Source: Candidatus Woesearchaeota archaeon
Lineage (GTDB): Archaea; Nanobdellota; Nanobdellia; Woesearchaeales; JAFGLG01
DNA: 64,000 nucleotides
Reading direction: 5' to 3'
Assembly (NCBI GenBank): GCA_016928155.1
Contig: JAFGLG010000017.1
Coordinates: 4,134 to 68,133 of the forward strand
Shown here: one piece after another, positions 1-64,000 of the stretch
How positions within the stretch are numbered: position 1 is the first letter of the stretch
How the letters are laid out: each line of letters starts with the position of its first letter
Made by a program: the position numbers and the translations under genes
Notes under the pieces: model-generated
The model's input: only the letters and a program-made list of their open reading frames with translations
Databases searched by the model: none
Told to the model about the DNA's origin: nothing

Positions 1-109
1 GCAGGTCAGGTCTGTGTTGAAAGAGGAGCTTATGAGTGAGAGTGTTGGATAGCTCTAGGATCTGTTTATTTGATTGTCTGTCGTCCAGATAGGAAGTTTC
101 TGCAGTGCT

Positions 110-385
110 TTATTTGTTTAGCAGGGCCCTTATCGCGTCTATATGGTCAGCGACTTCCTGTCCCTTCTTGGTGAGGGTGAGGAGCTTCAGACGTCCCTGC
201 TTGTCAAAATTGATGAGCTGGGCCTTCTCCATCTCCTGGAGCATCTTGACGACGTGAGAATAAGTGCAGTCTATCTGCTTTGCCAGTGAAGAGGCATAGA
301 TCTCATTCTTGGCATTCCTGAGGCCGACTAGCATCATTGCAGGCTTTTCGCGGAAAAAGACATTGAAAATCTCGCTGTTGTTCAT
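110..385 (-). CDS. small winged-helix (MarR/ArsR/TrmB-like) transcriptional regulator
   Basis: 91-aa ORF. The helix-turn-helix-like segment SSLAKQIDCTYSHVVKMLQEMEKAQLI is followed by a wing (GRLKLLTLTKKG). Upstream region is AT-rich. Confidence 0.45.
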   Translation of the reverse strand: MNNSEIFNVFFREKPAMMLVGLRNAKNEIYASSLAKQIDCTYSHVVKMLQEMEKAQLINFDKQGRLKLLTLTKKGQEVADHIDAIRALLNK

Positions 386-646
386 CTTTATACCCCCGAT
401 TGTGTGTTGCTTCTCGACCCCTTTTTTCCTGTTTTATGCTAAGACAAAACAAGGATAAAACCAGTATTTATATAGTTTATTATATATATTACTAAAGTAG
501 GGAAAAGAAGGATATTTTAAATATTTATATTTTTTAGTATATAATCCGGGAAATAATTTTCATACGTCTTTATGCTGCTGATCGTGTGTGGGTAAAGGGC
601 AAATCTTATAATAGGGGTGTCCTAATTGCAGATTTAGGGGGTTTTA

Positions 647-2545
647 ATGGCTGATGCATCAGTTGATAAGGGCAATGGGAGCATGAGGGATATCTTCTTT
701 CCATATGAGAAAGTTAGGGATATCCAGAACAGGATGATTGAGCTTGTTGAGCAATCCTTGAAATCAGGGAGCAACATTGTCGTGCATGCCCCTACAGGTC
801 TTGGCAAGACAGTGGCCACCCTTGGTCCTGCTCTCTCATACAGTCTGAAGCATAAGAAGACTGTCTTCTTTCTCACTTCAAGGCACACCCAGCACAGGAT
901 TGCGATAGATACGCTGAAAGAGATCAAGGAGAGGTTCGGAGAGGAATTCTTTGTCACAGATATCATCGGCAAGAAATGGATGTGTCTCCAGCCGGGCATC
1001 TCTCTTCTGAACTCCCATGAGTTCAGGGAGTACTGCAGGCATCTCAGGGAAGAGGGGACATGCGAATTCTATGAGAACACGAAGAAAGGCTCTAGACCGA
1101 CAAAAGAGGCTTCGCTTGCCATCTCTGAGATTGACAGCAGGGGACCTATGCATACTGATCAGCTGATAAGCCTGTGCCGGGACCATAAGCTCTGCCCTTA
1201 TGAGGTGGCTGCGCTGATCGCTGCAAGGTCGAGCGTGATAATCGCTGATTATTATTATGTCTTCAATCCGAAGATAAGGGAATCATTCTTCATCAGGTCT
1301 GGAAAGACCCTGCATGATTCCATAATCATCGTCGACGAGGGCCATAATCTTCCTGGGCGCATGAGGGCATTGATGAGCGAGAAGATATCCAATTTCAGCA
1401 TCAGGAAGGCCCTGTATGAGGCGAAGAAGATGCAGTATTCAGAGACGATCGACCTGCTGACATCTATCCAGAATGTGGTTAACGATCTCTCGTCTGATCT
1501 TAACCTAAGCAGGAGGGAGAAGATCATTGATAAGCAGGATTTCATAGACAGGATCGCTGCCATCAAGGATTATGATGAGATTGTTGCGGACCTCAGTTCT
1601 GTCGCTGAATCAGTCAGGGAGATGAACAAATCCTCTTCGATTGGTGCGATAGCGTCTTTCCTCGAGAAATGGCCTGGCCCTGATGATGGTTTTGTCAGGA
1701 TAATCTCATATCGTGAGCTGAGAAAAGAGCCGTTTGTCCAGCTCTCTTACCGCTGCCTTGACCCGAGCATGCTCACAAAAGAGGTGGTGGAGAATTCGCA
1801 TTCCTCTATCCTGATGTCAGGCACGCTTAACCCGACAGACATGTATGCCGATCTGCTGGGATTTCCTGAGAACACAGCGATAATCTCTTTCAGGTCACCG
1901 TTCCCTGAAGAGAACAAGCTCACCGTGATAGTCAATGAGACGACAACGAAGTTTGACAGGAGGAATGACAGGGAATTCAGGAGGATTGCGGAGATTGTGT
2001 CGGAGATCATCAGCCTGGTCCCGGGTAACATAGTGGTCTTTTTCCCGAGCTATTCTCTGAGGGATAGGATCTATTCTTTGATGGATATCAGCAAGACTGT
2101 CTTTCTCGAAAAGCCTGAGATGACAAAGGACGAGAAGTTCGGGATGCTCGACAATTTCAAGAGCTATAATGATTCCGGCGCTGTCCTGCTCGCTGTGTCA
2201 GGTGGGAATTTCTATGAAGGCATTGATCTCCCTGGTGATCTCCTCAAGGCTGTCGTTGTCGTTGGCCTGCCGCTCCAGCAGCCGGACCTTGAGATCAAGT
2301 CGCTGATCGATTATTATGATGCCAAGTTCGGCAAGGGCTGGGACTATGGTTATATCGCTCCAGCCTTCTCCAAATGCCTGCAGGCTGCTGGCAGGTGCAT
2401 CAGGTCTGAGACAGATCGCGGTCTCGTGATTTTTCTTGACGAGCGTTTTGCATGGAAGAACTATTACAGGCATTTCCCAGCTGACACCAAGATGACTGTG
2501 ACAAGGGATTACAGAAAGCTCATCTCTGATTTCTTCAGTGAATGA
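647..2545 (+). CDS. xpd: XPD/Rad3-family FeS DNA helicase (superfamily 2, DEAH)
   Basis: Walker A motif VVHAPTGLGKT and DEAH box DEGHNL are present. A four-Cys cluster (CLQ..CRHLREEGTCEF..CRDHKLCPYE) sits between them, as expected for the FeS domain. Length is 632 aa. Confidence 0.8.
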   Translation: MADASVDKGNGSMRDIFFPYEKVRDIQNRMIELVEQSLKSGSNIVVHAPTGLGKTVATLGPALSYSLKHKKTVFFLTSRHTQHRIAIDTLKEIKERFGEEFFVTDIIGKKWMCLQPGISLLNSHEFREYCRHLREEGTCEFYENTKKGSRPTKEASLAISEIDSRGPMHTDQLISLCRDHKLCPYEVAALIAARSSVIIADYYYVFNPKIRESFFIRSGKTLHDSIIIVDEGHNLPGRMRALMSEKISNFSIRKALYEAKKMQYSETIDLLTSIQNVVNDLSSDLNLSRREKIIDKQDFIDRIAAIKDYDEIVADLSSVAESVREMNKSSSIGAIASFLEKWPGPDDGFVRIISYRELRKEPFVQLSYRCLDPSMLTKEVVENSHSSILMSGTLNPTDMYADLLGFPENTAIISFRSPFPEENKLTVIVNETTTKFDRRNDREFRRIAEIVSEIISLVPGNIVVFFPSYSLRDRIYSLMDISKTVFLEKPEMTKDEKFGMLDNFKSYNDSGAVLLAVSGGNFYEGIDLPGDLLKAVVVVGLPLQQPDLEIKSLIDYYDAKFGKGWDYGYIAPAFSKCLQAAGRCIRSETDRGLVIFLDERFAWKNYYRHFPADTKMTVTRDYRKLISDFFSE

Positions 2546-2629
2546 AAGAATTTGCATTAACTTTGCATTTATGAACCTCTCTTTTCCAGCGCAATAATAT
2601 ATTTAATGGGAGCGTAATCCCCCCGGTTT

Positions 2630-3562
2630 ATGAAGGCCATTGTTCTTGCGGGGCAGGATGATTGCAGGCAGAGGGATGTTGAGATATATAATGCGATAAA
2701 CAGGAAGGATTTCCTCTGGAATACTTATAAGCCTCTGATCAATGTGGGTGATGGGGATTCTTATGTCCCTCTCATCGGCAGGGTTTTGGCTGCGCTTGAT
2801 CAGAGCACGAGTGTTGATCATATCATCGTCGCAGGCCTGCCTGGCCTTGAGAACATCATTGATGTTTGTCAATGCCGTACTCCGGTGACATTTGTGCCGG
2901 TCAGGAAAGGGAACAGTCCTGTGCATAATTTTTTTTCTGCTTATGGGCAGGCTGGTGCTTCAGGTCATGCTCTCGTGATGGCATGCGATCTCCCCCTGAT
3001 CCACGAGACTGGAAGGGAAGGCAGGACAGCTGTAGATAGGTTCGTTGACAGATGTATCAGCTATGGTCTGGAACATGATCTATACATGGGTATTGTCTGC
3101 CAGGACCAGGTTGGTCGTCTTGGACTGGACAGGAGATACTTTCGTCTGGTGCCTGATCATGATCCGGGCATCGGGAGGGATCAGGATTATTCCATTGGCA
3201 GGAGATATGGTTTCCGTGATGCGAGCATATTCTTGGCTGACGGATCATTGGATTCTCCATTGTTACGGAAAAATTTTGGGAAAGCAGCTTCTCTGAGGAC
3301 TTACCCCGGACCATGGTTTGCAGCGGCATATTTTTTTATGAGGAATGTGCTTGATATAACAAATCTGATTGTGAAGTATAAATTAGGTAGCCTGGGTGTT
3401 GATGAGCTTGAACACAGAGCTCCGAAGATATTTGGTGCAAGCCTCAAATTCATCGAGATAAGGGGTGGGGATGCAGCTGCATTTGCGCTGGATATAGATA
3501 TCAAAGATGATCTTCAGAAGCTTAGGGAGATTGCAGAATCTGTGCATTTAAAGCATGATTGA
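2630..3562 (+). CDS. hypothetical protein with a MobA-like NTP-transferase-fold N-terminus
   Basis: The N-terminus MKAIVLAG and the motif VMACDLPLI resemble MobA/CofC-type nucleotidyltransferases, but the Gly-rich loop is degenerate. Confidence 0.25.
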   Translation: MKAIVLAGQDDCRQRDVEIYNAINRKDFLWNTYKPLINVGDGDSYVPLIGRVLAALDQSTSVDHIIVAGLPGLENIIDVCQCRTPVTFVPVRKGNSPVHNFFSAYGQAGASGHALVMACDLPLIHETGREGRTAVDRFVDRCISYGLEHDLYMGIVCQDQVGRLGLDRRYFRLVPDHDPGIGRDQDYSIGRRYGFRDASIFLADGSLDSPLLRKNFGKAASLRTYPGPWFAAAYFFMRNVLDITNLIVKYKLGSLGVDELEHRAPKIFGASLKFIEIRGGDAAAFALDIDIKDDLQKLREIAESVHLKHD

Positions 3563-3711
3563 TTTTAGTTAGCAGATTGTCTGATTCTGTCTGATTTTTA
3601 TTATTTTCATACATGATTCATAAAAAAATATATTTTTTCTTATACATTTCCCCCTAACTAGTATACAGAATAGTAACATTTATATATCAGTCGTATTTTA
3701 TAGCTATTAAG

Positions 3712-4107
3712 ATGGTAATATTATTTGACCAATATCACTTGCCGAATGATATTTACGAAATCATTTTTGCGACCGAGCAGCAGGTCATAGTTGCAAAGCT
3801 GCTCATAAATGCCATGAAGGCAAATGACGGAGTGATGGGAAAGACAGAGATGTCGATGTTTGCCACCAAGCTGCATGAGGGCAACCTGCTGGAAGAGCCG
3901 GAAGGCCCCCTGAAATCAAAAGCGAAGAAGATCTCTTACAACAAGAGGCAGTTTTATGACAGGATACTCACTCCGATGAAATCAATGGGCCTTATCGATT
4001 ATGACATGTACAAGAAGGTCTACAAGGTTTCGACAAGATTCAACAAGGTGCTGATCAAGATTGGATTGATGTGGATTCAAGAGGTGAACAGAAAGTCACT
4101 GATATGA
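3712..4107 (+). CDS. hypothetical protein
   Basis: 131-aa ORF with coding-like composition and no recognisable motif. Confidence 0.3.
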   Translation: MVILFDQYHLPNDIYEIIFATEQQVIVAKLLINAMKANDGVMGKTEMSMFATKLHEGNLLEEPEGPLKSKAKKISYNKRQFYDRILTPMKSMGLIDYDMYKKVYKVSTRFNKVLIKIGLMWIQEVNRKSLI

Positions 4108-4290
4108 CACATGACACTCAGCAAGGCTCCCTATGCTGTGTTCTACTCAATCACTCCCCACCCCTAAAAACCCTTTATAGGGAGCCGCTTTCTTTTTTTT
4201 TCACTGTCCATGACGACAGTGATGACAGTGACTGATATCATCTCCACATCCCCAAAAATAATTTAAATCAACCTGTGCAATGCGGATAAT

Positions 4291-5343
4291 ATGGCTTCAG
4301 AACCCGTCCCCCAGTTGTATGATATCGCCTGTGAGCTTGACAGCAGGATACAAAGCTATGAAGTTTTCAGGAATGACCTCTTGGCAGCCCACCAGCAGAT
4401 GGTCGCGATGCAGGCAAAGGTCGAGCAGAGCCTGACTGATATCCTGAAATTCGGGCAGAGCACTGTCGGGATAGAGCCTCCGGCAAGGAGGGATATGATC
4501 AACAATGTCTTGTTTGCCGTCGACACACAGATGAGGACAGAGTATGCCATCCCTGCGCTTGAGATCCCGTCAGCAGAAGAATATATCGGCAGCAGGAAAA
4601 GATGTCTTGGCCTTACTGAAGAATATTCTGCGAGGTCTGAGTCTCTCAAGAGATCGGTCGAGAGGCTGGACAGGCAGAAGGAGAGGATGGTGATTTCACT
4701 CATGAAGGAAAGGGATATCTGCTGGAGGACTGGCTTGTATAATCCTCGTCTTGCAGAACCGCTGGTCGCACAGGAGATCAGGAATGTTTATGCCTGCCAA
4801 GATGGCGGGCGGCCCGCTCTGTCTTCGCTCATTTTCATTGACTTCGACAAGTTCGGCAGGTTCAACAAGCTGTATGGCAGCATCGCCACAAATGAGGTGC
4901 TGGCTCTGATTGGACACACCCTCCTTTCTAATCTCGGTCCTGATGACAAGGGTATCAGGTATGGCGGAGACGAATTATTGGTGCTCCTCCCTGGCAGGAG
5001 AGGGGACAGCGAATACTCTGAAGCCATGGAACAGGCTCTCGCTATCCAATCAGCGATATACAACCTGAATCTTGAAGACATCGATCCGGGCATGCATTTC
5101 GAGAAGCTCACTTTCAGTGCTGGCATTGTGCAGTTCAGGCCAAGGGATTCGCAAAGGGATTTTATGGCAGAGGCAAGAGAATGGATCTCAGAGGCGGATC
5201 AGATCTCCAGGCAGGCAAAAAAGGATGGGGGAAACTTGATTCTTGCCTGTGGTCGGGTAGAGGAACCCGAGAATCTGGAGCATGCGGTGCAGCATCATCC
5301 ATTGACCGGTCCTGCTGTCCTCCAAAACATTTTTATTAGGTGA
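4291..5343 (+). CDS. GGDEF-domain protein with an uncharacterised coiled-coil N-terminal domain (signature GGDEL)
   Basis: The C-terminal 180 aa align motif-by-motif with the diguanylate-cyclase palm. RTGLYNPR matches LTGLxNRR. FIDFDKFGRFNKLYG...NEVL matches DIDxFKxINDxxGHxxGDxVL. RYGGDELLVLLPG matches RYGGEEFxxxxP. ADQISRQAKKDGGN matches ADxALYxAKxxGRN. No RxxD I-site is present. Confidence 0.75.
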   Translation: MASEPVPQLYDIACELDSRIQSYEVFRNDLLAAHQQMVAMQAKVEQSLTDILKFGQSTVGIEPPARRDMINNVLFAVDTQMRTEYAIPALEIPSAEEYIGSRKRCLGLTEEYSARSESLKRSVERLDRQKERMVISLMKERDICWRTGLYNPRLAEPLVAQEIRNVYACQDGGRPALSSLIFIDFDKFGRFNKLYGSIATNEVLALIGHTLLSNLGPDDKGIRYGGDELLVLLPGRRGDSEYSEAMEQALAIQSAIYNLNLEDIDPGMHFEKLTFSAGIVQFRPRDSQRDFMAEAREWISEADQISRQAKKDGGNLILACGRVEEPENLEHAVQHHPLTGPAVLQNIFIR

Positions 5344-5359
5344 AGATTGTTTATTTCTG

Positions 5360-5941
5360 ATGAAAGATATTATAACAGAAGAGTTTGCCCTGAAGCTTCT
5401 TAAGAGATATTCAAAGTCTGGTACAAAAGGATCTTACAGGATTGTCTCATCTGATGCAAAGAGACTGAGCAAGCTTGCCGTCGCTTATGCGAAGAAAGCA
5501 GTCAAGAATGGTCATGATATTGACATTGGATTTGTGGCATCAGCTTCACTTCTGCATGATATTGGAAGATTTAGATATCCCCCATTTGCCAAGGACAATA
5601 TCAGGCATGGCATCGAAGGTGCAAGGATCCTCAAGAAAGAAGGGCTTTCAAGGAGATACCAGGATGTCTGCCTGAATCATATTGGTGCTGGTTTACGGAG
5701 GTCTGATATTATCAGGCAGAATCTCCCCCTCCCGAAGAAGGATTTCATGCCGAAGACCAAGGAGGAGATCATCATTTCCTATGCAGACTTGAGATTTCAT
5801 GAGGGTAGAGTTGTGGGTATTGTTAGGGAATCCAGGAGATATGAGTCATTCCAGAAAGGCCTCGGGAAGCGTGTTCTTCAGTTCCACAACCGTGTCATGA
5901 AGCTCATCGGAGCGGATAATAAGGTAAGGAATATAAGATAA
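5360..5941 (+). CDS. HD-superfamily metal-dependent phosphohydrolase (HDIG/YqeK-like)
   Basis: HD signature SLLHDIGRF, plus downstream His residues (HGIEGA, LNHIGAGL) and ISYADLRF. Length is 193 aa. The start is 17 nt downstream of the GGDEF gene. Confidence 0.65.
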   Translation: MKDIITEEFALKLLKRYSKSGTKGSYRIVSSDAKRLSKLAVAYAKKAVKNGHDIDIGFVASASLLHDIGRFRYPPFAKDNIRHGIEGARILKKEGLSRRYQDVCLNHIGAGLRRSDIIRQNLPLPKKDFMPKTKEEIIISYADLRFHEGRVVGIVRESRRYESFQKGLGKRVLQFHNRVMKLIGADNKVRNIR

Positions 5942-6076
5942 TAAGGTAAAAGATATAAACAAGTTCTGATTCTGATGCCCTGTCGATGATGAGGTTATCC
6001 CCGGCTGATCGCATGATGAATTCGAAACGCTCTGAGACAATATATTCAGGATCTGCTTGCTGAGCATCTGCACAAA

Positions 6077-6415
6077 ATGAGACTTATCAAGACAAAGGAT
6101 GGTTACAGGATCCCAAGCTCTTCCCAGAAGAACCAGTTCTATGAAGTTGATCCTAAGAAGAAGAGCTGTACTTGTGCCCAATATCTCTTCCGCGCAAGAA
6201 AAGTGGGAGGCACCTGCAAGCATATCGATGCAGTCCTTGAGCATCTCGGCAGTATGAAGAAGAATGAGAAAGAGGAACTTCTGGAAGTTGTAAAAAAACT
6301 GGGACCGATTGACTTTGTCAAGCTCGCGGAATCTTACAGCGAAGACCTCATCAATCAATTGATAGACAGCGGTGACCTGATTGAGGAAAAAGGCAGGATC
6401 AGGTTATTAAAATAG
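6077..6415 (+). CDS. SWIM zinc-finger protein
   Basis: CxCx(n)CxH pattern: SCTCAQYLFRARKVGGTCKHI. Confidence 0.5.
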   Translation: MRLIKTKDGYRIPSSSQKNQFYEVDPKKKSCTCAQYLFRARKVGGTCKHIDAVLEHLGSMKKNEKEELLEVVKKLGPIDFVKLAESYSEDLINQLIDSGDLIEEKGRIRLLK

Positions 6416-6455
6416 CACCATAACATATTTAAAGCTTCACCTGCTTCTCAAAATC

Positions 6456-8984
6456 ATGATCCCTGACAAGCAGATCAAGGCAGATTTCAGGAAAACAGCA
6501 TGGGATGACCCTGATAAGTACTATGCGACTTCAGTCCTGAAAGAAGAAGGCTTCATCAGGAAGATCTGCACAAAGTGCTCCAAGCCTTTCTGGGCAATAA
6601 AGGACAGCAAGGTATGCGGTGATCCGGCATGCTCTGGTGGATTCAGGTTCTTTGAGGGTTCTCCTGCCAAGAACAGGATGGATTATATCGAAGCTTGGCA
6701 GAGGTTTGCAGAGCTCTTCCGCAAATTTGGATACACACCGATTAAGCGTTATCCTGTTGTCGCCAGGTGGCGTGATGATACTGATTTCGTGCAGGCATCC
6801 ATCTATGACTTCCAGCCTTATGTGGTGAATGGGACAATAGATCCGCCAGCTAACCCGTTGGTAGTCCCGCAGTTCTGCTTGAGGTTCAATGATATTGATA
6901 ATGTCGGCATCACAGGCGCGCATTACACTGGCTTTGTGATGATCGGCCAGCATGCCTTCATGCCTCCCGAGAATTGGAATCAGGACCAGTATTTCCGCGA
7001 TATCCACACCTGGCTTAAGGAAGGATTAGGCCTCCCGAACGAGGAGATAATCTTCCATGAGGATGCTTGGGCAGGCGGCGGAAACTTCGGCCCTTGCATG
7101 GAATTTTTCTCGAGAGGTTTAGAGCTTGGCAATCAGGTCTATATGATGTACCAGCAGACTCCTGGAGGCAACAAGGAGCTGAATCTTAAGGTGCTGGATA
7201 TGGGTATGGGCCATGAGCGAAACGCTTGGTTCACCAAAGCAACAAGCACAAGCTATGAGACAACATTTCCCACAGTCACAAAATTCCTGCATAAGGAGAC
7301 TGGAATCAAGATTGATGATAGTATCATGAAGAAATTCCTGCCATATGCCTCTTACCTCAATGTTGATGAAGTGGAGAACATCGACAAGGCTTGGGATGAA
7401 GTTTCAAAAAAGACATGTATAAGCAAGAGCAGTCTGAAGCAGAGCATCATCCCTCTTTCTCAATTATACAGTGTTGCAGAGCATTCACGCTCGTTGTTAT
7501 TCGCAATCTCCGACGGAGCTCTTCCCAGCAATGTGGGTGGAGGATATAATCTCAGGGTCATATTGAGGCGTGCATTGCAGTTCATCGAAAAGAACCGCTG
7601 GAACATCAGGCTTCCTGAGCTTTGCAGGCTGCATGCCTCTTATCTCAGGCCAATATTTCCGGAACTCAGTGAGAACCTTGATGATGTCGAGCAGATCCTT
7701 GATGTCGAAGAGAAGAAATTCTATCAGACTCTTGAGAAATCAAGGAGGATTGTCAAGGGGATATTTGAGAGAGAGCAGGATATTGATACAAAGAAGCTGA
7801 TCGAGCTTTATGATAGTCATGGCATAACCCCTGACCTGATAAGCGATGAGGCTGAATCCCATGGTAAGGATATTGAGGTCCCTGATCGTTTTTATGCACT
7901 GGTTGCAGAACAGCATGAGCAGACATCCCAGGCTAAAGAGAAGGAGAAGGTCTATGATCTGCATGGTGTGCCGGATACAAAGGCATTATACTTTGATGAT
8001 TTCAAGATATGCGAGCTGACAAGCAGGGTCATCAAGGTCATCGACAATATTGTCATCCTGGATCAGACCATTTTCTATCCAACTTCTGGCGGCCAGGATC
8101 ATGATATCGGCACCATGGATGATATCAAGGTCATTGACGTAAAGAAGCAGGGCCCGCACATTTTGCATTTCCTCGAGAATCCTTCATTCAAGGAAGGCGA
8201 TAAGATTCATTCAAAGATTGATTTCTCCAGAAGATTGCAGCTCACCCAGCATCATTCTGCTACTCATCTGATAAATGGCGCTGCAAGGAAGATTCTTGGG
8301 AGCCATATCTGGCAGGCAGGTGCTGAGAAGCGTCTTGATAAGGCAAGACTTGACATAACGCATTATGAGCAGATATCAAAAGAGGATTTGCAGAAGATTG
8401 AGGAACTTGCTAATGAGATGATAGCGGCTAATAAGCCTGTCTACAAATCTTTCATGAAGAGGAACTTGGCTGAATCAAAGTATGGCTTCAGGCTTTATCA
8501 GGGTGGTGCTGTTCCTGGCAAGGAGATCCGTGTTGTTGATTATTCTAATTTTGACATTGAAGCATGCGGCGGCACCCATGTGGATCTCACTGGTGAGATT
8601 CAGCAGATAAAGATCCTGAGATCCACTAAGATCCAGGATGGCATTGTGAGGATTGAGTTCACTGCAGGTGATGCTGCTCTTGATACATTGAGCGAATCCA
8701 AGGCATTGGTCGAGCAGCTGACTGGAATCCTTGGTGTTGACGAGGATCTTCTGGCTTCACATGGCCAGGAGCTTTTTGAGAAGTGGAAGCGTGCCAAGAA
8801 GATAATCAAGAAAGGAAGTCCTGATCCTGAGTTCAATCCAGAGCTTGTCTCACAAGAGAAGATTGAAGGCGACCCTGTGCAGAATCTGAGCGGGATCTAC
8901 AAGACCCAGCCAGAGCATATTGTCAAGACTATCGAGCGCTTCAGGAAAGAATTGGCAGATATGGCTGATAAGCTGCCGAAATAA
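6456..8984 (+). CDS. alaS: alanyl-tRNA synthetase (archaeal type)
   Basis: 842 aa. Editing-domain zinc motifs HHSATHL and CGGTHV are present. The overall architecture fits archaeal AlaRS. Confidence 0.9.
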   Translation: MIPDKQIKADFRKTAWDDPDKYYATSVLKEEGFIRKICTKCSKPFWAIKDSKVCGDPACSGGFRFFEGSPAKNRMDYIEAWQRFAELFRKFGYTPIKRYPVVARWRDDTDFVQASIYDFQPYVVNGTIDPPANPLVVPQFCLRFNDIDNVGITGAHYTGFVMIGQHAFMPPENWNQDQYFRDIHTWLKEGLGLPNEEIIFHEDAWAGGGNFGPCMEFFSRGLELGNQVYMMYQQTPGGNKELNLKVLDMGMGHERNAWFTKATSTSYETTFPTVTKFLHKETGIKIDDSIMKKFLPYASYLNVDEVENIDKAWDEVSKKTCISKSSLKQSIIPLSQLYSVAEHSRSLLFAISDGALPSNVGGGYNLRVILRRALQFIEKNRWNIRLPELCRLHASYLRPIFPELSENLDDVEQILDVEEKKFYQTLEKSRRIVKGIFEREQDIDTKKLIELYDSHGITPDLISDEAESHGKDIEVPDRFYALVAEQHEQTSQAKEKEKVYDLHGVPDTKALYFDDFKICELTSRVIKVIDNIVILDQTIFYPTSGGQDHDIGTMDDIKVIDVKKQGPHILHFLENPSFKEGDKIHSKIDFSRRLQLTQHHSATHLINGAARKILGSHIWQAGAEKRLDKARLDITHYEQISKEDLQKIEELANEMIAANKPVYKSFMKRNLAESKYGFRLYQGGAVPGKEIRVVDYSNFDIEACGGTHVDLTGEIQQIKILRSTKIQDGIVRIEFTAGDAALDTLSESKALVEQLTGILGVDEDLLASHGQELFEKWKRAKKIIKKGSPDPEFNPELVSQEKIEGDPVQNLSGIYKTQPEHIVKTIERFRKELADMADKLPK

Positions 8985-9046
8985 TCCTATCCTGATTAGT
9001 GCCATTCTGCTGGTTGAGAGGATAAGGTTGGCGGATCGGGTATATG

Positions 9047-10267
9047 CTAGAATTGGCTGAGACGTTTCTGCGTCTTCAACTCCTTCAACAGCAGACTTTT
9101 CCTGAATATCCCATCCAGATCGATGCCAAATTTCTTCTGCGCAAATATCTTTGCATAATGCAGCATCAGGTCCTTGTCGCCGAATTCCAGCGGTTTTGCC
9201 TTCAGCGCCTTGCGCGTCGCTTCTCTCACCACCCAAACGCCGAGCGGCGCATAATACTCATCTGTTATGAACCTGAGGCATAGCACAGAGCTCTGGAACT
9301 TCTTGCATCTCATCAGGTCTGCAATACCCAAGCGTGCTGCATAATATCCGCCGACACAATTCTGCGCATAATCCTTCCTTCCCCCAAAGAATTCGTGGTC
9401 TGTTGAGTATTTCAGCTCTTTTTCCTTGCCTGACCCGGCATATATCTCGAACAGCTCATAGCTCCACACTCCCGGGATGAAAAGGATCAGATAATAATTT
9501 CCCAGATAGCCCCCGAAGTAAGCATAATTGCCGTCTTCTGAGAAGTTCTTGACCTCTTCGACCCTGAACTTGGACACCATGTCATCTGTTGCTGTTATGC
9601 TCCATCTTGTCGGCACAAGTTTTCTGTCAGCCCCCACCCCAAGTGTCCCCACAGAAAGCAGTTTGATTATCTGGTTCTCATCGATCTGCTTTTCGTAGAG
9701 TATCTTGACTCCCTCGACTGCTCTCAGGTCTGTCTCGCCGACAACCTTCTCGATTTTTGTATTTATCGAAGGGCTGCTTGTAATCTCTGCTCTTTCAATG
9801 TCGCCATAAGCCCCGACTGGCGGTGAGAATGGATCGAGGTTCATGCGGAAGAATGGCCTTTTCTTGAATTCTACCTCCACATCCACTGGCTTTGATGCCA
9901 TCGCCACTTCTTGTGCCATCTCTACTTGCTTGTCGAATCTCTTTGCTATTGTGAATCCGCGCGAGTTTATCACGCTGCTCCTGAAATCCATTATCTTCTC
10001 AATGCGGAAATCCGATTCAGACCAGAACTTGGGGGAATCATACTGCCATGCATCTTGTCTCTGTATCGGATTGAGTATCCCTACTGAAAGCCTTGGATAT
10101 TCCTGCAGTCCTACAAACACCCCTGGGCTGCTTGACTCCATCTCTTTCTTGTCTGAGAATTTCTCAATGAAGCTTTTTGTCCTGTATGCTGTCATCTGCC
10201 TGCTGCATCTCGGGCAATAGTCTGATCCTCTTGTTTCAGATTTGCATTTAAGGCAGAGTCTTGGCAT
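9047..10267 (-). CDS. Nre-family (COG1602-like) putative DNA-repair protein with N-terminal zinc ribbon and C-terminal PIP-like motif
   Basis: N-terminal CLKC..CPRC zinc ribbon. C-terminal QKRLSQF matches the QxxLxxF PCNA-interacting-peptide pattern. The family assignment is from memory only. Confidence 0.3.
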   Translation of the reverse strand: MPRLCLKCKSETRGSDYCPRCSRQMTAYRTKSFIEKFSDKKEMESSSPGVFVGLQEYPRLSVGILNPIQRQDAWQYDSPKFWSESDFRIEKIMDFRSSVINSRGFTIAKRFDKQVEMAQEVAMASKPVDVEVEFKKRPFFRMNLDPFSPPVGAYGDIERAEITSSPSINTKIEKVVGETDLRAVEGVKILYEKQIDENQIIKLLSVGTLGVGADRKLVPTRWSITATDDMVSKFRVEEVKNFSEDGNYAYFGGYLGNYYLILFIPGVWSYELFEIYAGSGKEKELKYSTDHEFFGGRKDYAQNCVGGYYAARLGIADLMRCKKFQSSVLCLRFITDEYYAPLGVWVVREATRKALKAKPLEFGDKDLMLHYAKIFAQKKFGIDLDGIFRKSLLLKELKTQKRLSQF

Positions 10268-10310
10268 CTTGCATTCATTTATCCCTGTTTTTTTAAAGAT
10301 ATATGAAGTG

Positions 10311-10440
10311 GATGATCATTATAAGAAAAGATGATCATTATAAGAAGATGTGATCGTTGCAAGAGGATATAATTATTGCCAGAAAAGACAATTATTATAA
10401 GGAAAGAATATCTGTATGAGAAGATGATCATTTTCAATGG
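10311..10440. repeat. about 7 degenerate tandem repeats of 17-21 nt (GATGATCATTATAAGAA-like) in a divergent intergenic region
   Basis: gatgatcattataagaaaa / gatgatcattataagaa / gatgtgatcgttgcaagag / gatataattattgccagaaaa / gacaattattataaggaaa / gaatatctgtatgagaa / gatgatcattttcaatgg. Confidence 0.6.
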
Positions 10441-10522
10441 ATTTTCAGAAGATTGATGTTTTTAGGCTGCAATAAGCTGATATTTCCGTCACATTTAAAA
10501 ATGCTCCACTTATCCCCCTTTT

Positions 10523-10699
10523 ATGCCTAAAAAATGCATCATTTGTCATGAGAAGGCTGATTTCTGCATCAAGGACTCAAGCGATTTCTACTGTGCAGAC
10601 TGTGCCAAAGAGTATTTTGCTGATACCAGTTTGCTTATAACTGTTGAGGAGCAGGCCAAGAGGCTCAAGGAGCTTATTGATGACCCGGATCAGCTTTAA
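10523..10699 (+). CDS. small zinc-ribbon protein (58 aa)
   Basis: Not in the ORF track because it is shorter than 60 aa. Translation is MPKKCIICHEKADFCIKDSSDFYCADCAKEYF..., with two CxxC pairs. Confidence 0.35.
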   Translation: MPKKCIICHEKADFCIKDSSDFYCADCAKEYFADTSLLITVEEQAKRLKELIDDPDQL

Positions 10700-10728
10700 A
10701 AGCAGGGGATTATTCTGTTGAGATCAAG

Positions 10729-11688
10729 ATGAGATATTCCAGACAGGTAGCATTGACGGAAATTGGCAGGGACGGCCAGAAGAAGCTCACTGGATCTTCT
10801 GTGGCTATTATTGGTGTAGGCGCTCTTGGATCCTGTTCAGCTGAACTTTTGGCAAGGGCGGGGATAGGCAGGCTCATCCTGGTTGATGACGAAAAAGTAG
10901 AGCTCTCTAATATCCAGAGGCAATGCCTTTTTGATGAGAAAGATATTGGCAAGCTCAAGGTTTCTGTTGCTGAGAAGAAGCTTGCACTGATCAATTCTGG
11001 TATTGAAGTGGAGTCCTATGATGCCCGGCTCAATGAGGGTAATCTGGACCTCCTTGATTGCGATTTGATTATTGATGCGACTGATAATATTGGATCAAGA
11101 CTCCTGATCAGCAGTTATGCATATGCTCATTCTATCCCATTCATCTTTGGCAGCGTTGTCCAGACAAGGGGCATGATGTTTGTCTCGCATGAAGGGCCTT
11201 GTTTGGGATGCATCATTGGGGATGCTGTTTCTGAGTCTGACTGCACATCGTCTGGCATCATCAACACCATACCGCCGATGATCGCCTCTTTGCAGGTCAC
11301 AGAAGCCATAAAGATGCTTACTGGTCATCCGGCTTCCAGGGATCTGATGATTTTGGATGTGTGGAAGGGGGAGCTCTCCAGGATCAAGGTGAAGAAAAGG
11401 CCGGGATGCCCTGTGTGCGGGGCGGATAAGTTCGGTTTTACTGTCGAGAGATGCAAGACAAAAGCAGCATATTCCGCAAGACCCCTGAAGTCGCAGAAGC
11501 TCGATCTTGACAGCATAAAGAAGCGCTTCAAGGTTGTGATGGAGACTCCGATGCTGCTCGTGATTGATGAGCATGGTGAGATAATAGTCCACAGGCATGG
11601 CGAGCTCATGTTCAAGGCATTGGATGATGTCAGGAAGATAAGGGATATATCTGAAAGGATTTACAGGGTGGGTGTTCATGGCGCTTAA
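10729..11688 (+). CDS. ThiF/MoeB/E1-like adenylyltransferase with C-terminal CxxC domain
   Basis: Nucleotide-binding loop IIGVGALGSCSAELLARAGIGRLILVDDEKVELSNIQRQ, plus CPVCG. Confidence 0.8.
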   Translation: MRYSRQVALTEIGRDGQKKLTGSSVAIIGVGALGSCSAELLARAGIGRLILVDDEKVELSNIQRQCLFDEKDIGKLKVSVAEKKLALINSGIEVESYDARLNEGNLDLLDCDLIIDATDNIGSRLLISSYAYAHSIPFIFGSVVQTRGMMFVSHEGPCLGCIIGDAVSESDCTSSGIINTIPPMIASLQVTEAIKMLTGHPASRDLMILDVWKGELSRIKVKKRPGCPVCGADKFGFTVERCKTKAAYSARPLKSQKLDLDSIKKRFKVVMETPMLLVIDEHGEIIVHRHGELMFKALDDVRKIRDISERIYRVGVHGA

Positions 11689-12751
11689 GGATAAGGAACT
11701 GGATAGTATCAGGGGGCATCTTGATGATTGCAGCAAGCCCCTTTTCTATTTTGATGACGATGTCGATGGCCTTTGCAGTTTCCTGCTGTTGTACAGGTAT
11801 AAGAGAGAGGGCAAGGGCATAATCCTGAAGGTCGCTCCTGAGGTAAAGAAGGAGATGGCCAGGAAAGCTGTTGAGTTCGGTGCTGACAAGGTCTTCATCC
11901 TCGACAAGCCCATGGTGAGCGATGAGTTCTTTGATGAGATAAAGGCTGATATTGTCTGGCTTGATCATCATGAGGTCCAGGATATCTCTCACTCGAATGT
12001 CCATTATTTCAATCCGAGGAAGCATGAGGACTCTGACAACAGGCCTACGACTTACTGGTGCTATAAGGTGGTTGACCCGAAGCTTGAGGATAAGAATAAT
12101 CTCTGGATCGCTGCTGTGGGGTGTGTGGGTGATTGGCATCTTCCTGATTTCTTCGACAGGTTCAGGGAAGTGTTTCCTGAACTGGTGGGCGAGGATGTGA
12201 AGAAGCCCGAGGATGCTTATTTTGCCTCTAGGCTGGGTGAGTTGATAAGGATACTCTCATACATCCTCAAGGGCCAGACAACTGAGGTCTTCAAGTGCAT
12301 TAAGATCCTCACAAGGATTGAGTCTCCGGTTGAGATACTTGATCAGGCAACCGACCGCGGCAGGTTCATATATAAGAAATATCTTAAGGAGAAGGAAGAG
12401 TATGATTCTATCATGCGCGAGATAGTGGAGAAGCACGGGCCCGGTGATAAGAAGAAGGGGATGATCGTGCATATCTACCACGCGAACAAGACCAGCTTCA
12501 CATCTGATCTTTCCAATGAGCTTCTTTACATGTTCCCTGAAAGGATCATCCTTGTCGGACGCGAGAAGAATGAGGAGATCAAGTTGAGCTTGAGATCGTC
12601 TAAGGAGCATGACTTGAGGGAAGCTTTGGAATCTGCCTTGACTGTTGCTGAGGGTTATGGTGGGGGCCACAGGAATGCCTGCGGCGCCAATGTGAAGAAG
12701 CGTGATTTCAGTCAGTTTGTTGAAAAGCTCAGGGGTGAGCTGGGCGTTTGA
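11672..12751 (+). CDS. DHH/DHHA1-family phosphoesterase (archaeal RecJ/NrnA-like)
   Basis: DHH motif LDHHEV. DHHA1 motif GGGHRNACGA. Overlaps the upstream gene by 17 nt. Confidence 0.7.
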   Translation: MFMALKDKELDSIRGHLDDCSKPLFYFDDDVDGLCSFLLLYRYKREGKGIILKVAPEVKKEMARKAVEFGADKVFILDKPMVSDEFFDEIKADIVWLDHHEVQDISHSNVHYFNPRKHEDSDNRPTTYWCYKVVDPKLEDKNNLWIAAVGCVGDWHLPDFFDRFREVFPELVGEDVKKPEDAYFASRLGELIRILSYILKGQTTEVFKCIKILTRIESPVEILDQATDRGRFIYKKYLKEKEEYDSIMREIVEKHGPGDKKKGMIVHIYHANKTSFTSDLSNELLYMFPERIILVGREKNEEIKLSLRSSKEHDLREALESALTVAEGYGGGHRNACGANVKKRDFSQFVEKLRGELGV

Positions 12752-12792
12752 ACCGCAATCTTTATTAATGCTTCATTTCTCCGGAACACGAT

Positions 12793-12891
12793 GCGCCGAT
12801 GGTCTAATGGCTATGACAGCGGCCTTCCAAGCAGGTGAAGTCAGCCGTTTATCCGGGTTCGAAACTCTATGCGAAAGTCCCGGTCGGCGCA
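12793..12891 (+). tRNA. tRNA-Gly(UCC)-like with two predicted introns (anticodon loop and T-loop)
   Basis: Acceptor stem GCGCCGA/TCGGCGC is perfect and the discriminator is A. Anticodon stem is GCGGC/GCCGT with loop CTTCCAA, interrupted by about 13 nt. T-stem is CCGGG/CCCGG with loop TTCGAAA, interrupted by 14 nt (CTCTATGCGAAAGT). Removing the insertions gives a 72-nt cloverleaf. Confidence 0.5.
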
Positions 12892-12946
12892 TTTGATTCT
12901 TTCCTTACCGAAAATTATTTAATGACATCTCGCATGTTTTGTTCTC

Positions 12947-13591
12947 ATGAGGAGACCGAGAATTGTTGTATTCACAGCCCATGATGATGATAATGTATTT
13001 GGTCTTGGCGGGACACTGATAAAATACATCGGGGAAGGCCATGATGTGACCTGTGTCATCTTCTCTTATGGGGAAAGCAGCAATATACTTCTGAAGAAGA
13101 ACATCACAAAAGGGATGAGGAAGAAGGAATGGCTTGAGGTCTCGAGATTCATCGGTGTCAGGAAGACTGTCTACTTCGGTCTTGAGGACATGAATGTCGA
13201 TAGGGAGATCAGGAATAAGCAGGTCCTTGAGGAGACAATCAAGGTTCTCAGGAAGACAAAGCCGGATAAGGTATTCACCCACTCAGCGAATGATGCCCAC
13301 CCCGACCACAAGGCTGTACATTCTCTGGTCCTTGAGGCTTATGATGGGCTCGGCCTGAAGTCAGACCTTTATACATTCGACGTCTGGACACCGTTCAGGA
13401 AGAGCAAGGACCTTCCTGAGATGTACGTTGATATCACCGGGCAGTTCAGGAAGAAGCTCAAGGCGATTTTCATGTTCAGGAGCCAGAGGAATACCATCTT
13501 CACTCTGATGACTTCGGTCTATTGGAAGGCGTTTTATTTCGGTCTCAAGAATCATTGCAGATGGGCTGAGAAGTTCTATAAGGAGAGATAG
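12947..13591 (+). CDS. PIG-L/LmbE-family N-acetylglucosaminyl deacetylase
   Basis: VFTAHDDDNVFGLGG and HPDH motifs. Confidence 0.75.
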   Translation: MRRPRIVVFTAHDDDNVFGLGGTLIKYIGEGHDVTCVIFSYGESSNILLKKNITKGMRKKEWLEVSRFIGVRKTVYFGLEDMNVDREIRNKQVLEETIKVLRKTKPDKVFTHSANDAHPDHKAVHSLVLEAYDGLGLKSDLYTFDVWTPFRKSKDLPEMYVDITGQFRKKLKAIFMFRSQRNTIFTLMTSVYWKAFYFGLKNHCRWAEKFYKER

Positions 13592-13592
13592 A

Positions 13593-14714
13593 ATGAGGAT
13601 ATTGGTTGCGACTGACAATTACTTGCCGAGGTGGGATGGGATATCGCGGTTCCTGCACGAGATTCTTCCGGGGCTCGCCAGGAATTTTGACATAAGCGTC
13701 ATCGGCCCCGGATTCCCGGGCAAGAGCATGGGCATCAGGGGAGTCTCTGCCGAGCTGCTCCCCACTTTCGGGTTTCATGTGGGTGATTACAGCCCTGCTA
13801 AGCCCAGCATGAGGAAGATAAGGGAGATGGTGGAAGATTGTGATGTGGTCTTCTCCCAGTCTCTCGGCCCGATAGGTTTTTTTGCTGTGAATTATGCCAA
13901 GAGGTATGGCAAGCCTCTTGTCTGCTATGTGCATTCCATTGAATGGGAGCTTTTTGAGAAATCCATCAAGCTGCACAGGTATGCCAAAAGCATTGTGAAG
14001 CATACAACAAAAAGCCTCGCCCGCAGCCTCTACAATAAGGCTGACCTTCTTCTTGTCCCTTCGAAAGAGATTGGCTCATTGCTCACTAAGGAAGGTATCA
14101 GGACAAAGAAACATGTCGTGCATCTGGGCATCAACACAGAAGAGTTCAGGCCGTCAGCAAAAAAGGCTGATGCTAAGAAGAAGCTTTCTTTTGGGGATGA
14201 TATTATCATAGGATTCACAGGGAGGCTTGGGAGGGAGAAGGATCTTCCTACCCTGTATGAGGCTTTTGATATAATCTCAAGGGTGCATGATGATGTCAGG
14301 CTTGTTATCGTCGGCACGGGCATTGAGGAGCTTGGGTCCCGCACGAACAAACGTGTCATTTTCACTGGGAATGTGGATAATGTGCAGGACTATCTCAGGG
14401 CTTTTGATATATTTGTCATGCCATCACTGACAGAGACCTCATCTCTTGCCACCATGGAGGCCATGGCCTGCGCCTTGCCTGTTGTATCGACAAAAGTCGG
14501 TTACATAAGGCATTATATCAGGGATGGGCAGAATGGTTTCTTCTTCGATTTTGGTGACGCCAATGGTCTTGCCAGAAGGCTTGACATGCTCATCGGGTCA
14601 GAATCATTGAGGAGAAGCATAGGTAAGAAGGCCCGCGAGACCATTGTCAGGAAATATCCTTGGTCAAAGACGATGAAGGAGCTGAATATGGTTTTTGATG
14701 GCTTCAGACCTTGA
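13593..14714 (+). CDS. glycosyltransferase family 4 (group 1 GT)
   Basis: FTGRLGREK..., the EX7E region MPSLTETSSLATMEAMACALPVV, and STKVG. Confidence 0.8.
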   Translation: MRILVATDNYLPRWDGISRFLHEILPGLARNFDISVIGPGFPGKSMGIRGVSAELLPTFGFHVGDYSPAKPSMRKIREMVEDCDVVFSQSLGPIGFFAVNYAKRYGKPLVCYVHSIEWELFEKSIKLHRYAKSIVKHTTKSLARSLYNKADLLLVPSKEIGSLLTKEGIRTKKHVVHLGINTEEFRPSAKKADAKKKLSFGDDIIIGFTGRLGREKDLPTLYEAFDIISRVHDDVRLVIVGTGIEELGSRTNKRVIFTGNVDNVQDYLRAFDIFVMPSLTETSSLATMEAMACALPVVSTKVGYIRHYIRDGQNGFFFDFGDANGLARRLDMLIGSESLRRSIGKKARETIVRKYPWSKTMKELNMVFDGFRP

Positions 14715-17700
14715 GGCTTACGACATTGCTCACTCCGTGTTCGTCCATGGAGACGCCGTAGAGTATCTCTCCTTCTGAGACAACGGAATCATTATGTGTT
14801 ATCATGAGGTATTGGGCCCTGTCAGAGTATTGTGCGACGAGCTTTGCCAGTTTCTCTGAATTCTTCTTGTCCAGCGCTGCATCCACTTCATCAAGCACAT
14901 AGAATGACGCCGGCTCATGTTCCTGTATGCAGAATATGAATGCCAGCGCTGTCATGGTCTTCTCGCCTCCTGAGAGGCTTCTTATGTCAAGGAATTTCTT
15001 TCCTGATAGCCTTACCTTTATCCTGACCCCTTCTGCGAGCGGCTCTTTCTCATTCTCAAGCTCAAGGTAAGCGTCTCCTTTTGTGGACAGCTGTGAGAAT
15101 ATGTTCTTGAAGTTCTCTGTTACCACATTGAATGTCTTGAGGAAAAGGTCTTTCTTCTTCGTGTCTATCTCGTTTATCATGAGCAACACGTCGGACCTCT
15201 CTGTCTCCAGCTTCTTCTTCTTCTCGTGCAGGTTCTTGTATTCATGCTCGACATTGTCGTATATCTCAAGTGCCTTGAGGTTGACTGAACCGAGGTTCTG
15301 CACCATGTTCTCGAACTGGCTTATCTCCCTCTTGAGGTCCTGTTCTGATTTCTGCTTGTCCAGGCTGACCCCTTCATAGTCCTTGAATTCGTTCTGGAGG
15401 TTGTCGAGGTCTGCCTTGACCCTGGCGTTCTCAAGGTTTATTGAGTTTATAAGGTGGTCCTCTTTCCTTTCCTGCTCGAAGAGCGCTGTCAGCTTGTCGT
15501 CAAGCTTCTTGATGTCTGTGTCTATCTTTGTCTTGTCTGTGAAAAGGCTTTTGAACTGCTCGTAGAACCTCTTCTCGATCTTCTCGCTCTCCTTGAGCTT
15601 TGTATCCAGCCCGGCCATCATGCCCTGGTTGTCTTTGATCTGGCCTTCGAAGTCCGCTTTCTCTTTCTTCTGGTCTGCCAGCAGCCTGTCTATCCTGGCA
15701 TTCTCTGGGTCCAGTATGTTCTTTGTCTGCGCATCGATGTTGCTTGTCTCTATCTGCAGCTTGCTTATCTGTTCGTTCAGCTCGCTCTTTTTCTGCTCGA
15801 ATGTGTTCAGCTCGGCCAGCAGCCTCGGGTTCCTCAGCTCGTTTATCTTGTCCCTGAGCTCCTGCTTCTTCATCTTCAGCTCGGCCAGCGACCGGTTGCC
15901 TTCCGATATCTTGCTCTGGACCATGTTCATCTGCTTGTCGACGCTGCCTGTCCTGTCGTTCAGCTCCTTCTTCTGTTTTTTCGAGACATCCATGTCACCT
16001 GAATCAAGGTGGAGTGTCTTCTCTATCTTTATTATGTCCGCCTCGAGGTTCACCTTGAGCTGCCTCAGCCTGTCGATCCTCTTCTCGTTCTCTTCTTTCC
16101 TGCTTTCGAGGGCTGACACCATCCTTTCCAGGTCCTCTAGGTCTTTCTCTCTCTTGGAGATGTCCTTGATGACCTCTTTCTCCTGGAAGCTGAAGCCCTG
16201 CCTCTTGGTCGACCTGTAACCGCCTTTCATGGCCCCGCTGAGCTCAGTGAGGTCCCCCCCGAGTGTCACCATCTTGGCTGTCCCTACACCTATCCTTCTT
16301 GCTGTCTGTATGTCATCGACGACCACTGTGCTTCCGAATACATATGAGAATATGCCCCTGAACTTCGGCTCATGGCTCACCAGGTCTATTGCCAGCCCGT
16401 GGACTCCGCTTGTGTCCTTAAGGGCTTTCGCTGCCTGGTCTGCCTGCTTGCCGTGCACCTTGTTGAGCGGGAGGAATGTGGCTACCCCGAGCTTGTTGTC
16501 CTTGAGATAGCTTATGCATCTTGCTGCGACTGCGTCGTTCTCCACGACAACCCCCTTTATCTTCTGCCCTGCCGCTATCTCTAGCGCAAGCGAGTATTTG
16601 GAGCTTACCTCTCCTAGCTCTGATACCGCACCATAGATGCCTTTTATGCTCTTCCTCTGCTCCAGGATCTTCCTTAGGGCGGTGTCCCCGAGGGATATCT
16701 CCTTTATGCTCATCTCTCGCGCCCTGAGCTTAGAGAGCTCCTCGTTGATCGTGAGTGTCTTTGACCTTGCTGTGCCTAATTGCGCTGACAGGCTTGAATC
16801 CTCGTTGAGCAGCTGGTTCAGCTCCAGGGTCGCTGACTTGAACTCCTTCTTCTTCTGTTTCAGGTCCTCTATCTGGGCCTTGTTCTCCTTCTCCAGCATC
16901 AGCACTTTTTCCATCTTCTCGTCTATTGCCTGGACCTGGAACTCTATCCTGTCCTTCTCCCTGAGAAGGTCCTGCTGCTGCTGCCTGAGGTCGCCCAGGC
17001 CTTTCTGCATATCATCCGCTTTCTTGTCGAGTCCTTCTATCTCCTTGTCTAGCTCTGCTGCATTCTGAAGGTCATGCTTTTTCCTGAAGTCATCTATCTT
17101 CCTGCTTATCAGCTCCCTCTCGTTCTCCCTGGACTTCAGCTGTTTGCCCAGCTCGCTTCTCTCGAATTCAAGGCTCTTTTTCTTCTCGATTATCTCGTCT
17201 TTCTGTTTCTGGAGCTGCTCTTCCCTCTGGTTTATCCGGTGAATCTCGTTCTTCAGGGCTTCTGTCTTGTTCTTCAGCGTCGCGATCTCCACCCTTATCT
17301 TCTCTGCCTGCTTGTGCATGTCCACCTGCTCTTTCTCGCCTTTCTGCTCTATCTCCTTGTTTATTGCATCTGTCTTTTCCTTGAGCTCTGCCATCCTGGT
17401 CTTCAGCTCGTGGATCTCCTTGGTGACCTTGTCTATCCTTTCCTGGTGTTTCTTGGCCCTCGAGTCGAACTCATCTTTCTCTGCCTGCTTCTTCTCTATC
17501 TGCCGCCATAGGAATGTGGCCTTGTTCGTCTTTATCTTGCTGTTGAGGTTCTGGTATTTTGCTGCCTGGTCCCTCTCTTTCTTGAGATTCTTGAGGTTGT
17601 TTTCTCTCTCTCCGAGTATTATCTCAGATTCCTTCAGCTTCTGCTCTACCTTATCCAGCTCCATGAGGGCTTTCTGCCTCTTCTCCTCATATTTTGAAAT

Positions 17701-18201
17701 GCCTGATATCTCCTCTATTAGCATCCTCCTGTCATTGGGGGACATCTCAACGAACTTGACTATGTCCCCCTGTAGGATTATGTTATACCCTTCCGGGTCA
17801 ATCCTGGCAAGCCCCAGGAGGTCTAGAATCTCTTGTCTTGTCCTCTTCTCTTCATTGATTTTATAGATGCTGACCCCGTTCGGCCTGACTATCCTTGTGA
17901 TCTTTATCTCCTTGTCTTCTGTCGGAAAGGTCTTGTCCATATTGTCGAAATATATCGATACCTCTGCGAATGCTGCGCTCTTCTTCGACTTCCCGCCGTT
18001 GTAGATGAGGTTTGCTGACTTCTCTGCTCTTAGCGCTTTTGAGCTTGACCTTCCGAGAACAAAGCAGATTGCATCGAGTATGTTCGATTTTCCGGAGCCG
18101 TTCGGGCCAAGCACGACATTGAATTTGTTTCCGAATATAAGTTCAGTCCTTTTGGCGAATGATTTGAATCCGTGTAAGACGAGTTTGTTTATCTTTGTCA
18201 A
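14704..18201 (-). CDS. smc: SMC chromosome segregation ATPase
   Basis: 1165 aa. N-terminal Walker A GPNGSGKSN. Long coiled coils with a hinge. C-terminal LSGGEK signature and Walker B VLDEVDAALD. Confidence 0.9.
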   Translation of the reverse strand: MTKINKLVLHGFKSFAKRTELIFGNKFNVVLGPNGSGKSNILDAICFVLGRSSSKALRAEKSANLIYNGGKSKKSAAFAEVSIYFDNMDKTFPTEDKEIKITRIVRPNGVSIYKINEEKRTRQEILDLLGLARIDPEGYNIILQGDIVKFVEMSPNDRRMLIEEISGISKYEEKRQKALMELDKVEQKLKESEIILGERENNLKNLKKERDQAAKYQNLNSKIKTNKATFLWRQIEKKQAEKDEFDSRAKKHQERIDKVTKEIHELKTRMAELKEKTDAINKEIEQKGEKEQVDMHKQAEKIRVEIATLKNKTEALKNEIHRINQREEQLQKQKDEIIEKKKSLEFERSELGKQLKSRENERELISRKIDDFRKKHDLQNAAELDKEIEGLDKKADDMQKGLGDLRQQQQDLLREKDRIEFQVQAIDEKMEKVLMLEKENKAQIEDLKQKKKEFKSATLELNQLLNEDSSLSAQLGTARSKTLTINEELSKLRAREMSIKEISLGDTALRKILEQRKSIKGIYGAVSELGEVSSKYSLALEIAAGQKIKGVVVENDAVAARCISYLKDNKLGVATFLPLNKVHGKQADQAAKALKDTSGVHGLAIDLVSHEPKFRGIFSYVFGSTVVVDDIQTARRIGVGTAKMVTLGGDLTELSGAMKGGYRSTKRQGFSFQEKEVIKDISKREKDLEDLERMVSALESRKEENEKRIDRLRQLKVNLEADIIKIEKTLHLDSGDMDVSKKQKKELNDRTGSVDKQMNMVQSKISEGNRSLAELKMKKQELRDKINELRNPRLLAELNTFEQKKSELNEQISKLQIETSNIDAQTKNILDPENARIDRLLADQKKEKADFEGQIKDNQGMMAGLDTKLKESEKIEKRFYEQFKSLFTDKTKIDTDIKKLDDKLTALFEQERKEDHLINSINLENARVKADLDNLQNEFKDYEGVSLDKQKSEQDLKREISQFENMVQNLGSVNLKALEIYDNVEHEYKNLHEKKKKLETERSDVLLMINEIDTKKKDLFLKTFNVVTENFKNIFSQLSTKGDAYLELENEKEPLAEGVRIKVRLSGKKFLDIRSLSGGEKTMTALAFIFCIQEHEPASFYVLDEVDAALDKKNSEKLAKLVAQYSDRAQYLMITHNDSVVSEGEILYGVSMDEHGVSNVVSLKV

Positions 18202-18462
18202 AGTTACCCCTTCTTTTTCAATATGGACAATTTTTTATATGGACACGTCTATCCTGAGCCTTGTTTTCTGGTTATAATATTTAAATCTTTCTCTCAGCCA
18301 GAATCCGTATAAATGCAGAATTCTTGGCATAAAAGGCGTATAAACCATTTTTACCAAAATTATCAGCAGGATATTTATCGGCTGAAAGACATATATTGCA
18401 GGCTGTGTATTTAAAAGAGTTGCTAAAACTATTTAAGGTTTGGGAGAGAGCTTGGCAGGATA

Positions 18463-20079
18463 ATGGGGAGATCTCAGCAGAAGCGTGGAACTAGGGTCAA
18501 GAATGCCAAAAAGCCTTCCAGACATGTTTTAAATGCTTCTAAAAGCGCTGATGGCCGGGGCATTGGGCTCAGGTATTGGATAGTTCTTGCTCTGATTTTC
18601 ATTGTCTGCTCATGCCTGAGGATATATCTTGCGTATCAGGCCCCGTATTATTCAGATGACCTTGCGTATTTCAGCATGCGTCAGGTTGAGTCGATCCAAG
18701 AGACAGGATTCCCCATATTCAATGATACGCTGAGTTTTCAGGGAAGGCTCGCGATATTCTCTCCGTTGTTCCATTATTTTCTTGCCTTTTTCGGTCTTTT
18801 CCTTCCGTCAGCCATTGTGTTCAAGGTCATTCCGAATCTCCTTGCTGCATCTGTTGTTGTCATCATCTTTCTCATCACCTATGAGATAACCAGGTCAGGC
18901 ATGTCAGCTTTAGCATCCTCTGCATTGAGTGCCTTCGTCCCTGTCTATATCAAGACAACGATCAATTCAGTCTCTGTCCTCAGTCTTGTTGTCCCGCTCA
19001 TATTCTATCTCATATACTGCTATATGCGGATCGAAGAGGATCTTTTCATGAACCAGTTCATCATCCTGATTTTCATCCTGCCTCTCATCCATTCCACCGC
19101 TTTCCTCTTCATCATAGGCCTTGTGTTCTATATCTTCCTGGCGAAGCTCCAGGGATTGAGGCTGCTCCGCAAAGAGATCGAGGTCATACTGTTCTCGCTT
19201 TTCCTGATAATATGGGTGGAGTTCCTTATCTTCAAAAAAGCCTTTTTGTTCCACGGCATCCATGTGATATGGCAGAATGTCCCTCCGCAGGTATTGGATC
19301 TCTATTTCCAGCAGATCTCTTTTTTTGAGATATTGGGGCTGATCGGGGGCATCTCTTTTGTGATTGGTGCTTACACGATCTACAGGTACCTCTTCACCCA
19401 GAAGAACAAGGATATCTATCTTGTCGGCGGCTTCACCCTTTCTGTCGCCATCCTCCTTTGGCTGAGGCTGATAAAGCTTGAGACAGGGCTTGTGTTTTTC
19501 GGGCTTGTCCTCACTATCCTTGTGGGCCTTTTCTTTGGTCATTTCGACAGTGCTGTCCGGAAGACCAGGTTCGCCGGGCTGAGGTATATCGGGCACTCTG
19601 TCCTGATCATCCTGATTCTGGCAACAACTGTCTTCCCTTCCTATGTGATTGCTCAGAGGGAGATCCTTGACTCGACTACAGAAGCCAAGATATCTGCCCT
19701 TGAGTGGGCAAGGGACAGCCTGCCTCAGGATGCCACTCTGGTATCAATGATGGATGACGGGCATAAGATAAACCACATTGCGAAGAGGAAGAATATCCTG
19801 GATTCGAATTTCCTGCTGATTGAGGACGCTAAGATCAGGTATGCCGACCTTACTGACCTTTTCACCACCATGTTCAAGACTGAGGCGATAATGATCTTCG
19901 GGAAGTATGACGCCGAGTTTATCATGATGAGCCCCAGAGCAGCTGGATTCTATGGCATTGAGGGTCTCAGATATGTTGATGAGGTGTGTTTTGAGGAAGT
20001 ATACGATGAGGAGGGCATAATCATCTATCAGAATAGATGCACATTGGAGCCCTTGGAGAAAAATGGCCAGAAAGAATGA
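18463..20079 (+). CDS. polytopic membrane protein, GT-C-like glycosyltransferase candidate with C-terminal soluble domain
   Basis: More than 10 predicted transmembrane helices followed by a roughly 130-aa soluble tail. No WWDYG motif, so not a canonical AglB. Confidence 0.3.
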   Translation: MGRSQQKRGTRVKNAKKPSRHVLNASKSADGRGIGLRYWIVLALIFIVCSCLRIYLAYQAPYYSDDLAYFSMRQVESIQETGFPIFNDTLSFQGRLAIFSPLFHYFLAFFGLFLPSAIVFKVIPNLLAASVVVIIFLITYEITRSGMSALASSALSAFVPVYIKTTINSVSVLSLVVPLIFYLIYCYMRIEEDLFMNQFIILIFILPLIHSTAFLFIIGLVFYIFLAKLQGLRLLRKEIEVILFSLFLIIWVEFLIFKKAFLFHGIHVIWQNVPPQVLDLYFQQISFFEILGLIGGISFVIGAYTIYRYLFTQKNKDIYLVGGFTLSVAILLWLRLIKLETGLVFFGLVLTILVGLFFGHFDSAVRKTRFAGLRYIGHSVLIILILATTVFPSYVIAQREILDSTTEAKISALEWARDSLPQDATLVSMMDDGHKINHIAKRKNILDSNFLLIEDAKIRYADLTDLFTTMFKTEAIMIFGKYDAEFIMMSPRAAGFYGIEGLRYVDEVCFEEVYDEEGIIIYQNRCTLEPLEKNGQKE

Positions 20080-21541
20080 TTTGCTTGGCAATCGGAAATT
20101 GGTTTTTGTGATCATATTGGTATTGTCATCCGTAGTGTTTTCGATGCCGCATCTGCTGAGGGCTTATAAGGACAATTCCGCCCTGGTCGGGCAGGAGCCT
20201 TACTATCATCTCAGGGCAGCTGAACAGATTCTCGGACAGTCATCTGTGGATGATCCATTTGTCGACGATATCTTCATCTCACCTTATGATTGCCTCGTAG
20301 CCTTCTTCCTCATGATCGGGCTTGAAGGTATCATCCTGAGCAGGCTGCTGCCTTTCATGATAGGCATGCTTTTCATGTTCTTTGTCTGTCTGAATCTCAG
20401 GAGGGCTGATTCTGACAATCTGAAGCTGGTCCTTTTTGCAGTATGCATCCTGCTCTCTCCCGGGCTGATTTTCATATTCTCATTCTCGAATGCTCTCTCC
20501 TTGGCCCTCTTATTGTCTGCAATCGGGCTGTATTGCTTCTCATCCCCTTCAAGGGCCGTCAATTATCTGTCTGTAATATGCATTTCTGTCCTGGCATTCT
20601 TCAACATCGCTTACGCTTCGATAATGCTCATGATATTCTTCGTCCATATGATCCGCCAGAGGAGGGGTCATCTTGTGTTCCTGCTCTCTCTTCTTGTTTC
20701 TCTCATGATATTCCATCTCTTCAGCATTCATGTATACCTCCAGTACAACCAGGTGAGCATGCTGTCCTCGGCATCTGTGCTCTCCCAGCTGGTGTCTGAT
20801 TTCGGGAGCTTCAAGGGTTTTGGCATATATAACCTGATACTTGCTGTCATAGGCCTCTTTGTTTCCTGGAAAGATAAGTTCAGATATATCTGGGCTTATG
20901 TCCTCCTTTTCTTCCTGATATTCTATTATCCGAGCACAGGCATGGATCTCCTCATACCCGCCGGCATCATCATTGCCATCTTCGCTGGCTTAGGACTCAA
21001 CAGCCTGGTGAGGCTTGATTGGCAGATATCCAAGATCAGGGATCTGACCATCATAATCGTCTTCTGCGGCCTCATCTTTTCATCTTTTTCCCTGGTGAAC
21101 AGGGTGAGCTCATTTTATCCTGATGATGATTATGTCGAGGCTTCATCTTTCCTTTCAGGCTCTGGTGTCGTCCTGAGCCATTTCTCTAATGCGCATATCA
21201 TAGGATATTATTCCGGTCTTCCTGTCCTGCCGGATCCGCTTATTGCATATGGCGGTTCAGATGCGGATGCCATATATCATGACATAGATACCATCTTCAG
21301 CTCCTCTGATCTTGACGATACTAAGAGGATGCTGTATAAGTATGATGTGAAGTATATCTTCATCGATTCCCGCATGGACCAGGGCCTGGTATGGGAGAAG
21401 GAGAATCAGGGCCTGCGGTTCTTGTTCAGGAATGATGAGACGTTCAGCAGGGTCTTTGCCAATGATGGCATTGAGATCTGGGAAGTGCTGGATGCAAGGC
21501 CTGAATGGGTCGGTTTTGAGTTGATTGATGATGAATCTTGA
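20063..21541 (+). CDS. polytopic membrane protein, paralog of the upstream GT-C-like protein
   Basis: Similar topology and a shared PYY-containing first loop. Overlaps the upstream gene by 17 nt. Confidence 0.3.
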   Translation: MARKNDLLGNRKLVFVIILVLSSVVFSMPHLLRAYKDNSALVGQEPYYHLRAAEQILGQSSVDDPFVDDIFISPYDCLVAFFLMIGLEGIILSRLLPFMIGMLFMFFVCLNLRRADSDNLKLVLFAVCILLSPGLIFIFSFSNALSLALLLSAIGLYCFSSPSRAVNYLSVICISVLAFFNIAYASIMLMIFFVHMIRQRRGHLVFLLSLLVSLMIFHLFSIHVYLQYNQVSMLSSASVLSQLVSDFGSFKGFGIYNLILAVIGLFVSWKDKFRYIWAYVLLFFLIFYYPSTGMDLLIPAGIIIAIFAGLGLNSLVRLDWQISKIRDLTIIIVFCGLIFSSFSLVNRVSSFYPDDDYVEASSFLSGSGVVLSHFSNAHIIGYYSGLPVLPDPLIAYGGSDADAIYHDIDTIFSSSDLDDTKRMLYKYDVKYIFIDSRMDQGLVWEKENQGLRFLFRNDETFSRVFANDGIEIWEVLDARPEWVGFELIDDES

Positions 21542-22772
21542 TTTCGGGACAGTGCTTGTGTATGTGATGTCATACTTTGGCCTGTTCACTGCCATCTTCT
21601 TCCTGATAACATTGTATGAGAACAGGGGGGGCCTGAAGAATCCTGTAAATGGCAGGTTTCCTGTCGTCACTATTGCTGTGCCTGCTTTCAATGAGCAGAG
21701 CACTCTCAGACGTACCATCGAGTCCCTTCTTGCTCTTGATTATCCGAGGAAGAAGCTTGACATCATAGTCATCAATGACGGCTCCACTGACAGCACGCTG
21801 GAGGTCGCAAATTTGTATAGGAAGCAGGGGGTCAGGGTTTTCTCTAAGATGAATGGAGGCAAGGGGACTGCGCTTAATCTGGCATTGAAGAAGGCAAGAG
21901 GTGAGCTCTTCGGGGCTCTGGACGCTGATTCCTGGGTTGAGCCCGGCGCATTGAAGAAGATCGTGGGATATTTCAATGATCCGAAGATAATGGCTGTCAC
22001 CCCGTCCATGAAGATAGGTGATCCCCAGTCTTTGCTGCAGAAGATACAGTCCATTGAGTATCTTTTCGGCATCTTCCTGAGGAAGATTTTCGCTTTCCTG
22101 AACAGCATCCATGTCACGCCCGGCCCTTTTTCTATCTTCAGGAAATCATTTTTTGATAGGTATGGCGGTTATTCGACCCACAATCTCACAGAGGACATTG
22201 AAGTGGCGCTCAGGATCCAGAGCCATGGCTATATCATCGAGAACTCTGCTGACGCATGCGTCTATACAAAGGGCCCGAAGAGGTTCAGGCCTCTCCTGAG
22301 GCAGAGGCTGAGATGGTATAAGGGCTTCCTTGATAATCTGATGGATTACAGGCAGCTTTTTGGTTTCAGGCATGGCAATCTTGGCATCTTCATCCTGCCT
22401 GGCTCCCTGATTTCTGTCGGCCTGGCTGTCATCCTTTTGGTCTATACCTTTGGGAAGCTCATCAGGGATTCTTTCACTACGCTGAGGAATTGGTATTATA
22501 TAGGATTTGATCTGAAGGAGATGCTCAAGCCAAATTTCGATCTCTTCTACTTTAATCTCAATGCTGTTGTCTATCTTGCAGTGTTCCTTCTCATCCTGGG
22601 TCTGTCAATGATTTATATAGCAAAGAGCATGTCGGATGAGAAGTCAAAGATCAAGTGGATTTATTTGTCTTATATAGTGTTTTATATGCCCCTCTTTGGT
22701 TTCTGGTGGCTTGTTTCCCTCATTTATAAGGCGACTGGCAGGAAGATAAAGTGGGGGCCAAAATATATTTAA
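21525..22772 (+). CDS. GT2 family processive glycosyltransferase (membrane-embedded synthase-like)
   Basis: VTIAVPAFNE, IVINDGSTDST, DAD, QRLRW (QxxRW), with flanking transmembrane helices. Confidence 0.75.
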   Translation: MMMNLDFGTVLVYVMSYFGLFTAIFFLITLYENRGGLKNPVNGRFPVVTIAVPAFNEQSTLRRTIESLLALDYPRKKLDIIVINDGSTDSTLEVANLYRKQGVRVFSKMNGGKGTALNLALKKARGELFGALDADSWVEPGALKKIVGYFNDPKIMAVTPSMKIGDPQSLLQKIQSIEYLFGIFLRKIFAFLNSIHVTPGPFSIFRKSFFDRYGGYSTHNLTEDIEVALRIQSHGYIIENSADACVYTKGPKRFRPLLRQRLRWYKGFLDNLMDYRQLFGFRHGNLGIFILPGSLISVGLAVILLVYTFGKLIRDSFTTLRNWYYIGFDLKEMLKPNFDLFYFNLNAVVYLAVFLLILGLSMIYIAKSMSDEKSKIKWIYLSYIVFYMPLFGFWWLVSLIYKATGRKIKWGPKYI

Positions 22773-22790
22773 AATAGGTGGGTTCCCCTC

Positions 22791-23498
22791 ATGGGCATGG
22801 ATAGGAAAAGGGTTCAGAAGACGAAGTATCTTGCTGTTTTTGCTACCACCACGCTCATATTTCTGATTGGCATCCTTGTGGGCAATTATTTCGCTGGACT
22901 CAAGCTGGAGACTGTGGATGACATTGAGAATCAGCTGAAGGTCGATACTTTGAGCACTGAGCTCCAGTTCGATCTCTTTGCTGAATTGGCTTGCGAGAAC
23001 ATCAACTCAACTCCTTTGATCAATGAGCTCCACGAGCTTGGCACTAAGCTGGATCATATGGAGAACATCCTTGGTAAGAAGAGCAGGGAAGTCCTGCATC
23101 TTAAGGATTATTATTCCGTGCTTGAGCTGCGTCAGTGGATGCTTGAGAAGCGGATAAATGAGAGATGCGGCAAGGACAGCATCCTGATCCTTTATTTCTA
23201 CTCGAATGATGAGGACATCTGTGATGATTGCGAAGAACAGGGCTTCATCTTGACTTATATAAGGAAGAATTTCTTCAATGTGAATGTGTACTCTTTTGAT
23301 GTCGACTCTGACAATGCTGCTGTCGATGCTGTCAAGACCATATACGGGGTCAATTCTGTTCCGACCATTATGATCAACAGCCAGAAGTTCGAGGGTTTCA
23401 CAGAGAAGGAAGTCATTGCTGGGACAATAGAGGCTCTGCGGAATCCTGATAACCAGACACAGGCTGTATCTGATTCATCATTCAGCAGGATCAGCTGA
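22791..23498 (+). CDS. membrane-anchored thioredoxin-fold protein with CDDC (CxxC) motif
   Basis: N-terminal transmembrane helix. ILYFYSNDEDICDDCEE followed by a cis-Pro-like SVPTIMIN. Confidence 0.4.
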   Translation: MGMDRKRVQKTKYLAVFATTTLIFLIGILVGNYFAGLKLETVDDIENQLKVDTLSTELQFDLFAELACENINSTPLINELHELGTKLDHMENILGKKSREVLHLKDYYSVLELRQWMLEKRINERCGKDSILILYFYSNDEDICDDCEEQGFILTYIRKNFFNVNVYSFDVDSDNAAVDAVKTIYGVNSVPTIMINSQKFEGFTEKEVIAGTIEALRNPDNQTQAVSDSSFSRIS

Positions 23499-24878
23499 TG
23501 AATAGACATAAGCGGACATGCCGCAGTCATTTGTGAAGCTCTTCTCCATCCTAATCAGTTCTGACTCATCAAGCACGCTCTTGTCAAATGGCACATTATC
23601 GTATGTCGAATAGACAATGTATTTCACATTGTATTTCTGGAGCAGCATCGTGATGTTCTCTGTCCACAGGCTTGCTGCATGCGCGTTGTTGTAATAGCCG
23701 AACCATGGCCATGAGTTTGAGAGCACCCATTCCTCAGTTCCCAGCTCTCCTATATGGTCTGATGCCTGCTCGATCGGCCCATTGGTCCTGCACCACCCTC
23801 TCTCCATGATAAGGTCTATTGTCGGTATGGCATAGGCCGCTGAAATGAAGACCAGTATTATGATCATCGCCCTGAATTGCTTTCTTTTTGCGCTCTGCAT
23901 CCATGATTCCATTTCATCTATTGCCTTGAAGGCGAAAAGCAGTATAAATGGCATGATTGCCAGAAGATACCTCTCCAGCTTCATGTTTACAAAGAAGATA
24001 TAGTACGAGAGTGAGATGATCAGGAATATGAAAGCTATCATGGATGTCTCTGTCTTTCTTTGCCTGTATCCATGCAGTCTGTTGACGAAGATGAATAGGC
24101 TGAGCAGGAAGAATATTGACAGCACATGGAAGTTCTTTGCGAAGTTCCAGAAGAAAATGCTGATCGGCTGCCACGTTGTGTATATATCAACAACACTGTA
24201 CTGTGCTGTGAAATCCCAGAGGGGATTCCCATAATTTAGGGAGTTGTATATCATCCATGGTATCAGGGATAGCGCTATCCCTGCAAAGTATGATAACAGC
24301 ATTCTTATTTTGTATTTTTCAAAGAATATCCTAAGGATTAGATATGCCGTGACTGAAGCGCCGAACAATGCAAGAGGGAACCTGAACAGGAATGCGATGC
24401 CTGCACAAGCTCCTGCTCCGAGAATCAGGTATATGCTTTGGCTTTTTCTTTCCTTGATCATGAGATAATAGCTGAGAAGCACGAACAGCATGCCGGCGAT
24501 ATCCCCATATACCCTGAAGCTCCAGGTCAATAGTATTGGCGTCAAGAATGATATCAATAGGAAATAGGTATGATTTTCTGGGTTTAGCTCTTCTTTGATT
24601 ATCAGATAGAACACATACAGCATTGCCAGTGTATAGGCTATCATGAGCAGTTTTGCTGCAGCTAGGCTCTCGCCTGTGATCATCCAGATGCCTGCTATTG
24701 TGTATTCGAGCAGCGGGAACCTGAAGTCCTCTGCAAAATTTGACACGCCTATCCTGGCTCTCGCATTGCCGAGATATACATTCTCATCCCAGATGAGTCC
24801 CGGGTATTGCTGCCAGAGCCATATGTAGAATATCACGGACAGGACAAATATCCCGGCTATCACTGCCTTTTTTTTCAT
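23478..24878 (-). CDS. GT-C family glycosyltransferase (PMT/ArnT-like, GT39/GT83)
   Basis: About 12 transmembrane helices. The first loop YPGLIWDENVYLGNARA carries the DE motif. C-terminal soluble domain. Confidence 0.5.
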   Translation of the reverse strand: MKKKAVIAGIFVLSVIFYIWLWQQYPGLIWDENVYLGNARARIGVSNFAEDFRFPLLEYTIAGIWMITGESLAAAKLLMIAYTLAMLYVFYLIIKEELNPENHTYFLLISFLTPILLTWSFRVYGDIAGMLFVLLSYYLMIKERKSQSIYLILGAGACAGIAFLFRFPLALFGASVTAYLILRIFFEKYKIRMLLSYFAGIALSLIPWMIYNSLNYGNPLWDFTAQYSVVDIYTTWQPISIFFWNFAKNFHVLSIFFLLSLFIFVNRLHGYRQRKTETSMIAFIFLIISLSYYIFFVNMKLERYLLAIMPFILLFAFKAIDEMESWMQSAKRKQFRAMIIILVFISAAYAIPTIDLIMERGWCRTNGPIEQASDHIGELGTEEWVLSNSWPWFGYYNNAHAASLWTENITMLLQKYNVKYIVYSTYDNVPFDKSVLDESELIRMEKSFTNDCGMSAYVYSSADPAE

Positions 24879-24905
24879 TTTGCTATTTCTTATTCGCTTT
24901 TTTTG

Positions 24906-25373
24906 CTATTTCTTCTTCACTTTGATGACGTCGCCGAGCGTGAATCCCTCTCCTGACTCAGATGCTTTTGCTGTTCCCCTGACTTCCTCGTGCTGGTCGA
25001 TGATCTTCACTCCCAGATATTTCTCGAACTTCCTGGCAAGTTCCATGCCTGGCTTGAAATGCCCTGACTCGACTTTATGTATCAGGCTTTCTCTCTCTGC
25101 CATCACCTTTGCCAGCTCTTCCTGCTTGAGTCCTCGTTTCTCTCTTCCCTTCTTGACTATCTCTGCATATTCTGGGATTATGTATTGGACGATTTCTTTG
25201 TTTGGAGCAGGAGTCGCCCTTTGTTTTGCGATGCTTGGGGGTAGTCTCTCAGCTCTTCTCGGCTGTTCTATCACCTTGCCATACCTTGCACAGGCATCGC
25301 ATACGCTTAGCATTGTCCCTTCTATCTCTGCCTTGACAAGTTCTGTATCATTCCCGCACATGTCGCATTGCAT
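24906..25373 (-). CDS. archaeal multiprotein-bridging-factor-1-like protein (zinc ribbon + XRE HTH)
   Basis: MQCDMCG...CDAC zinc ribbon. C-terminal helix-turn-helix GLKQEELAKVMAERESLIHKVESG. Confidence 0.65.
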   Translation of the reverse strand: MQCDMCGNDTELVKAEIEGTMLSVCDACARYGKVIEQPRRAERLPPSIAKQRATPAPNKEIVQYIIPEYAEIVKKGREKRGLKQEELAKVMAERESLIHKVESGHFKPGMELARKFEKYLGVKIIDQHEEVRGTAKASESGEGFTLGDVIKVKKK

Positions 25374-25499
25374 GATTTCACCCTTGTATGATTTTTGTGA
25401 TTCAGCTTAGAAATCTCCGGTTTTATCTTCAATCATCTCATCAATCCCCAGAATACCAGTATCAGCCACCTTTATAAATATTACCCCAATGATTTAGGT

Positions 25500-25913
25500 T
25501 TATGGCAAGTCCAGCTTATTTTCAATAGCTGCACTCAATGTCTTGATGTACAATAATGCCTGCACTTGGATGCCTTTCCAGTCTTTTTCATATATGGGAT
25601 TGCCGTAGTAATGGATGCCATTTCTCTTTGTCCTGAATCTTTCGAAGAAGCTCCAGTCAAGGTCAAGTTCTGGATGCTTGACACAGAGATATGCAAAGAG
25701 GCATTGGTGATTGATGGATCTGACTTTTTCAAATAGGAGATAAGTTGCTGCGAGGGTGCGCAATATATCATAGTAAAGCTTTAATCCTGTATTCCAGTTC
25801 TTGCTGAATATTGCCTGTTCAGCAACTTCTGTATCTCCTTTAGTGATTTCTATGTTTGTCATGATCTTGCCGAAGTCAACCTGTTCCAGATAGACTAAGT
25901 ACCTGTCTGACAT
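25500..25913 (-). CDS. HEPN-domain protein, partner of the adjacent nucleotidyltransferase
   Basis: Rx4-6H motif RTKRNGIHYYG. The start is placed at an internal Met so the gene begins 8 nt after the upstream stop. The track ORF extends to 25997. Confidence 0.45.
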   Translation of the reverse strand: MSDRYLVYLEQVDFGKIMTNIEITKGDTEVAEQAIFSKNWNTGLKLYYDILRTLAATYLLFEKVRSINHQCLFAYLCVKHPELDLDWSFFERFRTKRNGIHYYGNPIYEKDWKGIQVQALLYIKTLSAAIENKLDLP

Positions 25914-25920
25914 GCATCTT

Positions 25921-26487
25921 TTATGCACCTCTTCTTTGCTTCTGAAGTTCGACATATGCTGAGACCTCTTGAGGTATTGTACCTTTGACAACAACACCCC
26001 TCAGTACATTGTAGATCACACTACGTCTGAACTTTTTTAATTCTTCCTTGTTTTTTACGGAGAATATCTGGATTTCTCGACGGAGTTTCGATTCATATTG
26101 TTGGAGGTTGATTTCGCCATCTCCATAGATGAAGATATCAATATCACTTCCGAAATACCAATCGCTCCTGGCAAAACTTCCAAACAGGATTGCGCATTCC
26201 ACATCTGCAAGATCATCAAGGATTCCGCAACTGCACAACTGATTCATTGCATATATCCTCTTCCTCAGTTTGTAGTTTCCATCCTCATGATTGCTGACAT
26301 AGTAAGGCATCTTGCCTTTTTCTTTTGTGCGCGTGATGATCTTCTCTTCCTGGAATCTCTTGAGCCATTTTGCTAGTTTGCTTTCTGCAATCCTGATTTC
26401 CTTGTTCAGTTCGCAGAAATGCCAGTGCTTTGCTGGGTTTTCAAAGAATAATCTCAATACATCCTCTTCCTTGCTATGCCTTCCCAT
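25921..26487 (-). CDS. minimal nucleotidyltransferase (MNT) with N-terminal winged helix
   Basis: ILFGSFARSDWYFGSDIDIFIY matches the GSx(n)SDxD nucleotidyltransferase signature. Confidence 0.6.
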   Translation of the reverse strand: MGRHSKEEDVLRLFFENPAKHWHFCELNKEIRIAESKLAKWLKRFQEEKIITRTKEKGKMPYYVSNHEDGNYKLRKRIYAMNQLCSCGILDDLADVECAILFGSFARSDWYFGSDIDIFIYGDGEINLQQYESKLRREIQIFSVKNKEELKKFRRSVIYNVLRGVVVKGTIPQEVSAYVELQKQRRGA

Positions 26488-26600
26488 ATTACTACCCTTA
26501 AAGGGAAGTATTATTTAAATCTTACCAATAGTTTATATGATAATTTATATAAAAGAGAAGCGATTAGATGATGTATCACACTCAAAGGGGGTGCCATAAC

Positions 26601-26975
26601 ATGGCCAAAAAAGAGGTCGAGATAAAAGCAAAAGGTGATAATTCATTCGCATTCTTATCAATCGTTGCCATAATAGCAATAGTCGCATTAGTGGTTCTGG
26701 TGACAGGAGTAGGAAAGAGACAGGCAATGCCCACCTATGTCACAACAGGGGTTGAAGGTGGAGATTTGGTTGGGCAGCCGATTGCTGAAGTGGGAGAAGA
26801 ACAAGCACCAAATAGACCACTAACAAAAGTTGATCCGCATACTGATACTGGATGTGAAGTGGTTGATAACTGGTGGCCGATTCCTGATACATGTAAAGCA
26901 AGACAAGGGAGTAATTGTCAGACTTGTTATTTTGATTCAGGCGGGAACTGCAAATGTAAAGAATTCCCTGGTTAA
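26601..26975 (+). CDS. small Cys-rich membrane-anchored or secreted protein
   Basis: Transmembrane segment FAFLSIVAIIAIVALVVLV. C-terminal CEVVDNWW...CKARQGSNCQTCYFDSGGNCKCKE. The start is ambiguous between 26568 and 26601. Confidence 0.3.
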   Translation: MAKKEVEIKAKGDNSFAFLSIVAIIAIVALVVLVTGVGKRQAMPTYVTTGVEGGDLVGQPIAEVGEEQAPNRPLTKVDPHTDTGCEVVDNWWPIPDTCKARQGSNCQTCYFDSGGNCKCKEFPG

Positions 26976-27035
26976 ACTAGTATTTTCTCATTTTTACTTT
27001 GATTTTCATCTTTATGTATTATCATGATAGCCAGA

Positions 27036-27075
27036 ATCCCAGAATAAGCCAGATATCTTAGTGATCTCTTCATGG
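27036..27075. repeat. left direct repeat flanking the Bro-N cassette
   Basis: atcccagaataagccagatatcttagtgatctcttcatgg. Confidence 0.6.
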
Positions 27076-27181
27076 TGGGGGGTAGGTTGGCAGGTTTTTA
27101 AAGGTTGCTTTATCTTTTTTCCGGAAATCCACTGGTCATTTCGGAGTGAAATATATAAACCATTAAATTATTAGTAAGTTT

Positions 27182-28021
27182 ATGGATAAAGATAATGCTT
27201 TGGTTGTTTTCCAGGACAGGAGAATCCGTAGGATTTGGCATCAGGACCAGTGGTTTTTCTCAGTCATTGATGTCGTTCAGGCTTTGACTGACAGCTCTAA
27301 TCCAAGGAATTACTGGAGTATGCTTAAGAAAAGGGAATCTGAATATGAAATTGACTTGTCCACATTTTGTGTACAACTGAAGCTGCTCTCTGCAGATGGC
27401 AAGTATTATAAGACAGATTGCGCAAATGTAAAAGCGCTTTTTAGGATTATACAATCAATTCCCTCAAAAAAAGCTGAGCCTTTCAAGCTGTGGCTCGCAC
27501 AAGTGGGATATGAACGAATTCAGGAGATAGAGGATCCAGAGCTTGCTCAAGAGCGTATGAAAGAGCTTTATGAGCAGAAAGGTTACTCGAAGGCATGGAT
27601 AGAAAAACGCCTTAGGGGAATTGCTGTTAGGCAGGATCTGACTGATGAATGGAAAAAACGTGGAGTTGATAGCCAAATCGGTTTCTCAATATTGACAGCA
27701 GAGATATCCAAAGCAACTTTTGGCATGACCCCATCTGAATATAGACTATTCAAGAATTTGAAAAATGAGAACCTGAGGGATCACATGACCGACTTGGAAC
27801 TGATCCTCAATATGTTGGGAGAAGCATCGACAGCTGAACTAGAACGGGTTCATGATCCAAATACTTTTTCTGAGCATAAACAGGTTTCTAGAGATGGAGG
27901 AAAAGTTGCAGGAAAGGCAAGGCAAGAATTAGAGAACAAGACTAAGAAACAAGTTATTAGCGAGGAAAATTATCTTGACGAGCCTGAAAAAGTAAAAAGG
28001 AAGAAACTCCCGAAAGAGTAA
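27182..28021 (+). CDS. Bro-N/KilA-N domain protein with RhuM/antirepressor-like C-terminal region
   Basis: N-terminus VVFQDRRIRRIWHQDQWFFSVIDVVQAL is Bro-N-like. The downstream segment LTDEWKKRGV...NLRDHMTDLELILN is conserved. Confidence 0.5.
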   Translation: MDKDNALVVFQDRRIRRIWHQDQWFFSVIDVVQALTDSSNPRNYWSMLKKRESEYEIDLSTFCVQLKLLSADGKYYKTDCANVKALFRIIQSIPSKKAEPFKLWLAQVGYERIQEIEDPELAQERMKELYEQKGYSKAWIEKRLRGIAVRQDLTDEWKKRGVDSQIGFSILTAEISKATFGMTPSEYRLFKNLKNENLRDHMTDLELILNMLGEASTAELERVHDPNTFSEHKQVSRDGGKVAGKARQELENKTKKQVISEENYLDEPEKVKRKKLPKE

Positions 28022-28057
28022 GTTAAAATTTATTATATCCCTATCCCGGCTGCCAAT

Positions 28058-28097
28058 ATCCCAGAATAAGCCAGATATCTTAGCGATTTCTTCATGT
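28058..28097. repeat. right direct repeat flanking the Bro-N cassette
   Basis: atcccagaataagccagatatcttagcgatttcttcatgtt. Matches the left copy at about 36 of 40 positions. Confidence 0.6.
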
Positions 28098-28145
28098 TTT
28101 GTGGGATTATTATATCTTAATAAAGTTTTCAGAAAAAAAAAATGA

Positions 28146-28301
28146 AGCGCGGAGAGGGACTTTCGGCGCCTTGGCGTTGAAAGTAAGCCACGCCAGTGGC
28201 TGCACTCGAACCCCCGAATGATCGCTGTCTGTTTTATATCATCGCCGAAGCTCAATACAGCAATCTGCAGGCGATTGCCTTAGCCGCTTGGCTACCCGCG
28301 C
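28146..28301 (-). tRNA. tRNA-Cys(GCA) with three predicted introns (anticodon, variable region, T-loop)
   Basis: On the minus strand the acceptor stem is GCGCGGG/TCCGCGC with discriminator U73. D-loop residues A14, G18, G19 and A21 are present. Anticodon stem is ATCGC/GCGAT with loop CTGCAGA (G37), split by 18 nt. T-stem is GGGGG/CCCTC with loop TTCGAGT, split by 45 nt. A further 25 nt sit between the anticodon and T arms. Confidence 0.45.
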
Positions 28302-28394
28302 TTGATGCGGCTAATCCTGTGTGAATTCTTGACCTTTATAAATATTATCTACTGAATCGCCTGATTCTGCGCCCCTTTCACTCTATAACCATTG

Positions 28395-28470
28395 AAAATA
28401 CAAGAGGTCCTGGCCAGATTCGCACAGCGAATCTGGATAAACCAGGATATGATCCCTTGAATTTTCCAGC
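28395..28470. repeat. extended-hairpin repeat element, copy 1
   Basis: CCTGG(tttat)CCAGATTCGC-aca-GCGAATCTGG..CCAGG, followed by ATCCCTTGAATTTTC. Confidence 0.55.
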
Positions 28471-28524
28471 TAAGAACACTGCAAGGCAAAGGATTAAGAG
28501 AACAAGTACAGAACCAAAAAAAAA

Positions 28525-28662
28525 CGCGCCTAGAGGGACTTTCAGGGCACTGAAAGTTCGCAACTTCAGTTGCCGCATTTGAACCCTCGATCTACAGCTC
28601 TCTTTGCTTCTATATCCAAAGCATAGAAGGCTGTCGCCCTATCCAGGCTAGGCTATAGGCGC
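28525..28662 (-). tRNA. tRNA-Arg(UCU) with two predicted introns (anticodon, T-loop)
   Basis: On the minus strand the acceptor stem is GCGCCTA/TAGGCGC with discriminator G. Anticodon stem is ACAGC/GCTGT with loop CTTCTA(A), split by a 24-nt intron. That intron contains TATAGAAG, which can pair with the anticodon loop. T-stem is GAGGG/CCCTC with loop TTCAAAT, split by 39 nt ending in GAAAGT. Confidence 0.5.
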
Positions 28663-28727
28663 ATCTGTGATAATGATAAAATACACCATTTTTAAATGTT
28701 CTGCTAAACTTTATATAAGAAACCCTA

Positions 28728-30260
28728 TTGAAAGATTTTATGTCAAAAAAAGGTGTGCTTATTCTGTCAGTATTATTAGTGCTGATCATGATCCCTGTAT
28801 CATTAGGAGCCTATGAGAAAAAGGTTTATTCTGGTTCTGTGCTTTATCTTGAGGATTTGTGGATAAACTACACTGAAGGCCAGTTCAGGGTATCTTTGGG
28901 CTCCTCCAACAAGCTGACTGTCACTTTGCCTGATGGCTTCGGCATGATACTGATAAACAACACATGTGAGAAGAAGGATGATTTCACTGTCTGCTTCAAT
29001 AATCTCCGATATGATCATCATAATGCGACTCTTGATAAGGATATCAACAGGGCTTCTTTCAATATAAGTGAATCAAGGCCGAGCCCTGCATGGATCACGA
29101 TAAGACAATCGATCGACATCCCTGAGCTCAATATCGGCCAGTCTGCAAGGATTGAAGTCACTCTCGAGAACACAGGTGACCTGTCTGCCCAGAACACTTT
29201 ATACTCAGTCATTTTCCCTGATTTCTTCGACATCACACCATATGGGCCTTCAGTGAATCTTCAGGATGGTTCGTATCTTGTGAAGTGGCGGGGAGAGGTG
29301 AAGCCTGGTGAGAAGCGGTCTTTCAGTTACAGGATTGTGCCGAAATCAAACATCACATTGGAATCGAAAGCCCGCCTGAGCTATGATGACGGCGAGAAGA
29401 AGGCAGAGATGAATTCCCAGGTTATGAAGATAACAGTCCTGCCGCATCAGCTTGCCTTGGTGCTCTCCCCGCAGAACGGGTCTGTCGGATTGGGTGACTC
29501 CTTCATTTTCTCTGTCTGGATGAAGAATCTTGCTCAGAGATCCATTGATATAGACACCAGGATTGATGTCCCTGACTCTCTTAAGATCCTGGAAAAGGAC
29601 AAGAGGCTCCTCAACCTCGGCTGGAAAGGCAAGCTGGGCCCTCAGGAATCTGTGAACCTGACCTTGAATTTGTCGTCGACAAGGATAGGCAATTTTTCTG
29701 TCTTTGTAGGGACATCATATGTCTTGGACAGTATTGAGACTCATTTTGAGTCATCATCTGTCATCAGGCCGTATTGCGCCCCTCTTTTGTTGGAATATGA
29801 TATCACTGATAATATTGGCAGCATATCTATCCCAATTAGGATCAGGAATATCGGATCATGCGGATATAATAATGTGTCTTTGTCTGTCAGCTCGGATATT
29901 CCTGGTTTTTCAGGTTTCGAGAAGCATATCGGCACTCTTCCTGCCCGCATGCATGATTCCATAGATGATATCAGGATCATGACTCCCGAAGGTGATTTCT
30001 CTGCAGATATGGGATTGGGTATGCTTCTTGCCTATCAGACTTCATTCGGCCAGCAGTTCGAGATGTCAAAGGAGATAGATCTGGGTGTCGTGTCAGATTC
30101 TGGACAGGCACTTCATGAAGATCCGGAGGATGAGGGAGATTTCAGCTTCTTTGATTTCAGGTTCAATAAGGACTACTTGATGATAAGTGTTGTCACCTTT
30201 GTGATTGCGGCATTCATAATGCTGCATTTCTATTACAGGAAAGACCTGACTGAGCCCTAA
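28728..30260 (+). CDS. secreted cell-surface protein with C-terminal transmembrane anchor (S-layer/adhesin-like)
   Basis: N-terminal signal peptide MKDFMSKKGVLILSVLLVLIMIPVSLGA. C-terminal transmembrane helix VVTFVIAAFIMLHFYY followed by RKD. Confidence 0.4.
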   Translation: MKDFMSKKGVLILSVLLVLIMIPVSLGAYEKKVYSGSVLYLEDLWINYTEGQFRVSLGSSNKLTVTLPDGFGMILINNTCEKKDDFTVCFNNLRYDHHNATLDKDINRASFNISESRPSPAWITIRQSIDIPELNIGQSARIEVTLENTGDLSAQNTLYSVIFPDFFDITPYGPSVNLQDGSYLVKWRGEVKPGEKRSFSYRIVPKSNITLESKARLSYDDGEKKAEMNSQVMKITVLPHQLALVLSPQNGSVGLGDSFIFSVWMKNLAQRSIDIDTRIDVPDSLKILEKDKRLLNLGWKGKLGPQESVNLTLNLSSTRIGNFSVFVGTSYVLDSIETHFESSSVIRPYCAPLLLEYDITDNIGSISIPIRIRNIGSCGYNNVSLSVSSDIPGFSGFEKHIGTLPARMHDSIDDIRIMTPEGDFSADMGLGMLLAYQTSFGQQFEMSKEIDLGVVSDSGQALHEDPEDEGDFSFFDFRFNKDYLMISVVTFVIAAFIMLHFYYRKDLTEP

Positions 30261-31351
30261 GGCAGCCATGTCTTCGGATTCTCAAGCTTCGCCGGAAGGT
30301 ATTCTGTCATCACGGAATTCAGTCCGCGCGCAGCAAGAGCCTGCTGCTCTGCCCTGACTTTCAGCGTCGTGATATCCTTGAGCGCTTTCTGCCACTGCGG
30401 ATACTGCCTGACAAACGGGTCGTTCTTCATCCCGTCCTTTATCCTCTTGATGTCGACTTCCTTCAGAGGGTGCGTCGGAAGCTTGTAATCGACGATGTCC
30501 TGTGCTGTGATCCCGAAGAATTTGGCGTTCGGCACGCAGAAGTATTTGTTGATATGCGCCGCATTCCCTGAACCCACTTTCAGGGTCCTGTAGATGTTCA
30601 GCCAGCCGTAGGGGTCCCCGTCTGTGAAGGCATAGACTGGTAATTTCTTGTAGTCAGACAGTCTTCTTATGAATCTCCTGCATGCCCTTGTCGGCACTCC
30701 GCCGAGGCTTATCAGTATGCAGTTCGCTGTCTTCCAGTAGGAGTGCTTGACGAGCCTCTGGTACATACCTGCCGTCTCTATCGCAAGGATGAACTTGGCA
30801 TTCGTCTCGAAACCGAGGTGCTCGACTGAGCTGGGCACCGAATAGGCCCCTGTCCCCATCTTGCTGCAGTCTATCTTCACCTCATTCCCTGTGGAAGGGT
30901 CCTTGTCGACGACAACAAGCTTGCCTGCGACATCGCCTCCCTTCTCTTCCGGGATGAACCCTATCTGTTCCCTGTTGACCATCAGCATCGCTTCTATATC
31001 ATCCATGACAGCATCGGATTCTGGCTGCTCCCTGAACCTTGCGTCGCCCCAGTTCTTTGAGATGTAGTACGCTTCCCTTTTTGTCGCGATGTCATCTGTC
31101 TTTATGAGCTCTTTCGAGAATGACATCAGCCTCAGTGTCTGGGCGAATGTCTTGACAGTGCTCGCTGTGAGTGTCCTGTTCTTCATCTTCCCCAGGAGCT
31201 CAAAATATCCCACTTTCGGATCATAGGTGACATTGTTGAGCGCCCTCAGAGGCATGGCTATCTCAGGCTTCTCTTTCTTGATTATGCTTTTGTATATGCT
31301 GGTTGCTATGTCCTTTATCCCGTCCAGCACATTCTTACTCATCCATATCAC
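30257..31351 (-). CDS. top6A: DNA topoisomerase VI subunit A (Spo11-like)
   Basis: Toprim motif AFTDGDPYG. 364 aa. Overlaps top6B by 17 nt. Confidence 0.9.
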
Positions 31352-32951
31352 TCGTCACTATGGTTTCGTCCTTCATCTCTACACCCTGTTTCCTTGAGCT
31401 CTCCAGTATGTCTTTGAGGTTTGTGAGCACTCTCTGCTCCTGGGCGTCGTCCAGGCCGCACAGGTCCTTCAGCGCGGATCCGACATGGGGCAGGAATTTC
31501 TCTATATAGCTCCTTTTCTGGAGCTCGTCTCCGACCCTTCTTTTCTTGGCTACATATTTGTACAGCTGCCTGCCGCATTCCTGCAGCGCCAGCTTTATCT
31601 CCTTGCTGATTTCCGGGTAATGGGCGATCGCTTCTTTTGCCTCTGATGTGAAAGGCGCCCATACTGATACGAAATGTACCAGTATGACGACTGGGCCGAC
31701 CGGCAGCGAGTTCTGGCTCTGCTGCAGCCCGTATGACCTCCATGTGGTCTCGGTTATCGCATCTGTTATGGCGCAGGCTCCTTGCTGATACAGCAGCGGC
31801 ACCCGGTTGGCGAACCTGAGCACAGTTGCGCTCTTCTCTGCCTCAAGCTGCCCGCCATATGCTATCCCTGCTTCGATGACAAACGGATTGCCCCTGTATA
31901 CGCTCGGCGGTCTTGAGGTTGAGGCATAGAATTCTGCCTGGAATTCCTTCTTCATCCCTTTCAGAACAAGCTCGTGGCCGAGTGGGCTGATGCAGTCAGT
32001 GGGGGGCGCTATTATCTTGGTGTCATGGATCGCTTTTATCAGCCTTTCAGCCTGGTCCCTGCTCACGCTCTCCGGTTTCACATTTGTTAGGACTGATGCT
32101 TTTTGGCATATCTCTTTTGCAGTGCCCGGACCGACCCGGGAGAATTCTGTGACAAGGAACTGCTGCAGTGTTCTCGTCTCAGTGTTGTTCAGCATCTTTA
32201 TCAGGACGCCTAGCTCCACGCCGTGAGGGTGCGGTTTTATCTCCTTCGGCTCTGCCGGCAGTTCATCAGTGGCCCGCGGGAATATTATCTGCTCTGCCTT
32301 TGGATTGGTATAGACGAAGGTCGCATGGGGGTTTATGGTCGCTGTCTCCTTCAGGTATTCATCGACGCTCTGCGGCCCTTTCTGGTATGATGCCTCTAGG
32401 TCAAGCTCGAGCCTGGTGCCGTGGTCCTTGTTCCATTCAACTGATTCCTCTTTCTTGACGTCAGGATGGTTCTTCTGCGTGTCGATATGGAGTTCGCAGT
32501 AGTTTGCAGGCTCATTCGACCCTGTCTTTGAGGTGATCCTGATCGGCCTTCCTGTTGTGAGCTGGCCGTACAGCGCAGCTGCGCTGATTCCGATGCCCTG
32601 CTGACCTCTTGCCTGCTTGAGGGTGTGGAATTTGCTCCCATAGAGAAGCTTTGCGAATATCTTGGGTATCTGTTTCTTCACGATCCCGGGCCCGTTGTCC
32701 TCGACAATTATCCTGAAGCGGTCATTCCCCATGTCTATTATCTCCACTGATATTTCAGGGAGTATCTTCGCTTCCTCGCATGCGTCAAGTGAATTGTCGA
32801 CTGCTTCCTTCACTGCGGTCAGCAGTGCCTTCCTTTTGTTGTCGAAACCGAGAAGATGCCTGTTCTTCTCGAAGAATTCTGCGACCGATATCTCGCGTTG
32901 CTTTGTCGCCATCTGCTCGGCGATATTTGATTTGTCACCCTCTTTTGTCAT
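31335..32951 (-). CDS. top6B: DNA topoisomerase VI subunit B (GHKL ATPase)
   Basis: Bergerat-fold motifs EAVDNSLDA and IVEDNGPGI. 538 aa. Confidence 0.9.
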
Positions 32952-32987
32952 TTGCCTGGTCCCCTTCTGGGTTATTTATTAATTTTT

Positions 32988-33539
32988 CTATAGGTTCCTT
33001 TCTGCAAATTGTCTCATCTGCAATTCTTTGTATCTTTTCTCGAGCCATTTGTAGACATTCTTGTGCGGGCTTCCGTTCAGCAATGACTCGACTGCTCTCC
33101 TTGCGATTGTCGCTGACTCTGCCTCTCCGATTATTCCGATTGTCTTTCCGTACACAGAGACAGAGCATCCTGTCAGGGTCTCTATTGTCTTCCTTGTCTT
33201 GCCGCCTGTCCCTATCACTCTTCCTTTTATCCTTTCCATGTGGCTTTTCTTGTCCTTGACATAATCTGTGACCTCAAGGATCTCGAGGACATAATCCTGT
33301 TTTGTGAGTAGCAGTGCAATCTCGGGATTGAATCCGCGGCCGATCGCTTTGATGATCTCTCTCGCTGAATAAAGCCCTATTGCATCATTTCCTGTTATCG
33401 TCACATCCCCTTCCTTTGAATCTATATCCAGGTTGGAGCTGGTCGCTTCTTCGAGCTGTGCTTTTGTCTCTCCGTTCTTTCCTATCAGTACAGCTATCCT
33501 TTCTTTTGGTATTTTGAGATCATACGCGAATTCTGGCAT
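32988..33539 (-). CDS. tandem KH-domain RNA-binding protein (archaeal Dim2/Pno1-like)
   Basis: Two KH GxxG loops: LIGKNGETK and VIGTGGKTRK. Confidence 0.65.
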   Translation of the reverse strand: MPEFAYDLKIPKERIAVLIGKNGETKAQLEEATSSNLDIDSKEGDVTITGNDAIGLYSAREIIKAIGRGFNPEIALLLTKQDYVLEILEVTDYVKDKKSHMERIKGRVIGTGGKTRKTIETLTGCSVSVYGKTIGIIGEAESATIARRAVESLLNGSPHKNVYKWLEKRYKELQMRQFAERNL

Positions 33540-33590
33540 ATTAGGCCTTCTTGCCTGCTTCTTTTTTAACTTTTCTATACTAAGAACAAA

Positions 33591-33678
33591 CTTACACTTA
33601 CAATGTAAGTAATTCTTTACCTACAATGTAAGTATTAATACTCACAATGTAAGTATTATACCTACATTGTAAGTATAA
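33591..33678. repeat. four copies of the palindromic core ACAATGTAAGTA at 21-22 nt spacing in the promoter region
   Basis: cttacaATGTAAGTAattc / cctACAATGTAAGTAtta / ctcACAATGTAAGTAtta / cctACATTGTAAGTAtaa. The core TTACA(A/T)TGTAA is self-complementary. Confidence 0.7.
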
Positions 33679-34381
33679 AAAGATACCAAAAGAGACTCAA
33701 TGATAATAAGAATATCAACAATCCCAAAACAAATATTTACTAATTAGTAACAAAAATCGAAACATATAAATATAAGTTATGCCTATACAATGGTAACAGA
33801 TTTGGTTGTCAATCAAATCATCATGCTAACCACCTCTTTTTCCCTAGCAAAGCACTGCAAAGTGCTTTGCCAGGGTTTTTATGCTCATCAGCTCTTGCTT
33901 ATTTCTTCTTGATTCGATAGAACTGGAAAATGCGCTTTTTCAGAGCAAAACAAAATCTTTATATACTCATGAAATCATTGATTGGATATACCGAATTTGC
34001 ACAAATGGGTCCTTTTTTGAGCAGAAACCTTGTGTTTCGGCAGTGATATCAAGCCACTCTTGTGCAATACAGCCCGTCACGAGAGTACCCAACAGAGCAT
34101 ACGATGAGGGAGTGATTCGCTACCGCTTCCATTATCAAGCGATGAGTTTGGGAGTTAGTGCATCGGGCATCATATTCATTGTCATAAGATCACATATTGC
34201 AGAAGAACACTTTCATTTCATCATTAGGGGTTGGTTAGGGTATTAGTTCTGATGTAATTTGTGAGTAGGATGATTATTAAAATGAGAAAGGCTATTTCAC
34301 ATTCATTGGATCACTCAGTTTTGGCTGATTTGGATTATTTTGGGGAGTGAGTAGCTTTTTCTTTGATAGGAGGGAAATAAA

Positions 34382-35656
34382 ATGGGTAAGATAAGCCCGG
34401 TATCTGCAAAATATATAGTCCATACCACTATTGATATTGAGGGTGTTGTTGACAGGCCTGATGTCATTGGCGCGATTTTCGGCCAGACAGAGGGATTATT
34501 GGGATCTGATCTCGAGCTCAGGGAGCTCCAGAGGTCTGGAAGGATTGGCAGGATTGAGGTCGATGTCGAGACAAAGAACGGTAAGACAAAGGGCAATATA
34601 ATAATCCCTTCTTCGCTTGACAAGGCTGAGACATCCATCATTGCAGCTGCCTTGGAGATCATCCAGAGGATAGGTCCGTGCAATGCGAAGATCAAGGTCG
34701 AGAACATCGAGGATGTCAGGATTTCTAAGAGGAATTTTGTCATAGAGAGGGCCAAGGAACTGCTGAAAGGCCTGATGGACAATGTCCTGCCTGACTCGCA
34801 GGAGCTCACCGATGAGGTGGCCTATTCTGTGAGGATTATGGAGTGCCAGGAGTACGGGAGGGAGCGTCTTCCTGCAGGCCCCGCGATCGACGAGTCTGAC
34901 GAGGTCATTGTGGTCGAGGGCCGGGCTGATGTCCTTAACCTCCTGAAGCATGGCATCAAGAACTCTATCGCAATAAACGGCACCAACATACCTCAGACCA
35001 TAATGGAGCTCTCCAGGAAGAAGATCGTGACTGTCTTTGTCGACGGTGACAGGGGCGGTGATCTGATAATTAAGGAGATCCTTGAGGTCGGCGAGATAGA
35101 TTATGTTACAAAGGCCCCTGACGGCAAGGAAGTCGAGGAGATCACAAAGAAGGAGATCCACAAGGCTTTGAGGAGCAGGATGACTGCTGAGCAGGCCAAG
35201 CTTGAGATAGGCGCGAGGAAGGACCTTGATCAGGAGAGGTCCAGGAGGCCTACGATAAGCAATGGCAACAGGGATCAGAGGCGTGATTTCCAGCAGAAGA
35301 GGGATTTCAGGCCGCCTGAACAGAGGGACAGGCCGCAGCCGCCGGTGCAGAGGCCCAGGATCACTGATGAGGAGAAGGCCAAGTTCAAGGAGATGCTTGA
35401 GGGCCTTATCGGGACAAGGGGTGCTTTTGTGCTAGACGACAAGCTGAACATCCTAGGCAAGGTCCCCATTACAGAGCTCCAGTCCACACTGAAGAGCCTG
35501 AACAGGGGAATCTATGCTGTTGTCATGGACGGCAACATCGACAAGAACCTGCTCCAGATGGCAGAGAGATCGCAGGTGAAGTTCCTTGTCGCCATGGACG
35601 CAAAGGTCAAGCCGACCGGCCCGCACATCACTATCGTGACAGGCGCGAACCTTTGA
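34382..35656 (+). CDS. dnaG: archaeal DnaG-like primase (TOPRIM)
   Basis: N-terminus MGKISPVSAKYIVHTTIDIEGVVDRPDVIGAIFGQTEGLLG. TOPRIM motifs VVVEGRADVLNL and VFVDGDRGGD. Confidence 0.85.
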   Translation: MGKISPVSAKYIVHTTIDIEGVVDRPDVIGAIFGQTEGLLGSDLELRELQRSGRIGRIEVDVETKNGKTKGNIIIPSSLDKAETSIIAAALEIIQRIGPCNAKIKVENIEDVRISKRNFVIERAKELLKGLMDNVLPDSQELTDEVAYSVRIMECQEYGRERLPAGPAIDESDEVIVVEGRADVLNLLKHGIKNSIAINGTNIPQTIMELSRKKIVTVFVDGDRGGDLIIKEILEVGEIDYVTKAPDGKEVEEITKKEIHKALRSRMTAEQAKLEIGARKDLDQERSRRPTISNGNRDQRRDFQQKRDFRPPEQRDRPQPPVQRPRITDEEKAKFKEMLEGLIGTRGAFVLDDKLNILGKVPITELQSTLKSLNRGIYAVVMDGNIDKNLLQMAERSQVKFLVAMDAKVKPTGPHITIVTGANL

Positions 35657-35698
35657 TGTCATGATCTGTGATTCAAAAAAAATTTAAGTAGGGACCTC

Positions 35699-36118
35699 TT
35701 GGGGATACTCATGATTAGTTCAAAAGAGCTGTCTGGGTGGGCACTGGATTATGTCAGGAGCAGGGATGCCCATTTCAGGAGGATTCAGGATATCGCCCGG
35801 CGGGGTGATGATTTTTTTGTTAAGTTCTCTGATAGGGAAGTGCTCTATCTTATTGAGCCTGACATGAAGGCTGATTCCTTGGATAAGGATAAGAACTATG
35901 TTCTTGTGACCCTGAATACAAAGAAGAATTTTGATGCGCTGATAAGGGTTTGGCCGGATCTGAAGGCCATCAGGGGCCTTGCTGTGTGGTTTGTGAATCC
36001 GAATTCAGCGAATGAGACCAAGTGGATGATCAATCCTTATATCCATTCCAAGATATGTGATGATGAATCTCTGAAGACCGGCCTCAAGGCCATGTTCGAC
36101 ACTGTTGATGTAATCTGA
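35699..36118 (+). CDS. hypothetical protein
   Basis: 139-aa ORF with no recognised motif. Confidence 0.3.
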   Translation: MGILMISSKELSGWALDYVRSRDAHFRRIQDIARRGDDFFVKFSDREVLYLIEPDMKADSLDKDKNYVLVTLNTKKNFDALIRVWPDLKAIRGLAVWFVNPNSANETKWMINPYIHSKICDDESLKTGLKAMFDTVDVI

Positions 36119-36187
36119 TTTTTTCTTATGAAGATATTTTGTAGTTCGCATCATCCTCTGCCTTGTGATATTTCTAGAGAGAAAATT

Positions 36188-36260
36188 CAAGTGGCCACGA
36201 CCAGATTCGCAGAGCGAATCTGGATAAATCCTGATTTTATCCCTTGGATTTTCAGATGGG
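36188..36260. repeat. extended-hairpin repeat element, copy 2
   Basis: ccacgaCCAGATTCGC-aga-GCGAATCTGGataaatcctgattttATCCCTTGgATTTTCaga. Confidence 0.55.
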
Positions 36261-36342
36261 TCAAGGGATTAGGGCAAAGGATCAAGAGGGTTAGTGCAAA
36301 AATATCTTGGCTAACAGTACAAAAAGATTAGAAAAAGAAACT

Positions 36343-36615
36343 TTATTCCTTCTCTTCTTCCGGATTATAGGAAGGCACAGCTGATTTGCTTATCACCATG
36401 ATGTCACCTATGGCCTTGACCAGCTGGTGCGGGATGATGACTCCTTTCGCGCTTCCCAGGACCCGGTTAAGGAAACTTGATTTTGTGGACTTGACTCTCC
36501 AGCCGAACACCTTGTTTTTTGTGAGGATTGCCTCTTCGACATCGCCGAAATAATCGCCATTGTCTGTGAAGACTTTCATCTCATAGGATTCGCTGATTTT
36601 CTTCATCTTGATCAT
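36343..36615 (-). CDS. small PRC-barrel-like protein
   Basis: 90 aa. The pattern KVFTDNGDYFGDVEEAIL...KVFGWRV looks PRC-barrel-like, but this is weak. Confidence 0.3.
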   Translation of the reverse strand: MIKMKKISESYEMKVFTDNGDYFGDVEEAILTKNKVFGWRVKSTKSSFLNRVLGSAKGVIIPHQLVKAIGDIMVISKSAVPSYNPEEEKE

Positions 36616-36739
36616 TTTTCCCCTCCTTTAGTGTAACTTGGATAAAAAAGTGATACCAAGACCAATGCCAGATGCCTATATAAAGTTTTCGTCATAATCT
36701 ATAAAAAGGCAAGGCTTCCCCAACAGGAAGTATTTAAAA

Positions 36740-37462
36740 ATGGATAATCTGCTGATTGTCGGGACTTCTCACATTGCAAGCCAGAGTGTGAAGGAGGTGA
36801 ATGAGGCTTTTGAGGGTTTCAGGCCTGATATCATCGCTGTTGAGCTTGATCCCCATCGCCTCTATGCCCTGACCCATAAGCAGAAGGGCTTCTCTTTCAG
36901 GGATGCCATGAGTGTGGGTTTCACCGGTTTTCTCTTCAGCCTGATCGGAGGCTTCATCCAGAAGAGGCTCGGCAGGATTGTCGGCATGGATCCTGGCTCT
37001 GAGATGCTTGAGGCAGTGAGGATTGCAAAGGCTAAGAAAGTGAGGTTTGCGCTGATTGACCAGGACATCCAGATAACCTTGGCCCGTTTCTCGAAATCCC
37101 TGACATGGAGAGAGAAATTTAGGATTGTGGGTGATATTTTCTCTGGAATATTCTTCAGGAAGAGGCAGATGAGCAAGTATGGGCTGGATTCCATTGACCT
37201 TGATAAGGTGCCTGAGCAGGAGCTCATCAGGAAGATGATAAGCATCATCAGGAAGCGTTATCCTAACATATATAAGGTGCTTATCCATGAGCGCAACAGG
37301 TACATGGCTGATCGCTTGTCATATATTCTGGAGCATGAGCCTGACAGGAGGGTCCTTGCTGTTGTTGGTGCAGGCCATAAGGATGGCATGGAGAAGATGC
37401 TTTCTAAAGGGGCTGCCCCTGCTTCTCCTGACTACTCTTTCTCGTATGAATTCAAAAGCTGA
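36740..37462 (+). CDS. TraB/PrgY/GumN-family protein
   Basis: LLIVGTSHIASQSVKEVNEAFEGFRPDIIAVELD matches the GTAHVSxxSxxEV...PDxVAVELD family signature. Confidence 0.65.
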   Translation: MDNLLIVGTSHIASQSVKEVNEAFEGFRPDIIAVELDPHRLYALTHKQKGFSFRDAMSVGFTGFLFSLIGGFIQKRLGRIVGMDPGSEMLEAVRIAKAKKVRFALIDQDIQITLARFSKSLTWREKFRIVGDIFSGIFFRKRQMSKYGLDSIDLDKVPEQELIRKMISIIRKRYPNIYKVLIHERNRYMADRLSYILEHEPDRRVLAVVGAGHKDGMEKMLSKGAAPASPDYSFSYEFKS

Positions 37463-37520
37463 TGCACAAAGCGAAGAACAGGGAAAAATTTTTAATATAC
37501 AGGCCGTTTAAAAAGCTGTA

Positions 37521-38255
37521 ATGTCAGATCTATGGTATAATATCAAGAGGTACGGCCTTTTCAGCGCTGAAGAGACCAAGTACTTGGTGATATCTATCCT
37601 TGTACTGGGACTGGTTGTGGGCTATGATGATGGCAGGCCTGTGTTCAATGCTGCTCTTTGGAGCTTTAATCTGCTGAATTCAGTGCTGATCGTTGCTCTG
37701 ACTATCTTGGTCAACCAGATTGGCCACCGTATCGCTGCCCTTTCCATAGGCCTGAGAGCTGAGTTCAAGATATGGTATGCCGGCATCATCTTTGCGCTCA
37801 TCATTGCAGTGGTGACGAGAGGCAAGTTCTGGTTCCTCCTTGTGCCAGGGGGCATAATTGTCCATCATATGATGGGCCACAGGATGACTTATTTCAGATA
37901 TGGCCTGAATTATTGGGCTATTGCGATGGTTGCGACAGGCGGGATTCTGGCCAATGTGATGCTCGCCCTTTTCCTTAAGATAATCATGGCGACGCCTTTG
38001 GCAAATCCTTTGGTCGAGAAGGCCCTTCTCGTGAATATAGTCTATGCTTTTGTGAATATGCTCCCTATCCCTCCGCTTGATGGCTCGCATCTTTTCTTCT
38101 CGTCAAGGGCAACATACTCTTGGGTCTTTGGTTTTGTCCTTGGCCTTTGCCTCCTGCTCTATTTCACGAATTTCTGGCTGAGCCTGCTCGGCGCTGTGGT
38201 CATAGGGACTATTGTCTGGATAATGTTCCTTTACTTCATCGAGGTGCCTGGATGA
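37521..38255 (+). CDS. site-2-protease (M50)-like membrane protein with degenerate HExxH (NQIGH)
   Basis: The M50 hallmark LPIPPLDGSHL is present. The transmembrane helix motif reads LVNQIGHRIAAL where VLHELGHALAA is expected, so His and Glu are replaced by Asn and Gln. Confidence 0.45.
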   Translation: MSDLWYNIKRYGLFSAEETKYLVISILVLGLVVGYDDGRPVFNAALWSFNLLNSVLIVALTILVNQIGHRIAALSIGLRAEFKIWYAGIIFALIIAVVTRGKFWFLLVPGGIIVHHMMGHRMTYFRYGLNYWAIAMVATGGILANVMLALFLKIIMATPLANPLVEKALLVNIVYAFVNMLPIPPLDGSHLFFSSRATYSWVFGFVLGLCLLLYFTNFWLSLLGAVVIGTIVWIMFLYFIEVPG

Positions 38256-38602
38256 GGATGCTGAGAGGCAGGAGAGGCCTGGAGTATTACATGGACTGGG
38301 CTGAGATCTTTTTCTTCATCCTGCTGGTGATTGGCTTTGTGCTCTCCCTGTCCACAGGGAGCGCTTTTGTCAGCTATGTCATCATCATCCTGACAGGGCT
38401 TTTGTCAGGGCGCATCCTGCATGACAGGAAGCATAAGGGCAAATTCCCTTATTATCTCATAATAATAGGTTTCCTGCTCGGTTATCTGATTGGGAATTTC
38501 TATGCCAACACCAAGGTGCTGATGTTCTTATTCATTGTCGTCAACATATTCAGCTACTGGCTTCATGAGAAAGGCTATATGGAGAAGGGTCTTTTTTCCT
38601 AG
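38253..38602 (+). CDS. small membrane protein
   Basis: Three predicted transmembrane helices. The start is taken at an internal ATG to avoid overlap with the upstream gene. The track ORF begins at 38120. Confidence 0.3.
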
Positions 38603-39159
38603 CTTCCTATCGGCAGGCTGTATCTCCATATATTGTATGCAAAGTTGAGTTTGCTGAAGAGGTCGAATTTCTCTCTTTCATCCATTGTGACAAATTCTGC
38701 TGACGTGCCGGCTGTCTGGAGCTGCTGGTCCATCATCCTGTACCTGATGACCTTTTCAGCTGTCTTGTAGCTCATTGAGTCAGCGTCTGTCTTCATCTGC
38801 TCAGGTATGAGATCATATGCTTCTTCTTTCCTGGCGCCGGATGGAGTGCTTTCAGTGTATGCCTGGTATGGCATTGCCTCCTGCTTCTGGTGTCTCGCGA
38901 TATAATTGAAGAATTCCTTCATCTTGTCAGATATGCGTGAATATGGGGCTGGATGAGATCTGGTATCTTTCACAGGCCCGGGCATGCTCTCTTCTTTTGC
39001 CTTCACAACAACCTGTCTTATCTCATCCTCTATTGTCTTCTGGCTTGCGCTTTGGAGTGCCTTCTGCACAAGCATCTCAAGATAATCCTTGTCCCCTTTT
39101 TTCATATCCCACCTTTGATGTCTTGATTTTGTTGTGGGGAGATTTAAAAATTTAATCAT
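38599..39159 (-). CDS. hypothetical charged protein
   Basis: 186-aa ORF, coding-like, no recognised motif. Confidence 0.3.
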   Translation of the reverse strand: MIKFLNLPTTKSRHQRWDMKKGDKDYLEMLVQKALQSASQKTIEDEIRQVVVKAKEESMPGPVKDTRSHPAPYSRISDKMKEFFNYIARHQKQEAMPYQAYTESTPSGARKEEAYDLIPEQMKTDADSMSYKTAEKVIRYRMMDQQLQTAGTSAEFVTMDEREKFDLFSKLNFAYNIWRYSLPIGS

Positions 39160-39268
39160 CCGGTGGCTCCTGTTTTATCACAGCAACAGCTTAAATAGAT
39201 TTAAATAAACACTCCTCACTGGACACCCCTCAATAACCTATTTAAATGCAGGATGATGCTTCTGCAGG

Positions 39269-41473
39269 ATGATAAAGAACTTCGAGCCAAGGCTCTATCA
39301 GCAGACTGTTGTATCAACTTGCGTAGATTACAATACCCTGGTCATCCTACCCACAGGCATGGGCAAGACTAACATCTTCCTGATGCTTGCTGCCCATAGA
39401 TTAAGGAACTACCCTAATTCAAAGATCCTTCTTCTCGGACCGACAAGGCCTCTGATTGACCAGTATCTTGATGTCTTCAGGACCAATTTTGATATTGCAG
39501 AGGATCAGATGGCTATCTTCACTGGTATGATAAGCCCTGAGAAGCGTCAGAAGCTCTGGCAGTCATCAAAGATAATCTTCTCGACTCCCCAGGGCCTGGA
39601 GAATGACCTGATTTCAGGGAAGATCTCTTTGGAGGATGTCTCCTTGATAGGCTTTGATGAGTCCCATCGCGCTGTCGGAGATTATTCTTATGTCTTCATT
39701 GCAAAGAATTATTACAATAAGGCGAAGTATCCGAGGATCCTCGGCCTGACTGCTTCTCCCGGCCATGATCTTGAGAAGATCTCTGAGGTCTGCAGGAATC
39801 TTTTCATCGAGGAGATTGAGATCAGGACTGAGGATGATCCCGATGTCAAGCCTTATATCCAGGATGTCGCCATCTCATGGGTGAAGGTCGAGCTCCCGGA
39901 TGATTTCAGGCTTATCCAGAAGAATCTGAAGCACTGCTTTGATTCAAAGCTCCAGACAATAAAGGATAATGGTTACATAAAGGGATTGAAAAGCACTTTG
40001 ATGGGCAAGAAGGAGCTTCTTTCCATTATGGGCTCTTTGCATAAGGACATCGCGGGCGGCAATAAGGACTTTGATCTCATGCGTGCTGTCTCTCTTCTTG
40101 CTGAGGCAATGAAAGTGCAGCATGCTCTTGAGCTTCTTGAGAGCCAGGGCATCACCCCTCTTTTCCAGTACATGGAGAAGCTGAATAATGATGCGAGGAC
40201 ATCTAATGTCAAGGCAGTGCAGAATCTTGTGAGGGATCTCAATTTCAGGACTGCTTATTATCGTGCGAGGGAGCTTTTTGAAAAAGGTGTGGAGCATCCC
40301 AAGCTTGAGAGGCTCAGGGAGATGGTCAAGAGCGAACTGTCAAAAGGCCAGGATGTGAAGATCATTGTCTTCAACCAGTTCAGGGACAGCGCCTTGAAGA
40401 TTGTCAGTGAGCTCAAGAAGATAGATGGGGTGAATCCTGTGCTTTTTGTCGGCCAGATGAAGAAGAAGGATACAGGGATGAGCCAGAAAGAGCAGCAGGA
40501 GGTTTTGGAGAAGTTCAGGGACAATGGCTTCAATGTCCTTGTCGCGACTTCTGTTGCTGAGGAAGGCCTTGACATCCCTGCTGTTGACACTGTCATTTTT
40601 TACGAGCCAGTCCCCTCTGTCATCAGGACGATCCAGAGGAAGGGCAGGACTGGAAGGCAGGAGAAGGGCAAGGTCTTTGTCCTTATGACAAAAGGCACAA
40701 GGGATGAAGGTTATAGATGGAGCGCTCATCATAAGGAGAACAAGATGTACCGCACTTTGCATGAGCTCAAGACCAGCATGAAGCTCAAGAAGCCCAGGAA
40801 AGAGGCTCCTTTGGATGGATTCTTGTCTGAAACCCCCCTGTATGTTTATGCTGACCTGCGTGAGAAGGGCTCTGGCATCATGAAAGATCTGATTGGCAAG
40901 GGTTTCTCTATCCAGCTCAAGAATCTTGAGGTCGGTGATTATGTCTTGTCTTCAAGATGCGCTGTCGAGATCAAGACTGTGCCTGATTTTGTTGACTCCA
41001 TTATTGATGGCCGTCTTCTGTCCCAGCTCAAGGAGCTTAAGAAGAATTTTGAGAGGCCTCTTGTCCTGCTTGTCGGCCAGGAGGATATCTATTCCCAGAG
41101 GAAGATACACCCTAATGCTATCAGGGGCATGTTTTCTACTATCGCTTTGTCTTATGGCATCCCCATAATGCAGGCAAAGGATTCTCAGGAAGCAGCTTCT
41201 CTGCTTGCTATCATGGCAAAGCGCGAGCAGGAGCAGACATCCAAGGATTTCAATCCTCATGGCTCTAGGAAGCCCATGTCTCAGAAGGAATTGCAGGAAT
41301 ATATTGTATCATCCTTGCCTGGCGTCGGCTCAGGTCTCGCTAAACCTTTGCTTGAGCATTTTGGAAGCGTGAAGAAGGTCATGGATGCATCAGAGGAGAG
41401 ACTGCAGAAAGTCGATAAGATCGGTCCGAATAAGGCTAAGGAGATAAGAAGTATCCTTGATGAGGATTATTGA
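39269..41473 (+). CDS. hef: Hef helicase-nuclease (SF2 DEAH helicase + XPF-type nuclease + HhH2)
   Basis: Walker A PTGMGKT. DESH box. Helicase motif VI QRKGRTGR. Nuclease motif GDYVLS...VEIKT. C-terminal HhH LPGVGSGLAKPLLEHFGS. Confidence 0.85.
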   Translation: MIKNFEPRLYQQTVVSTCVDYNTLVILPTGMGKTNIFLMLAAHRLRNYPNSKILLLGPTRPLIDQYLDVFRTNFDIAEDQMAIFTGMISPEKRQKLWQSSKIIFSTPQGLENDLISGKISLEDVSLIGFDESHRAVGDYSYVFIAKNYYNKAKYPRILGLTASPGHDLEKISEVCRNLFIEEIEIRTEDDPDVKPYIQDVAISWVKVELPDDFRLIQKNLKHCFDSKLQTIKDNGYIKGLKSTLMGKKELLSIMGSLHKDIAGGNKDFDLMRAVSLLAEAMKVQHALELLESQGITPLFQYMEKLNNDARTSNVKAVQNLVRDLNFRTAYYRARELFEKGVEHPKLERLREMVKSELSKGQDVKIIVFNQFRDSALKIVSELKKIDGVNPVLFVGQMKKKDTGMSQKEQQEVLEKFRDNGFNVLVATSVAEEGLDIPAVDTVIFYEPVPSVIRTIQRKGRTGRQEKGKVFVLMTKGTRDEGYRWSAHHKENKMYRTLHELKTSMKLKKPRKEAPLDGFLSETPLYVYADLREKGSGIMKDLIGKGFSIQLKNLEVGDYVLSSRCAVEIKTVPDFVDSIIDGRLLSQLKELKKNFERPLVLLVGQEDIYSQRKIHPNAIRGMFSTIALSYGIPIMQAKDSQEAASLLAIMAKREQEQTSKDFNPHGSRKPMSQKELQEYIVSSLPGVGSGLAKPLLEHFGSVKKVMDASEERLQKVDKIGPNKAKEIRSILDEDY
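41432..41471. repeat. 40-bp direct repeat copy A (the last 13 codons of hef)
   Basis: aaggctaaggagataagaagtatccttgatgaggattatt. Identical to 42654..42693. Confidence 0.9.
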
Positions 41474-41475
41474 GA

Positions 41476-41976
41476 TTACTCTTCCATGATTACCTTGGTC
41501 TTGTCCAGGATTTTTTTTGCTGTATTGAGCAGGTCTGCATATTCTCCGTTTTCCAGTGTTGTTTTTGTGTTGTATTGATACTTTTCCCTCAGGCTGATTG
41601 CTGTTGTTTCATGTGCATTGATGAGTGCCACTTTTTGTATATCCTCCTTATTTAGGTTTATTTTCTTGTCATCGATCAATGACTCGATCAGGGAGAATGT
41701 GCATTCCTGGTTCCTGCTTTCGAATCCCTCTTTTAAGAGTATTGACAAGAAACAATGGTATATTGTGTAGAAAAGGCTGATTGAGCACCAGTCTGTGAAT
41801 CCTCCTTTGTTTAGGTATAATGTGGCTTTCAGGTTGTGTTCTGCCTTGGTCATGTGTTCTTTGGCTCTCGTCAGGCTTGGCTCTGTCCTGACAATGCCCC
41901 TGTGTTTGTGCCCTTTCTCAAGCTCTTTCTGCGCTTTGTTGAGGCACCATCTTAGTTTATTCTTTGCGTGACTCAT
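41476..41976 (-). CDS. HEPN-like all-helical protein, partner of the adjacent nucleotidyltransferase
   Basis: Helical HEPN-like pattern (AEHNLKATLYLNKGGF..FYTIYHCFLSILLKEGFES). No clear Rx4-6H motif. Confidence 0.35.
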   Translation of the reverse strand: MSHAKNKLRWCLNKAQKELEKGHKHRGIVRTEPSLTRAKEHMTKAEHNLKATLYLNKGGFTDWCSISLFYTIYHCFLSILLKEGFESRNQECTFSLIESLIDDKKINLNKEDIQKVALINAHETTAISLREKYQYNTKTTLENGEYADLLNTAKKILDKTKVIMEE

Positions 41977-42547
41977 GGTAAACCCTGATGAATTGGTCCT
42001 CGCCAGTCACAAGGATGCCCTTGATGGCATCTAATATTGGCTTGTGTTCCTTTTTAACATTTTCCTGGATTTCTCCGGAAGTTTGGTACAAAGGATGGAT
42101 TTTTTTCGGGTTTACCTTATTTATCTCATTGACTTCTTTTTGCAGCCTCCTGAATCTCCTCTTGTCAGTTATCAGGAGCGCATCGATATCATTCGGGTCT
42201 GGTTTCCTGAGCACTGATCCGAACAGGATGATGATGTCGGCATTTCTTATTTTTCTGAGCTCTGTTATCCATCTCCTTATCCTCGGAGGTGCGTGCAGCG
42301 CCTCTCTTGACAGCATCAGGGAAACATATCTTTTGGCATATTCTGCATTGCTTATCCTGTAGATTGTCGCCTGCCCTATCTTGCTTGATTTCAGGACACC
42401 CTCTTTTTCCAGTCTTTTCAGTATCTTCAGTGCTCCCATTGGTGTTATATTGGCTTTCTTGGATATGCTGTTCGCATTGTAATGCCTCTCCGGGCTCTTG
42501 GCTATTGTCAGTACAATCTCCATCTCTGCTGCTGTTATGTCTCTCAT
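41957..42547 (-). CDS. minimal nucleotidyltransferase with N-terminal winged helix
   Basis: IIILFGSVLRKPDPNDIDALLI matches the GSx(n)DxD signature. The start is at Met37 of the track ORF, with a TATA-like tttatatatataa about 20 nt upstream on the minus strand. Confidence 0.55.
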   Translation of the reverse strand: MRDITAAEMEIVLTIAKSPERHYNANSISKKANITPMGALKILKRLEKEGVLKSSKIGQATIYRISNAEYAKRYVSLMLSREALHAPPRIRRWITELRKIRNADIIILFGSVLRKPDPNDIDALLITDKRRFRRLQKEVNEINKVNPKKIHPLYQTSGEIQENVKKEHKPILDAIKGILVTGEDQFIRVYHESRKE

Positions 42548-42653
42548 ATAAACATCAAGTTTATATATATAAACTGATAGTTTATAAAGCTTCTGTTTAG
42601 GACAGCTGGGCCATATGGGGATTCCCCAGAAAACCGTGGGTATCAGCCCTAAC

Positions 42654-42693
42654 AAGGCTAAGGAGATAAGAAGTATCCTTGATGAGGATTATT
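42654..42693. repeat. 40-bp direct repeat copy B
   Basis: Identical 40-mer. It still encodes KAKEIRSILDEDY followed by a stop. It abuts the stop codon of the large LysM protein gene. Confidence 0.9.
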
Positions 42694-45448
42694 AGGCTGT
42701 ACCGCCATTTCCTGGCGGGTATGGGTACGAATCAACATACTCAGGTGGTGGCGGGGGGGTTGGAGGCCTCAATTGAAGGAATGAATAAGGATATCCTGTG
42801 AGCACTCTATTCCTATAATATTCTTGATACCAATCCCTCATGTTTTGCATGATCTGGTTAGATTGTTCAGATGAGACACCATATACATAGAAACCTCTTG
42901 ATACAGGAGTTGTTACCCCATATTTTTCCTCTAGCTTGTCATGCACAAATTGGTTTGCATCTGCTGAGCAGAAATCGCAATCTCCGATTGAGAAATGAGT
43001 GTTTAGTCTTTGTTCTGCATTTCTTATTGATTTGTCTCCCACTAGTCCTTTATTGGTTATTGTAGGTTCATCATATGAGAACATTGGCCCCATTGCATCA
43101 TCAAGTCTTTGCTCGAAATCATCGCCGAAATCATATTGTGATTGCCACTGTGACTCCCATAATGATTGATCCCATATTAATTCAGGTGCAAAAGGGTCAG
43201 CTCGCTGCTGTCTCATTTCTGCAAAATATTCATCAATTGAATCAGAAACATCTCTCAGTCTTAGTGGCTCATCTACTATCGTGGTCTCAAATCCTAATTG
43301 AAGATTTTCTGCTAATGCATCAGACCTGAAGAGTGAAGATGGTGATCTGTCTCCAATGGCGCAGAATAGGCTGGATGACCCGCAGTCCTGGAATGGCTCA
43401 AAATCTGCGAGGAACTCCTCTGAGTGATGTGCATCAGTCACAAATGTAGGCTCTGTGTCAAGTAGGTCTAGGTTCCCGATGTCGAATGTTGTGGTATGCC
43501 TTATTTCCTCTCTTTGTCTTTCATTGATGGCTTGCATTTGCGAGGTTGAGATCGTGCTCATCTGAATCCTCCCCCCCGCACCAGCCGAGTACTGTCTAAC
43601 TTCTGTTGCTGTCCCGGGGTTTATAAATATCTGCTCTCCTGCAAAGATAAGGTCTCCTCCTCTATCGCTTCTCTCCTGGATATTAGGATTCATTCTGACA
43701 AGGTCCTGCCATGTCACTGTTTGTCCTGTTTGCATGCTTAGATCTTGTGCAATGTGTGATAATGTGTCCCCTGATTTGACATCGTAAGTCCCGACTGCCA
43801 CATCAAATGATCTTGATGGCCTGTGTGAAACAGCTGGGGCTTCAGGATCAGGTTGAGGTGGTGTGTTTGTTGCCACCTGTTGAGGAGTTTCTACTGGCCC
43901 TAGTTGTATCACGGGCCCGTATGGTTCTGTATAGGCTAAGAACTGTTCACTGGCGCTGTATCCTCCAAAACCCATTAGACCCGCCAGTGTCGGATCTACA
44001 CCTGAACCAATCAACATACTGCCCAGAGGATCATTGAAATCAAATACTTGTTGGCCTTCTGCTATCTGAATTGAATATACCCCATCTCCCATATTGCCTG
44101 TTATGGGCTGTATTGAAATTATGGGCCCATCATTTCTAGGTACAGTATTGAGATAGACTTGAGTACCATCACTTAATCCTGTTGGGGATGATCCGAAAGT
44201 CAATGTTATCGGATCAGATGAATGGCTTTGTGTGAGTATTGTTTGAGGTTGCTGGACTCCTAACTGTTGTATCCTGAGATCTGTTCCTTCTTCTGCCCTT
44301 ACAAGCCCTTGTCCATCAACCCAGGTGTATGATGCCTGTCCGGTTGCATGCACCCCCGCCAGCATTCCGTGTGTTCTAGGGAATGTGAGATCTGCTGCCC
44401 CATTCATATCCGTATATGTTTTCCCAGTGGTTGCATCTAAAATCAGGACAGGTTGCTGCGTTGTCTCCATCCTTATCTCAACACTATTCTCATCGACAAC
44501 TCTCACAGGTCCTAAGAGTCTTGTTGTATCTCCTAGGGTTATGACTTGTATTGACTCTGAATCATCTGCCAGAAGCAAATGGCTGTTGCTTGAAGTCCTG
44601 ATATCTGAGTCATCACCTATTGAATATACTTGAAGATTATAATCATTGTCATTCTCTTTTACATAAGTCGCTCTTGGTGTGATGCCCCTATCATTTGGGA
44701 GTCTTATCTCATGATCATCTATTGTGTATCTTCCTTCAGTGCCAACTGCACCACCATAATATAACTCAACTCCAAGATTACCTTGATCATCTCCTGATCT
44801 GATATAAGTCTGCTGCATTGGTCCGACGATTGTGATTGTCTCAGAACTGTCAGAGGAGCTTACTACAACTGTGTTCCCTGTTGCATCTGTGGTAAATGTT
44901 GTCTCTGTATCAGCTTGAAGGATAAGATCATTGCTCATCTTTACTTGATTATGCTGTGCATCATATCCTTCAACAGTTGATCCGGGTCCGCCCCCTTTCA
45001 CAGTGATGGGATTCTGTTGGTTTTGTGCGTTTCCACCTGTTATTGTAAATCCGCCACCATCACCACTAACAGCCTCAACTGATGATGCCTGTCCTATAGC
45101 AGATAATGGGAGAGGAGTCCCACCAGCTGTGTTTGTCAATGTTGTTCCTGATATTGATATTCCTGGACCGCTCTTTATCTGTGTGCTACCATAGGTTGCA
45201 TCTGAATTAAGGATAACTGTGTAGCTTCCTGTGTTCATATTAGAAAGGTCTACGCTTCCTCTAGTTATTGTTATTGTATTGCCTGATTTTATTGCCTGTA
45301 CCCCTTGAGAACTGATTCCGGTAAAATCTTGAAGTTGGTCATCAGAAAGTGTCTCCTCTTCATCATCTCCTGTCCCTTCTTCTGTTGGCTGAGCAGCAAC
45401 ATTTATGACAATCAAGAGCAATACTAGAAGGACAATGATTTTCTTCAT
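42692..45448 (-). CDS. large secreted protein with LysM domain and Pro-rich C-terminus
   Basis: Signal peptide MKKIIVLLVLLLIVINVAAQ. LysM motif YDVKSGDTLSHIAQDL...WQDLVRMNP. C-terminal PPTPPPPPEY. Start overlaps the upstream gene stop (ATGA). Confidence 0.55.
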   Translation of the reverse strand: MKKIIVLLVLLLIVINVAAQPTEEGTGDDEEETLSDDQLQDFTGISSQGVQAIKSGNTITITRGSVDLSNMNTGSYTVILNSDATYGSTQIKSGPGISISGTTLTNTAGGTPLPLSAIGQASSVEAVSGDGGGFTITGGNAQNQQNPITVKGGGPGSTVEGYDAQHNQVKMSNDLILQADTETTFTTDATGNTVVVSSSDSSETITIVGPMQQTYIRSGDDQGNLGVELYYGGAVGTEGRYTIDDHEIRLPNDRGITPRATYVKENDNDYNLQVYSIGDDSDIRTSSNSHLLLADDSESIQVITLGDTTRLLGPVRVVDENSVEIRMETTQQPVLILDATTGKTYTDMNGAADLTFPRTHGMLAGVHATGQASYTWVDGQGLVRAEEGTDLRIQQLGVQQPQTILTQSHSSDPITLTFGSSPTGLSDGTQVYLNTVPRNDGPIISIQPITGNMGDGVYSIQIAEGQQVFDFNDPLGSMLIGSGVDPTLAGLMGFGGYSASEQFLAYTEPYGPVIQLGPVETPQQVATNTPPQPDPEAPAVSHRPSRSFDVAVGTYDVKSGDTLSHIAQDLSMQTGQTVTWQDLVRMNPNIQERSDRGGDLIFAGEQIFINPGTATEVRQYSAGAGGRIQMSTISTSQMQAINERQREEIRHTTTFDIGNLDLLDTEPTFVTDAHHSEEFLADFEPFQDCGSSSLFCAIGDRSPSSLFRSDALAENLQLGFETTIVDEPLRLRDVSDSIDEYFAEMRQQRADPFAPELIWDQSLWESQWQSQYDFGDDFEQRLDDAMGPMFSYDEPTITNKGLVGDKSIRNAEQRLNTHFSIGDCDFCSADANQFVHDKLEEKYGVTTPVSRGFYVYGVSSEQSNQIMQNMRDWYQEYYRNRVLTGYPYSFLQLRPPTPPPPPEYVDSYPYPPGNGGTA

Positions 45449-46470
45449 GGTTTCACCGTGAATGTGATGACTTTCCAGCCTGTCATGTTCTTTTCATCTG
45501 TGGCGCTGATGTTTGTCTCGAATGAACCTATCTCACTTGGTGTGAAGCTTATTATCCCTGTGTATTTTGCAATAGGCACTTTCGGATTGCTTGATTTGAA
45601 TATCATATAATCATCTTCTGGGTCATATGCCTCGACCTTGTGATAGAATGATTCATTCACTTCAGCTTCTAGGTCAGCAACTTGCACTATTGGGGCATGA
45701 TTCTCAATGTCATATGATGCTGCAAATAGGAAGACATAGGGAACTTCATTTATGCTCACTGTCTCAGGATCTTGGATTATATAGACAACTGAATCTTCAT
45801 AGGAGATTGTATCTATCTGTAGGTTCAGGTCTGATGATACTTCAAGCAGTGTGCTTGTTGGTATTAGTCTGGGATATTTCACTATTGAGTCAGTTATTCT
45901 CTCAGAGGCTTTAAGGATAGTCATCATTCTTGATGGCCTCGAATATTGGAATTCTGTGAAAGTCTTAACTTTTTCACCTTGCTTCACTTCAAAGGGGAAT
46001 TCCACTTTGAATACGACTGTCTCATCGCTGAATTTAACATCAGTTGCATATCTCAAATTGTCGAATTGGTATCCTTGGAACCTATATGTCTTGAAGTCAT
46101 TGAGACAATACTGGAGAGCTTCATCGACATAGTCTTCTAATTCTATCTCTAAGCTGTTCTCTGTGTGCACTGATTTTGCACCTTTGTAATAGAAATATGG
46201 CACTGGTGAATATATTGTTTCCAAATGAAGTGGGGGTATATGGTGGTATCCTCCTTTGAGCCCAAGATGAAAATATCCTATCTCTGCAACATCATCGACG
46301 CATTTCTGCGTGGACATCCTTATCTGCTCGAAGTCGGTTATACTCGCCTGTTCTACTGCCATCTCCATTTCTCCCTTGTTTCTTAGGGATGACATGTAGA
46401 TTATGAGGCTTATGATCATTATGAGCACTATGCCGAGAACTATGAATACTGTGACCTGCCCTCTTTTCAT
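45445..46470 (-). CDS. pilin-like protein with class III (type IV prepilin-like) signal peptide
   Basis: MKRG|QVTVFIVLGIVLIMIISLIIY has a basic N-terminus, a G/Q cleavage-like site and a hydrophobic stretch. 341 aa. Confidence 0.4.
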   Translation of the reverse strand: MKRGQVTVFIVLGIVLIMIISLIIYMSSLRNKGEMEMAVEQASITDFEQIRMSTQKCVDDVAEIGYFHLGLKGGYHHIPPLHLETIYSPVPYFYYKGAKSVHTENSLEIELEDYVDEALQYCLNDFKTYRFQGYQFDNLRYATDVKFSDETVVFKVEFPFEVKQGEKVKTFTEFQYSRPSRMMTILKASERITDSIVKYPRLIPTSTLLEVSSDLNLQIDTISYEDSVVYIIQDPETVSINEVPYVFLFAASYDIENHAPIVQVADLEAEVNESFYHKVEAYDPEDDYMIFKSSNPKVPIAKYTGIISFTPSEIGSFETNISATDEKNMTGWKVITFTVKP

Positions 46471-46543
46471 CAGATATGCTAATCAGAAATGTATTTATAA
46501 ATTTTATGTAATATCATATATTAATAGCCATCATCCTGCCCTG
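46441..46543. repeat. promoter plus 5'-coding block duplicated at 51661..51753
   Basis: About 100 nt are near-identical, including tcatcagatatgctaatcagaaatgtatttataaattttatgtaatatcatatattaatagccatcat and the first 10 codons. Confidence 0.8.
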
Positions 46544-46794
46544 CTTGTTCCGGTTTCTTCTGCCAGATAAGTGATTGTCGGCTTGATTGCAGTTTCTTTC
46601 AGGAGTATCCTCAGATTTTTGCTGTTGTCATCATCTGATGCCCGTATTCTTGCTATTTCCAAATCATTAACAACTATTAACATATAGTTAACAGCATTAT
46701 TTAAAGGTTTTGGTTGCCTTGACATGATGCCGCAGGATGCCATGCGGCAGGCTTCAGAAGATAGATAAGATAGGGTCAATAAAAGCCAAAGAGA

Positions 46795-47907
46795 TCAGAA
46801 AGATCCCTGACTGAGGTTATTAGACATGATCTGATTCACTTGAGAGATTTTTAATAGCAGGTTGCTCATGGTTTCTTGGTACTCATATGATGCTGTTTGT
46901 TCTCCCGGCTTATTCTTTAGATGGTTAAATGCATATGAAAGGTTACTGAGCATCTCATGGCAGAACATCATCTGCTGATCCCTGTCTCCCCACTCTTTAA
47001 TATAATTTATTGGGTGCGAGAGGACCCCTATTGCATGGTTGGGATTTTGGCTAATATTCTGAAGTGCTTTGTCTGATTCTTCTTGGTAGATCTGCAGTCC
47101 TTCTTTTATGTCAATATCTCTTACTGGAGAGCTTGTTCTTGACAGGTTCTTGTTCATGGATAAGGATTTTCTGTAGTATTGTGGCGCGATTGATATGAGA
47201 TTATTGTTTTGATATGCTCTTTGGAGCAGTGTGTATGGTTTTTCCGGATTTCTGAAATGCCCTGTCTCGCATAGGTGGCTGATCTCGTCAGTTATCTGGT
47301 CCATCATCTCTTGTTCTGTGTGATTCATTGTGTATGTTGCGAACCTGTCCAGGAAATTTGCTGTACGGTCTGCGCCAAGCGAATCTACAAAGAGCTTTGT
47401 CAGCTCAGCCATGTCTATCCGGTTCTTGTGCAGGCCTTCCATTAGTATTTCACTGGATTCATATCCCCTGCCGGTTGCATAGACCTCAGTGAAGTCAAAC
47501 GCATTTTTTTGTTTTGCCAGCTCAAGGTAGTGCTGTACTGCCTCTCTCCACTCTCCTTTTTCGAACATGTCTTGCATAGAGTAGCTGAATTCTTCTTTGT
47601 CCTGTTCTGTCATCTCGCCAAATTCATTGAAGTGGTATATCATGGCATCCAGGCCATGATTTTGATTGGTTTTTTTGGGGATTGGTTGCGCTGGCTGTCT
47701 CTCTTCTGTCGGTTCTGTTTTTTCTGGAGGTTCTTCATGATGATCCAACAGAGAATAAGAGATTGCCAGTGTTATAAGGGATGCCACTGCGATAGGTATG
47801 CTTAATCTTGTCCTGCCTGCTTGTTTTTCAATCTTAAGGATGTTCTCCAGCTCAGGCTGGCCTGCATATCTTTCTTTGAGATCCTTGAAATACTCACTTT
47901 TATCCAT
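46795..47907 (-). CDS. hypothetical single-pass membrane protein
   Basis: 370 aa with one transmembrane helix (IPIAVASLITLAISYSLL) and no recognised domain. Confidence 0.3.
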   Translation of the reverse strand: MDKSEYFKDLKERYAGQPELENILKIEKQAGRTRLSIPIAVASLITLAISYSLLDHHEEPPEKTEPTEERQPAQPIPKKTNQNHGLDAMIYHFNEFGEMTEQDKEEFSYSMQDMFEKGEWREAVQHYLELAKQKNAFDFTEVYATGRGYESSEILMEGLHKNRIDMAELTKLFVDSLGADRTANFLDRFATYTMNHTEQEMMDQITDEISHLCETGHFRNPEKPYTLLQRAYQNNNLISIAPQYYRKSLSMNKNLSRTSSPVRDIDIKEGLQIYQEESDKALQNISQNPNHAIGVLSHPINYIKEWGDRDQQMMFCHEMLSNLSYAFNHLKNKPGEQTASYEYQETMSNLLLKISQVNQIMSNNLSQGSF

Positions 47908-48064
47908 GTATTATCCTGAATTGTTTCAATATAAAAATTTTATTGTTTTTATCACTATATAATGACAAAATAAACTATTTACAATATAGAAAATAATTAC
48001 TTGTGATGCATGACCAGATGGTATGGACAAGGATTTCCATGATAGGATTAAGATGTTCCGATAC

Positions 48065-50662
48065 TCAGACTAGTGATTGACTTGGATTTCTAATTAGATA
48101 TTGTTGCAACCAGTAGTCTTTCATTTTTGTTTTTATCAATTCCTTCGCTTCATTTTGTTTACTCGGATCAAGCTGCCATATGTTGATTGTTCTCTGCTGG
48201 TTATTGACAGAAGTTAATGCTGTTGTTCCAAGTTCAGTTCCGACCTTCTTGGCCACTGCTTGCCAGCATGCATCATCACACCATGACTCTCCTGACACCG
48301 GAATGTCTGAGTATGTTCTTTTCCACTCAGTCCCTTCTCTATGATACCATCTTGTTGGAGCCCCCTGTCCTCGCTCAAATTCTCCAAACCTCAGATCATC
48401 TCTGTGTTCATATTCATCTGCTTTTTCAGTCAAATCTGAACGTAATACAGCCGGACCTTCAAGAGTTGTAGTATCTGAATTAGATGCTGGTTGCACATCA
48501 GACGCAAAGGGTGGCAAATCACTTAATAAAGGATTTTGCAGATATTGCCGTCCAGAAATAGGGTCGAATAGTGTGGGTTGGTAGAACGGTTTGTTGCTGA
48601 ATAAATTTCTTGCATCAAATCTTACTCCATCATCCACTTGTTCATCCGCTTGTTTAGTAGCCTCATGAATTTTATTTGCAGCTTCATCTGTTGCTCCAGA
48701 TAGATCCTTTGTTGTTATGGTCTTTAGTTTATGGTCTTGTCCTACTACTCCTTGCTTTTGTTTGCCCCAAAAAGATTCTGCAATCTTTATTTCCTCACCG
48801 ATGAATATCAGGTTTTTTCCGCTAAGTGTACTGTCACTTGCAAGCTCTATGCATCTTCCTTCAATATGCGGGTTCATCTCCATCAAATCCTGGACAGTAC
48901 GTCCATAAAGGTCAGCGATCTTCTGCAATGTATCTCCCTTTTTTACCTCAACATACCCCCTTTCAAAGGCATCGTCAGTATCATCACCAGTCTGCTGTGG
49001 AACTACCGCTTCAATATGATCCGAACCCACAAGGGCATTGGATGTTTGTTGTGCCTGAGGTTGAAGGATAAGTGGTACTGTTGTATCTTGGTTGTGGGCT
49101 GTGTCATCCAAAATTTTGACAGATGGTGCATTTTTCTCAGTAACTATTACAACTTTTGGAGTTTCAACCGTGGTTGTAGAATCGCCTTGATTTGTTGGAT
49201 TAGCCACAGGTATTTCTCGTGTAACAGATGAATCTGATATTGGATTCTTTAATTCTGAAACTTTGCCTATATCATTTTGGGTATGTATACACTTACCATA
49301 ATTGATATTATATGTAACACTATAATCAAAAAAAATTTGGGGCCCTTGTATACTAAATTTGGATTGTGGGGTTTGTGTTTCATCATAATTAATAAAAATA
49401 TCAGATTCGATATTTGGAGAATCACCAACTTTTATCCGTAGAGGCCTACGGTTATCATCACCTGCAAGTAAATCACTTCTTGACAAAGTGATCAAGTTAT
49501 AAGGGACACCATTTTCAACATAATTGACCATACTAGTATCACTAACAGAGGGGAATATTATTTGTTCAACTTTATTATCCTGAAATGAGAGCTCATGTTC
49601 GGAATAAACGTTATAATGACCATCTTTATAGGGAAAATTGGATCTTTGACCACTTATACTATTAGGTTTCCCATCATGAAAAGCTAATCTTGCCATTCCA
49701 AGTGTGATAATGCCTGTATCACCATACTCGCACTTAACATTTAAATTTGGATCATCACTTCCTACAGAAATACGATTAATAGCAACATAATCGTCGTGAA
49801 GGTTGATCCTAAAAGGGCCCACAAATTCCTCGCTCTGGGTTGTAGGTAGGGGCCAAGATGTATCTGAAGTTGTATCTTTGGAAATGGCAATATCAAAGTC
49901 TTTATAATGTAAAATACCTGATTTTATAGATGAAACATAATAACTATTTTCTTTTCTACTAAATCTTACAGCTTCCCCGCTATGGACAGTATAAGTCAAA
50001 TCTCCCAATGTAATAACTCTACCTGAGCTTTCCAAATTCTTCAAACTAGAAATAATTACAGATTTAGAGGGGTCTACACTTATGGTGCTGCCGACAAGAT
50101 CGCCTGAAACTTTGACACCATCAATACTTAATTCTTCATTATTATATTCCACTGAAACCTCCTTCACACCAGAATAAGAAAAAAGAACATCTTTATCATT
50201 ATAGGTAATTTTTTCTGATCCACCAGTATTCGAAAATTGGACATTTGAGATAACTAAGATGCTATTTTTATTAGTTATGCGAAACTTATTATTTCCAATA
50301 GCTGAGACTGACTCTGCTTTCACTTTATTCAGATCAAGCGTGTTCTTCCCGTTTGTCACAACCCCATTTTGGACTGTGACTGAGCTCGCTCCATCAAGTT
50401 TCAGGGGCATCCCATTGTATTTTGCATTTGTTTTCAGTACTACTTGATTGTTTCCGAAACTACTGAGTTCTGGTTCCCCGCCAGTCACTGTAAAGACATT
50501 ATCAGCAAATGTTCCGCTTAATCCTTTGCATACATCAGATGAAGCCCTGGTTTCACATTCTGTTTGAAAAACCTGCTCCTCGTCTGTTTCCTCAACAGGT
50601 GGATCTTGAGCAACCACTCCAGCTACCAAGAGCAAAAGGACCAGCAGTATTATCTTCTTCAT
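48065..50662 (-). CDS. large secreted LysM-domain protein, paralog of 42692..45448
   Basis: Signal peptide MKKIILLVLLLLVAGVVAQ. LysM motif YVEVKKGDTLQKIADLYGRTVQDLMEMNP. Confidence 0.55.
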   Translation of the reverse strand: MKKIILLVLLLLVAGVVAQDPPVEETDEEQVFQTECETRASSDVCKGLSGTFADNVFTVTGGEPELSSFGNNQVVLKTNAKYNGMPLKLDGASSVTVQNGVVTNGKNTLDLNKVKAESVSAIGNNKFRITNKNSILVISNVQFSNTGGSEKITYNDKDVLFSYSGVKEVSVEYNNEELSIDGVKVSGDLVGSTISVDPSKSVIISSLKNLESSGRVITLGDLTYTVHSGEAVRFSRKENSYYVSSIKSGILHYKDFDIAISKDTTSDTSWPLPTTQSEEFVGPFRINLHDDYVAINRISVGSDDPNLNVKCEYGDTGIITLGMARLAFHDGKPNSISGQRSNFPYKDGHYNVYSEHELSFQDNKVEQIIFPSVSDTSMVNYVENGVPYNLITLSRSDLLAGDDNRRPLRIKVGDSPNIESDIFINYDETQTPQSKFSIQGPQIFFDYSVTYNINYGKCIHTQNDIGKVSELKNPISDSSVTREIPVANPTNQGDSTTTVETPKVVIVTEKNAPSVKILDDTAHNQDTTVPLILQPQAQQTSNALVGSDHIEAVVPQQTGDDTDDAFERGYVEVKKGDTLQKIADLYGRTVQDLMEMNPHIEGRCIELASDSTLSGKNLIFIGEEIKIAESFWGKQKQGVVGQDHKLKTITTKDLSGATDEAANKIHEATKQADEQVDDGVRFDARNLFSNKPFYQPTLFDPISGRQYLQNPLLSDLPPFASDVQPASNSDTTTLEGPAVLRSDLTEKADEYEHRDDLRFGEFERGQGAPTRWYHREGTEWKRTYSDIPVSGESWCDDACWQAVAKKVGTELGTTALTSVNNQQRTINIWQLDPSKQNEAKELIKTKMKDYWLQQYLIRNPSQSLV

Positions 50663-51684
50663 CTTGTCACCGTGAATTTTATCATTTTCCAGTTTGTTGC
50701 ATTGAGTTCATCAACAACTGACAGGTTCACATCATACACACCTGTGACAGTTGGCGTGAAATTGATGAATCCTGAGTATCTTCCCACTGGCAGTGCTGGA
50801 TTGTCTGAAAAGAACTCGAAAGAGTCATAGTCTGCGTCAAAGCTTTCTATCTCATAGTAGAACGTCTCATTCACCTTTGCTTCCATGTCCTCGATGGGTA
50901 ATGTGGGCGGGTTGTTCATTGGGCTTGTCTTTGTCGAAAACAGGAACATGTAAGGCACCCCTCCGTCACTCAGTAGGCTCTTGTCCTGCACTACATATGT
51001 CACGATTGTCCCGTATGACAGCGTGTCTATCTGGAGGTCATGCTTTGCAGACATTTCTAATATTGTAGAGGTGGGGGTGTATCTTGGATCCTTTATGACC
51101 TCAAGGACTATTTCCTTCGCTGCATCTATTATGTTTAGCATCCTGGCTTGTTGAACATATTCGAATTCCTCATAGCTCTTCACAGCATCCCCTTTCTTTA
51201 TTTCAAGAGGATATCTTATCTTGAATATGATGTTCTTAATCCCGACTTCAACATCGGCTGTGACATTTGGCTCATTGAATGAGTATCCCATCATCTTGTA
51301 GTTCCTGAAGCCCTGCAGGCAATAAGGGAATGCCTCTTCGATTGCCTCTGATAGTTCGCGCTCAAGGTCTGTCTTATTCACCAGTCCGACATATCCCTCA
51401 AAATAGAAATAGGGTATATCTGAATATATTGATTTGAAATGCAGCGGGGGCAGGGTATAATATCCTCCTTTAAGCCCCATAGAGAAGAATTGCGTCTCAG
51501 CAACATCCTCGACGCATTTCTGTGTGAGCATCCTTATCTGCTCGAAGTCTGTCACCCTTGCCTGCTCCACTGTCATCTCAATCTCTCCCTTGTGTCTCAG
51601 GGCTGTCATGTAGATGACCAGGCTCACTATCATCAGGATTACTATGCCGAGAACTATGAATACTGTGACCTGGCCTCTTTTCAT
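50659..51684 (-). CDS. pilin-like protein with class III signal peptide, paralog of 45445..46470
   Basis: MKRG|QVTVFIVLGIVILMIVSLVIY. 341 aa, collinear with its paralog along the whole length. Confidence 0.4.
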   Translation of the reverse strand: MKRGQVTVFIVLGIVILMIVSLVIYMTALRHKGEIEMTVEQARVTDFEQIRMLTQKCVEDVAETQFFSMGLKGGYYTLPPLHFKSIYSDIPYFYFEGYVGLVNKTDLERELSEAIEEAFPYCLQGFRNYKMMGYSFNEPNVTADVEVGIKNIIFKIRYPLEIKKGDAVKSYEEFEYVQQARMLNIIDAAKEIVLEVIKDPRYTPTSTILEMSAKHDLQIDTLSYGTIVTYVVQDKSLLSDGGVPYMFLFSTKTSPMNNPPTLPIEDMEAKVNETFYYEIESFDADYDSFEFFSDNPALPVGRYSGFINFTPTVTGVYDVNLSVVDELNATNWKMIKFTVTR

Positions 51685-51753
51685 CAGATATGCTAATCAG
51701 AAATGTATTTATAAATTTTATGTAATATCATATATTAATAGCCATCATTTTGC
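51661..51753. repeat. second copy of the duplicated promoter/5' block
   Basis: See 46441..46543. Confidence 0.8.
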
Positions 51754-51834
51754 CCAGCAGACTCCATATGACATATATTTCGTTATATTTAAATATAGGT
51801 TTACTGATGAAAACCTCAAACAGGGGGTGTTGAA

Positions 51835-52383
51835 ATGTCAACTTTATGGATTGTGCTTATCATTGCTGCAGTGATCATCCTTTATGTGATCTATGTCTTC
51901 AACAGCATGATAACTCTGAAGAACCGTGTCCAGAATTCTTGGGGCCAGATCGATGTGCAATTGAAGAGAAGATATGACCTGATCCCGAACTTGGTCGAGA
52001 CTGTCAAGGGCTATGCCAAGCATGAGAAAGAGACTCTTGACATGGTCACAAAGGCCAGGGCAGGATTGATGAAAGGTGGCATGCAGGAAAGAGCAAAGGC
52101 CTCTGACATGATAACTAATGCCTTGAAGTCCTTGTTCGCTGTCGCTGAGTCTTATCCTGACCTGAAGGCCAATCAGAACTTCCTGATGCTTCAGGAGGAA
52201 TTAGCAGGCACTGAGTCCAAGATCGCTTATGCCAGGCAGTTCTATAATGATATGGTGATGAAGTTCAACACAAAGCTTGAGAAGTTCCCTACGAACATGG
52301 TCGGCAAGATGCTCAACTTCGCATCCAAGGAATATTTCAAGACAGAGGGTGTTGAGCGGGAAGCTGTCAAGGTCAAGTTTTGA
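51835..52383 (+). CDS. LemA-family protein
   Basis: N-terminal transmembrane helix plus RYDLIPNLVETVKGYAKHEKETL. Confidence 0.7.
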   Translation: MSTLWIVLIIAAVIILYVIYVFNSMITLKNRVQNSWGQIDVQLKRRYDLIPNLVETVKGYAKHEKETLDMVTKARAGLMKGGMQERAKASDMITNALKSLFAVAESYPDLKANQNFLMLQEELAGTESKIAYARQFYNDMVMKFNTKLEKFPTNMVGKMLNFASKEYFKTEGVEREAVKVKF

Positions 52384-52396
52384 TTAAGGAATCAAG

Positions 52397-53284
52397 ATGT
52401 ATGAGGCAATTTCAGCCAACAAGAGGAACTCAGTCATCCTGATAATCCTCTTCATTCTTTTTATTTCTGCTCTTGGTTATTTCTTCGGGATATATATCGG
52501 CGATATATACATCGGCGTCTTCATCGCTGCCTTCATCTCCATAATCTATGCAGTGATAATGTATTTCACAGGCGACAGGATGATCCTTACCCTGTCAAGG
52601 GCAAAGCCTGTGACAAAGCAGGAATATCCTCATCTCTTCCACACAGTGGAAGGTCTTGCAATTGCTGCAGGCATCCCGACCCCCAAGCTCTACATCATCG
52701 ATGATACTGCAATCAATGCCTTTGCGACTGGCCGGAGCCCTGAGCATGCTGCCATTACAGTCACAAAAGGATGCATAGACAAGCTCAACAGGACTGAGCT
52801 TGAAGGGGTCATTGCTCATGAGATGTCCCATATCAAGAATTATGATATCAGGATCATGATGCTTACTGTCATCATGGTCGGCATTGCCTTGCTCCTCTCA
52901 GATTTCATCCTGCGCTCTTTCCTGTGGGGCGGTGGCAGGAAACGCGAGTCCGGAGGTTCTGCTGGTGCTATCCTTATCGTGCTTGGCCTTGTGCTTGCAC
53001 TCCTCACACCATTGATTGCTGAGCTCATGAAGCTTGCCATATCAAGAAAGAGAGAATATTTGGCAGATGCTGACGGCGCTTTATTGACAAGATACCCGCC
53101 AGGCCTGGCCGATGCCCTGAAGAAGATCAGGGATGACAATGAGCCATTGGTGGAAGCTGCAAATAAGGCGACAGCCCATCTTTTCATCGAGAATCCTCTG
53201 AAGAAAAAGAAAGGTAAAGTGAAATCTTTGTTCTCCACTCATCCTGACATCAATGACAGGATAAAGAGATTGGAAGCGATGTAA
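52397..53284 (+). CDS. htpX: M48-family zinc metalloprotease (HtpX-like)
   Basis: HExxH motif HEMSHIKNYD. REYLADADGA (EYxAD) is also present. Transmembrane helices are predicted. Confidence 0.75.
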   Translation: MYEAISANKRNSVILIILFILFISALGYFFGIYIGDIYIGVFIAAFISIIYAVIMYFTGDRMILTLSRAKPVTKQEYPHLFHTVEGLAIAAGIPTPKLYIIDDTAINAFATGRSPEHAAITVTKGCIDKLNRTELEGVIAHEMSHIKNYDIRIMMLTVIMVGIALLLSDFILRSFLWGGGRKRESGGSAGAILIVLGLVLALLTPLIAELMKLAISRKREYLADADGALLTRYPPGLADALKKIRDDNEPLVEAANKATAHLFIENPLKKKKGKVKSLFSTHPDINDRIKRLEAM

Positions 53285-53285
53285 G

Positions 53286-53420
53286 TTATTCAATTACCTC
53301 TGTGACTACTCCAGCCCCTACTGTCCTGCCACCTTCTCTTATTGCGAATTGACCCACTGCATTGCCCTGCTCGTCTACCAGAATCACTTCTTCAGTCTCC
53401 TCGGCAAATGTTCCACTATA
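53286..53420 (-). pseudogene. relic of a bacterial-type EF-Tu C-terminal domain (no start codon)
   Basis: The minus-strand frame reads ...[41 protein letters not shown] followed by a stop. [15 protein letters not shown] is the hallmark EF-Tu C-terminus. The frame has a stop upstream and no in-frame Met. Confidence 0.4.
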
Positions 53421-53480
53421 GTGAGGCAGACTATTGCAACTATAGCGATGATTGACACGAAGGTTATGAAAAGATTATCA

Positions 53481-53966
53481 TTAATTTTGAACACCCGATT
53501 TATAATCAAATTTAGTTTCGATATTAGTAATTGGCTTCTTTGCCGTCAACCCAGCCAGATTCTCTTCCTCAACACCAGCTTCTCTGGGATATGTAAGCTC
53601 TAGCTTGTCCACGATTATGTATATCCCGATGCTGTCCGGAAGGTTGTCTGAAAGATGCTGGTGCGCAACAACCATCAGCTCTGGAGAGACTGCTGCATGA
53701 TAGAATGTGACTTTTATCTTGCCATTGCTAACTGATGAGACGACTGATGGATTGCTGACTCCTGCTTTGCTTAGCGCAGCCAGTCCTGTCTCTTTCATCA
53801 TCTGCTCTGTTTCATAGAGGCCGCCTGCAGTTGCCTGCCCTGATAGGTCTGCACCGATGATTGGCGCCCTGACTTTCTGGACAATCATGACAAGTGCCAC
53901 AATGCTTACTATGACAAGTATTGCTAGCATTGCTCCTTTTTGGGAAGTATCATTCTTTTTTTCCAT
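53481..53966 (-). CDS. hypothetical membrane-anchored protein
   Basis: N-terminal transmembrane helix AMLAILVIVSIVALVMIV. 161 aa. Confidence 0.3.
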   Translation of the reverse strand: MEKKNDTSQKGAMLAILVIVSIVALVMIVQKVRAPIIGADLSGQATAGGLYETEQMMKETGLAALSKAGVSNPSVVSSVSNGKIKVTFYHAAVSPELMVVAHQHLSDNLPDSIGIYIIVDKLELTYPREAGVEEENLAGLTAKKPITNIETKFDYKSGVQN

Positions 53967-54438
53967 ATGACCACCTTTTTATGAACATCTGTCGCTTTAT
54001 GTTTTAAATGTTTTACTATGGACAATTTATTTATTTTCTATATAAACAATAATTAACAAATATATATAAATTATCACTATTAAGTGACAAAAATAAGAAA
54101 GGTTTATATACTCAGACATCTTAAGATAGGATACGAAAAGCAACAGAAAAGGAGGTCAGAAAATGCTACAGAACCTGAGAAATTCCTGCACGAGCAGAAG
54201 AAGAAAGAGATGAACAAGGATGTCTTCATCAAGAGCACTGTTCTGACCAGTCAAGGCATTAATCTTGAGCAGTCAAGAGCCCACTGAAAATGAAGAAAGA
54301 CAAGAATCCAGAGATGAAGCTGACAGTGATCATATCCTCATCTTACACTCCAAGATATGAAAAGATCTCAAAAGAGTATATACATGATTATATTATATAA
54401 CCATAACAATTTAATATTTACTCTGTTCTCAAGAATAC

Positions 54439-55440
54439 ATGAAGTATATAAGATGGTTCAGGGATCTGGGAAAAAGCGACATCCCGACAGTTGGCGGAAA
54501 AGGCGCTAACCTCGGTGAGATGTTCAATGTTGGCCTGCCGATACCTGATGGTTTCTGCGTGACAGCCCAGGCTTATGAAGAATTCATCCAGAAGAACAAT
54601 CTCGCTCCTGAGATGACATCGATTCTCAGTTCCTTGGATGTCGAGGATACTGAGAAGCTTCAGCAGGCTTCGGCTAAGATAGAGAAGCTCATTCTCTCAA
54701 AGCAAATTCCGGATGATATGAAAGATGATATCATCAGGTCTTACAGAAACCTTGGAGGATTTGTCGCTGTAAGAAGCAGCGCAACTGCAGAAGACCTGCC
54801 GACTGCTTCTTTTGCAGGCCAGCAGGCCACTTTCCTAAATATAAAGGGCAATGAAGAAGTCATCAAAGCTGTCAGGGAGTGCTGGGCATCTCTGTTCACT
54901 GCAAGAGCGATTTATTATAGGGACAAGAACAATTTTGACCACATGAAAGTCCTTATCTCAGTCGTCATCCAGAAGATGGTCAACTCAGACAAGGCTGGCG
55001 TGATGTTCTCAGTCAATCCGGTCACTAATGATGACAGAGAGATCATCATCGAAGGCAGCTATGGATTGGGTGAGGCTGTTGTCTCTGGCTCTGTCAATCC
55101 TGACTCTTATATTATTAACAAGTCCAGCGGCAAGGTCACGAGCGAGAACATAGCATCTAAGACTTGGGGTTATTTCAAGGATCAGAATGGAGCAACAATA
55201 AAGAAAGATATCCCTGAATTTGATCAAGAAAAAAGGCTATTGTCAGATTCTGAGCTCAAGCAGCTGCTCGATTATGCCCTTCTTGTCGAGAAGCATTATG
55301 ATTTCCCGCAGGACATGGAGTGGGCCATCGAAGGTGATAAGGTATTCCTCACCCAGGCAAGGCCTGTCACGACCTTCAAGCCCAAGAAAGACCAGCCGAA
55401 GATAGACAACCCGCAGAAGAAGCCAAGGCTGGATCTGTAG
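54439..55440 (+). CDS. stand-alone PEP-utilising-enzyme N-terminal (PPDK_N/PEP synthase ATP-grasp) domain protein
   Basis: VGGKGANLGEM...GLPIPDGFCVTAQAY. Only 333 aa, with no phospho-His or PEP-binding domains. Confidence 0.65.
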   Translation: MKYIRWFRDLGKSDIPTVGGKGANLGEMFNVGLPIPDGFCVTAQAYEEFIQKNNLAPEMTSILSSLDVEDTEKLQQASAKIEKLILSKQIPDDMKDDIIRSYRNLGGFVAVRSSATAEDLPTASFAGQQATFLNIKGNEEVIKAVRECWASLFTARAIYYRDKNNFDHMKVLISVVIQKMVNSDKAGVMFSVNPVTNDDREIIIEGSYGLGEAVVSGSVNPDSYIINKSSGKVTSENIASKTWGYFKDQNGATIKKDIPEFDQEKRLLSDSELKQLLDYALLVEKHYDFPQDMEWAIEGDKVFLTQARPVTTFKPKKDQPKIDNPQKKPRLDL

Positions 55441-55491
55441 TCAGATTTCTTTTGAGAAACATTTAAATAACTTAAGCAGTAATTTATTACT

Positions 55492-55887
55492 ATGAATAAT
55501 CCTGATTTGCAGGAAGTTATTAGGAATAGTCCGGTGGTTATACACCCTGGACGTTATGCTTATTTACAGGGTAAAGAAACCACTATCAAAGAACATTTCT
55601 TAATCTGTAAAGATGATGATGAAATCACCATAGTGACAGAAGAGGCTAACATTGGTGGAACTGACTATGTTAAGGATGTAAAATGGTTCAAACTTTTTGA
55701 ATTCAAAGTATCAATCCCCTTTCTAGCACCTGGATTTCTTGCAAAAATATCTTCTGCAGTTGCAGAAAATAATATCAATATATTGTTCGTATCAACTTTC
55801 TCTAAAGATTATGCCCTCTTTAAAGAGGAGGATTATAAAAACGCCATGACAATACTGCAAAAGGTTGGATTTTCATTCATTGAATAG
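55492..55887 (+). CDS. small ACT-like domain protein
   Basis: Weak ACT-like pattern (ISSAVAENNINILFVSTF). 131 aa. Confidence 0.25.
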   Translation: MNNPDLQEVIRNSPVVIHPGRYAYLQGKETTIKEHFLICKDDDEITIVTEEANIGGTDYVKDVKWFKLFEFKVSIPFLAPGFLAKISSAVAENNINILFVSTFSKDYALFKEEDYKNAMTILQKVGFSFIE

Positions 55888-55891
55888 GTAT

Positions 55892-57115
55892 TCACTTCAG
55901 CATATGATCGGCTTCTTCCTTGTCCAGGTCAAAATAATCAGCAAATGATGTTAAGAATTCTTTGTCTTTTCTCTTTGACCTCATCATGCTGCGGACAAAT
56001 GGATATATCTCCTGCAGCGCATCCTTTGTGCCTGTATGGCACTTTTCGCCGATCTTGCCTGATATGGCTTTCTTCTTGAGGTTCTTCTGTTTTGCTATCC
56101 ATAACTTGAGTATCCTCTGTGTCGGCCCGTAGCTGACTTGGTCTTTGTATTTCTCTTGCTTGCTCACAGCAACTCCTGAACTCAGGAATGAATTGATATA
56201 CACAAGGAACCTCCAGTGCTGCCATCTTCTTATCCTCCCCCTGAAAACATCTGCCTGGCTGACGAAATCATATGCTGCTGCGAGGTCATCAGCCCTGGTG
56301 TATTCTTTTGGCAGGTTCTCATCGACCCAGAAGAATATCTTGTCCAGATCCTCATCAAGATTGTCAAATGCGTGGTTTGTCACTTTGAGGTCCTTGCTCT
56401 TGAACACTTTTACAAGTGCATTGTTGATCGTCTCTACCTTCTCTCTCTGCGAGAGCGTGTCAACCTCATCCATGCCTATCTTTCCATGCATCTGGTACAA
56501 TGTCTGCAGGTCATTTATTGCTGCCCTTGCATCCCCGCCAGCACGTCGCGCCAATGATTTAAGTGCATGGTCATCATAAGCTACTTTCTCTTCTTTCGCT
56601 ATCCTCTCGAGTATCAGGGATATCTCTTTATACCCCAGGTCAGCGAACTCGACAAGCATGCATTTCTTCCTGAGTGTGCTGAATTTCTGGTCCCAGATGT
56701 TGTTCGCAGACAATATCATCGGGAATTTTGTCTCGGCTATCAGGTCAGTTATAGCACTCAGCCCGCCCCTGTCCTCCCTGCCTGCAACGCCGTCGACTTC
56801 ATCCACGAATATTATCTTCCCTGAGCTGAACAGGCTCATCTGCTTTACAGCATTGCCCAGCACGCTCTCTATCTGGTCTTTGTTCCTGAAGTCTGATGCA
56901 TTGACCTCTATTAACTCAAGATCCATCTCAGATGCAAGTGCATATACCGAGCTCGTCTTCCCGCATCCTGTCGGTCCGTGGATGAGGACTGCCTTCTTCT
57001 GTTTCCTGTGGATCTTCACGAATTCCCCGAGTGTCTTGATGGCTCCCTCTTGCCCGATGACATCCTTGGGCTTCCTTGGTTCATATTTCTTGATCCATGG
57101 TGTTGTGCTTTTCAT
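55892..57115 (-). CDS. rfcL: replication factor C large subunit
   Basis: PWIKKYEP...VIGQE. Walker A LIHGPTGCGKTS. VNASDFRN. The DRGG motif is typical of RfcL. PMILSAN is also present. Confidence 0.8.
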   Translation of the reverse strand: MKSTTPWIKKYEPRKPKDVIGQEGAIKTLGEFVKIHRKQKKAVLIHGPTGCGKTSSVYALASEMDLELIEVNASDFRNKDQIESVLGNAVKQMSLFSSGKIIFVDEVDGVAGREDRGGLSAITDLIAETKFPMILSANNIWDQKFSTLRKKCMLVEFADLGYKEISLILERIAKEEKVAYDDHALKSLARRAGGDARAAINDLQTLYQMHGKIGMDEVDTLSQREKVETINNALVKVFKSKDLKVTNHAFDNLDEDLDKIFFWVDENLPKEYTRADDLAAAYDFVSQADVFRGRIRRWQHWRFLVYINSFLSSGVAVSKQEKYKDQVSYGPTQRILKLWIAKQKNLKKKAISGKIGEKCHTGTKDALQEIYPFVRSMMRSKRKDKEFLTSFADYFDLDKEEADHMLK

Positions 57116-57211
57116 TGCTTAATCCATTTCCAGCTTGGTTTATTAATTTGACGCGAATATGGCCAGTGCATTCAAAAGATTTAAAAAAGCCCCATATTTC
57201 ACAATTCATTC

Positions 57212-59605
57212 ATGGCAACAGCCAAGATCACTGAAAAACGCTGGGATAAGTCATTTGAGAAGCCTGTTTATGCCAGGTGGAAGGCTGATAAGCTGTTTGC
57301 CTTCAATAAGGATGCAATAAAGCCATTCTATAGCATTGACACCCCTCCGCCTTATGTGAACACTCCGATCCATATCGGGCATGCTGTCACTTATGTGCTG
57401 ATGGATATGTTTGCCAGGTATCGCAGGATGACTGGCCACGAAGTGCTTTTCCCGCTTGGTCTGGACCGCAATGGACTGCCGATTGAGATGGCAGCAGAAC
57501 GCAGGTTCGGCAAGAAGCTCAGTGAGGTTTCAAGGGCAGAGTTTGTGAAGATGTGCAATCAGGTCCTGGAGGAGTCCTCTGCTGAATCGACTGATTCTTT
57601 CCTGAAGCTGGGCATCTCTTTCAATTCCTGGGAGCTTGGCAGTGGCATAGGCGATATGTATTACACTGACTCTGATGAGTACAGGACCCTGACTCAGGAG
57701 ACTTTCATCGATCTCTGGAACAAGGGCCTGATCTATGAGGATGAGCGTACCAATAATTACTGCCCAGGCTGCCAGACAACTATCGCTGACTCTGAGATTG
57801 ATTATATGGACATCCCTTCTCTGTTCAATGATGTCATCTTCAAGATTGAGGAGACAGGTGAAGAGATCATCATCGGCACCACAAGGCCCGAGCTCATCTG
57901 CAGCTGTGCGATGGTCGTCTTCCATCCTGATGATGCGAGGTATCACCATCTTGAAGGCAAGCACGCGATCACCCCGGTTTTCAATAAGAAAGTCCCTATC
58001 AGGGCACATCCGAGCGCAAGCATGGAGAAGGGCACGGGATTGGTCATGATGTGCTCTTTCGGTGATTATACTGACATAAGGTTCTTCAGGGATATGAACC
58101 TCGAACCTATCATATCGATAAATATCGACGGCAAGATGAATGAGAACGCCGGCCAGTACAATGGCCTTGCTGTCAGGGAGGCCAGGGAGAAGATTATTGA
58201 GGATCTCAGGTCCGCAGGCTTGCTTGTGAAGCAGAAGGAGATAACGCACCGCACGCCTGTTTGCGAGAGGAGCAAGGATGAGATAGAGTTCATCAGCATG
58301 AAGGAATACTATCTCAAGCAGCTTGATTTCCTCGATGACATGAAGAGGGTGAGCAATGGGCTGAATTTCTTTGCGCCTAAGTCAAAGCAGATCCTTGATG
58401 CCTGGATTGATTCTGTCAAGATTGACTGGCCCATCTCAAGGAGGAGGGTTTATGCGACTGAGATCCCGCTCTGGTACTGCAAGTCCTGCAATGCGAAGAT
58501 GGTTCCTGAGAAAGGCAGGTATTACAGGCCATGGAAAGACAAGGCGCCTTTTGGCAGGTGCAGGTGCGGTTCATCTGAATTTGTTCCTGAGATGAGGGTC
58601 TTTGACACCTGGTTTGACTCGTCGATAACCCCCTTGTATATCCTCGGTTATGGCCGTGATCCCGAGTTCTTCCAGAGAGCCAAGCCTTGCACATTGAGGC
58701 CCCAGGGCAAAGAGATAATCAGGACCTGGCTGTACTATACCCTGCTCAAGTGCTATCACCTTACTGGTGAAAAGATATTCAGGGATGCGTGGATAAATTA
58801 TCATATAGTGGATGAGAAGGGCACAAAGATGTCCAAGTCATTGGGCAATGTCATCGACCCGCATGATATCCTGGAGAAATTCGGGGCAGAGCCCTTCAGG
58901 CTTTGGTGCGCTGTCGAGGGGAATCTTGATAACTCTGACCTGCGCTGCTCTTATGAGAGGATCGATGGTGCTGGCAAGACCCTTACCAAGCTCTGGAATG
59001 TCACTAGGTTCATATCCATGTTCGAATATGACAAGACTTCAGAATACAAGCTTACAGAGCTCGACAAGTGGATCATTTCAGAGGTCAATGAGCTCATCGA
59101 TCTCTGCAGGAAGAGCTATGAGGTATATGATTTCCATAATCCGGGTATCCAGCTGAAGCATTTCATCTGGGATACTCTTGCAAGCCATTATCTCGAGATG
59201 GCAAAGAAGCGCGCATATAATGATGGAGGTATCTTCTCGAAAGAGGAGCAGAACGGAGCATTGTACACTCTTGACTATTGCACAAAAACACTGCTTAGGC
59301 TCCTCTCGCCGATCACGCCTTTCATCACTGAGAAGCTTTATTCCAGCTTGTTCGAAGGCGAGATCCACCATATGCCTTTCCCTGAGGTGGAGCATGATGT
59401 CTCATCCCAGGTCACAAATCAGGATATCATCGATATAAACAGCGCTGTGTGGAAGGCAAAGGAGGAGCACAGCATCTCCTTGAAGAACCCCATAAAGATG
59501 GTCACTTTGACAGAAAAATACAGGCCTGTCGAGAAAGAGCTTATCATCACCCATAACATAGAGAAGGTGGAGTATGGTGATGAGATTAAGGTCATCGCAG
59601 AATAA
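57212..59605 (+). CDS. valS: class I aminoacyl-tRNA synthetase, most likely valyl-tRNA synthetase
   Basis: HIGH motif PIHIGHAV. KMSKSLGNVIDP. A zinc knuckle is present. 797 aa. ValRS rather than LeuRS or IleRS is judged from motif context only. Confidence 0.55.
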   Translation: MATAKITEKRWDKSFEKPVYARWKADKLFAFNKDAIKPFYSIDTPPPYVNTPIHIGHAVTYVLMDMFARYRRMTGHEVLFPLGLDRNGLPIEMAAERRFGKKLSEVSRAEFVKMCNQVLEESSAESTDSFLKLGISFNSWELGSGIGDMYYTDSDEYRTLTQETFIDLWNKGLIYEDERTNNYCPGCQTTIADSEIDYMDIPSLFNDVIFKIEETGEEIIIGTTRPELICSCAMVVFHPDDARYHHLEGKHAITPVFNKKVPIRAHPSASMEKGTGLVMMCSFGDYTDIRFFRDMNLEPIISINIDGKMNENAGQYNGLAVREAREKIIEDLRSAGLLVKQKEITHRTPVCERSKDEIEFISMKEYYLKQLDFLDDMKRVSNGLNFFAPKSKQILDAWIDSVKIDWPISRRRVYATEIPLWYCKSCNAKMVPEKGRYYRPWKDKAPFGRCRCGSSEFVPEMRVFDTWFDSSITPLYILGYGRDPEFFQRAKPCTLRPQGKEIIRTWLYYTLLKCYHLTGEKIFRDAWINYHIVDEKGTKMSKSLGNVIDPHDILEKFGAEPFRLWCAVEGNLDNSDLRCSYERIDGAGKTLTKLWNVTRFISMFEYDKTSEYKLTELDKWIISEVNELIDLCRKSYEVYDFHNPGIQLKHFIWDTLASHYLEMAKKRAYNDGGIFSKEEQNGALYTLDYCTKTLLRLLSPITPFITEKLYSSLFEGEIHHMPFPEVEHDVSSQVTNQDIIDINSAVWKAKEEHSISLKNPIKMVTLTEKYRPVEKELIITHNIEKVEYGDEIKVIAE

Positions 59606-59675
59606 TAATAATAATAATCCGCCTTTATTTTTATTTCCTTTTCGCTCTCTTCTTTGCCAAGTTCTCTTGAAGGAA

Positions 59676-59750
59676 AAATTTCAAAGAATATATCAGGGTT
59701 TATCCAGATCCGCAGCGCGGATCTGGTTGTAATCCTTTGAAATTTTTATG
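59676..59750. repeat. extended-hairpin repeat element, copy 3 (inverted orientation)
   Basis: aaatttcaaag..cagggtttatCCAGATCCGC-agc-GCGGATCTGGttgtaatcctttgaaattt. The outer 11-nt inverted repeat is perfect. Confidence 0.55.
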
Positions 59751-59794
59751 TGAGTCAAGCAAGGCAGAGGATGCTCAGAATAAGATATGCATGA

Positions 59795-60256
59795 TTATTG
59801 TCTTTTAAGTCTGTCAAGCGCCTCGAATGCCTTGAATCCGATGTTCCTGACATCAACTGGCACTGAAGGATCGTTCAATTCTTCTTTTGTGAACCATCTG
59901 AAATCATTGACTTCATCATCCTTCTTCTTGATTTCATTCTTGAGAGCTCTGCACAGATAGAATGAACAGCTGTGAGCATGGTCCCCCACACTGTGGACAT
60001 TGCAGTAGAATGGCAGTGCAAGCTGTGATATTATGTTGCCAGCAGGATCGACATCATTCCTGTTGAGGATCTCTATATCAAGATTGACTTCCTCTTTGAA
60101 CTCACGTATGAGGGTGTCATCAGGCGTTTCATCCTTGTCTATATGGCCTCCTGGAGGCAGCCACATGTCAAGTTTCTTGTGGTGTATGAGAAGCAGTTTA
60201 TTGTCATGTATCAGATGGCCGCAGACAACTAGATCCAGCCTCAGGCCCTTTTCCAT
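59795..60256 (-). CDS. NUDIX hydrolase
   Basis: Nudix box GGHIDKDETPDDTLIREFKEEVNL. Confidence 0.8.
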   Translation of the reverse strand: MEKGLRLDLVVCGHLIHDNKLLLIHHKKLDMWLPPGGHIDKDETPDDTLIREFKEEVNLDIEILNRNDVDPAGNIISQLALPFYCNVHSVGDHAHSCSFYLCRALKNEIKKKDDEVNDFRWFTKEELNDPSVPVDVRNIGFKAFEALDRLKRQ

Positions 60257-61638
60257 CTGAACCCGTCCTTGGAATCCTCGACTATATAGCCTTTCTCCTT
60301 GATCATGTCTCTTATCCTGTCTGCCTCTGCCCAGTCCTTTGCTGCTCGCGCAGCTTTTCTTTTTTCTATCATCTCAGCAAGATCCGGGGGCATCTCTTCA
60401 TCTTCGAAGGTCATCACGCCGAGCACCTTGTCTGTCTGCTGCATGAATTTAATGACCGAAGCCGCATCTTCATGTGATATCCTCTTTTCCTGGATGGAGA
60501 TGTTGATCTTCCTGACAAATTCGAACAATACAGCGAGTCCCTCTGATATGTTGAGGTCATCATCCATCTTCTCATTGAATCCTGTTCGTGCAGCTTCGAT
60601 ATCTTTGCTGATCTCAGGATTTTCTTCCCCTTCTTTCACATCTTTCAGGTTCCTTATGAATTCATTCAGCCTGTTGACTGTGCTCTTGGCTGCTTCGATG
60701 CCGTCCAGCGTGAAGTTGAGCTGCACCCTGTAATGTGTCGACAGGAGCAGGTACCTTATCGCCATCGCAGGATATCCTTTTTGGAGAAGATCCCGCAGCG
60801 TATAGAAATTGCCGAGTGATTTTGACATCTTCTTGCCGTCGACAAGTATCCATTCGTTGTGCACCCAGTAGTTGACGAATTTCTCTCCGGAATATGCCTC
60901 TGCCTGTGCGATCTCGTTCTCGTGATGCGGGAACACGAGGTCTATTCCGCCGCAATGGATATCGAAGTGGTTGCCCAGATACTTTGTAGACATCACGCTG
61001 CACTCTATGTGCCATCCAGGCCGTCCCTTACCCAGTTCCGTCTCCCAGTACACATCCCCATCAGATGGATCATATGATTTCCAGAGCGCAAAATCGCGCG
61101 CGCTTTCCTTTGTGTATTCGTCCTGTTTCACTCTGGCTCCTGCTTGCAGCTCATCCGCTCTTATTTTTGAGAGCTTCCCATAGTCTGGGAATTTGGCCAC
61201 AGAATAGTATATTGATCCGTCCTCTCCTTTGTACGCGACCCCGTCCGCCATCAGTTTCTTGACAGCATTCACCATCTCAGGTATGTGCTCTGTGGCTTTC
61301 GGGAATGCATGGGCCCTTTCGATATTAAGCATATCGATATCCTCGAAGAACGCCCTGGAATATCTTTCGGTGAACTCTTTGAGAGAGACTCCCTCTTTCT
61401 GTGAGTCCCTGATTGTCTTGTCGTCGACATCTGTGAGGTTCATGATATGCCTGACATCATGGCCGGAATGCTCCAGATATCTGCGCAGGAGGTCAGAGCA
61501 CACATATGCCCTGAAATTGCCTATGTGCGCGAAATTATAGACTGTGGGCCCGCATGTATACATGCCGACCTTGCCCTGGACAATGGGTTTGAACATGTCC
61601 TTCTCGCGTGTCAGTGTGTTGAATATTTTGAATGCCAT
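60241..61638 (-). CDS. cysS: cysteinyl-tRNA synthetase
   Basis: CGPTVYNFAHIGNFR (HIGH motif). KMSKSLGN. 465 aa. Confidence 0.9.
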   Translation of the reverse strand: MAFKIFNTLTREKDMFKPIVQGKVGMYTCGPTVYNFAHIGNFRAYVCSDLLRRYLEHSGHDVRHIMNLTDVDDKTIRDSQKEGVSLKEFTERYSRAFFEDIDMLNIERAHAFPKATEHIPEMVNAVKKLMADGVAYKGEDGSIYYSVAKFPDYGKLSKIRADELQAGARVKQDEYTKESARDFALWKSYDPSDGDVYWETELGKGRPGWHIECSVMSTKYLGNHFDIHCGGIDLVFPHHENEIAQAEAYSGEKFVNYWVHNEWILVDGKKMSKSLGNFYTLRDLLQKGYPAMAIRYLLLSTHYRVQLNFTLDGIEAAKSTVNRLNEFIRNLKDVKEGEENPEISKDIEAARTGFNEKMDDDLNISEGLAVLFEFVRKINISIQEKRISHEDAASVIKFMQQTDKVLGVMTFEDEEMPPDLAEMIEKRKAARAAKDWAEADRIRDMIKEKGYIVEDSKDGFRWKRA

Positions 61639-62036
61639 AGCAAGGGTATAATTTGCTGATTTAAAAATCTGATGTCATGGTACGATGCATTCATGACCGA
61701 TACTTGTCATCCGGGGCTTGAGCCGATTAGCCCTGATCAGGAGAGTTGTTCTGGCAGAACAAGCGCATTTCGGCAACCCAGGCTATTAAGGCAAAACTAT
61801 CATCTGGCTTAAAAATTATCATTTGGCTTATGGTGCTTTGATCCATGGTAGACTATCAGGGCATCCGGGATATGGCTGGATTGCCAGATAAGAGAGTAAA
61901 TATTTCTGTATGCTCAGGATTTTGTCAGTGCTCTTGATTTGACAGTGAAGTGACTAAGTGATTTAAGAGTATATTTATATCTTAAGAGTAATAACATTAC
62001 GAAATCTATATATATTCCTTGAAATCCCCTGTTTAG

Positions 62037-63896
62037 ATGAACCCGGAAAAAAGCAGATATATCTCAATAGCAGTTCAGAACCCATCATTGATCCATTTAC
62101 CCATATCTGAAAGGGGTGATTCGGTTACTGAGATTGGCCTGCAATTTGTTAATCCTTCAGAAAAGCAGGTTTCGATATTCGCGGACTTAGAAGACACAGG
62201 TTTAGTGATAGATTGCGAAGATTTTCAAATAGATGACACTGAGAAGTATACTGCTGCAGTCAATGAGGTGGTAACTTTCCGCGGTGATCCTATCATCCAG
62301 GATATGAGAATCAGTATGGCTGGTGATGGGTATGAATATGTTATCGGGGGGTATTTGAGGACCCAGCGTTTATTCAGACAGAAAGACATTGAAAGATTAC
62401 CCATCGGGTTTCCGTTGCATGGTGTTGATTTGGGGGATTTCATTTTAAGTTTGGATCATCATAAAGAAAAGGATGGATTAATTGAATTGGGGCATATTTT
62501 TGGGGATAGGGATAATTTGTTTGGCTTGAGTATTGGGATAAATGCTGACTTAGAAGGTAATCTTCAGAGGGAGATAACTGAAAAAGTCAGGCAAGAGGCC
62601 AAAGGATTCCTTGGAAGGAAAAAGATTGCTGAAACGACCCAAAAAAAATCCAGGATGGCTAGATTGCCGGATGATATGCCCGCAAAAGAAGTTATTATTA
62701 TTGACAATCTTGTTAGGATTTGTCAAACACTGGAAAGGGGTGTTAACTCTGTGTTCACATATTTGGGAGAGCCGATTAAATCAATCGGCGAGGTGCAGGT
62801 TGCTTATATGTTTTCTCGGACCGATGATGTTATTTTTCATTATGATAAAGGTCTAAAAGGCGTGGCAAAATCATATGACATCAGGGATTATCAGGGAACA
62901 AAGCTGTATTGTTATCACCCTGATCCTGGCACAGGCCATTTCAAGATTGGCAGCTTCACAGATGTGCAGCAGAAGGCAGGATCAGGCACATCAATTGAGG
63001 ATAAGCCGAAATCAGCGCAGATACTGAAGCCGCATTATGTTCAGAAAAAGCCAGATACGAGAAAAGCCGAAGATTCAGGTATTGTCACATTGGACGATGT
63101 TGTCGGGGCTGTTGAAGCAAAAAAAGAGTTGATGAGGGCATGCAATCATTTTAAGAATCCTGAAAGATATAGAGAATTTGGTATAACACCAAAAGCAGGT
63201 GTTTTGCTTCATGGCCCTTCTGGGACTGGAAAGACTTTGTTGGCCAGAGCAATGGCTAATGATGCAGAAGCGAAATTCTTGTTATGCGAATCTTATGATA
63301 TATTGAGCAAATTTTCAGGAGAGTCTGAAAATAATCTGGGGAATCTGCTGAGAGAAGCGGCAAAATATGACCGGTGCATACTGATAATCGATGAATTTGA
63401 TGCTCTGGGAAGGAAAAGGGAAATGAGTGACTCAAGTTCTCATGGGACAGAGGCAAGAATCGTGAATATTCTGTTGGGTTTCTTGGATGGATTTAAAAAG
63501 CAGGATAATGTATATATGATTGGTACTACCAATCGTCTTGATGTTATTGATGGAGCGATAATCCAGAGATTAGATACAATTTATGTGCCATTGCCTGACT
63601 TGGAAGCAAGGGCAGAGCTGGTCAGAAGAAGAACAGAAAGATACAGGAGTGATTTCCGGCCTGGCCTGTTTGGTGAAATTGATTACAATGCGATTGCGAA
63701 GGCGAGTGAAGGTTTGTCTGGCAGAGATCTGGTTGGTGAAAAGAGGAGTGTCTTCTCGTCTCTGCTTTACAAAGCAGAAGAGCTGTCTGTGAATCAGGGG
63801 AAAGGTTATATTCTGACAACCAAAGATTGGTTGGATGAGATAGAAAGGTCAAAACCTAAGCCGAGCGGTCCAAGAATTGGCTTTAAAAAATACTAG
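62037..63896 (+). CDS. AAA+ ATPase with an uncharacterised 360-aa N-terminal domain
   Basis: C-terminal AAA module GVLLHGPSGTGKTLLARA, Walker B ILIIDEFDAL, and second-region-of-homology TTNRLDVID. The N-terminal half has no recognised motif. Confidence 0.65.
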   Translation: MNPEKSRYISIAVQNPSLIHLPISERGDSVTEIGLQFVNPSEKQVSIFADLEDTGLVIDCEDFQIDDTEKYTAAVNEVVTFRGDPIIQDMRISMAGDGYEYVIGGYLRTQRLFRQKDIERLPIGFPLHGVDLGDFILSLDHHKEKDGLIELGHIFGDRDNLFGLSIGINADLEGNLQREITEKVRQEAKGFLGRKKIAETTQKKSRMARLPDDMPAKEVIIIDNLVRICQTLERGVNSVFTYLGEPIKSIGEVQVAYMFSRTDDVIFHYDKGLKGVAKSYDIRDYQGTKLYCYHPDPGTGHFKIGSFTDVQQKAGSGTSIEDKPKSAQILKPHYVQKKPDTRKAEDSGIVTLDDVVGAVEAKKELMRACNHFKNPERYREFGITPKAGVLLHGPSGTGKTLLARAMANDAEAKFLLCESYDILSKFSGESENNLGNLLREAAKYDRCILIIDEFDALGRKREMSDSSSHGTEARIVNILLGFLDGFKKQDNVYMIGTTNRLDVIDGAIIQRLDTIYVPLPDLEARAELVRRRTERYRSDFRPGLFGEIDYNAIAKASEGLSGRDLVGEKRSVFSSLLYKAEELSVNQGKGYILTTKDWLDEIERSKPKPSGPRIGFKKY

Positions 63897-64000
63897 GCCT
63901 TTGCTAGATTTTTGATTGTTTTCTTCTAATTTCTTGATGAATTCAGGGCTTCCTGATAGCATTGCTGCTGCCACTAAAAAAGATTCAATTAAAGAATATA

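Follow-up and report, generated by a model that had tools for sequence, protein, structure and literature searches.

Archaeal tRNA genes with several introns are a known phenomenon, and the closest precedent for the genes described here is the 59/60 intron of the ARMAN-2 tRNA-Cys gene. In ARMAN-2, pre-tRNA-Cys(GCA) carries a 13-nt hBH intron at 59/60, which is cut in vitro by the ARMAN-2 EndA (PMC3239211). The present locus resembles that system in its DPANN host, in the 59/60 position and in having tRNAs that standard tools miss; among the motif types, hBH corresponds to a 14-nt tRNA-Gly intron here and strict hBHBh' to the longer introns (PMC3239211). The two systems differ in that ARMAN-2 has a three-unit epsilon2 EndA with an ASL loop, whereas the enzymes that we found in Woesearchaeal relatives of the present host are alpha4-like proteins of ~200 aa without such an insert. 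They also differ in extent: disruption affects 56% of the tRNA genes in ARMAN-2 overall, whereas all four tRNA genes sampled from the present host are disrupted, each at both 59/60 and 37/38.

In the Thermoproteales, a single tRNA can contain up to three BHB introns, with non-canonical positions that include the T-loop, and paralogous groups of introns extend across different tRNA genes, a pattern described as 'intron transposition' (PMC4090602, PMC4033280). Multi-intron tRNAs, T-loop sites and paralogous introns are all found at the present locus; however, the Thermoproteales belong to the TACK superphylum and possess an (alpha-beta)2 EndA with a crenarchaeal loop, and their paralogous groups are numerous and situated at different positions, whereas here there is one small family, always at 59/60. 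The primary papers on the multi-intron tRNAs of Thermoproteales and on intron transposition are reportedly Sugahara 2008 and Fujishima 2010. Within the DPANN, a Woesearchaeota genome is included among those with disrupted tRNA genes in the survey by Kaneta et al. 2018 (PMC5829648), and the present locus is a concrete example of such disruption.

Among eukaryotes, nuclear tRNAs of Cyanidioschyzon merolae have introns in the D-arm, the anticodon arm and the T-arm, with BHB-like junctions (PMC3728597, PMC9602550). A single C. merolae tRNA can have three introns, one in each of these regions, as does the tRNA-Gln gene of the present host, but the C. merolae system involves a heteromeric Sen complex and has an independent origin. 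Split and permuted tRNA genes, known from Nanoarchaeum equitans and Caldivirga, are made up of pieces that EndA processes at BHB junctions; they differ from the genes described here, in which the exons are colinear and contiguous and neither trans-splicing nor permutation is involved. Given the precedents in ARMAN-2, in Thermoproteales and in other DPANN genomes, the present locus represents a known kind of feature in a new member of the lineage. Two leads go further: each of the four tRNA genes in the 78-kb sample has two or more interruptions, and the EndAs of this order seem to be devoid of the known specificity inserts.

Interrupted tRNA genes and their host genome

The window (the whole 64-kb stretch of DNA that was analysed) encodes Topo VI A and B, Nre, XPD, SMC, AlaRS, ValRS and CysRS. 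Its AlaRS is 100% identical to MBN1386678.1 ('Candidatus Woesearchaeota archaeon'), and the closest relatives by AlaRS show only ~57-63% identity. The host is thus a member of the Woesearchaeota, a DPANN archaeon; an earlier note on this DNA had drawn a comparison with Thermoproteales and some DPANN lineages. Two further stretches of the same genome were identified by exact-protein match, L001 (~10 kb downstream) and L002 (~4 kb upstream), which together with the window provide a 78-kb sample of the host genome.

Reading the sequence with the insertions excised in silico, we found that the minus strand of 28146-28662, where two tRNAs had been noticed earlier, contains a tRNA-Arg(TCT) gene (28662..28525) and a tRNA-Cys(GCA) gene (28301..28146). 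In the 64-kb window, an exon-anchored search added a third gene of this kind on the plus strand (12793-12891), that for tRNA-Gly(TCC), and a fourth, tRNA-Gln(CTG), is located at L002:602-752, ~3.3 kb upstream of the window start. The exon and intron coordinates of the Arg, Cys and Gly genes were checked by sequence extraction; the genes and their flanking elements are as follows.

28689..28696, minus strand: TTTAAAAA, TATA-like box 27-34 nt upstream of the tRNA-Arg 5' end, putative promoter
28525..28662, minus strand: tRNA-Arg(TCT) gene; spliced 75-nt product is a perfect cloverleaf by default ARAGORN
28662-28624, 28599-28578 and 28538-28525, minus strand: tRNA-Arg exons; the last base is discriminator G73
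28516..28524, minus strand: T9 run immediately 3' of tRNA-Arg, putative terminator
28335..28342, minus strand: TTTATAAA, TATA-like box 34-41 nt upstream of the tRNA-Cys 5' end, putative promoter
28146..28301, minus strand: tRNA-Cys(GCA) gene; spliced 73-nt product is a perfect cloverleaf by default ARAGORN
28301-28265, 28226-28205 and 28159-28146, minus strand: tRNA-Cys exons; the last base is discriminator T73
28133..28142, minus strand: T10 run 3 nt past tRNA-Cys, putative terminator
12793..12891, plus strand: tRNA-Gly(TCC) gene; spliced product of 72 nt
12793-12829, 12843-12863 and 12878-12891, plus strand: tRNA-Gly exons

In each of the Arg, Cys and Gly genes all exons are colinear on one strand within 99-156 nt, with no permuted exons and none at a separate locus. 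The spliced tRNAs are canonical cloverleaves with the expected identity features, and their 7-nt anticodon and T loops are restored. Three spliced products, of 75 nt for Arg and of 73 nt each for Cys and Gln, pass default ARAGORN, which bears out the earlier remark that the acceptor and T stems of the two minus-strand tRNAs are perfect only after the insertions are removed; tRNA-Gly passes ARAGORN -i once its T-loop insertion alone is excised. CCA is not encoded by the tRNA-Arg gene, nor is it by the Cys or Gly gene. Taken together, these features support the interpretation of the loci as intron-interrupted archaeal tRNA genes.

The tRNA-Arg and tRNA-Cys genes are separated by a spacer of 223 bp (28302-28524). 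Each of the Arg, Cys and Gly genes has a TATA-like box ~25-41 nt upstream, and each also has a T-run. Archaeal transcription in general relies on TATA boxes and oligo-T terminators, and on this basis the boxes and T-runs probably act as promoters and terminators. A Bro-N gene, lying in a stretch of lower GC content, adjoins tRNA-Cys.

Detection by standard tRNA finders

Every tRNA gene of the window is hidden from standard finders. No tRNA was reported in the unspliced 64-kb window by ARAGORN (default or -i) or by Rfam (at the gathering threshold or at E ≤ 10). A tRNA-Cys model returned by ARAGORN with -ps90, comprising an 18-nt intron and a 25-nt variable arm, was poor and was rejected. We found no uninterrupted tRNA in the 78 kb sampled from the host genome, and an acceptor-free scan of the same 78 kb for T-arms and BHB motifs yielded nothing above chance beyond the four known genes. 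All four (4/4) carry at least two introns, including one at 59/60 plus one at 37/38. The earlier claim that every tRNA in the window belongs to this intron class is upheld, as a 59/60 intron is present in all detectable tRNA genes of the window, and also in the tRNA-Gln gene of the 4-kb upstream extension.

Since neither default ARAGORN nor Rfam detects a tRNA in this 64-kb stretch, automated annotation and tRNA-based estimates of completeness are expected to count too few tRNAs in such DPANN MAGs. Incomplete tRNA sets in DPANN genomes, and the need for manual curation, have already been flagged by Kaneta et al. 2018 (PMC5829648). Intron-aware tools are needed, as otherwise the tRNA counts of such MAGs will be too low.

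Introns in the anticodon loop and D-loop

The anticodon-loop introns of the three window genes are listed below; in motifs given here and later, a slash marks the predicted cut within a bulge.

28600..28623, minus strand: tRNA-Arg intron 1, 24 nt, at 37/38 (the canonical site), BHB
28227..28264, minus strand: tRNA-Cys intron 1, 38 nt, at 37/38, one intron, BHB
12830..12842, plus strand: tRNA-Gly intron 1, 13 nt, at 37/38, relaxed hBH (bulge-helix-loop)

Intron 1 of tRNA-Arg is bounded by a BHB with a 5-bp outer helix (the anticodon stem), a central helix CTTC:AAAG in which three of four positions pair (the fourth being a C.A mismatch), bulges TA/T and AG/A, and an inner helix of 5 bp. The corresponding motif in tRNA-Cys has an outer helix of 5 bp, a central helix CTGC:ACAG, again 3/4 with a C.A mismatch, 3-nt bulges AG/A and AC/A, and an inner helix of 2 bp. 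In tRNA-Gly, a 6-bp outer helix is followed by a fully paired central helix (CTTC:GAAG, 4/4) and a 3' bulge TC/A, and the 5' cleavage site falls within the hairpin loop. The three introns of the tRNA-Gln(CTG) gene lie in the D-loop (22 nt, HBh' type), at 37/38 (29 nt) and at 59/60 (27 nt), and all three have a 4/4 central helix. Thus, the 37/38 central helix is complete in Gly and Gln, and has three of four pairs in Arg and Cys. A loose BHB scan of whole genes was too noisy to be informative alone.

The earlier note had counted two introns in tRNA-Arg and three in tRNA-Cys. The first count is correct, with 24 nt at 37/38 and 39 nt in the T-loop. The second should be two: the single 38-nt intron of tRNA-Cys has a BHB, and the three-intron reading was rejected because neither the 18-nt nor the 20-nt piece into which it divides this intron has BHB support. 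Within the 38-nt intron, GGCGATGAT repeats the exon sequence of the downstream (3') strand of the anticodon stem, and for this reason relaxed ARAGORN picks an 18-nt solution. A tRNA intron that contains C/D-box motifs has a precedent in the Haloferax tRNA-Trp intron; when we looked for these motifs by eye in the present introns, CUGA was found to occur and the C box was absent.

Position and geometry of the T-loop introns

The T-loop introns of the three window genes are as follows.

28539..28577, minus strand: tRNA-Arg intron 2, 39 nt, at 59/60, hBHBh'
28160..28204, minus strand: tRNA-Cys intron 2, 45 nt, at 59/60, paralogue of tRNA-Arg intron 2
12864..12877, plus strand: tRNA-Gly intron 2, 14 nt, at 59/60, relaxed hBH

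All three genes show complementarity between T-loop bases 54-57, which read TTCA or TTCG, and intron positions -6 to -3 (TGAA or CGAA), and after this YGAA-type element the intron ends with two more bases, which are followed by T. In tRNA-Arg intron 2, the 5-bp T-stem adjoins a central helix in which T54-A57 (TTCA) pairs with intron TGAA at 4/4 positions; the bulges are AA/T and AG/T, and the inner helix is irregular. The tRNA-Cys counterpart has a central helix TTCG:CGAA (4/4), two bulges AG/T, and an inner helix of 2 bp, a bulged A and 3 bp. The tRNA-Gly intron likewise has TTCG:CGAA (4/4), with a 3' bulge AG/T. The T-loop BHB folds of Arg, Cys and Gln include an inner helix and are full hBHBh' motifs, and both of the short Gly introns are relaxed hBH motifs. 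This arrangement cleanly exemplifies a 59/60 BHB intron for which one strand of the recognition helix comes from the conserved T-loop, which would explain why the 59/60 position recurs in distant archaea.

These insertions had earlier been placed at 60/61. The base preceding the 3' strand of the T-stem is T in all 19 interrupted genes of the census described below, and T60 is present in 28/28 uninterrupted tRNAs from relatives; the first inserted base, by contrast, varies across the 19 insertions (A in nine, T in eight, C in two). As all 19 insertions have T60 on their downstream side, the intron lies at 59/60 and not at 60/61. A symmetric rule, by which each bulge is cut after its second base, gives the same position.

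When the T-stem and central helix are imposed, the BHB fold equals the MFE structure in Gly and comes within 0.2-0.5 kcal/mol of it in Arg, Cys and Gln (the overall range is 0.2-1.3 kcal/mol), and for the tRNA-Arg T-loop intron the difference from the MFE is 0.3 kcal/mol or less. An alternative fold with two hairpins (ACTTTC:GAAAGT) rivals the central helix, and in Arg and Cys it is about equal in energy to the BHB fold. The internal hairpin that had been noticed in these introns competes with the fold that would be competent for splicing, and it is disfavoured in a further family member (L083, see below), for which the two-hairpin fold has -12.2 kcal/mol versus -18.8 kcal/mol for the BHB fold.

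Recurrence of the 59/60 intron in related genomes

We used an exon-anchored scanner, blind to intron sequence, whose obligatory anchors are a T-stem of 5 bp, TTCRA, an acceptor helix of 7 bp and U8; it accepts a candidate only if ARAGORN does so after the T-loop insertion is removed. Besides the window with L001 and L002, the scanned sample of 1.36 Mb took in 80 loci of related genomes that were anchored on AlaRS. Among the 47 tRNAs resolved, 19 have a T-loop insertion of 14-93 nt; four of these are from the host genome and 15 from 12 relatives, and at least ten isotypes are represented according to ARAGORN calls. Reversed and block-shuffled controls yielded no T-loop-interrupted tRNA. In the relatives, 59/60 introns are found in 15 of 43 resolved tRNAs and at 12 of the 26 loci that have resolved tRNAs. 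An extended census which allowed one extra BHB intron anywhere returned eight more genes versus two in the reversed control; these are tentative and were left unused.

The central helix is present at the predicted register in nearly all of these genes, with 4/4 pairs in 16 and at least three pairs in 18 of the 19, whereas registers moved by 1-4 nt give such a helix in only 0-1 of 19. Counting by pairs, 94.7% of cells are paired at the register versus 24-57% when it is slid. The pair between base 57 and intron position -6 covaries (G-C in 12, A-U in six, unpaired in one; n = 19), and neither the observed pairing nor the covariation was reached by any of 500 shuffles.

For tRNA-Gly, the likely ortholog in one relative (L031) has kept both intron positions, and its intron sequences are unrelated to those of the host; other, more divergent tRNA-Gly genes near AlaRS have no T-loop intron. 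This pattern points to intron gain or loss and to rapid turnover of intron sequence.

A small family of paralogous T-loop introns

The T-loop introns of tRNA-Arg and tRNA-Cys are homologous, as the earlier note had recognised: once the six 3' bases that are under constraint are left out, a gapless alignment shows identity at 24 of 33 positions (z = 5.4), and the similarity score was matched by none of 5000 shuffles. One change in the first hairpin, from A-T to C-G, is compensatory. The similarity reaches into the T-stem and includes one acceptor base, the first of the 3' strand (CCCTCT is common to both genes). There is no other similar pair among the nine introns of the four host tRNAs, so that 2/9 are related; in sequence, neither the T-loop introns of Gly and Gln nor any of the four anticodon-loop introns show similarity. 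All that the Gly and Gln T-loop introns have in common with those of Arg and Cys is the YGAA+NN 3' end, which is forced by BHB pairing to the conserved T-loop. The proposal that one intron family has spread genome-wide is not supported by this sample, as only the introns of the neighbouring Arg and Cys genes are alike and those of Gly and Gln are unrelated to them. Judged by sequence comparison, the widespread feature is the 59/60 position class and not one sequence family.

A metagenome scan for the shared intron blocks, in which the tRNA body was unconstrained, gave one true match: a tRNA-Phe(GAA) gene from another metagenome (L083) with a 44-nt 59/60 intron (TGCTGC...AACTTTCA...CCTGAAAG), the resemblance of which is partly imposed, as the search pattern was built from the Arg/Cys family. 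This gene also has a 29-nt D-loop intron (CCTG:CAGG, 4/4, with an inner helix of 7 bp). Two other matches, L084 and L085, contain no tRNAs and were rejected as chance matches. The tRNA-Phe gene suggests that there is a small paralogous family of T-loop introns which extends beyond one gene pair, and it provides limited evidence of family spread.

The Arg and Cys genes are adjacent, with only 223 bp between them, and local copying (segmental duplication or gene conversion of the T-arm together with the intron) is accordingly a live explanation for the origin of that pair. The extension of the similarity to the T-stem and the first acceptor 3' base favours it, as does the fact that, of the four host T-loop introns, only these two are alike. 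The third family member, in the tRNA-Phe gene of a different metagenome, argues against it, since the family would then predate, or be independent of, a purely local event. We consider local copying quite possible, while leaning somewhat to the other side.

Splicing endonuclease

No EndA was found in the window by a Pfam search of all 50 non-overlapping ORFs of at least 100 aa, nor in the extensions L001 and L002, and none of nine NCBI EndA accessions falls in the accession block of MBN1386678.1. We searched for the family with the M. jannaschii EndA sequence, an exact match to PDB 1A79. The search returned proteins of ~200 aa, many of them source-named Woesearchaeota or Nanoarchaeota, and the best 120 matches listed all contain PF02778 (N-terminal) and PF01974 (catalytic). 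Among the AlaRS-anchored loci, only that of the relative L072 has an EndA gene, and it has no resolved tRNA. Seven EndA neighbourhoods likewise contain no resolvable tRNA, so that none of them provides a contig with both EndA and a T-intron tRNA.

Twelve Woesearchaeal EndAs align end to end with 1A79, with Y115, H125 and K156 invariant. Relative to the M. jannaschii enzyme they have no internal insertion except for one additional residue at the L1/L2 site, and a Lys-rich N-terminal tail of 20-90 aa is their only lineage-specific addition. The loop between the catalytic Tyr and His has ten residues in the Woesearchaeal EndAs, as in M. jannaschii, and 15 in ARMAN-2; across the twelve it contains only one Lys and one Arg. 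This loop is the 'L3' loop of the NEQ and ARMAN-2 EndAs (PMC3488258). The relatives' EndA is alpha4-like and appears to be without CSL/L1, ASL/L2 or the L3 insert of NEQ and ARMAN-2. The earlier note had called for a check for an EndA of suitable type, and in the relatives this check shows an EndA with an intact triad and with none of the inserts known to confer broad specificity.

Typical alpha4 enzymes need strict hBHBh' motifs (PMC3239211), and alpha4-type EndA in DPANN has been linked to disrupted tRNA genes (PMC5829648). Where Kaneta et al. 2018 (PMC5829648) treats the 'L3' loop, broad specificity is ascribed to it, whereas the Woesearchaeal loop is of M. jannaschii length. Alpha4-like EndAs without the known specificity inserts and relaxed BHB motifs appear to coexist in this order. 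Both the Woesearchaeal pre-tRNA substrates and the enzyme sequences are at hand for a direct biochemical test of relaxed-motif cutting.

Splicing model and alternative explanations

We think it very likely that these are functional, independently transcribed Woesearchaeal tRNA genes, each transcript of which contains two BHB introns, at 37/38 and 59/60. At 59/60, the T-stem would serve as the outer helix, and T54-T55-C56-R57 would pair with intron positions -6 to -3 (YGAA or G.U variants) to form the central helix, flanked by two 3-nt bulges that would each be cut after the second base. Cleavage of both bulges in each motif would fall to EndA and exon joining to an RtcB-type ligase, whereby splicing would restore the 7-nt T-loop (TTCRANT) and the anticodon loop. 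Several observations count against this model. Relaxed motifs occur at both introns of Gly (hBH) and at the D-loop intron of Gln (HBh'), while the relatives' EndA is alpha4-like with no known specificity insert; the 37/38 central helices of Arg and Cys contain a C.A mismatch; and the two-hairpin fold is about equal in energy in Arg and Cys.

The rejection of these genes by standard tRNA finders would also be expected if they were decaying pseudogenes that have accumulated insertions, with functional tRNAs encoded elsewhere. Every stem is perfect after excision, however, and the insertions occur at exactly the two sites and registers that give a BHB, with covariation across 19 genes and the same architecture in 12 related genomes. 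The promoter-like boxes and terminators are intact, and the 78 kb of host genome contain no uninterrupted tRNA; we therefore regard decay as very improbable. A slightly less probable alternative is that the T-loop insertions stay in the mature tRNA, unspliced, as an expansion segment, for which one may cite that they are structured and that in Arg and Cys the two-hairpin fold approaches the BHB fold in energy. The L-shape of tRNA depends on the interaction between T-loop and D-loop, and an insertion at 59/60 would disrupt it. Moreover, the insertions range from 14 to 93 nt and are unconserved in sequence, yet their BHB register is conserved, and the 59/60 intron of ARMAN-2 has been excised experimentally (PMC3239211). 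Least probable of all, in our judgement, is that the insertions are MITE-like or self-splicing small mobile elements, independent of EndA and targeted to the T-loop. The paralogy of the Arg, Cys and Phe introns fits such elements, and so does the Bro-N gene that adjoins tRNA-Cys in a stretch of lower GC; but at 14-45 nt the insertions are far below the size of group I or II ribozymes, terminal inverted repeats and target-site duplications are absent, no free-standing copies occur within the window, and their sole universally conserved feature is the one that the BHB needs.

A broader form of the splicing model holds that essentially every tRNA gene of the lineage is obligatorily interrupted at 59/60, and that the relaxed motifs are removed by an alpha4-like EndA that has none of the three specificity loops described so far. 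In this form, the 3' end of the intron would be templated by the universal T-loop, making it a 'universal-address' intron able to colonise any tRNA, and specificity would depend on another determinant, such as the Lys-rich N-terminal tail or a conserved Lys before LQLSL. We consider this broader form doubtful; if true, it would amount to a further, undescribed route to broad substrate specificity in EndA.

Intron-bearing tRNA genes outside the window

Two further tRNA genes with introns were found, one in the approximately 4-kb upstream extension of the same genome (L002) and the other in a locus from another metagenome (L083, Ga0066639_10259298):

L002:602-752, tRNA-Gln(CTG) with three introns, approximately 3.3-3.4 kb upstream of where the window begins
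L083:188-442, tRNA-Phe(GAA)

The D-loop intron of tRNA-Gln(CTG) is 22 nt long and of the relaxed bulge-helix-bulge (HBh') type, with GGCC:GGTC as the strands of its central helix; the other two introns are 29 nt (at 37/38) and 27 nt (at 59/60) in length, and the spliced 73-nt tRNA passes default ARAGORN. In tRNA-Phe(GAA), the D-loop intron has 29 nt, a CCTG:CAGG central helix and a 7-bp inner helix. An anticodon-loop intron is absent from this gene, and its 44-nt intron at 59/60 belongs to the same family as the paralogous T-loop introns of tRNA-Arg and tRNA-Cys in the window.

Gene neighbourhood of EndA in related Woesearchaeota

The loci surrounding the tRNA splicing endonuclease (EndA) in related Woesearchaeota (L086-L092) share a common gene order, in which a divergent gene encoding a metallo-beta-lactamase-fold (RNase Z-like) protein lies upstream of EndA, and FEN1 and Trm5/TYW2 lie downstream. 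AlaRS is found approximately 8 kb away in two of these neighbourhoods (L088 and L089). The surroundings of EndA look like a tRNA-processing gene neighbourhood.

Surroundings of tRNA-Arg and tRNA-Cys

The following features lie beside or between these two genes:

28385-28475, minus strand, long hairpin in the tRNA-Arg/tRNA-Cys spacer, with core CCAGAUUCG/CGAAUCUGG
27182-28021, plus strand, Bro-N domain ORF
25921-26487, minus strand, nucleotidyltransferase ORF

The spacer hairpin has a minimum free energy of -35.7 kcal/mol (z = -5.0), equalled by none of 200 shuffles. Both ORFs fall within a region of reduced GC (25921-28021; 0.40-0.43) which immediately adjoins tRNA-Cys and may be a mobile element integrated beside the tRNA genes.

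The 37/38 intron of tRNA-Cys (28227-28264, minus strand) contains GGCGATGAT, a near-copy of the downstream exon sequence AGCGATCAT, which supplies the anticodon stem with its 3' strand. This near-repeat may be a vestige of the origin of the intron, or may act as a decoy pairing partner.

Other features of the window

5982-6038, plus strand, candidate archaeal C/D-box sRNA
4291-5343, plus strand, GGDEF (diguanylate cyclase) domain protein, here in a DPANN archaeon
5360-5941, HD-domain protein, next after the GGDEF gene
41476-42655, minus strand, overlapping ORFs with a HEPN domain and with a DUF6932 (nucleotidyltransferase-like) domain
42692-46470 and 48065-51684, minus strand, two-gene cassette present twice in tandem

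All four boxes (C, D', C' and D) are clear in the candidate sRNA, and its Rfam matches are sub-threshold (sR14, E = 2.5e-4; snoPyro_CD, 33.3 bits where the gathering score is 45). The HEPN and DUF6932 ORFs are probably a toxin-antitoxin pair. In each cassette copy, the first gene codes for a large protein that contains LysM (918 or 865 aa) and the second for a protein of 341 aa that matches nothing in Pfam.

Follow-up and report, generated by a model that had tools for sequence, protein, structure and literature searches.

Insertion with long target duplication was reportedly described for restriction-modification gene units by Nobusato et al. in 2000. [quoted passage not shown] No archaeal case survived the filters of the screen performed by Furuta, Abe and Kobayashi in 2010 (PMC2853133). 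The locus described here lies in a 64-kb window (the whole stretch of Woesearchaeota DNA that was analysed) and resembles these units in several respects. It likewise appears to be a small selfish addiction-type unit that lacks an integrase, a transposase and terminal repeats; its direct repeats exceed 30 bp, and for the homologous cassette at L175 the target is single-copy in an empty-site relative (L178); and repeat length and sequence vary from event to event, some repeats overlapping the 3′ end of a neighbouring gene. With respect to the features used by Furuta et al. (2010), the window shows a repeat longer than 30 bp (40 nt perfect, 67 nt at 84%), an insert smaller than 20 kb and no mobility gene. 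In contrast to the restriction-modification units, the cargo is of the minimal nucleotidyltransferase (MNT)-HEPN type (in other cases a Bro-N gene or a ParE pair) and is not DNA-cleaving, so that the double-strand-break explanation offered for those units does not carry over. Furthermore, the hosts are DPANN archaea, and a single cassette family recurs at about 13 distinct loci.

In characterised MNT-HEPN systems, neutralisation proceeds by nucleotidylylation. The pair studied here shares with these toxin-antitoxin modules, which combine Pfam Polbeta/NTP_transf_2 with HEPN, the tight co-directional arrangement with the nucleotidyltransferase gene first, the GS...DxD motif, the HEPN domain, and an abundant but patchy occurrence in archaea with frequent decay of the toxin gene. 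It differs from them in the winged helix at the N terminus of the nucleotidyltransferase and in a HEPN protein of the AF0298/UPF0332 type without the Rx4-6H histidine. Insertion sequences of the IS1634/IS1549 type also generate direct repeats that vary in length from tens to hundreds of base pairs, but possess a DDE transposase and terminal inverted repeats, neither of which is found in the window cassette. Finally, a 40-nt repeat would be of ordinary length for an archaeal or bacterial att site, and elements classically integrate into gene 3′ ends, which they regenerate (discussed in PMC2853133). Cis-mobilisable elements, i.e., att-flanked remnants of integrative elements without an integrase, and archaeal elements integrating at tRNA genes or gene 3′ ends resemble the locus in their direct repeats of about 40 nt, a regenerated 3′ end and the lack of an internal integrase; they share a fixed att core and target across hosts, whereas here targets and repeats differ between loci and hef is not reused. 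Overall, insertion with long target duplication is the known phenomenon that comes nearest; new in the present case are the toxin-antitoxin cargo, the archaeal hosts and the family-wide recurrence.

The hef 3′ end and the inserted cassette

The target gene, hef (positions 39269 to 41473, plus strand), encodes a Hef/FANCM-type helicase-nuclease of 734 amino acids, for which the domain search returned Pfam DEAD, Helicase_C, ERCC4 and HHH_2. An NCBI Woesearchaeota protein encoded on a 143.6-kb contig matches it at 100%, and the C termini of the Hef family are consistent with ...LQKVDKIGPNKAKEI... The 40-mer AAGGCTAAGGAGATAAGAAGTATCCTTGATGAGGATTATT is present in exactly two copies in the window (41432 to 41471 and 42654 to 42693, spacing 1222), which agrees with the perfect repeat reported in the earlier note; 100 dinucleotide shuffles yielded none, even when three mismatches were allowed. 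The first copy comprises the last 13 hef codons and the T of the stop codon, and the present hef stop, TGA (41471 to 41473), is thus composed of this T and the first two bases of the insert. To the left of the perfect 40 nt, similarity continues for 27 nt (41405 to 41431 versus 42627 to 42653), of which 16 (59%) are identical (empirical p of about 3-4e-4), so that the first repeat copy with its extension covers positions 41405 to 41471 on the plus strand. The extension stays in frame (QKVDKIGPN versus QKTVGISPN, with synonymous changes at P and N), and the whole repeat then measures 67 nt at 84% identity, with 0 differences in the 40 distal positions and 11 in the 27 inner ones. In frame and coding-like in its divergence, the extension would bring the hef-derived part of the orphan copy to at least 67 nt.

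The orphan fragment of the hef 3′ end (42627 to 42695, plus strand), which includes the second repeat copy, reads ...QKTVGISPNKAKEIRSILDEDY and keeps the old TAG stop. Within it lies the stop codon (42692 to 42694, minus strand) of a gene for a secreted LysM-domain protein of 918 amino acids (42692 to 45448, minus strand; ORF and Pfam LysM match), the original convergent neighbour of hef. In the empty site as reconstructed from the sequence, the two genes have 4 nt in common, and it is exactly at this convergent overlap that the cassette is positioned. The last 40 nt of hef, and probably 67 nt, thus flank the insert on both sides, and therefore both genes retain intact ends. The earlier view of an inserted cassette, with a duplication that restores the hef 3′ end, is supported.

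Between the repeat copies, the insert comprises 1182 nt (1.18 kb) and contains only the MNT and HEPN genes, both on the minus strand. The earlier reading of these two genes, on the strand opposite to hef, as a winged-helix minimal nucleotidyltransferase and its HEPN partner is supported. The HEPN-like protein (41476 to 41976, minus strand; 166 amino acids), the presumed toxin, is of the AF0298/UPF0332 type; it matches PF05168 with 23.9 bits (gathering score 22), 17 of 18 family members likewise match HEPN, and its profile retrieved AF0298 (2hsb) from the PDB with E=1.2e-4. Its gene is convergent with hef, the two stop codons lying 2 nt apart. Conserved residues form the motif R130-E-x-x-Q-Y (R130-E-K-Y-Q-Y in the window protein) together with the upstream pair Y73-H74. 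The canonical Rx4-6H histidine is absent from the motif, and the conserved H74 is found upstream instead. For AF0298/UPF0332-type HEPN proteins without this histidine, an alternative histidine has been proposed (PMC3710099), and following that interpretation the motif is best read as that of an AF0298-type HEPN-T protein.

The second gene (41957 to 42547, minus strand) overlaps the start of the HEPN gene by 20 nt and encodes a winged helix (wHTH) joined to a minimal nucleotidyltransferase of the Pol-beta type, 196 amino acids in total, the presumed antitoxin and autorepressor. Residues G110, S111, D120 and D122 (GS...DxD) are invariant in the family. PF18765 was matched by 30 of 31 family members, the window protein by itself scoring below the gathering threshold (20 bits versus 26.9); fold searches were dominated by the wHTH domain and gave no structural confirmation of the nucleotidyltransferase fold. 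Upstream, an A+T-rich TATA-like box and the palindrome CAGTTTATATATATAAACTTG, centred at 42566/42567, mark a putative promoter/operator (42548 to 42598, minus strand), as suggested by the inverted repeat and by upstream similarity conserved in the family; no other non-coding DNA is shared throughout the cassette family. A spacer of 28 nt (42599 to 42626), which matches neither hef nor other cassettes, separates it from the hef-derived fragment. [quoted passage not shown]

Taken together, promoter/operator, wHTH-MNT and HEPN genes appear to constitute a compact two-gene addiction or defence module of about 1.15 kb. By analogy with the respective families, the wHTH-MNT protein would bind the palindromic operator and neutralise the RNase-type HEPN toxin; loss of the pair would therefore be penalised and the cassette stabilised.

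No integrase or transposase was detected in the insert or among 20 other window ORFs, and the 26 window ORFs scanned gave no integrase match, in line with the earlier note. No tRNA is present in the window, and a tRNA or ncRNA target was rejected. The window contains a second repeat-bracketed cassette (27036 to 28096), delimited by a 39-nt direct repeat (27036 to 27074 and 28058 to 28096, 37 of 39 positions identical); its sole gene (27182 to 28021, plus strand) codes for a protein of 279 amino acids with a Bro-N domain match. Independent support at the read level comes from the Logan assembly of run SRR13394437, which holds a 1242-nt contig identical to positions 41442 to 42683, i.e., the unitig that a k=31 graph should yield from a 40-nt repeat present twice. 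This unitig shows the repeat in the read graph, where integrated and circular forms look alike.

Flanking repeats and empty sites across the cassette family

The cassette family comprises at least 186 proteins with 50 to 66% identity, and is DPANN-wide, with members across Woesearchaeota and Nanoarchaeota. The two-gene architecture is retained at 69 of 93 loci, with overlaps of 4 or 20 nt. Between non-orthologous cassettes, conserved DNA ends 46 to 63 nt before the MNT start codon (ATG) on the upstream side, and in most lineages 0 to 6 nt past the HEPN stop on the downstream side. Nothing is kept beyond promoter and stop codon: no att site or core is conserved across the cassettes, and no terminal inverted repeats were found, the end-to-end inverted similarity of six inserts being no better than in shuffles. 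An integron gene cassette, which would carry an attC site at its 3′ end, is made unlikely by the downstream limit of similarity.

Direct repeats surround the cassettes at about one quarter to one third of the distinct loci. At E<1e-4, flanking repeats were found for 15 of 77 cassette loci, whereas among 158 shifted pseudo-cassettes only 3 had them; in the dereplicated set of 42 loci, 10 exceeded the 99th percentile of cross-locus controls, with three more having repeats further out, and the background amounted to three such pairs in 1.29 Mb of unrelated archaeal loci. About 70% of the cassette loci have no flanking repeat. Across approximately 13 distinct loci, the repeats are locus-specific, unrelated in sequence and 18 to 105 nt in length (those longer than 30 nt in relatives measure 52 to 105 nt), and they derive from 3′ ends, 5′ ends or gene junctions. 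In several loci, the HEPN-side repeat abuts the cassette end within a few bases. At one locus (L107), the repeat is internal to the neighbouring gene and is not explained by simple target duplication; at another (L097), where a ParE pair is bracketed, the repeat has no Rfam match. Cassettes that are 85 to 87% identical in DNA occur in unrelated flanks, and one cassette, P0143, is found in identical form next to either of two left flanks, the break being located 90 nt upstream of the ATG. Recent transposition in the form of near-identical cassettes in fully different contexts was looked for and rejected, as the best examples were only 85 to 87% identical.

An empty site is available for loci L175, L176 and L177, which share the topology of the window: the cassette lies at the 3′ end of a target gene, the repeat measures 84 nt, and only 3 nt separate the HEPN stop from a newly formed TGA. 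The sister lineage L178 to L180, whose target protein is 83% identical, has one copy of this 3′ end, which can be aligned to each of the two L175 repeat copies, and synteny resumes downstream; cassette and duplication thus appear together. Since both L175 copies carry the same four substitutions that separate them from L178, this duplication arose from local sequence. For the window, the nearest Hef homologue is only 64% identical, and therefore insertion at the hef/LysM site is inferred from structure and by analogy. Among the indexed contigs, no other one carries exactly this Hef protein, and in relatives the M50 peptidase synteny upstream of hef is kept while the LysM neighbour is not.

The last 120 nt of each of 78 hef loci of other archaea (GTDB species) were searched for a second copy of themselves. 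None of the 78 was duplicated, only chance-level matches of 14 to 20 nt being obtained, which rules out hef as a recurrent integration target. The same duplicated arrangement in all relatives, which the earlier note had named as counter-evidence, is thus not observed, and its description of the insertion as site-specific is not sustained, given that homologous cassettes are bracketed by unrelated local repeats without a conserved core.

Possible routes of arrival

Insertion with long target duplication is, on balance, how the cassette probably arrived. Staggered breaks, tens of bases apart, would open the target duplex, or a replication fork would switch template; the cassette would then be joined in and single-stranded target stretches filled in, which leaves local sequence as a direct repeat, of a length that differs between events (18 to 105 nt in relatives). 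The target would not be picked by a sequence-specific recombinase, and insertions would survive where the duplication keeps the neighbours intact, i.e., at gene ends in very compact genomes. Because the cassette has neither a recombinase nor terminal repeats nor a conserved att site, the enzymes would have to be supplied in trans. As the inner 27 nt of the orphan copy are diverged, the sequence points to a repeat older than its perfect 40 nt suggests; the earlier dating of the event as recent is made doubtful by the 41% coding-like divergence of the adjoining 27, and is not proved by the identity of the 40 nt. A one-step staggered cut predicts a uniformly identical repeat, and the distribution of differences (0/40 versus 11/27) therefore calls for a second event: the distal 40 nt were probably homogenised later by gene conversion between the copies, or exchanged by recombination.

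This mosaic is also explained by Campbell-type integration of a small circle with a captured hef 3′ end through homologous or generic recombination within the shared 40 nt, a possible though rather doubtful route in which the repeat is carried homology, the proximal 27 nt represent an older or foreign hef allele and the distal 40 nt are refreshed with each crossover. A circle of 1222 nt would fit the Logan unitig, and Furuta et al. put forward the hypothesis that amplification and release via flanking repeats occur in a cycle (PMC2853133). Yet nearly every cassette lineage has different flanks, with cassettes 85 to 87% identical in unrelated surroundings, which would demand a separate capture each time; both L175 copies carry all four lineage-specific substitutions, as in-situ duplication predicts; no circular junction was observed; and homologous recombination on only 40 nt would be inefficient. 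Placement of a non-autonomous (cis-mobilisable) element at an att core in the hef 3′ end by a tyrosine or serine recombinase encoded elsewhere would account for a repeat of att-site size and for the classical 3′-end position, and the extra hef-like 27 nt of the orphan copy resemble an attP arm. The family-wide comparison largely refutes this model, which we consider improbable: hef is not a recurrent target (0/78), the unrelated repeats of 18 to 105 nt share no core, an integrase is found neither in the insert nor in the ORFs tested, and no viral contig carries the cassette, none in IMG/VR encoding a relative of the nucleotidyltransferase. A viral or plasmid origin was rejected on the same result.

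An old, vertically inherited arrangement, in which the hef end was duplicated independently of mobility and the cassette lodged between the copies by chance, could draw on the age apparent in the diverged extension and on the many cassette loci without repeats; it is nevertheless very unlikely in view of the roughly ten-fold enrichment of repeats at cassette boundaries over controls, the HEPN-side repeats that abut cassette ends within a few bases in several loci, and the sister-lineage empty site, where cassette and duplication appear together. That a separate circular or repeated element of 1.2 kb was mis-threaded into the hef/LysM junction via the shared 40-mer is scarcely credible. The genome is metagenome-assembled and the k=31 graph is ambiguous, but normal reads, like the final k-mers of standard assemblers, are longer than a 40-nt repeat, mis-joining cannot create a diverged hef-like extension or a new in-frame hef stop with insert bases, and independent assemblies from several samples show this architecture too, there with imperfect repeats.

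Besides insertion by enzymes acting in trans, it is conceivable, if decidedly unlikely, that the cassette is self-mobilising, the winged-helix/Pol-beta-type nucleotidyltransferase, possibly with HEPN, binding the operator at the cassette edge and joining in excision or insertion, e.g., by priming or filling staggered gaps. If true, the pair would be a new kind of minimal transposable element, generating long target duplications without a transposase or integrase.

Implications for small modules in compact genomes

How toxin-antitoxin and small defence modules move without a recognisable mobility gene is an old open question, and insertion with long target duplication had, since 2000, been known only from a handful of bacterial restriction-modification units. 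Here, its signature recurs within one compact cassette family in uncultivated DPANN archaea, with sharp ends (promoter to stop codon), differing insertion ages and at least one matched empty site, and other cargos of these genomes show the same behaviour. The data set makes the mechanism testable through junction anatomy, duplication lengths, the host genes that co-occur with the cassettes and circles at the read level. In addition, it illustrates how a genome whose genes overlap can take up new ones while the adjacent genes stay intact.

The repeat-bracketed cassette at the hef/LysM junction

A compact cassette of a minimal nucleotidyltransferase (MNT) gene and a HEPN gene sits at the junction of hef and the LysM protein gene, bracketed by a 40-nt direct repeat, AAGGCTAAGGAGATAAGAAGTATCCTTGATGAGGATTATT, which, in agreement with the earlier note, occurs in exactly two copies in the window (41432-41471 and 42654-42693); the chance expectation for such a repeat in the window is none, even with three mismatches. 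Copy 1 is the 3′ end of hef (39269-41473), which encodes a 734-aa Hef-type helicase-nuclease with DEAD, Helicase_C, ERCC4, and HhH2 domains, identical to an annotated Candidatus Woesearchaeota MAG protein at NCBI. Copy 2 belongs to an orphan hef fragment, to the right of which lies the minus-strand gene of the 918-aa LysM protein, with its stop codon (42692-42694) inside copy 2. Leftward of the 40 nt, similarity continues for 27 nt (16/27 identity, empirical p about 3-4e-4), in frame, with QKVDKIGPN in hef facing QKTVGISPN in the orphan copy; among the differences are synonymous changes in the Pro and Asn codons. At least 40 nt of hef, and probably 67 nt, are thus found on both sides of the cassette. 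The present hef stop, TGA, consists of the last T of the repeat and two insert bases, and the orphan copy retains the old TAG. When the empty site is reconstructed, the ends of hef and the LysM gene share 4 nt, so that any insertion there must duplicate sequence for both genes to stay intact. The LysM gene is itself part of a tandem-duplicated two-gene module, composed of a large secreted LysM protein (918 and 865 aa; 42692-45448 and 48065-50662) followed by a 341-aa protein without Pfam match (45445-46470 and 50659-51684); in their 5′ parts, the genes of the two 341-aa proteins are 88% identical over 254 nt (46281-46534 and 51495-51748).

Both cassette genes are on the minus strand. The first (41957-42547) encodes a 196-aa protein whose N-terminal winged helix is followed by a Pol-beta-type nucleotidyltransferase core, and the second (41476-41976), which overlaps it, a 166-aa HEPN-domain protein. 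The nucleotidyltransferase family comprises at least 186 proteins of 193 to 197 aa with 50 to 66% identity, all from Woesearchaeota/Nanoarchaeota-type DPANN, with invariant G110-S111 and D120-x-D122; Pfam Polbeta is matched by 30 of 31 members, and the candidate defence component PDC-M05A of PADLOC matches the nucleotidyltransferase at E=9e-11. In a fold search with this protein, the matches listed were filled by winged-helix entries, and the nucleotidyltransferase assignment is sequence-based. Pfam HEPN is matched by 17 of 18 members of the partner family, whose profile finds Archaeoglobus AF0298 (PDB 2hsb; E=1.2e-4) and whose invariant positions are H25-R26-G27, Y73, E86/N89-Q90-E91-C92-T93, and R130-E131..Q134-Y135, H74 being nearly invariant. 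The canonical Rx4-6H histidine is absent from the partner family, as it is from AF0298-type HEPN-T proteins, for which a conserved upstream histidine has been proposed as a substitute (Anantharaman et al.; PMC3710099). Upstream of the nucleotidyltransferase ATG, a palindrome (centre 42566/42567) and an A+T-rich box are present, and this upstream region is kept across the family. By family membership, the two genes would form an autoregulated MNT-HEPN pair of the toxin-antitoxin type. In several of the archaeal loci fetched (L092-L094, L107, L113, L120/L123, L160, and L165), the HEPN gene is truncated or frameshifted (41 to 143 codons) beside an intact nucleotidyltransferase gene, as is usual when a toxin gene decays. 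In L092, where 41 to 45 HEPN codons are left, a reverse-transcriptase gene (RVT_1, 366 aa; 2704-3804, minus strand) lies 1.2 kb upstream of the cassette, probably by coincidence.

Flanking repeats across the cassette family

The 93 fetched loci that encode nucleotidyltransferase family members show the two-gene architecture in 69 cases, the HEPN gene being cut off or decayed in the remainder. For the detection of repeats, the 800 nt upstream of the nucleotidyltransferase gene were compared with the 800 nt downstream of the HEPN gene, and pseudo-cassettes shifted by 2.5 to 3.5 kb served as controls. Direct repeats at E<1e-4 were found in 15 of 77 testable cassette loci versus 3 of 158 pseudo-cassettes; after dereplication, 10 of 42 distinct loci exceeded the 99th percentile of cross-locus controls, and three additional loci had flanking repeats slightly further out. 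Specifically, the repeats measure 84 nt in L096 (98.8% identity), 89 nt in L124 (98.9%), at least 94 nt in L138 (98%), 105 nt in L107 (97%), 52 nt in L134 (96%), at least 56 nt in L143 (91%), 85 nt in L140 (89%), 98 nt in L104 (87%), 94 nt in L164 (86%), 93 nt in L118 (84%), 96 nt in L144 (80%), and 18 nt in L165/L167 (100%). Repeats of different loci are mutually unrelated, each being a piece of local genes: the 3′ ends of convergent genes in L096 and L104, 5′ ends with promoter in L124 and L164, a pilin-like N-terminus in L138, and a gene junction in L143. Long direct repeats of locus-specific sequence are a recurrent feature at the borders of the family's cassettes. The background, taken from 1.29 Mb of unrelated archaeal (hef) loci, was just three comparable pairs: perfect repeats of 164 nt (L003, 1242-1405 and 2379-2542) and 39 nt (L027, 940-978 and 2011-2049), which enclose ORFs of 288 and 323 aa, respectively, and a 31-nt repeat located 0.3 kb downstream of hef (L076, 12514-12544 and 13797-13827); the three segments may have arisen by the same mode of insertion.

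Similarity at the DNA level among non-orthologous cassettes starts 46 to 63 nt upstream of the ATG and, in most lineages, stops 0 to 6 nt past the HEPN stop codon, and six inserts showed no terminal inverted repeats beyond shuffled expectation; the mobile unit therefore consists of the promoter and two genes only. The left flank of the cassette encoding nucleotidyltransferase P0143 (L082-L091 and L105; 99.5 to 100% identical) differs between samples, being an RLI/ABCE1 gene in some and a TrmB-like gene in others, with the break exactly 90 nt upstream of the ATG; the right flank, a tRNA methyltransferase-like gene, is constant, and no flanking repeat was found at these loci. The 93-nt repeat of L118 (248-340) recurs at 85 to 94% identity on both cassette sides in L121 (4417-4525 and 7283-7337) and upstream of the cassette in L135 (812-854); the outer flanks of the three loci do not align, and in this sub-lineage the repeat may be mobile together with the cassette or represent a small repetitive element.

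An empty site and other bracketed cargos

One cassette could be matched with an empty site, in which the repeat is single-copy. Its locus, L096, is the same as L175, L176, and L177 from three samples and mirrors the window: a 1229-aa gene is convergent on the HEPN gene, and a second copy of its final 84 nt lies upstream of the cassette promoter. The last repeated base is the T of the stop codon; the old TAA is still found in the orphan copy, and the intact gene stops at a new TGA completed by bases of the insert. The closest relative of the 1229-aa target protein (83% identity; L178, L179, and L180) is without cassette. L175 4060-5565 aligns to L178 3335-4840 and L175 6710-6792 to L178 4759-4841, so that both repeat copies have their match in the single L178 gene end; the two loci are syntenic again from L175 8085, corresponding to L178 4862. 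All four substitutions relative to L178 are common to both copies, which shows that local sequence was the source of the duplication. A further 1.3 kb directly after the orphan copy (L175 6793-8084) is absent from L178 at the same spot; it has no obvious repeat and consists of small toxin-antitoxin-like genes, namely, those of a second nucleotidyltransferase (165 aa) and a MazE-like protein (59 aa), along with ORFs of 53 and 45 aa. The junction therefore behaves as an insertion hotspot for small cassettes.

Other cargos are bracketed as well. In the window, a 39-nt repeat (27036-27074 and 28058-28096; 37/39 identical) encloses a single gene, which encodes a 279-aa Bro-N-domain protein (27182-28021, plus strand), and in L097 (likewise in L098) a 78-nt direct repeat (7022-7099 and 8882-8959; 91%) without Rfam match encloses 1.8 kb of DNA that holds a 278-aa ORF besides a ParE-toxin pair (88 and 111 aa), at a distance of 1.3 kb from an MNT-HEPN cassette. 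The process therefore seems independent of the MNT-HEPN genes themselves. The 39-nt repeat spans the start codon and roughly the first dozen codons of a short ORF on the minus strand. At 0.5 kb from the Bro-N cassette lies another gene pair (25500-26487, minus strand), which encodes a different winged-helix nucleotidyltransferase (188 aa; Polbeta and NTP_transf_2 above gathering score) and a 165-aa partner without Pfam match, giving this stretch the appearance of a small islet of toxin-antitoxin or defence genes. The hairpin CCAGATTCGC-ACA-GCGAATCTGG is contained in a 53-nt direct repeat (87%; 28414-28466 and 36201-36253, 7.8 kb apart). No tRNA was found in the window.

Origin of the duplications

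An assembly artefact at the hef/LysM junction is extremely improbable. A 1242-nt contig of the Logan assembly of SRR13394437 equals window 41442-42683 and corresponds to the unitig that two 40-nt repeat copies should delimit at k=31; it shows that the repeat is present in the reads, and fits the integrated or a circular form. Moreover, mis-joining is unable to create the diverged hef-like extension of the orphan copy or the new in-frame stop, and an architecture like that of the window, with imperfect repeats, is seen again in independent assemblies. The window very probably holds an inserted cassette with a long target duplication, belonging to a mobile cassette family. By a narrow preference, we propose that the duplication is made at insertion, which is not site-specific: the repeats would be target duplications arising when staggered breaks are filled in or when a replication fork switches template, the insertion enzymes would be supplied in trans, and selection would keep gene-end insertions, where duplication preserves the neighbours. 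The alternative, a circle carrying the hef 3′ end that integrates by Campbell-type recombination within the shared 40 nt, the cassette cycling through this segment, appears unlikely. It bears on the mosaic of the window repeat, with 0/40 differences followed by 11/27, which a single recent event does not explain: recombination cycling is one of two remaining explanations, the other being an old event with the distal 40 nt homogenised by gene conversion. The recent insertion that the earlier note read from the perfect repeat is doubtful in view of the adjoining 27 nt.

The view that the insertion regenerated the gene end, with no integrase present, was borne out. Scans of the insert and of 26 window ORFs revealed neither an integrase nor a transposase; the surroundings are housekeeping genes (Topo VI A, RFC, primase-like, ThiF, and Nre), and no viral contigs carrying the cassette family were found. 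That it was site-specific gained no support, given that none of 78 hef loci from GTDB species representatives has a second copy of its own hef 3′ end and that the cassette repeats are locus-specific. The window cassette matches the "insertion with long target duplication" named by Kobayashi's group for restriction-modification units without mobility genes, with repeats of about 45 to 420 bp and unknown mechanism (PMC2853133, PMC3874152); the group's 2010 screen retained no archaeal case (PMC2853133). A limited literature search found no report of such insertion for toxin-antitoxin cassettes or DPANN archaea. Its interest exceeds that of an isolated case, since the window cassette exemplifies a mechanistically unexplained, family-wide mode of inserting genes into the genomes of DPANN archaea.

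What the first reader, a model, noticed from the sequence alone, without database searches (positions are those of the whole stretch)
42692..51753. Tandemly duplicated two-gene operon: a class-III-signal-peptide pilin-like protein plus a roughly 900-aa secreted LysM protein
Two cassettes (45445..46470 with 42692..45448, and 50659..51684 with 48065..50662) have the same order and ATGA overlaps. The 341-aa proteins begin MKRG|QVTVFIVLGIV..., a textbook archaeal type IV prepilin-like signal. The large proteins have Sec signal peptides, a LysM domain and Pro-rich tails. About 100 nt spanning the promoter and first 10 codons are near-identical between copies while the rest has diverged. That pattern suggests gene conversion or phase/antigenic-type variation of a surface attachment apparatus, possibly for host-cell contact in an episymbiont. 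LysM is rare in archaea.
Basis: partly seen in the sequence, partly recalled or inferred. Interest (0 to 1): 0.7.

Follow-up and report, generated by a model that had tools for sequence, protein, structure and literature searches.

The report
Duplicated pilin-like plus LysM surface cassette
Two old, diverged copies of a gene pair lie side by side here: a pilus-subunit-like anchor protein followed by a very large, fast-changing secreted sugar-binding protein. The pair is common in tiny symbiotic (DPANN) archaea, has not been described, and most likely builds a cell-surface attachment device.

Summary
Two cassettes on the minus strand each encode a 341-aa protein and an 865/918-aa protein, joined by an ATGA overlap. 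A 108-nt tract (-64 to +43 of the small genes) is identical except for one synonymous base.

The window comes from a Candidatus Woesearchaeota MAG.

- **Small proteins:** 49% identical. They belong to a large family with no Pfam or NCBIfam model (1,925 cluster representatives at E<=1e-30) in Woese-/Pace-/Nanoarchaeota MAGs. The family N-terminus is conserved position by position: a basic leader, [GAS], then Q(+1), T(+3), F(+5), G(+9). A confident model (pLDDT 95.5) shows a 69-residue N-terminal helix, an unassigned alpha/beta head and a cadherin-like domain.
- **Pairing:** in 16 of 22 evaluable related loci the small gene is followed directly by a large Sec-signal gene. Partner subfamilies track small-protein subgroups, and 6 loci hold a second copy.
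- **Large proteins:** both are database orphans. They share only an N-terminal ~130-aa region and a LysM domain.
- **Identical tract:** specific to this genome, with a dS gradient, which fits gene conversion. No inverted repeats or recombinase were found, so phase variation is not supported.
- **Gap:** no signal peptidase or pilus machinery lies within reach, so pilin status is inferred.

The parts
51641..51748 (-). Homogenised 108-nt tract, copy B: 64 nt upstream (TATA-like TTTATAAATA at -31..-22 from the ATG, no Shine-Dalgarno, so probably a leaderless mRNA) plus codons 1-14 of small B
   Evidence: Identical to 46427..46534 except one synonymous base. DNA upstream of -65 is unrelated.
50659..51684 (-). 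Small B: 341-aa pilin-like protein. Leader MKRG, Q(+1), and about 22 uncharged residues at 51604..51684; alpha/beta head domain; cadherin/Ig-like C-terminal domain at about 50662..50913
   Evidence: (JW968_07155, 'hypothetical protein')
48065..50662 (-). Large B: 865-aa Sec-signal protein with no membrane anchor. Conserved N-terminal region at about 50213..50602. The rest is unrelated to large A.
   Evidence: (only a self hit among 5.8 billion proteins)
48779..48958 (-). LysM domain of large B (residues ~569-628), with a loop insertion before the last strand
46795..47907 (-). 370-aa single-pass membrane protein gene between the cassettes. It has its own TATA-like promoter, and T-rich tracts follow large B. 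Whether it belongs to the system is unknown.
   Evidence: no family; hydrophobic segment around residues 35-55
46427..46534 (-). Homogenised 108-nt tract, copy A (promoter plus codons 1-14 of small A). The stop codon of an 82-aa ORF (46531..46779) abuts its upstream edge.
   Evidence: The Logan contig breaks at 46505 and 46456 fall inside it.
45445..46470 (-). Small A: 341-aa pilin-like protein. Signal and hydrophobic helix at 46390..46470. Modelled helix spans residues 3-71, head domain residues ~72-255, cadherin/Ig-like domain at about 45448..45699.
   Evidence: JW968_07135; pLDDT 95.5
42692..45448 (-). Large A: 918-aa Sec-signal protein with no membrane anchor and a Pro-rich C-terminus. Conserved N-terminal region at about 44999..45382.
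   Evidence: (only a self hit)
43619..43792 (-). LysM domain of large A (residues ~553-610)

Best explanation
These are two anciently duplicated copies of a two-gene surface module that is widespread in Woese-/Pace-/Nanoarchaeota (DPANN) archaea.

Shown:
- Gene 1 encodes a member of a large family that has no Pfam or NCBIfam model.
- Its N-terminus looks like a class III (prepilin-type) signal: a 3-7 residue basic leader ending in G/A/S, an invariant Gln at +1, and about 22 uncharged residues.
- In the model this N-terminus forms the first third of one 69-residue helix. The helix carries an alpha/beta head of unassigned fold, followed by zero, one or more cadherin-like domains.
- Gene 2 overlaps gene 1 (ATGA) and encodes a large Sec-signal protein with no membrane anchor.
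- The pair is inherited as a unit. Partner subfamilies mirror small-protein subgroups.
- In this genome the two partners keep only an N-terminal ~130-aa region and a LysM domain. About 650-700 residues of each are at shuffle level.

Inferred:
- The small protein is processed by a class III signal peptidase. It sits in the membrane, or in or at the tip of a type IV-like filament.
- Its conserved head docks the conserved N-terminal region of the co-translated partner, so the anchorless partner is displayed on the cell.
- The partner supplies target binding. Here that is through LysM, to a GlcNAc-containing polymer: bacterial peptidoglycan, chitin, pseudomurein, or the cell's own glycan.
- Functionally this resembles a minor pilin with a large tip adhesin, or a 'modular pilin' split into two genes.

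The identical 108-nt promoter and leader tract results from recent short-tract gene conversion. Older tracts reach to about codon 60. As a result both cassettes now share one promoter and one signal sequence. It is not a switch.
For: - **Family size and taxonomy:** 11,885 cluster representatives at E<=1e-3, 7,415 at <=1e-10 and 1,925 at <=1e-30. 147 of the 150 best hits are 247-516 aa with matches covering most of the profile; the looser tiers include hits through the Ig domain alone. 20 of the 25 genome loci are labelled Woese-/Pace-/Nanoarchaeota or simply 'archaeon' MAGs; 5 carry an unverified 'uncultured Methanosarcinales' label. Named members are 'hypothetical protein [Candidatus Woesearchaeota archaeon]'. 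No Pfam or NCBIfam model matches. None occur on viral contigs.
- **N-terminal logo (141 members carrying the [basic][GAS]Q motif):** T/S(+3) in 123, F(+5) in 128, G(+9) in 112, and a median of 22 uncharged residues. Q5 is conserved in at least 90% of the 149 aligned sequences. A short leader ending in Gly followed by Gln at +1 is the documented signature of EppA-processed Methanococcus pilins (PMC3875500).
- **Pairing:** 16 of 22 evaluable loci have a 385 to >2,200-aa Sec-signal ORF overlapping or within 4 nt of the small gene. P0003, P0004 and P0006 show the same arrangement.
- **Co-clustering:** 11 of 11 grouped small proteins have their nearest neighbour within the same partner subfamily.
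- **Long forms:** family members of 564-919 aa carry their own long extension and lack a large Sec-signal partner downstream.
- **Gene conversion:**
- **Context:** DPANN/Nanoarchaeota encode type IV filament systems, and class III signal proteins are often encoded away from them (preprint 10.64898/2026.04.22.720090).
Against: - No class III signal peptidase, type IV filament ATPase or platform protein was found. I checked the 64-kb window, about 10 kb of flank beyond the window's downstream end and about 4 kb upstream, and +/-8 kb around 25 related loci. The loci were checked only with a crude motif scan.
- No pilin or Class_IIIsignal Pfam model matches. The best is Tad at E 0.21.
- Position +5 is Phe, not the Glu of Methanococcus and bacterial pilins.
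- At 250-440 aa the proteins are far larger than major pilins.
- A long N-terminal helix is also expected for an ordinary type II membrane protein with a stalk.
- Physical interaction between the small and large proteins was not tested.
- Co-clustering could reflect linkage alone.
- The partner N-termini of different subfamilies show no detectable common docking domain.
Confidence: 0.5

Rival explanations
1. The small protein is an unprocessed type II (signal-anchor) membrane protein that acts as a stalk. It tethers the large secreted protein as an outer coat, like a two-component S-layer or surface-coat pair (functionally like Sulfolobales SlaB/SlaA). No pilus machinery is involved.
For: No peptidase or filament machinery is within reach. 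The arrangement is a small membrane-anchored protein with Ig-like domains plus a large anchorless secreted protein in one operon. Large surface proteins are typically lineage-specific orphans.
Against: A plain anchor does not explain invariant Q(+1), F(+5) and G(+9) and a fixed short basic leader across a family whose remaining sequence has diverged to about 20-30% identity. Modules occur in several divergent copies per genome. Partners range from 385 to more than 2,200 aa and include M64 peptidase-like and cupredoxin domains. That does not fit a lattice-forming S-layer protein. No S-layer family matches.
Confidence: 0.25
2. The small protein is a pseudopilin-like export or presentation factor, analogous to a type II secretion pseudopilus. 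The large partner is its cargo: a secreted effector that binds or attacks GlcNAc-containing cell walls of prey or host bacteria, rather than a cell-bound adhesin.
For: Partners have no anchor. LysM is typical of wall-targeting enzymes. Other partners carry M64 peptidase-like domains. Woesearchaeota and Nanoarchaeota are reported to encode murein-degrading enzymes (PMC9723730; PMC12352652).
Against: No catalytic domain was detected in large A or B. One dedicated pseudopilin per cargo has no precedent. The Ig/cadherin domain on the small protein suits display better than export.
Confidence: 0.12
3. The identical promoter and leader tract is a recombination site that lets the cell alternate or exchange cassettes, giving phase or antigenic variation of the surface apparatus.
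For: There are two divergent variants of a surface module with a shared 108-nt recombination-competent repeat. The large proteins are extremely diverged.
Against: The repeats are direct, so crossover would irreversibly delete small B, large B and the 370-aa gene. Both copies have complete promoters and intact ORFs, so neither is a silent donor. There are no flanking inverted repeats and no recombinase or invertase in the window. Two independent assemblies give the same single arrangement. Six other two-copy loci lack any such tract.
Confidence: 0.05

Closest known systems
EppA-processed type IV-like pilins of Methanococcus maripaludis (Epd pilus, DUF361 / Class_IIIsignal proteins; PMC3875500)
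   Same: Both have a short basic leader ending in Gly, a conserved Gln at +1 and a hydrophobic N-terminal helix. In Methanococcus too, some pilin-like proteins are much larger than the major pilin and are encoded away from the pilus cluster.
   Different: Position +5 is Phe rather than Glu. No DUF361/Class_IIIsignal profile match. The head domain is about 180 aa with an unassigned fold, plus cadherin-like domain(s). The gene is always paired with a large Sec-signal partner. Processing by a peptidase was not shown.
Bacterial minor-pilin / PilY1 (PilC) tip-adhesin complexes, and the PilY-like or Ig-rich adhesins in archaeal type IV filament loci (preprint 10.64898/2026.04.22.720090)
   Same: A pilin-type subunit works with a large non-pilin, Sec-exported, variable protein that provides adhesion.
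   Different: The partners show no detectable PilY1/PilC homology. The module is not encoded next to an ATPase or platform gene. The pairing is one-to-one with translational coupling, and it recurs in tandem arrays.
Modular pilins of Streptococcus sanguinis (PilB with a vWA module; PMC8179133)
   Same: A pilin N-terminal module carries a grafted adhesive domain. The 564-919-aa long forms of this family look like that.
   Different: In the window the functional module is a separate polypeptide. The head domain is family-specific.
[quoted passage not shown]
   Same: Large non-filament proteins carry a conserved class III signal and are encoded away from the assembly machinery.
   Different: No solute-binding domain and no adjacent ABC transporter.
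LysM-carrying cell-wall-binding proteins and archaeal peptidoglycan hydrolases (PMC12352652)
   Same: Both large proteins have a single LysM domain that passes the Pfam threshold. It is the best-conserved island between them.
   Different: No hydrolase domain was detected. LysM sits in the middle of an 865-918-aa orphan protein and has a loop insertion. It is absent from the 13 partner proteins of other loci that I tested.

Membership tests
Class III signal peptide / type IV pilin-like proteins (archaeal type IV filament substrates) | Short positively charged leader ending in G/A/S, followed directly by a hydrophobic stretch of about 20 residues | tested here: met
   The sequence reads MKRG|QVTVFIVLGIVLIMIISLIIYM. 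141 of 149 family members carry the motif. The Gln sits at residue 5-7 in 105 of them. Median uncharged stretch is 22 residues.
Class III signal peptide / type IV pilin-like proteins (archaeal type IV filament substrates) | Position-specific conservation of the mature N-terminus (Gln +1 in the EppA/Epd subtype; Glu +5 in Methanococcus and bacterial pilins) | tested here: inconclusive
   Gln(+1) is conserved in at least 90% of sequences, matching the subtype described in PMC3875500. Position +5 is Phe in 128 of 141 members, not Glu. Glu +5 is also absent from Sulfolobus and Haloferax pilins according to the same paper.
Class III signal peptide / type IV pilin-like proteins (archaeal type IV filament substrates) | Match to a curated pilin or class III signal profile | tested here: not met
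   Pfam at E<=1 gives only Tad (TadE/G-like N-terminus) at E 0.21, 12.3 bits against a cutoff of 22.3, for small B. NCBIfam gives nothing relevant. The family profile against PDB sequences matches only Ig/cadherin domains.
Class III signal peptide / type IV pilin-like proteins (archaeal type IV filament substrates) | Extended N-terminal alpha-helix whose C-terminal half packs on a globular domain ('lollipop' shape) | tested here: met
   The AlphaFold2 model from 149 sequences has pLDDT 95.5 and a single helix over residues 3-71, followed by an alpha/beta head. This is a prediction, and it is also compatible with a stalked type II membrane protein.
Class III signal peptide / type IV pilin-like proteins (archaeal type IV filament substrates) | A class III signal peptidase (A24 family: PibD/FlaK/EppA) encoded in the same genome, and cleavage of the leader | not testable with these tools
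   None was found in the window, in the flanking DNA I could reach (about 10 kb downstream, about 4 kb upstream), or in 25 related loci. The rest of the 143.6-kb contig and the other contigs of the MAG could not be read.
Class III signal peptide / type IV pilin-like proteins (archaeal type IV filament substrates) | Genomic linkage to a type IV filament ATPase and platform protein | tested here: not met
   Pfam finds no T2SSE or T2SSF domains in any window ORF of 150 aa or more. A Walker-A motif scan of all loci was negative (crude). Linkage is not obligatory for class III signal proteins (preprint).
LysM domain (PF01476) | Profile score above the curated gathering threshold | tested here: met
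   Large A scores 23.8 bits and large B 35.2 bits against a cutoff of 20.9. Large B's region matches solved LysM repeats: LytE at 1.7e-9 and 4uz2 at 1.8e-6.
LysM domain (PF01476) | Complete beta-alpha-alpha-beta unit | tested here: inconclusive
   The profile is covered only at positions 1-32 and 2-29 of 43. A plausible last strand (LIFAGEQIFI / LIFIGEEIKI) follows an insertion of 10-20 residues (read). No structure was predicted for the large proteins.
LysM domain (PF01476) | Binding to GlcNAc-containing glycans (peptidoglycan, chitin) | not testable with these tools
   This needs a binding assay.
PilY1/PilC-type pilus tip adhesins | Homology to the PilY1/PilC C-terminal domain | tested here: not met
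   No such Pfam hit in large A or B, or in 13 partner proteins from other loci.
Phase-variable (invertible or cassette-switching) surface loci | Inverted repeats flanking a promoter, or a silent donor copy plus a site-specific recombinase | tested here: not met
   The repeats are direct. The inverted repeats in the region are weak: 20-32 nt, 70-90% complementary, and distant from each other. Both copies are complete and have promoters. The window has no recombinase domain.
Two-component S-layer (SlaA/SlaB-like) | Homology to known S-layer families, with one dominant lattice-forming gene pair per genome | tested here: not met
   No S-layer Pfam hit. There are several divergent modules per genome or locus. 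Expression level could not be tested.

The most novel reading that the evidence does not exclude
The 'MKRGQ...' family defines an undescribed display system specific to Woese-/Pace-/Nanoarchaeota. A conserved pilin-type handle with a new head fold docks interchangeable, rapidly diversifying secreted cargo proteins, which may be adhesins, glycan binders or enzymes. The cassettes multiply in tandem arrays and are reshaped by segment replacement and gene conversion. Together they would form the main genetic determinant of host or prey recognition in these episymbionts. In this genome the two LysM cargos would point to a partner or substrate bearing peptidoglycan or chitin.
Probability: 0.3. Interest if true: 0.75.

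Novelty: new variant of a known kind. Interest (0 to 1): 0.55.

Why it matters
How DPANN archaea recognise and hold on to their hosts is largely unknown, and Woesearchaeota have no cultured representative with an identified host.

This gene pair is a concrete and testable candidate:
- The family is abundant: thousands of clusters, with no Pfam or NCBIfam model.
- The pilin-type handle is conserved and modelled with high confidence.
- The partner diverges beyond recognition even between paralogs in one genome, which is the pattern expected of host-interface proteins.

If the handle-plus-cargo model is right, partner domains could be read as predictors of host type. LysM here would point to peptidoglycan or chitin. 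The head domain would become a searchable marker for such loci.

If the model is wrong, the family is still a large, unannotated group of surface proteins that deserves a profile model.

Tried and rejected
- **Locus search:** A 6-sequence alignment worked through the MKRGQVT[VI]F pattern, which biases the 25 loci towards that exact leader.
- **Large protein homologs:** searches for large A and large B returned only themselves. I could not build an alignment or a reliable structure for them.
- **Shared docking domain:** all-vs-all phmmer on partner N-termini found no domain shared across partner subfamilies.
- **Fusion test:** the C-terminal extensions of the long forms match no partner protein and no Pfam family. 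My by-eye guesses of GH-like and M64-like domains there were dropped.
- **82-aa ORF:** the ORF upstream of cassette A looked HTH-like by eye but has no Pfam support.
- **Viral origin:** no relatives on viral contigs.
- **Peptidase and ATPase motif scan:** negative. It is crude and cannot prove absence.
- **Register error:** a first comparison of 5' ends in other two-copy loci was out of register, and the first attempt to correct it aborted with a script error after the window pair. The rerun anchored on the Gln codon worked.
- **Literature:** I found no description of this family.

Full report
**1. The observation**

ORF listing reproduces the four genes exactly, all on the minus strand: small B 50659..51684, large B 48065..50662, small A 45445..46470 and large A 42692..45448. 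Each pair overlaps by ATGA.

The two 341-aa proteins align without gaps at 49% identity (E 2e-131). The large proteins (918 and 865 aa) align only in two islands: a LysM-containing stretch (36% over 109 aa) and the first ~140 residues (30%).

Pfam confirms LysM above the gathering score in both, at 23.8 and 35.2 bits against 20.9. The region also matches solved LysM repeats such as LytE.

An ungapped DNA comparison shows a sharply bounded tract from -64 to +43 relative to the small-gene ATG. It is identical apart from one synonymous GGG/GGC change. Upstream of -65 the copies are unrelated. Downstream, identity falls to about 80% until +180 and then to about 55%. The tract occurs nowhere else in the window.

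An independent Logan assembly of the same run (SRR13394437) yields contigs that are 100% identical to the window and that break inside the tract, at 51670, 46505 and 46456. That is what a true exact repeat does to an assembler, and it confirms the gene order.

Minor corrections: only large A has a Pro-rich tail, and the tract spans 14 codons.

**2. Source and context**

The proteins are deposited as JW968_07135 and JW968_07155 of a Candidatus Woesearchaeota MAG, on a 143.6-kb contig.

The rest of the window is housekeeping: XPD, AlaRS, SMC, topoisomerase VI, Hef, RFC, ValRS, CysRS, LemA, HtpX and glycosyltransferases. No window ORF of 150 aa or more carries a type IV filament ATPase, platform or A24 peptidase domain. 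None lies in the extra flanking DNA I could fetch.

T-rich tracts follow large B. The 370-aa gene between the cassettes has its own TATA-like element. Each cassette has TTTATAAATA at -31..-22 with no Shine-Dalgarno sequence. I therefore read three transcription units, with probably leaderless cassette mRNAs. This is read directly from the sequence and was not tested.

**3. The small protein belongs to a large family with no Pfam or NCBIfam model**

The word-indexed search found only eight relatives. An exhaustive profile search against 1.84 billion cluster representatives found far more: 11,885 at E<=1e-3, 7,415 at <=1e-10 and 1,925 at <=1e-30. 147 of the best 150 are 247-516 aa, and their matches cover most of the profile. 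The looser tiers include hits through the Ig domain alone.

Members that carry a name are 'hypothetical protein [Candidatus Woesearchaeota archaeon]'. Of the 25 loci recovered from reference genomes, 20 are labelled Woese-, Pace- or Nanoarchaeota or simply 'archaeon' MAGs; five carry an unverified 'uncultured Methanosarcinales' label. No Pfam or NCBIfam model covers the family. None is on a viral contig.

**4. Is the N-terminus a class III signal?**

Across 141 members that carry the [basic][GAS]Q motif, the N-terminus is conserved position by position:
- a leader that places the Gln at residue 5-7 in 105 members, ending in [KR][GAS]
- T/S(+3) in 123
- F(+5) in 128
- G(+9) in 112
- a median of 22 uncharged residues

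Q5 is at least 90% conserved in the 149-sequence alignment. That alignment otherwise keeps only two Cys (C122 invariant, C57 in at least 90%), a GG pair and one Phe, at 18% mean column identity. A generic membrane anchor would not be conserved this way.

A short leader ending in Gly with Gln at +1 is the published signature of EppA-processed Methanococcus pilins. Those pilins also have Glu at +5, which this family lacks, but so do Sulfolobus and Haloferax pilins (PMC3875500).

With the 149-sequence alignment, AlphaFold2 gives pLDDT 95.5 and pTM 0.79. The model has one continuous helix over residues 3-71, then an alpha/beta head (residues ~72-255), then a beta-sandwich (residues ~258-340). This is the pilin 'lollipop' layout, although a stalked type II membrane protein could look similar.

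Against membership: no pilin profile matches, and neither a signal peptidase nor assembly genes are within reach.

**5. The pairing is a family property**

In 16 of 22 evaluable genome loci, the small gene is overlapped or followed within 4 nt by an ORF of 385 to more than 2,200 aa that begins with a Sec-type hydrophobic signal. The same holds for P0003, P0004 and P0006.

The partners form mutually unrelated subfamilies. Domains are detected only occasionally: M64 peptidase-like, cupredoxin and DUF4846. None of the 13 tested has LysM.

I compared head domains with the signal helix excluded. For all 11 grouped members the nearest neighbour lies in the same partner subfamily. So each cassette is inherited, and possibly co-evolves, as a unit.

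Family members of 564-919 aa carry their own long extension and lack a large Sec-signal partner downstream. That fits a 'modular pilin' alternative, although I found no homology between those extensions and any partner.

Six of the 25 loci hold a second family copy within 8 kb, often directly after the first partner gene. Tandem arrays therefore recur.

**6. The large proteins here**

Both are orphans among 5.8 billion proteins. Both have a signal peptide and no other hydrophobic segment.

In other subfamilies the small and large proteins diverge at similar rates, for example 35% against 33% and 42% against 35%. The near-total loss of similarity here, beside 49%-identical small genes, means either unusually fast diversification or segment replacement. 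I cannot tell which.

**7. The identical tract**

Nei-Gojobori estimates show a 5'-to-3' gradient:

| Codons | dS | dN |
|---|---|---|
| 1-15 | 0.21 | 0 |
| 16-60 | 0.64 | 0.16 |
| beyond 60 | 1.3 or higher, to saturation | about 0.5 |

Family-wide constraint cannot explain identity at synonymous sites plus 64 non-coding bases. Two paralogs in another MAG keep the same amino acids with different codons and unrelated upstream DNA. In six other two-copy loci the upstream identity is 29-42%, and the longest run with at most one mismatch is 27 nt, against 108 nt here.

The best reading is recent short-tract gene conversion layered on older, longer tracts. Its effect is that both cassettes share one promoter and one leader.

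A switching mechanism is unlikely:
- The repeats are direct.
- Both copies are complete and have promoters.
- No inverted repeats or recombinase are present.
- Two assemblies agree on one arrangement.

**8. Mechanism proposed**

Shown: the cassette architecture, the family-wide signal motif, the modelled helix-head-Ig structure, the anchorless Sec partner, the LysM domain, the co-inheritance and the conversion tract.

Inferred: the small protein is a class III signal substrate that sits in the membrane or in a type IV-like filament. It holds the co-translated partner through its conserved head and the partner's conserved N-terminal region. The partner provides target binding, here to a GlcNAc polymer.

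This works like a minor pilin with a tip adhesin. It is not a member of the PilY1 family, and pilin membership itself is unproven. Confidence is about 0.5.

Rivals:
- a plain anchor with a surface coat (0.25)
- a pseudopilin with a secreted effector (0.12)
- switching (0.05)

**9. Literature context**

DPANN/Nanoarchaeota encode type IV filament systems, some with large adhesins. Class III signal proteins are often encoded away from the machinery (preprint 10.64898/2026.04.22.720090). Peptidoglycan hydrolase homologues are particularly prominent in Nanoarchaeota, and LysM can also bind chitin (PMC12352652). Woesearchaeota MAGs carry murein transglycosylases (PMC9723730). I found no description of this family or of its pairing.

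**10. Verdict**

The feature is real and correctly observed.

I rate the novelty as a new variant of a known kind: a pilin-type protein plus an adhesin-like partner, in an undescribed, widespread, cassette-forming family. Interest is 0.55. It gives a concrete handle on DPANN host recognition, but every functional step still rests on inference.

Noticed in passing
window 4291..5343 (+) and 5360..5941 (+): A 350-aa protein has a GGDEF diguanylate-cyclase domain (Pfam E 4.7e-20; the motif reads GGDEL). It is followed by an HD-domain protein. To my knowledge, c-di-GMP-type signalling genes are unusual in archaea.
   Followed up: partly
window 18463..22772 (+), also 12947..14714 (+): Two overlapping ORFs of 538 and 492 aa with no family match precede a GT2 glycosyltransferase with chitin-synthase-like hits. 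A PIG-L GlcNAc deacetylase and a GT4 lie nearby. This may be a GlcNAc-polymer pathway, which would give the LysM proteins a self-made ligand.
   Followed up: no
window 53481..53966 (-): A 161-aa ORF has a different class-III-like N-terminus (MEKKNDTSQKG|AMLAILVIVSIVALVMIV). It has no family match and could be another pilin-like protein.
   Followed up: partly
window 46795..47907 (-): A 370-aa single-pass membrane protein with no Pfam or NCBIfam match sits between the two cassettes and has its own TATA-like promoter. I do not know whether it belongs to the system.
   Followed up: partly
window 46531..46779 (-): The stop codon of an 82-aa ORF abuts the upstream edge of the homogenised tract of cassette A. 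Its C-terminus looks HTH-like by eye, but there is no Pfam support. It may be a gene remnant cut by the duplication or conversion.
   Followed up: partly
window 41476..42655 (-), and 25921..26487 (-): A HEPN-domain protein and a nucleotidyltransferase/wHTH protein overlap directly downstream of cassette A, in a toxin-antitoxin-like arrangement. A second nucleotidyltransferase lies at about 26 kb.
   Followed up: no
L032 9202..12900 (-), about 8 kb beyond the window's end on the same genome: A protein of more than 1,232 aa has at least 9 Big_9/cadherin-like repeats that hit the small-family HMM through its Ig domain. It lies next to BatA/VWA/DUF58/MoxR genes and is another large surface protein of this organism.
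   Followed up: partly
window 27182..28021 (+): A BRO-N domain protein, a domain typical of viruses and mobile elements, lies in a lower-GC stretch (0.40 at 26-28 kb).
   Followed up: no
L008, L010, L021, L030, L031: Five related loci come from MAGs labelled 'uncultured Methanosarcinales archaeon', yet they carry this otherwise DPANN-restricted family. The labels may be wrong, or the family may be wider than DPANN.
   Followed up: no
L014 8894..11920 and L017 1243..4332: The partner proteins of this subfamily carry an M64 (IgA peptidase-like) domain, and in L014 also a C-terminal cupredoxin. So some cargos are enzyme-like rather than adhesin-like.
   Followed up: partly
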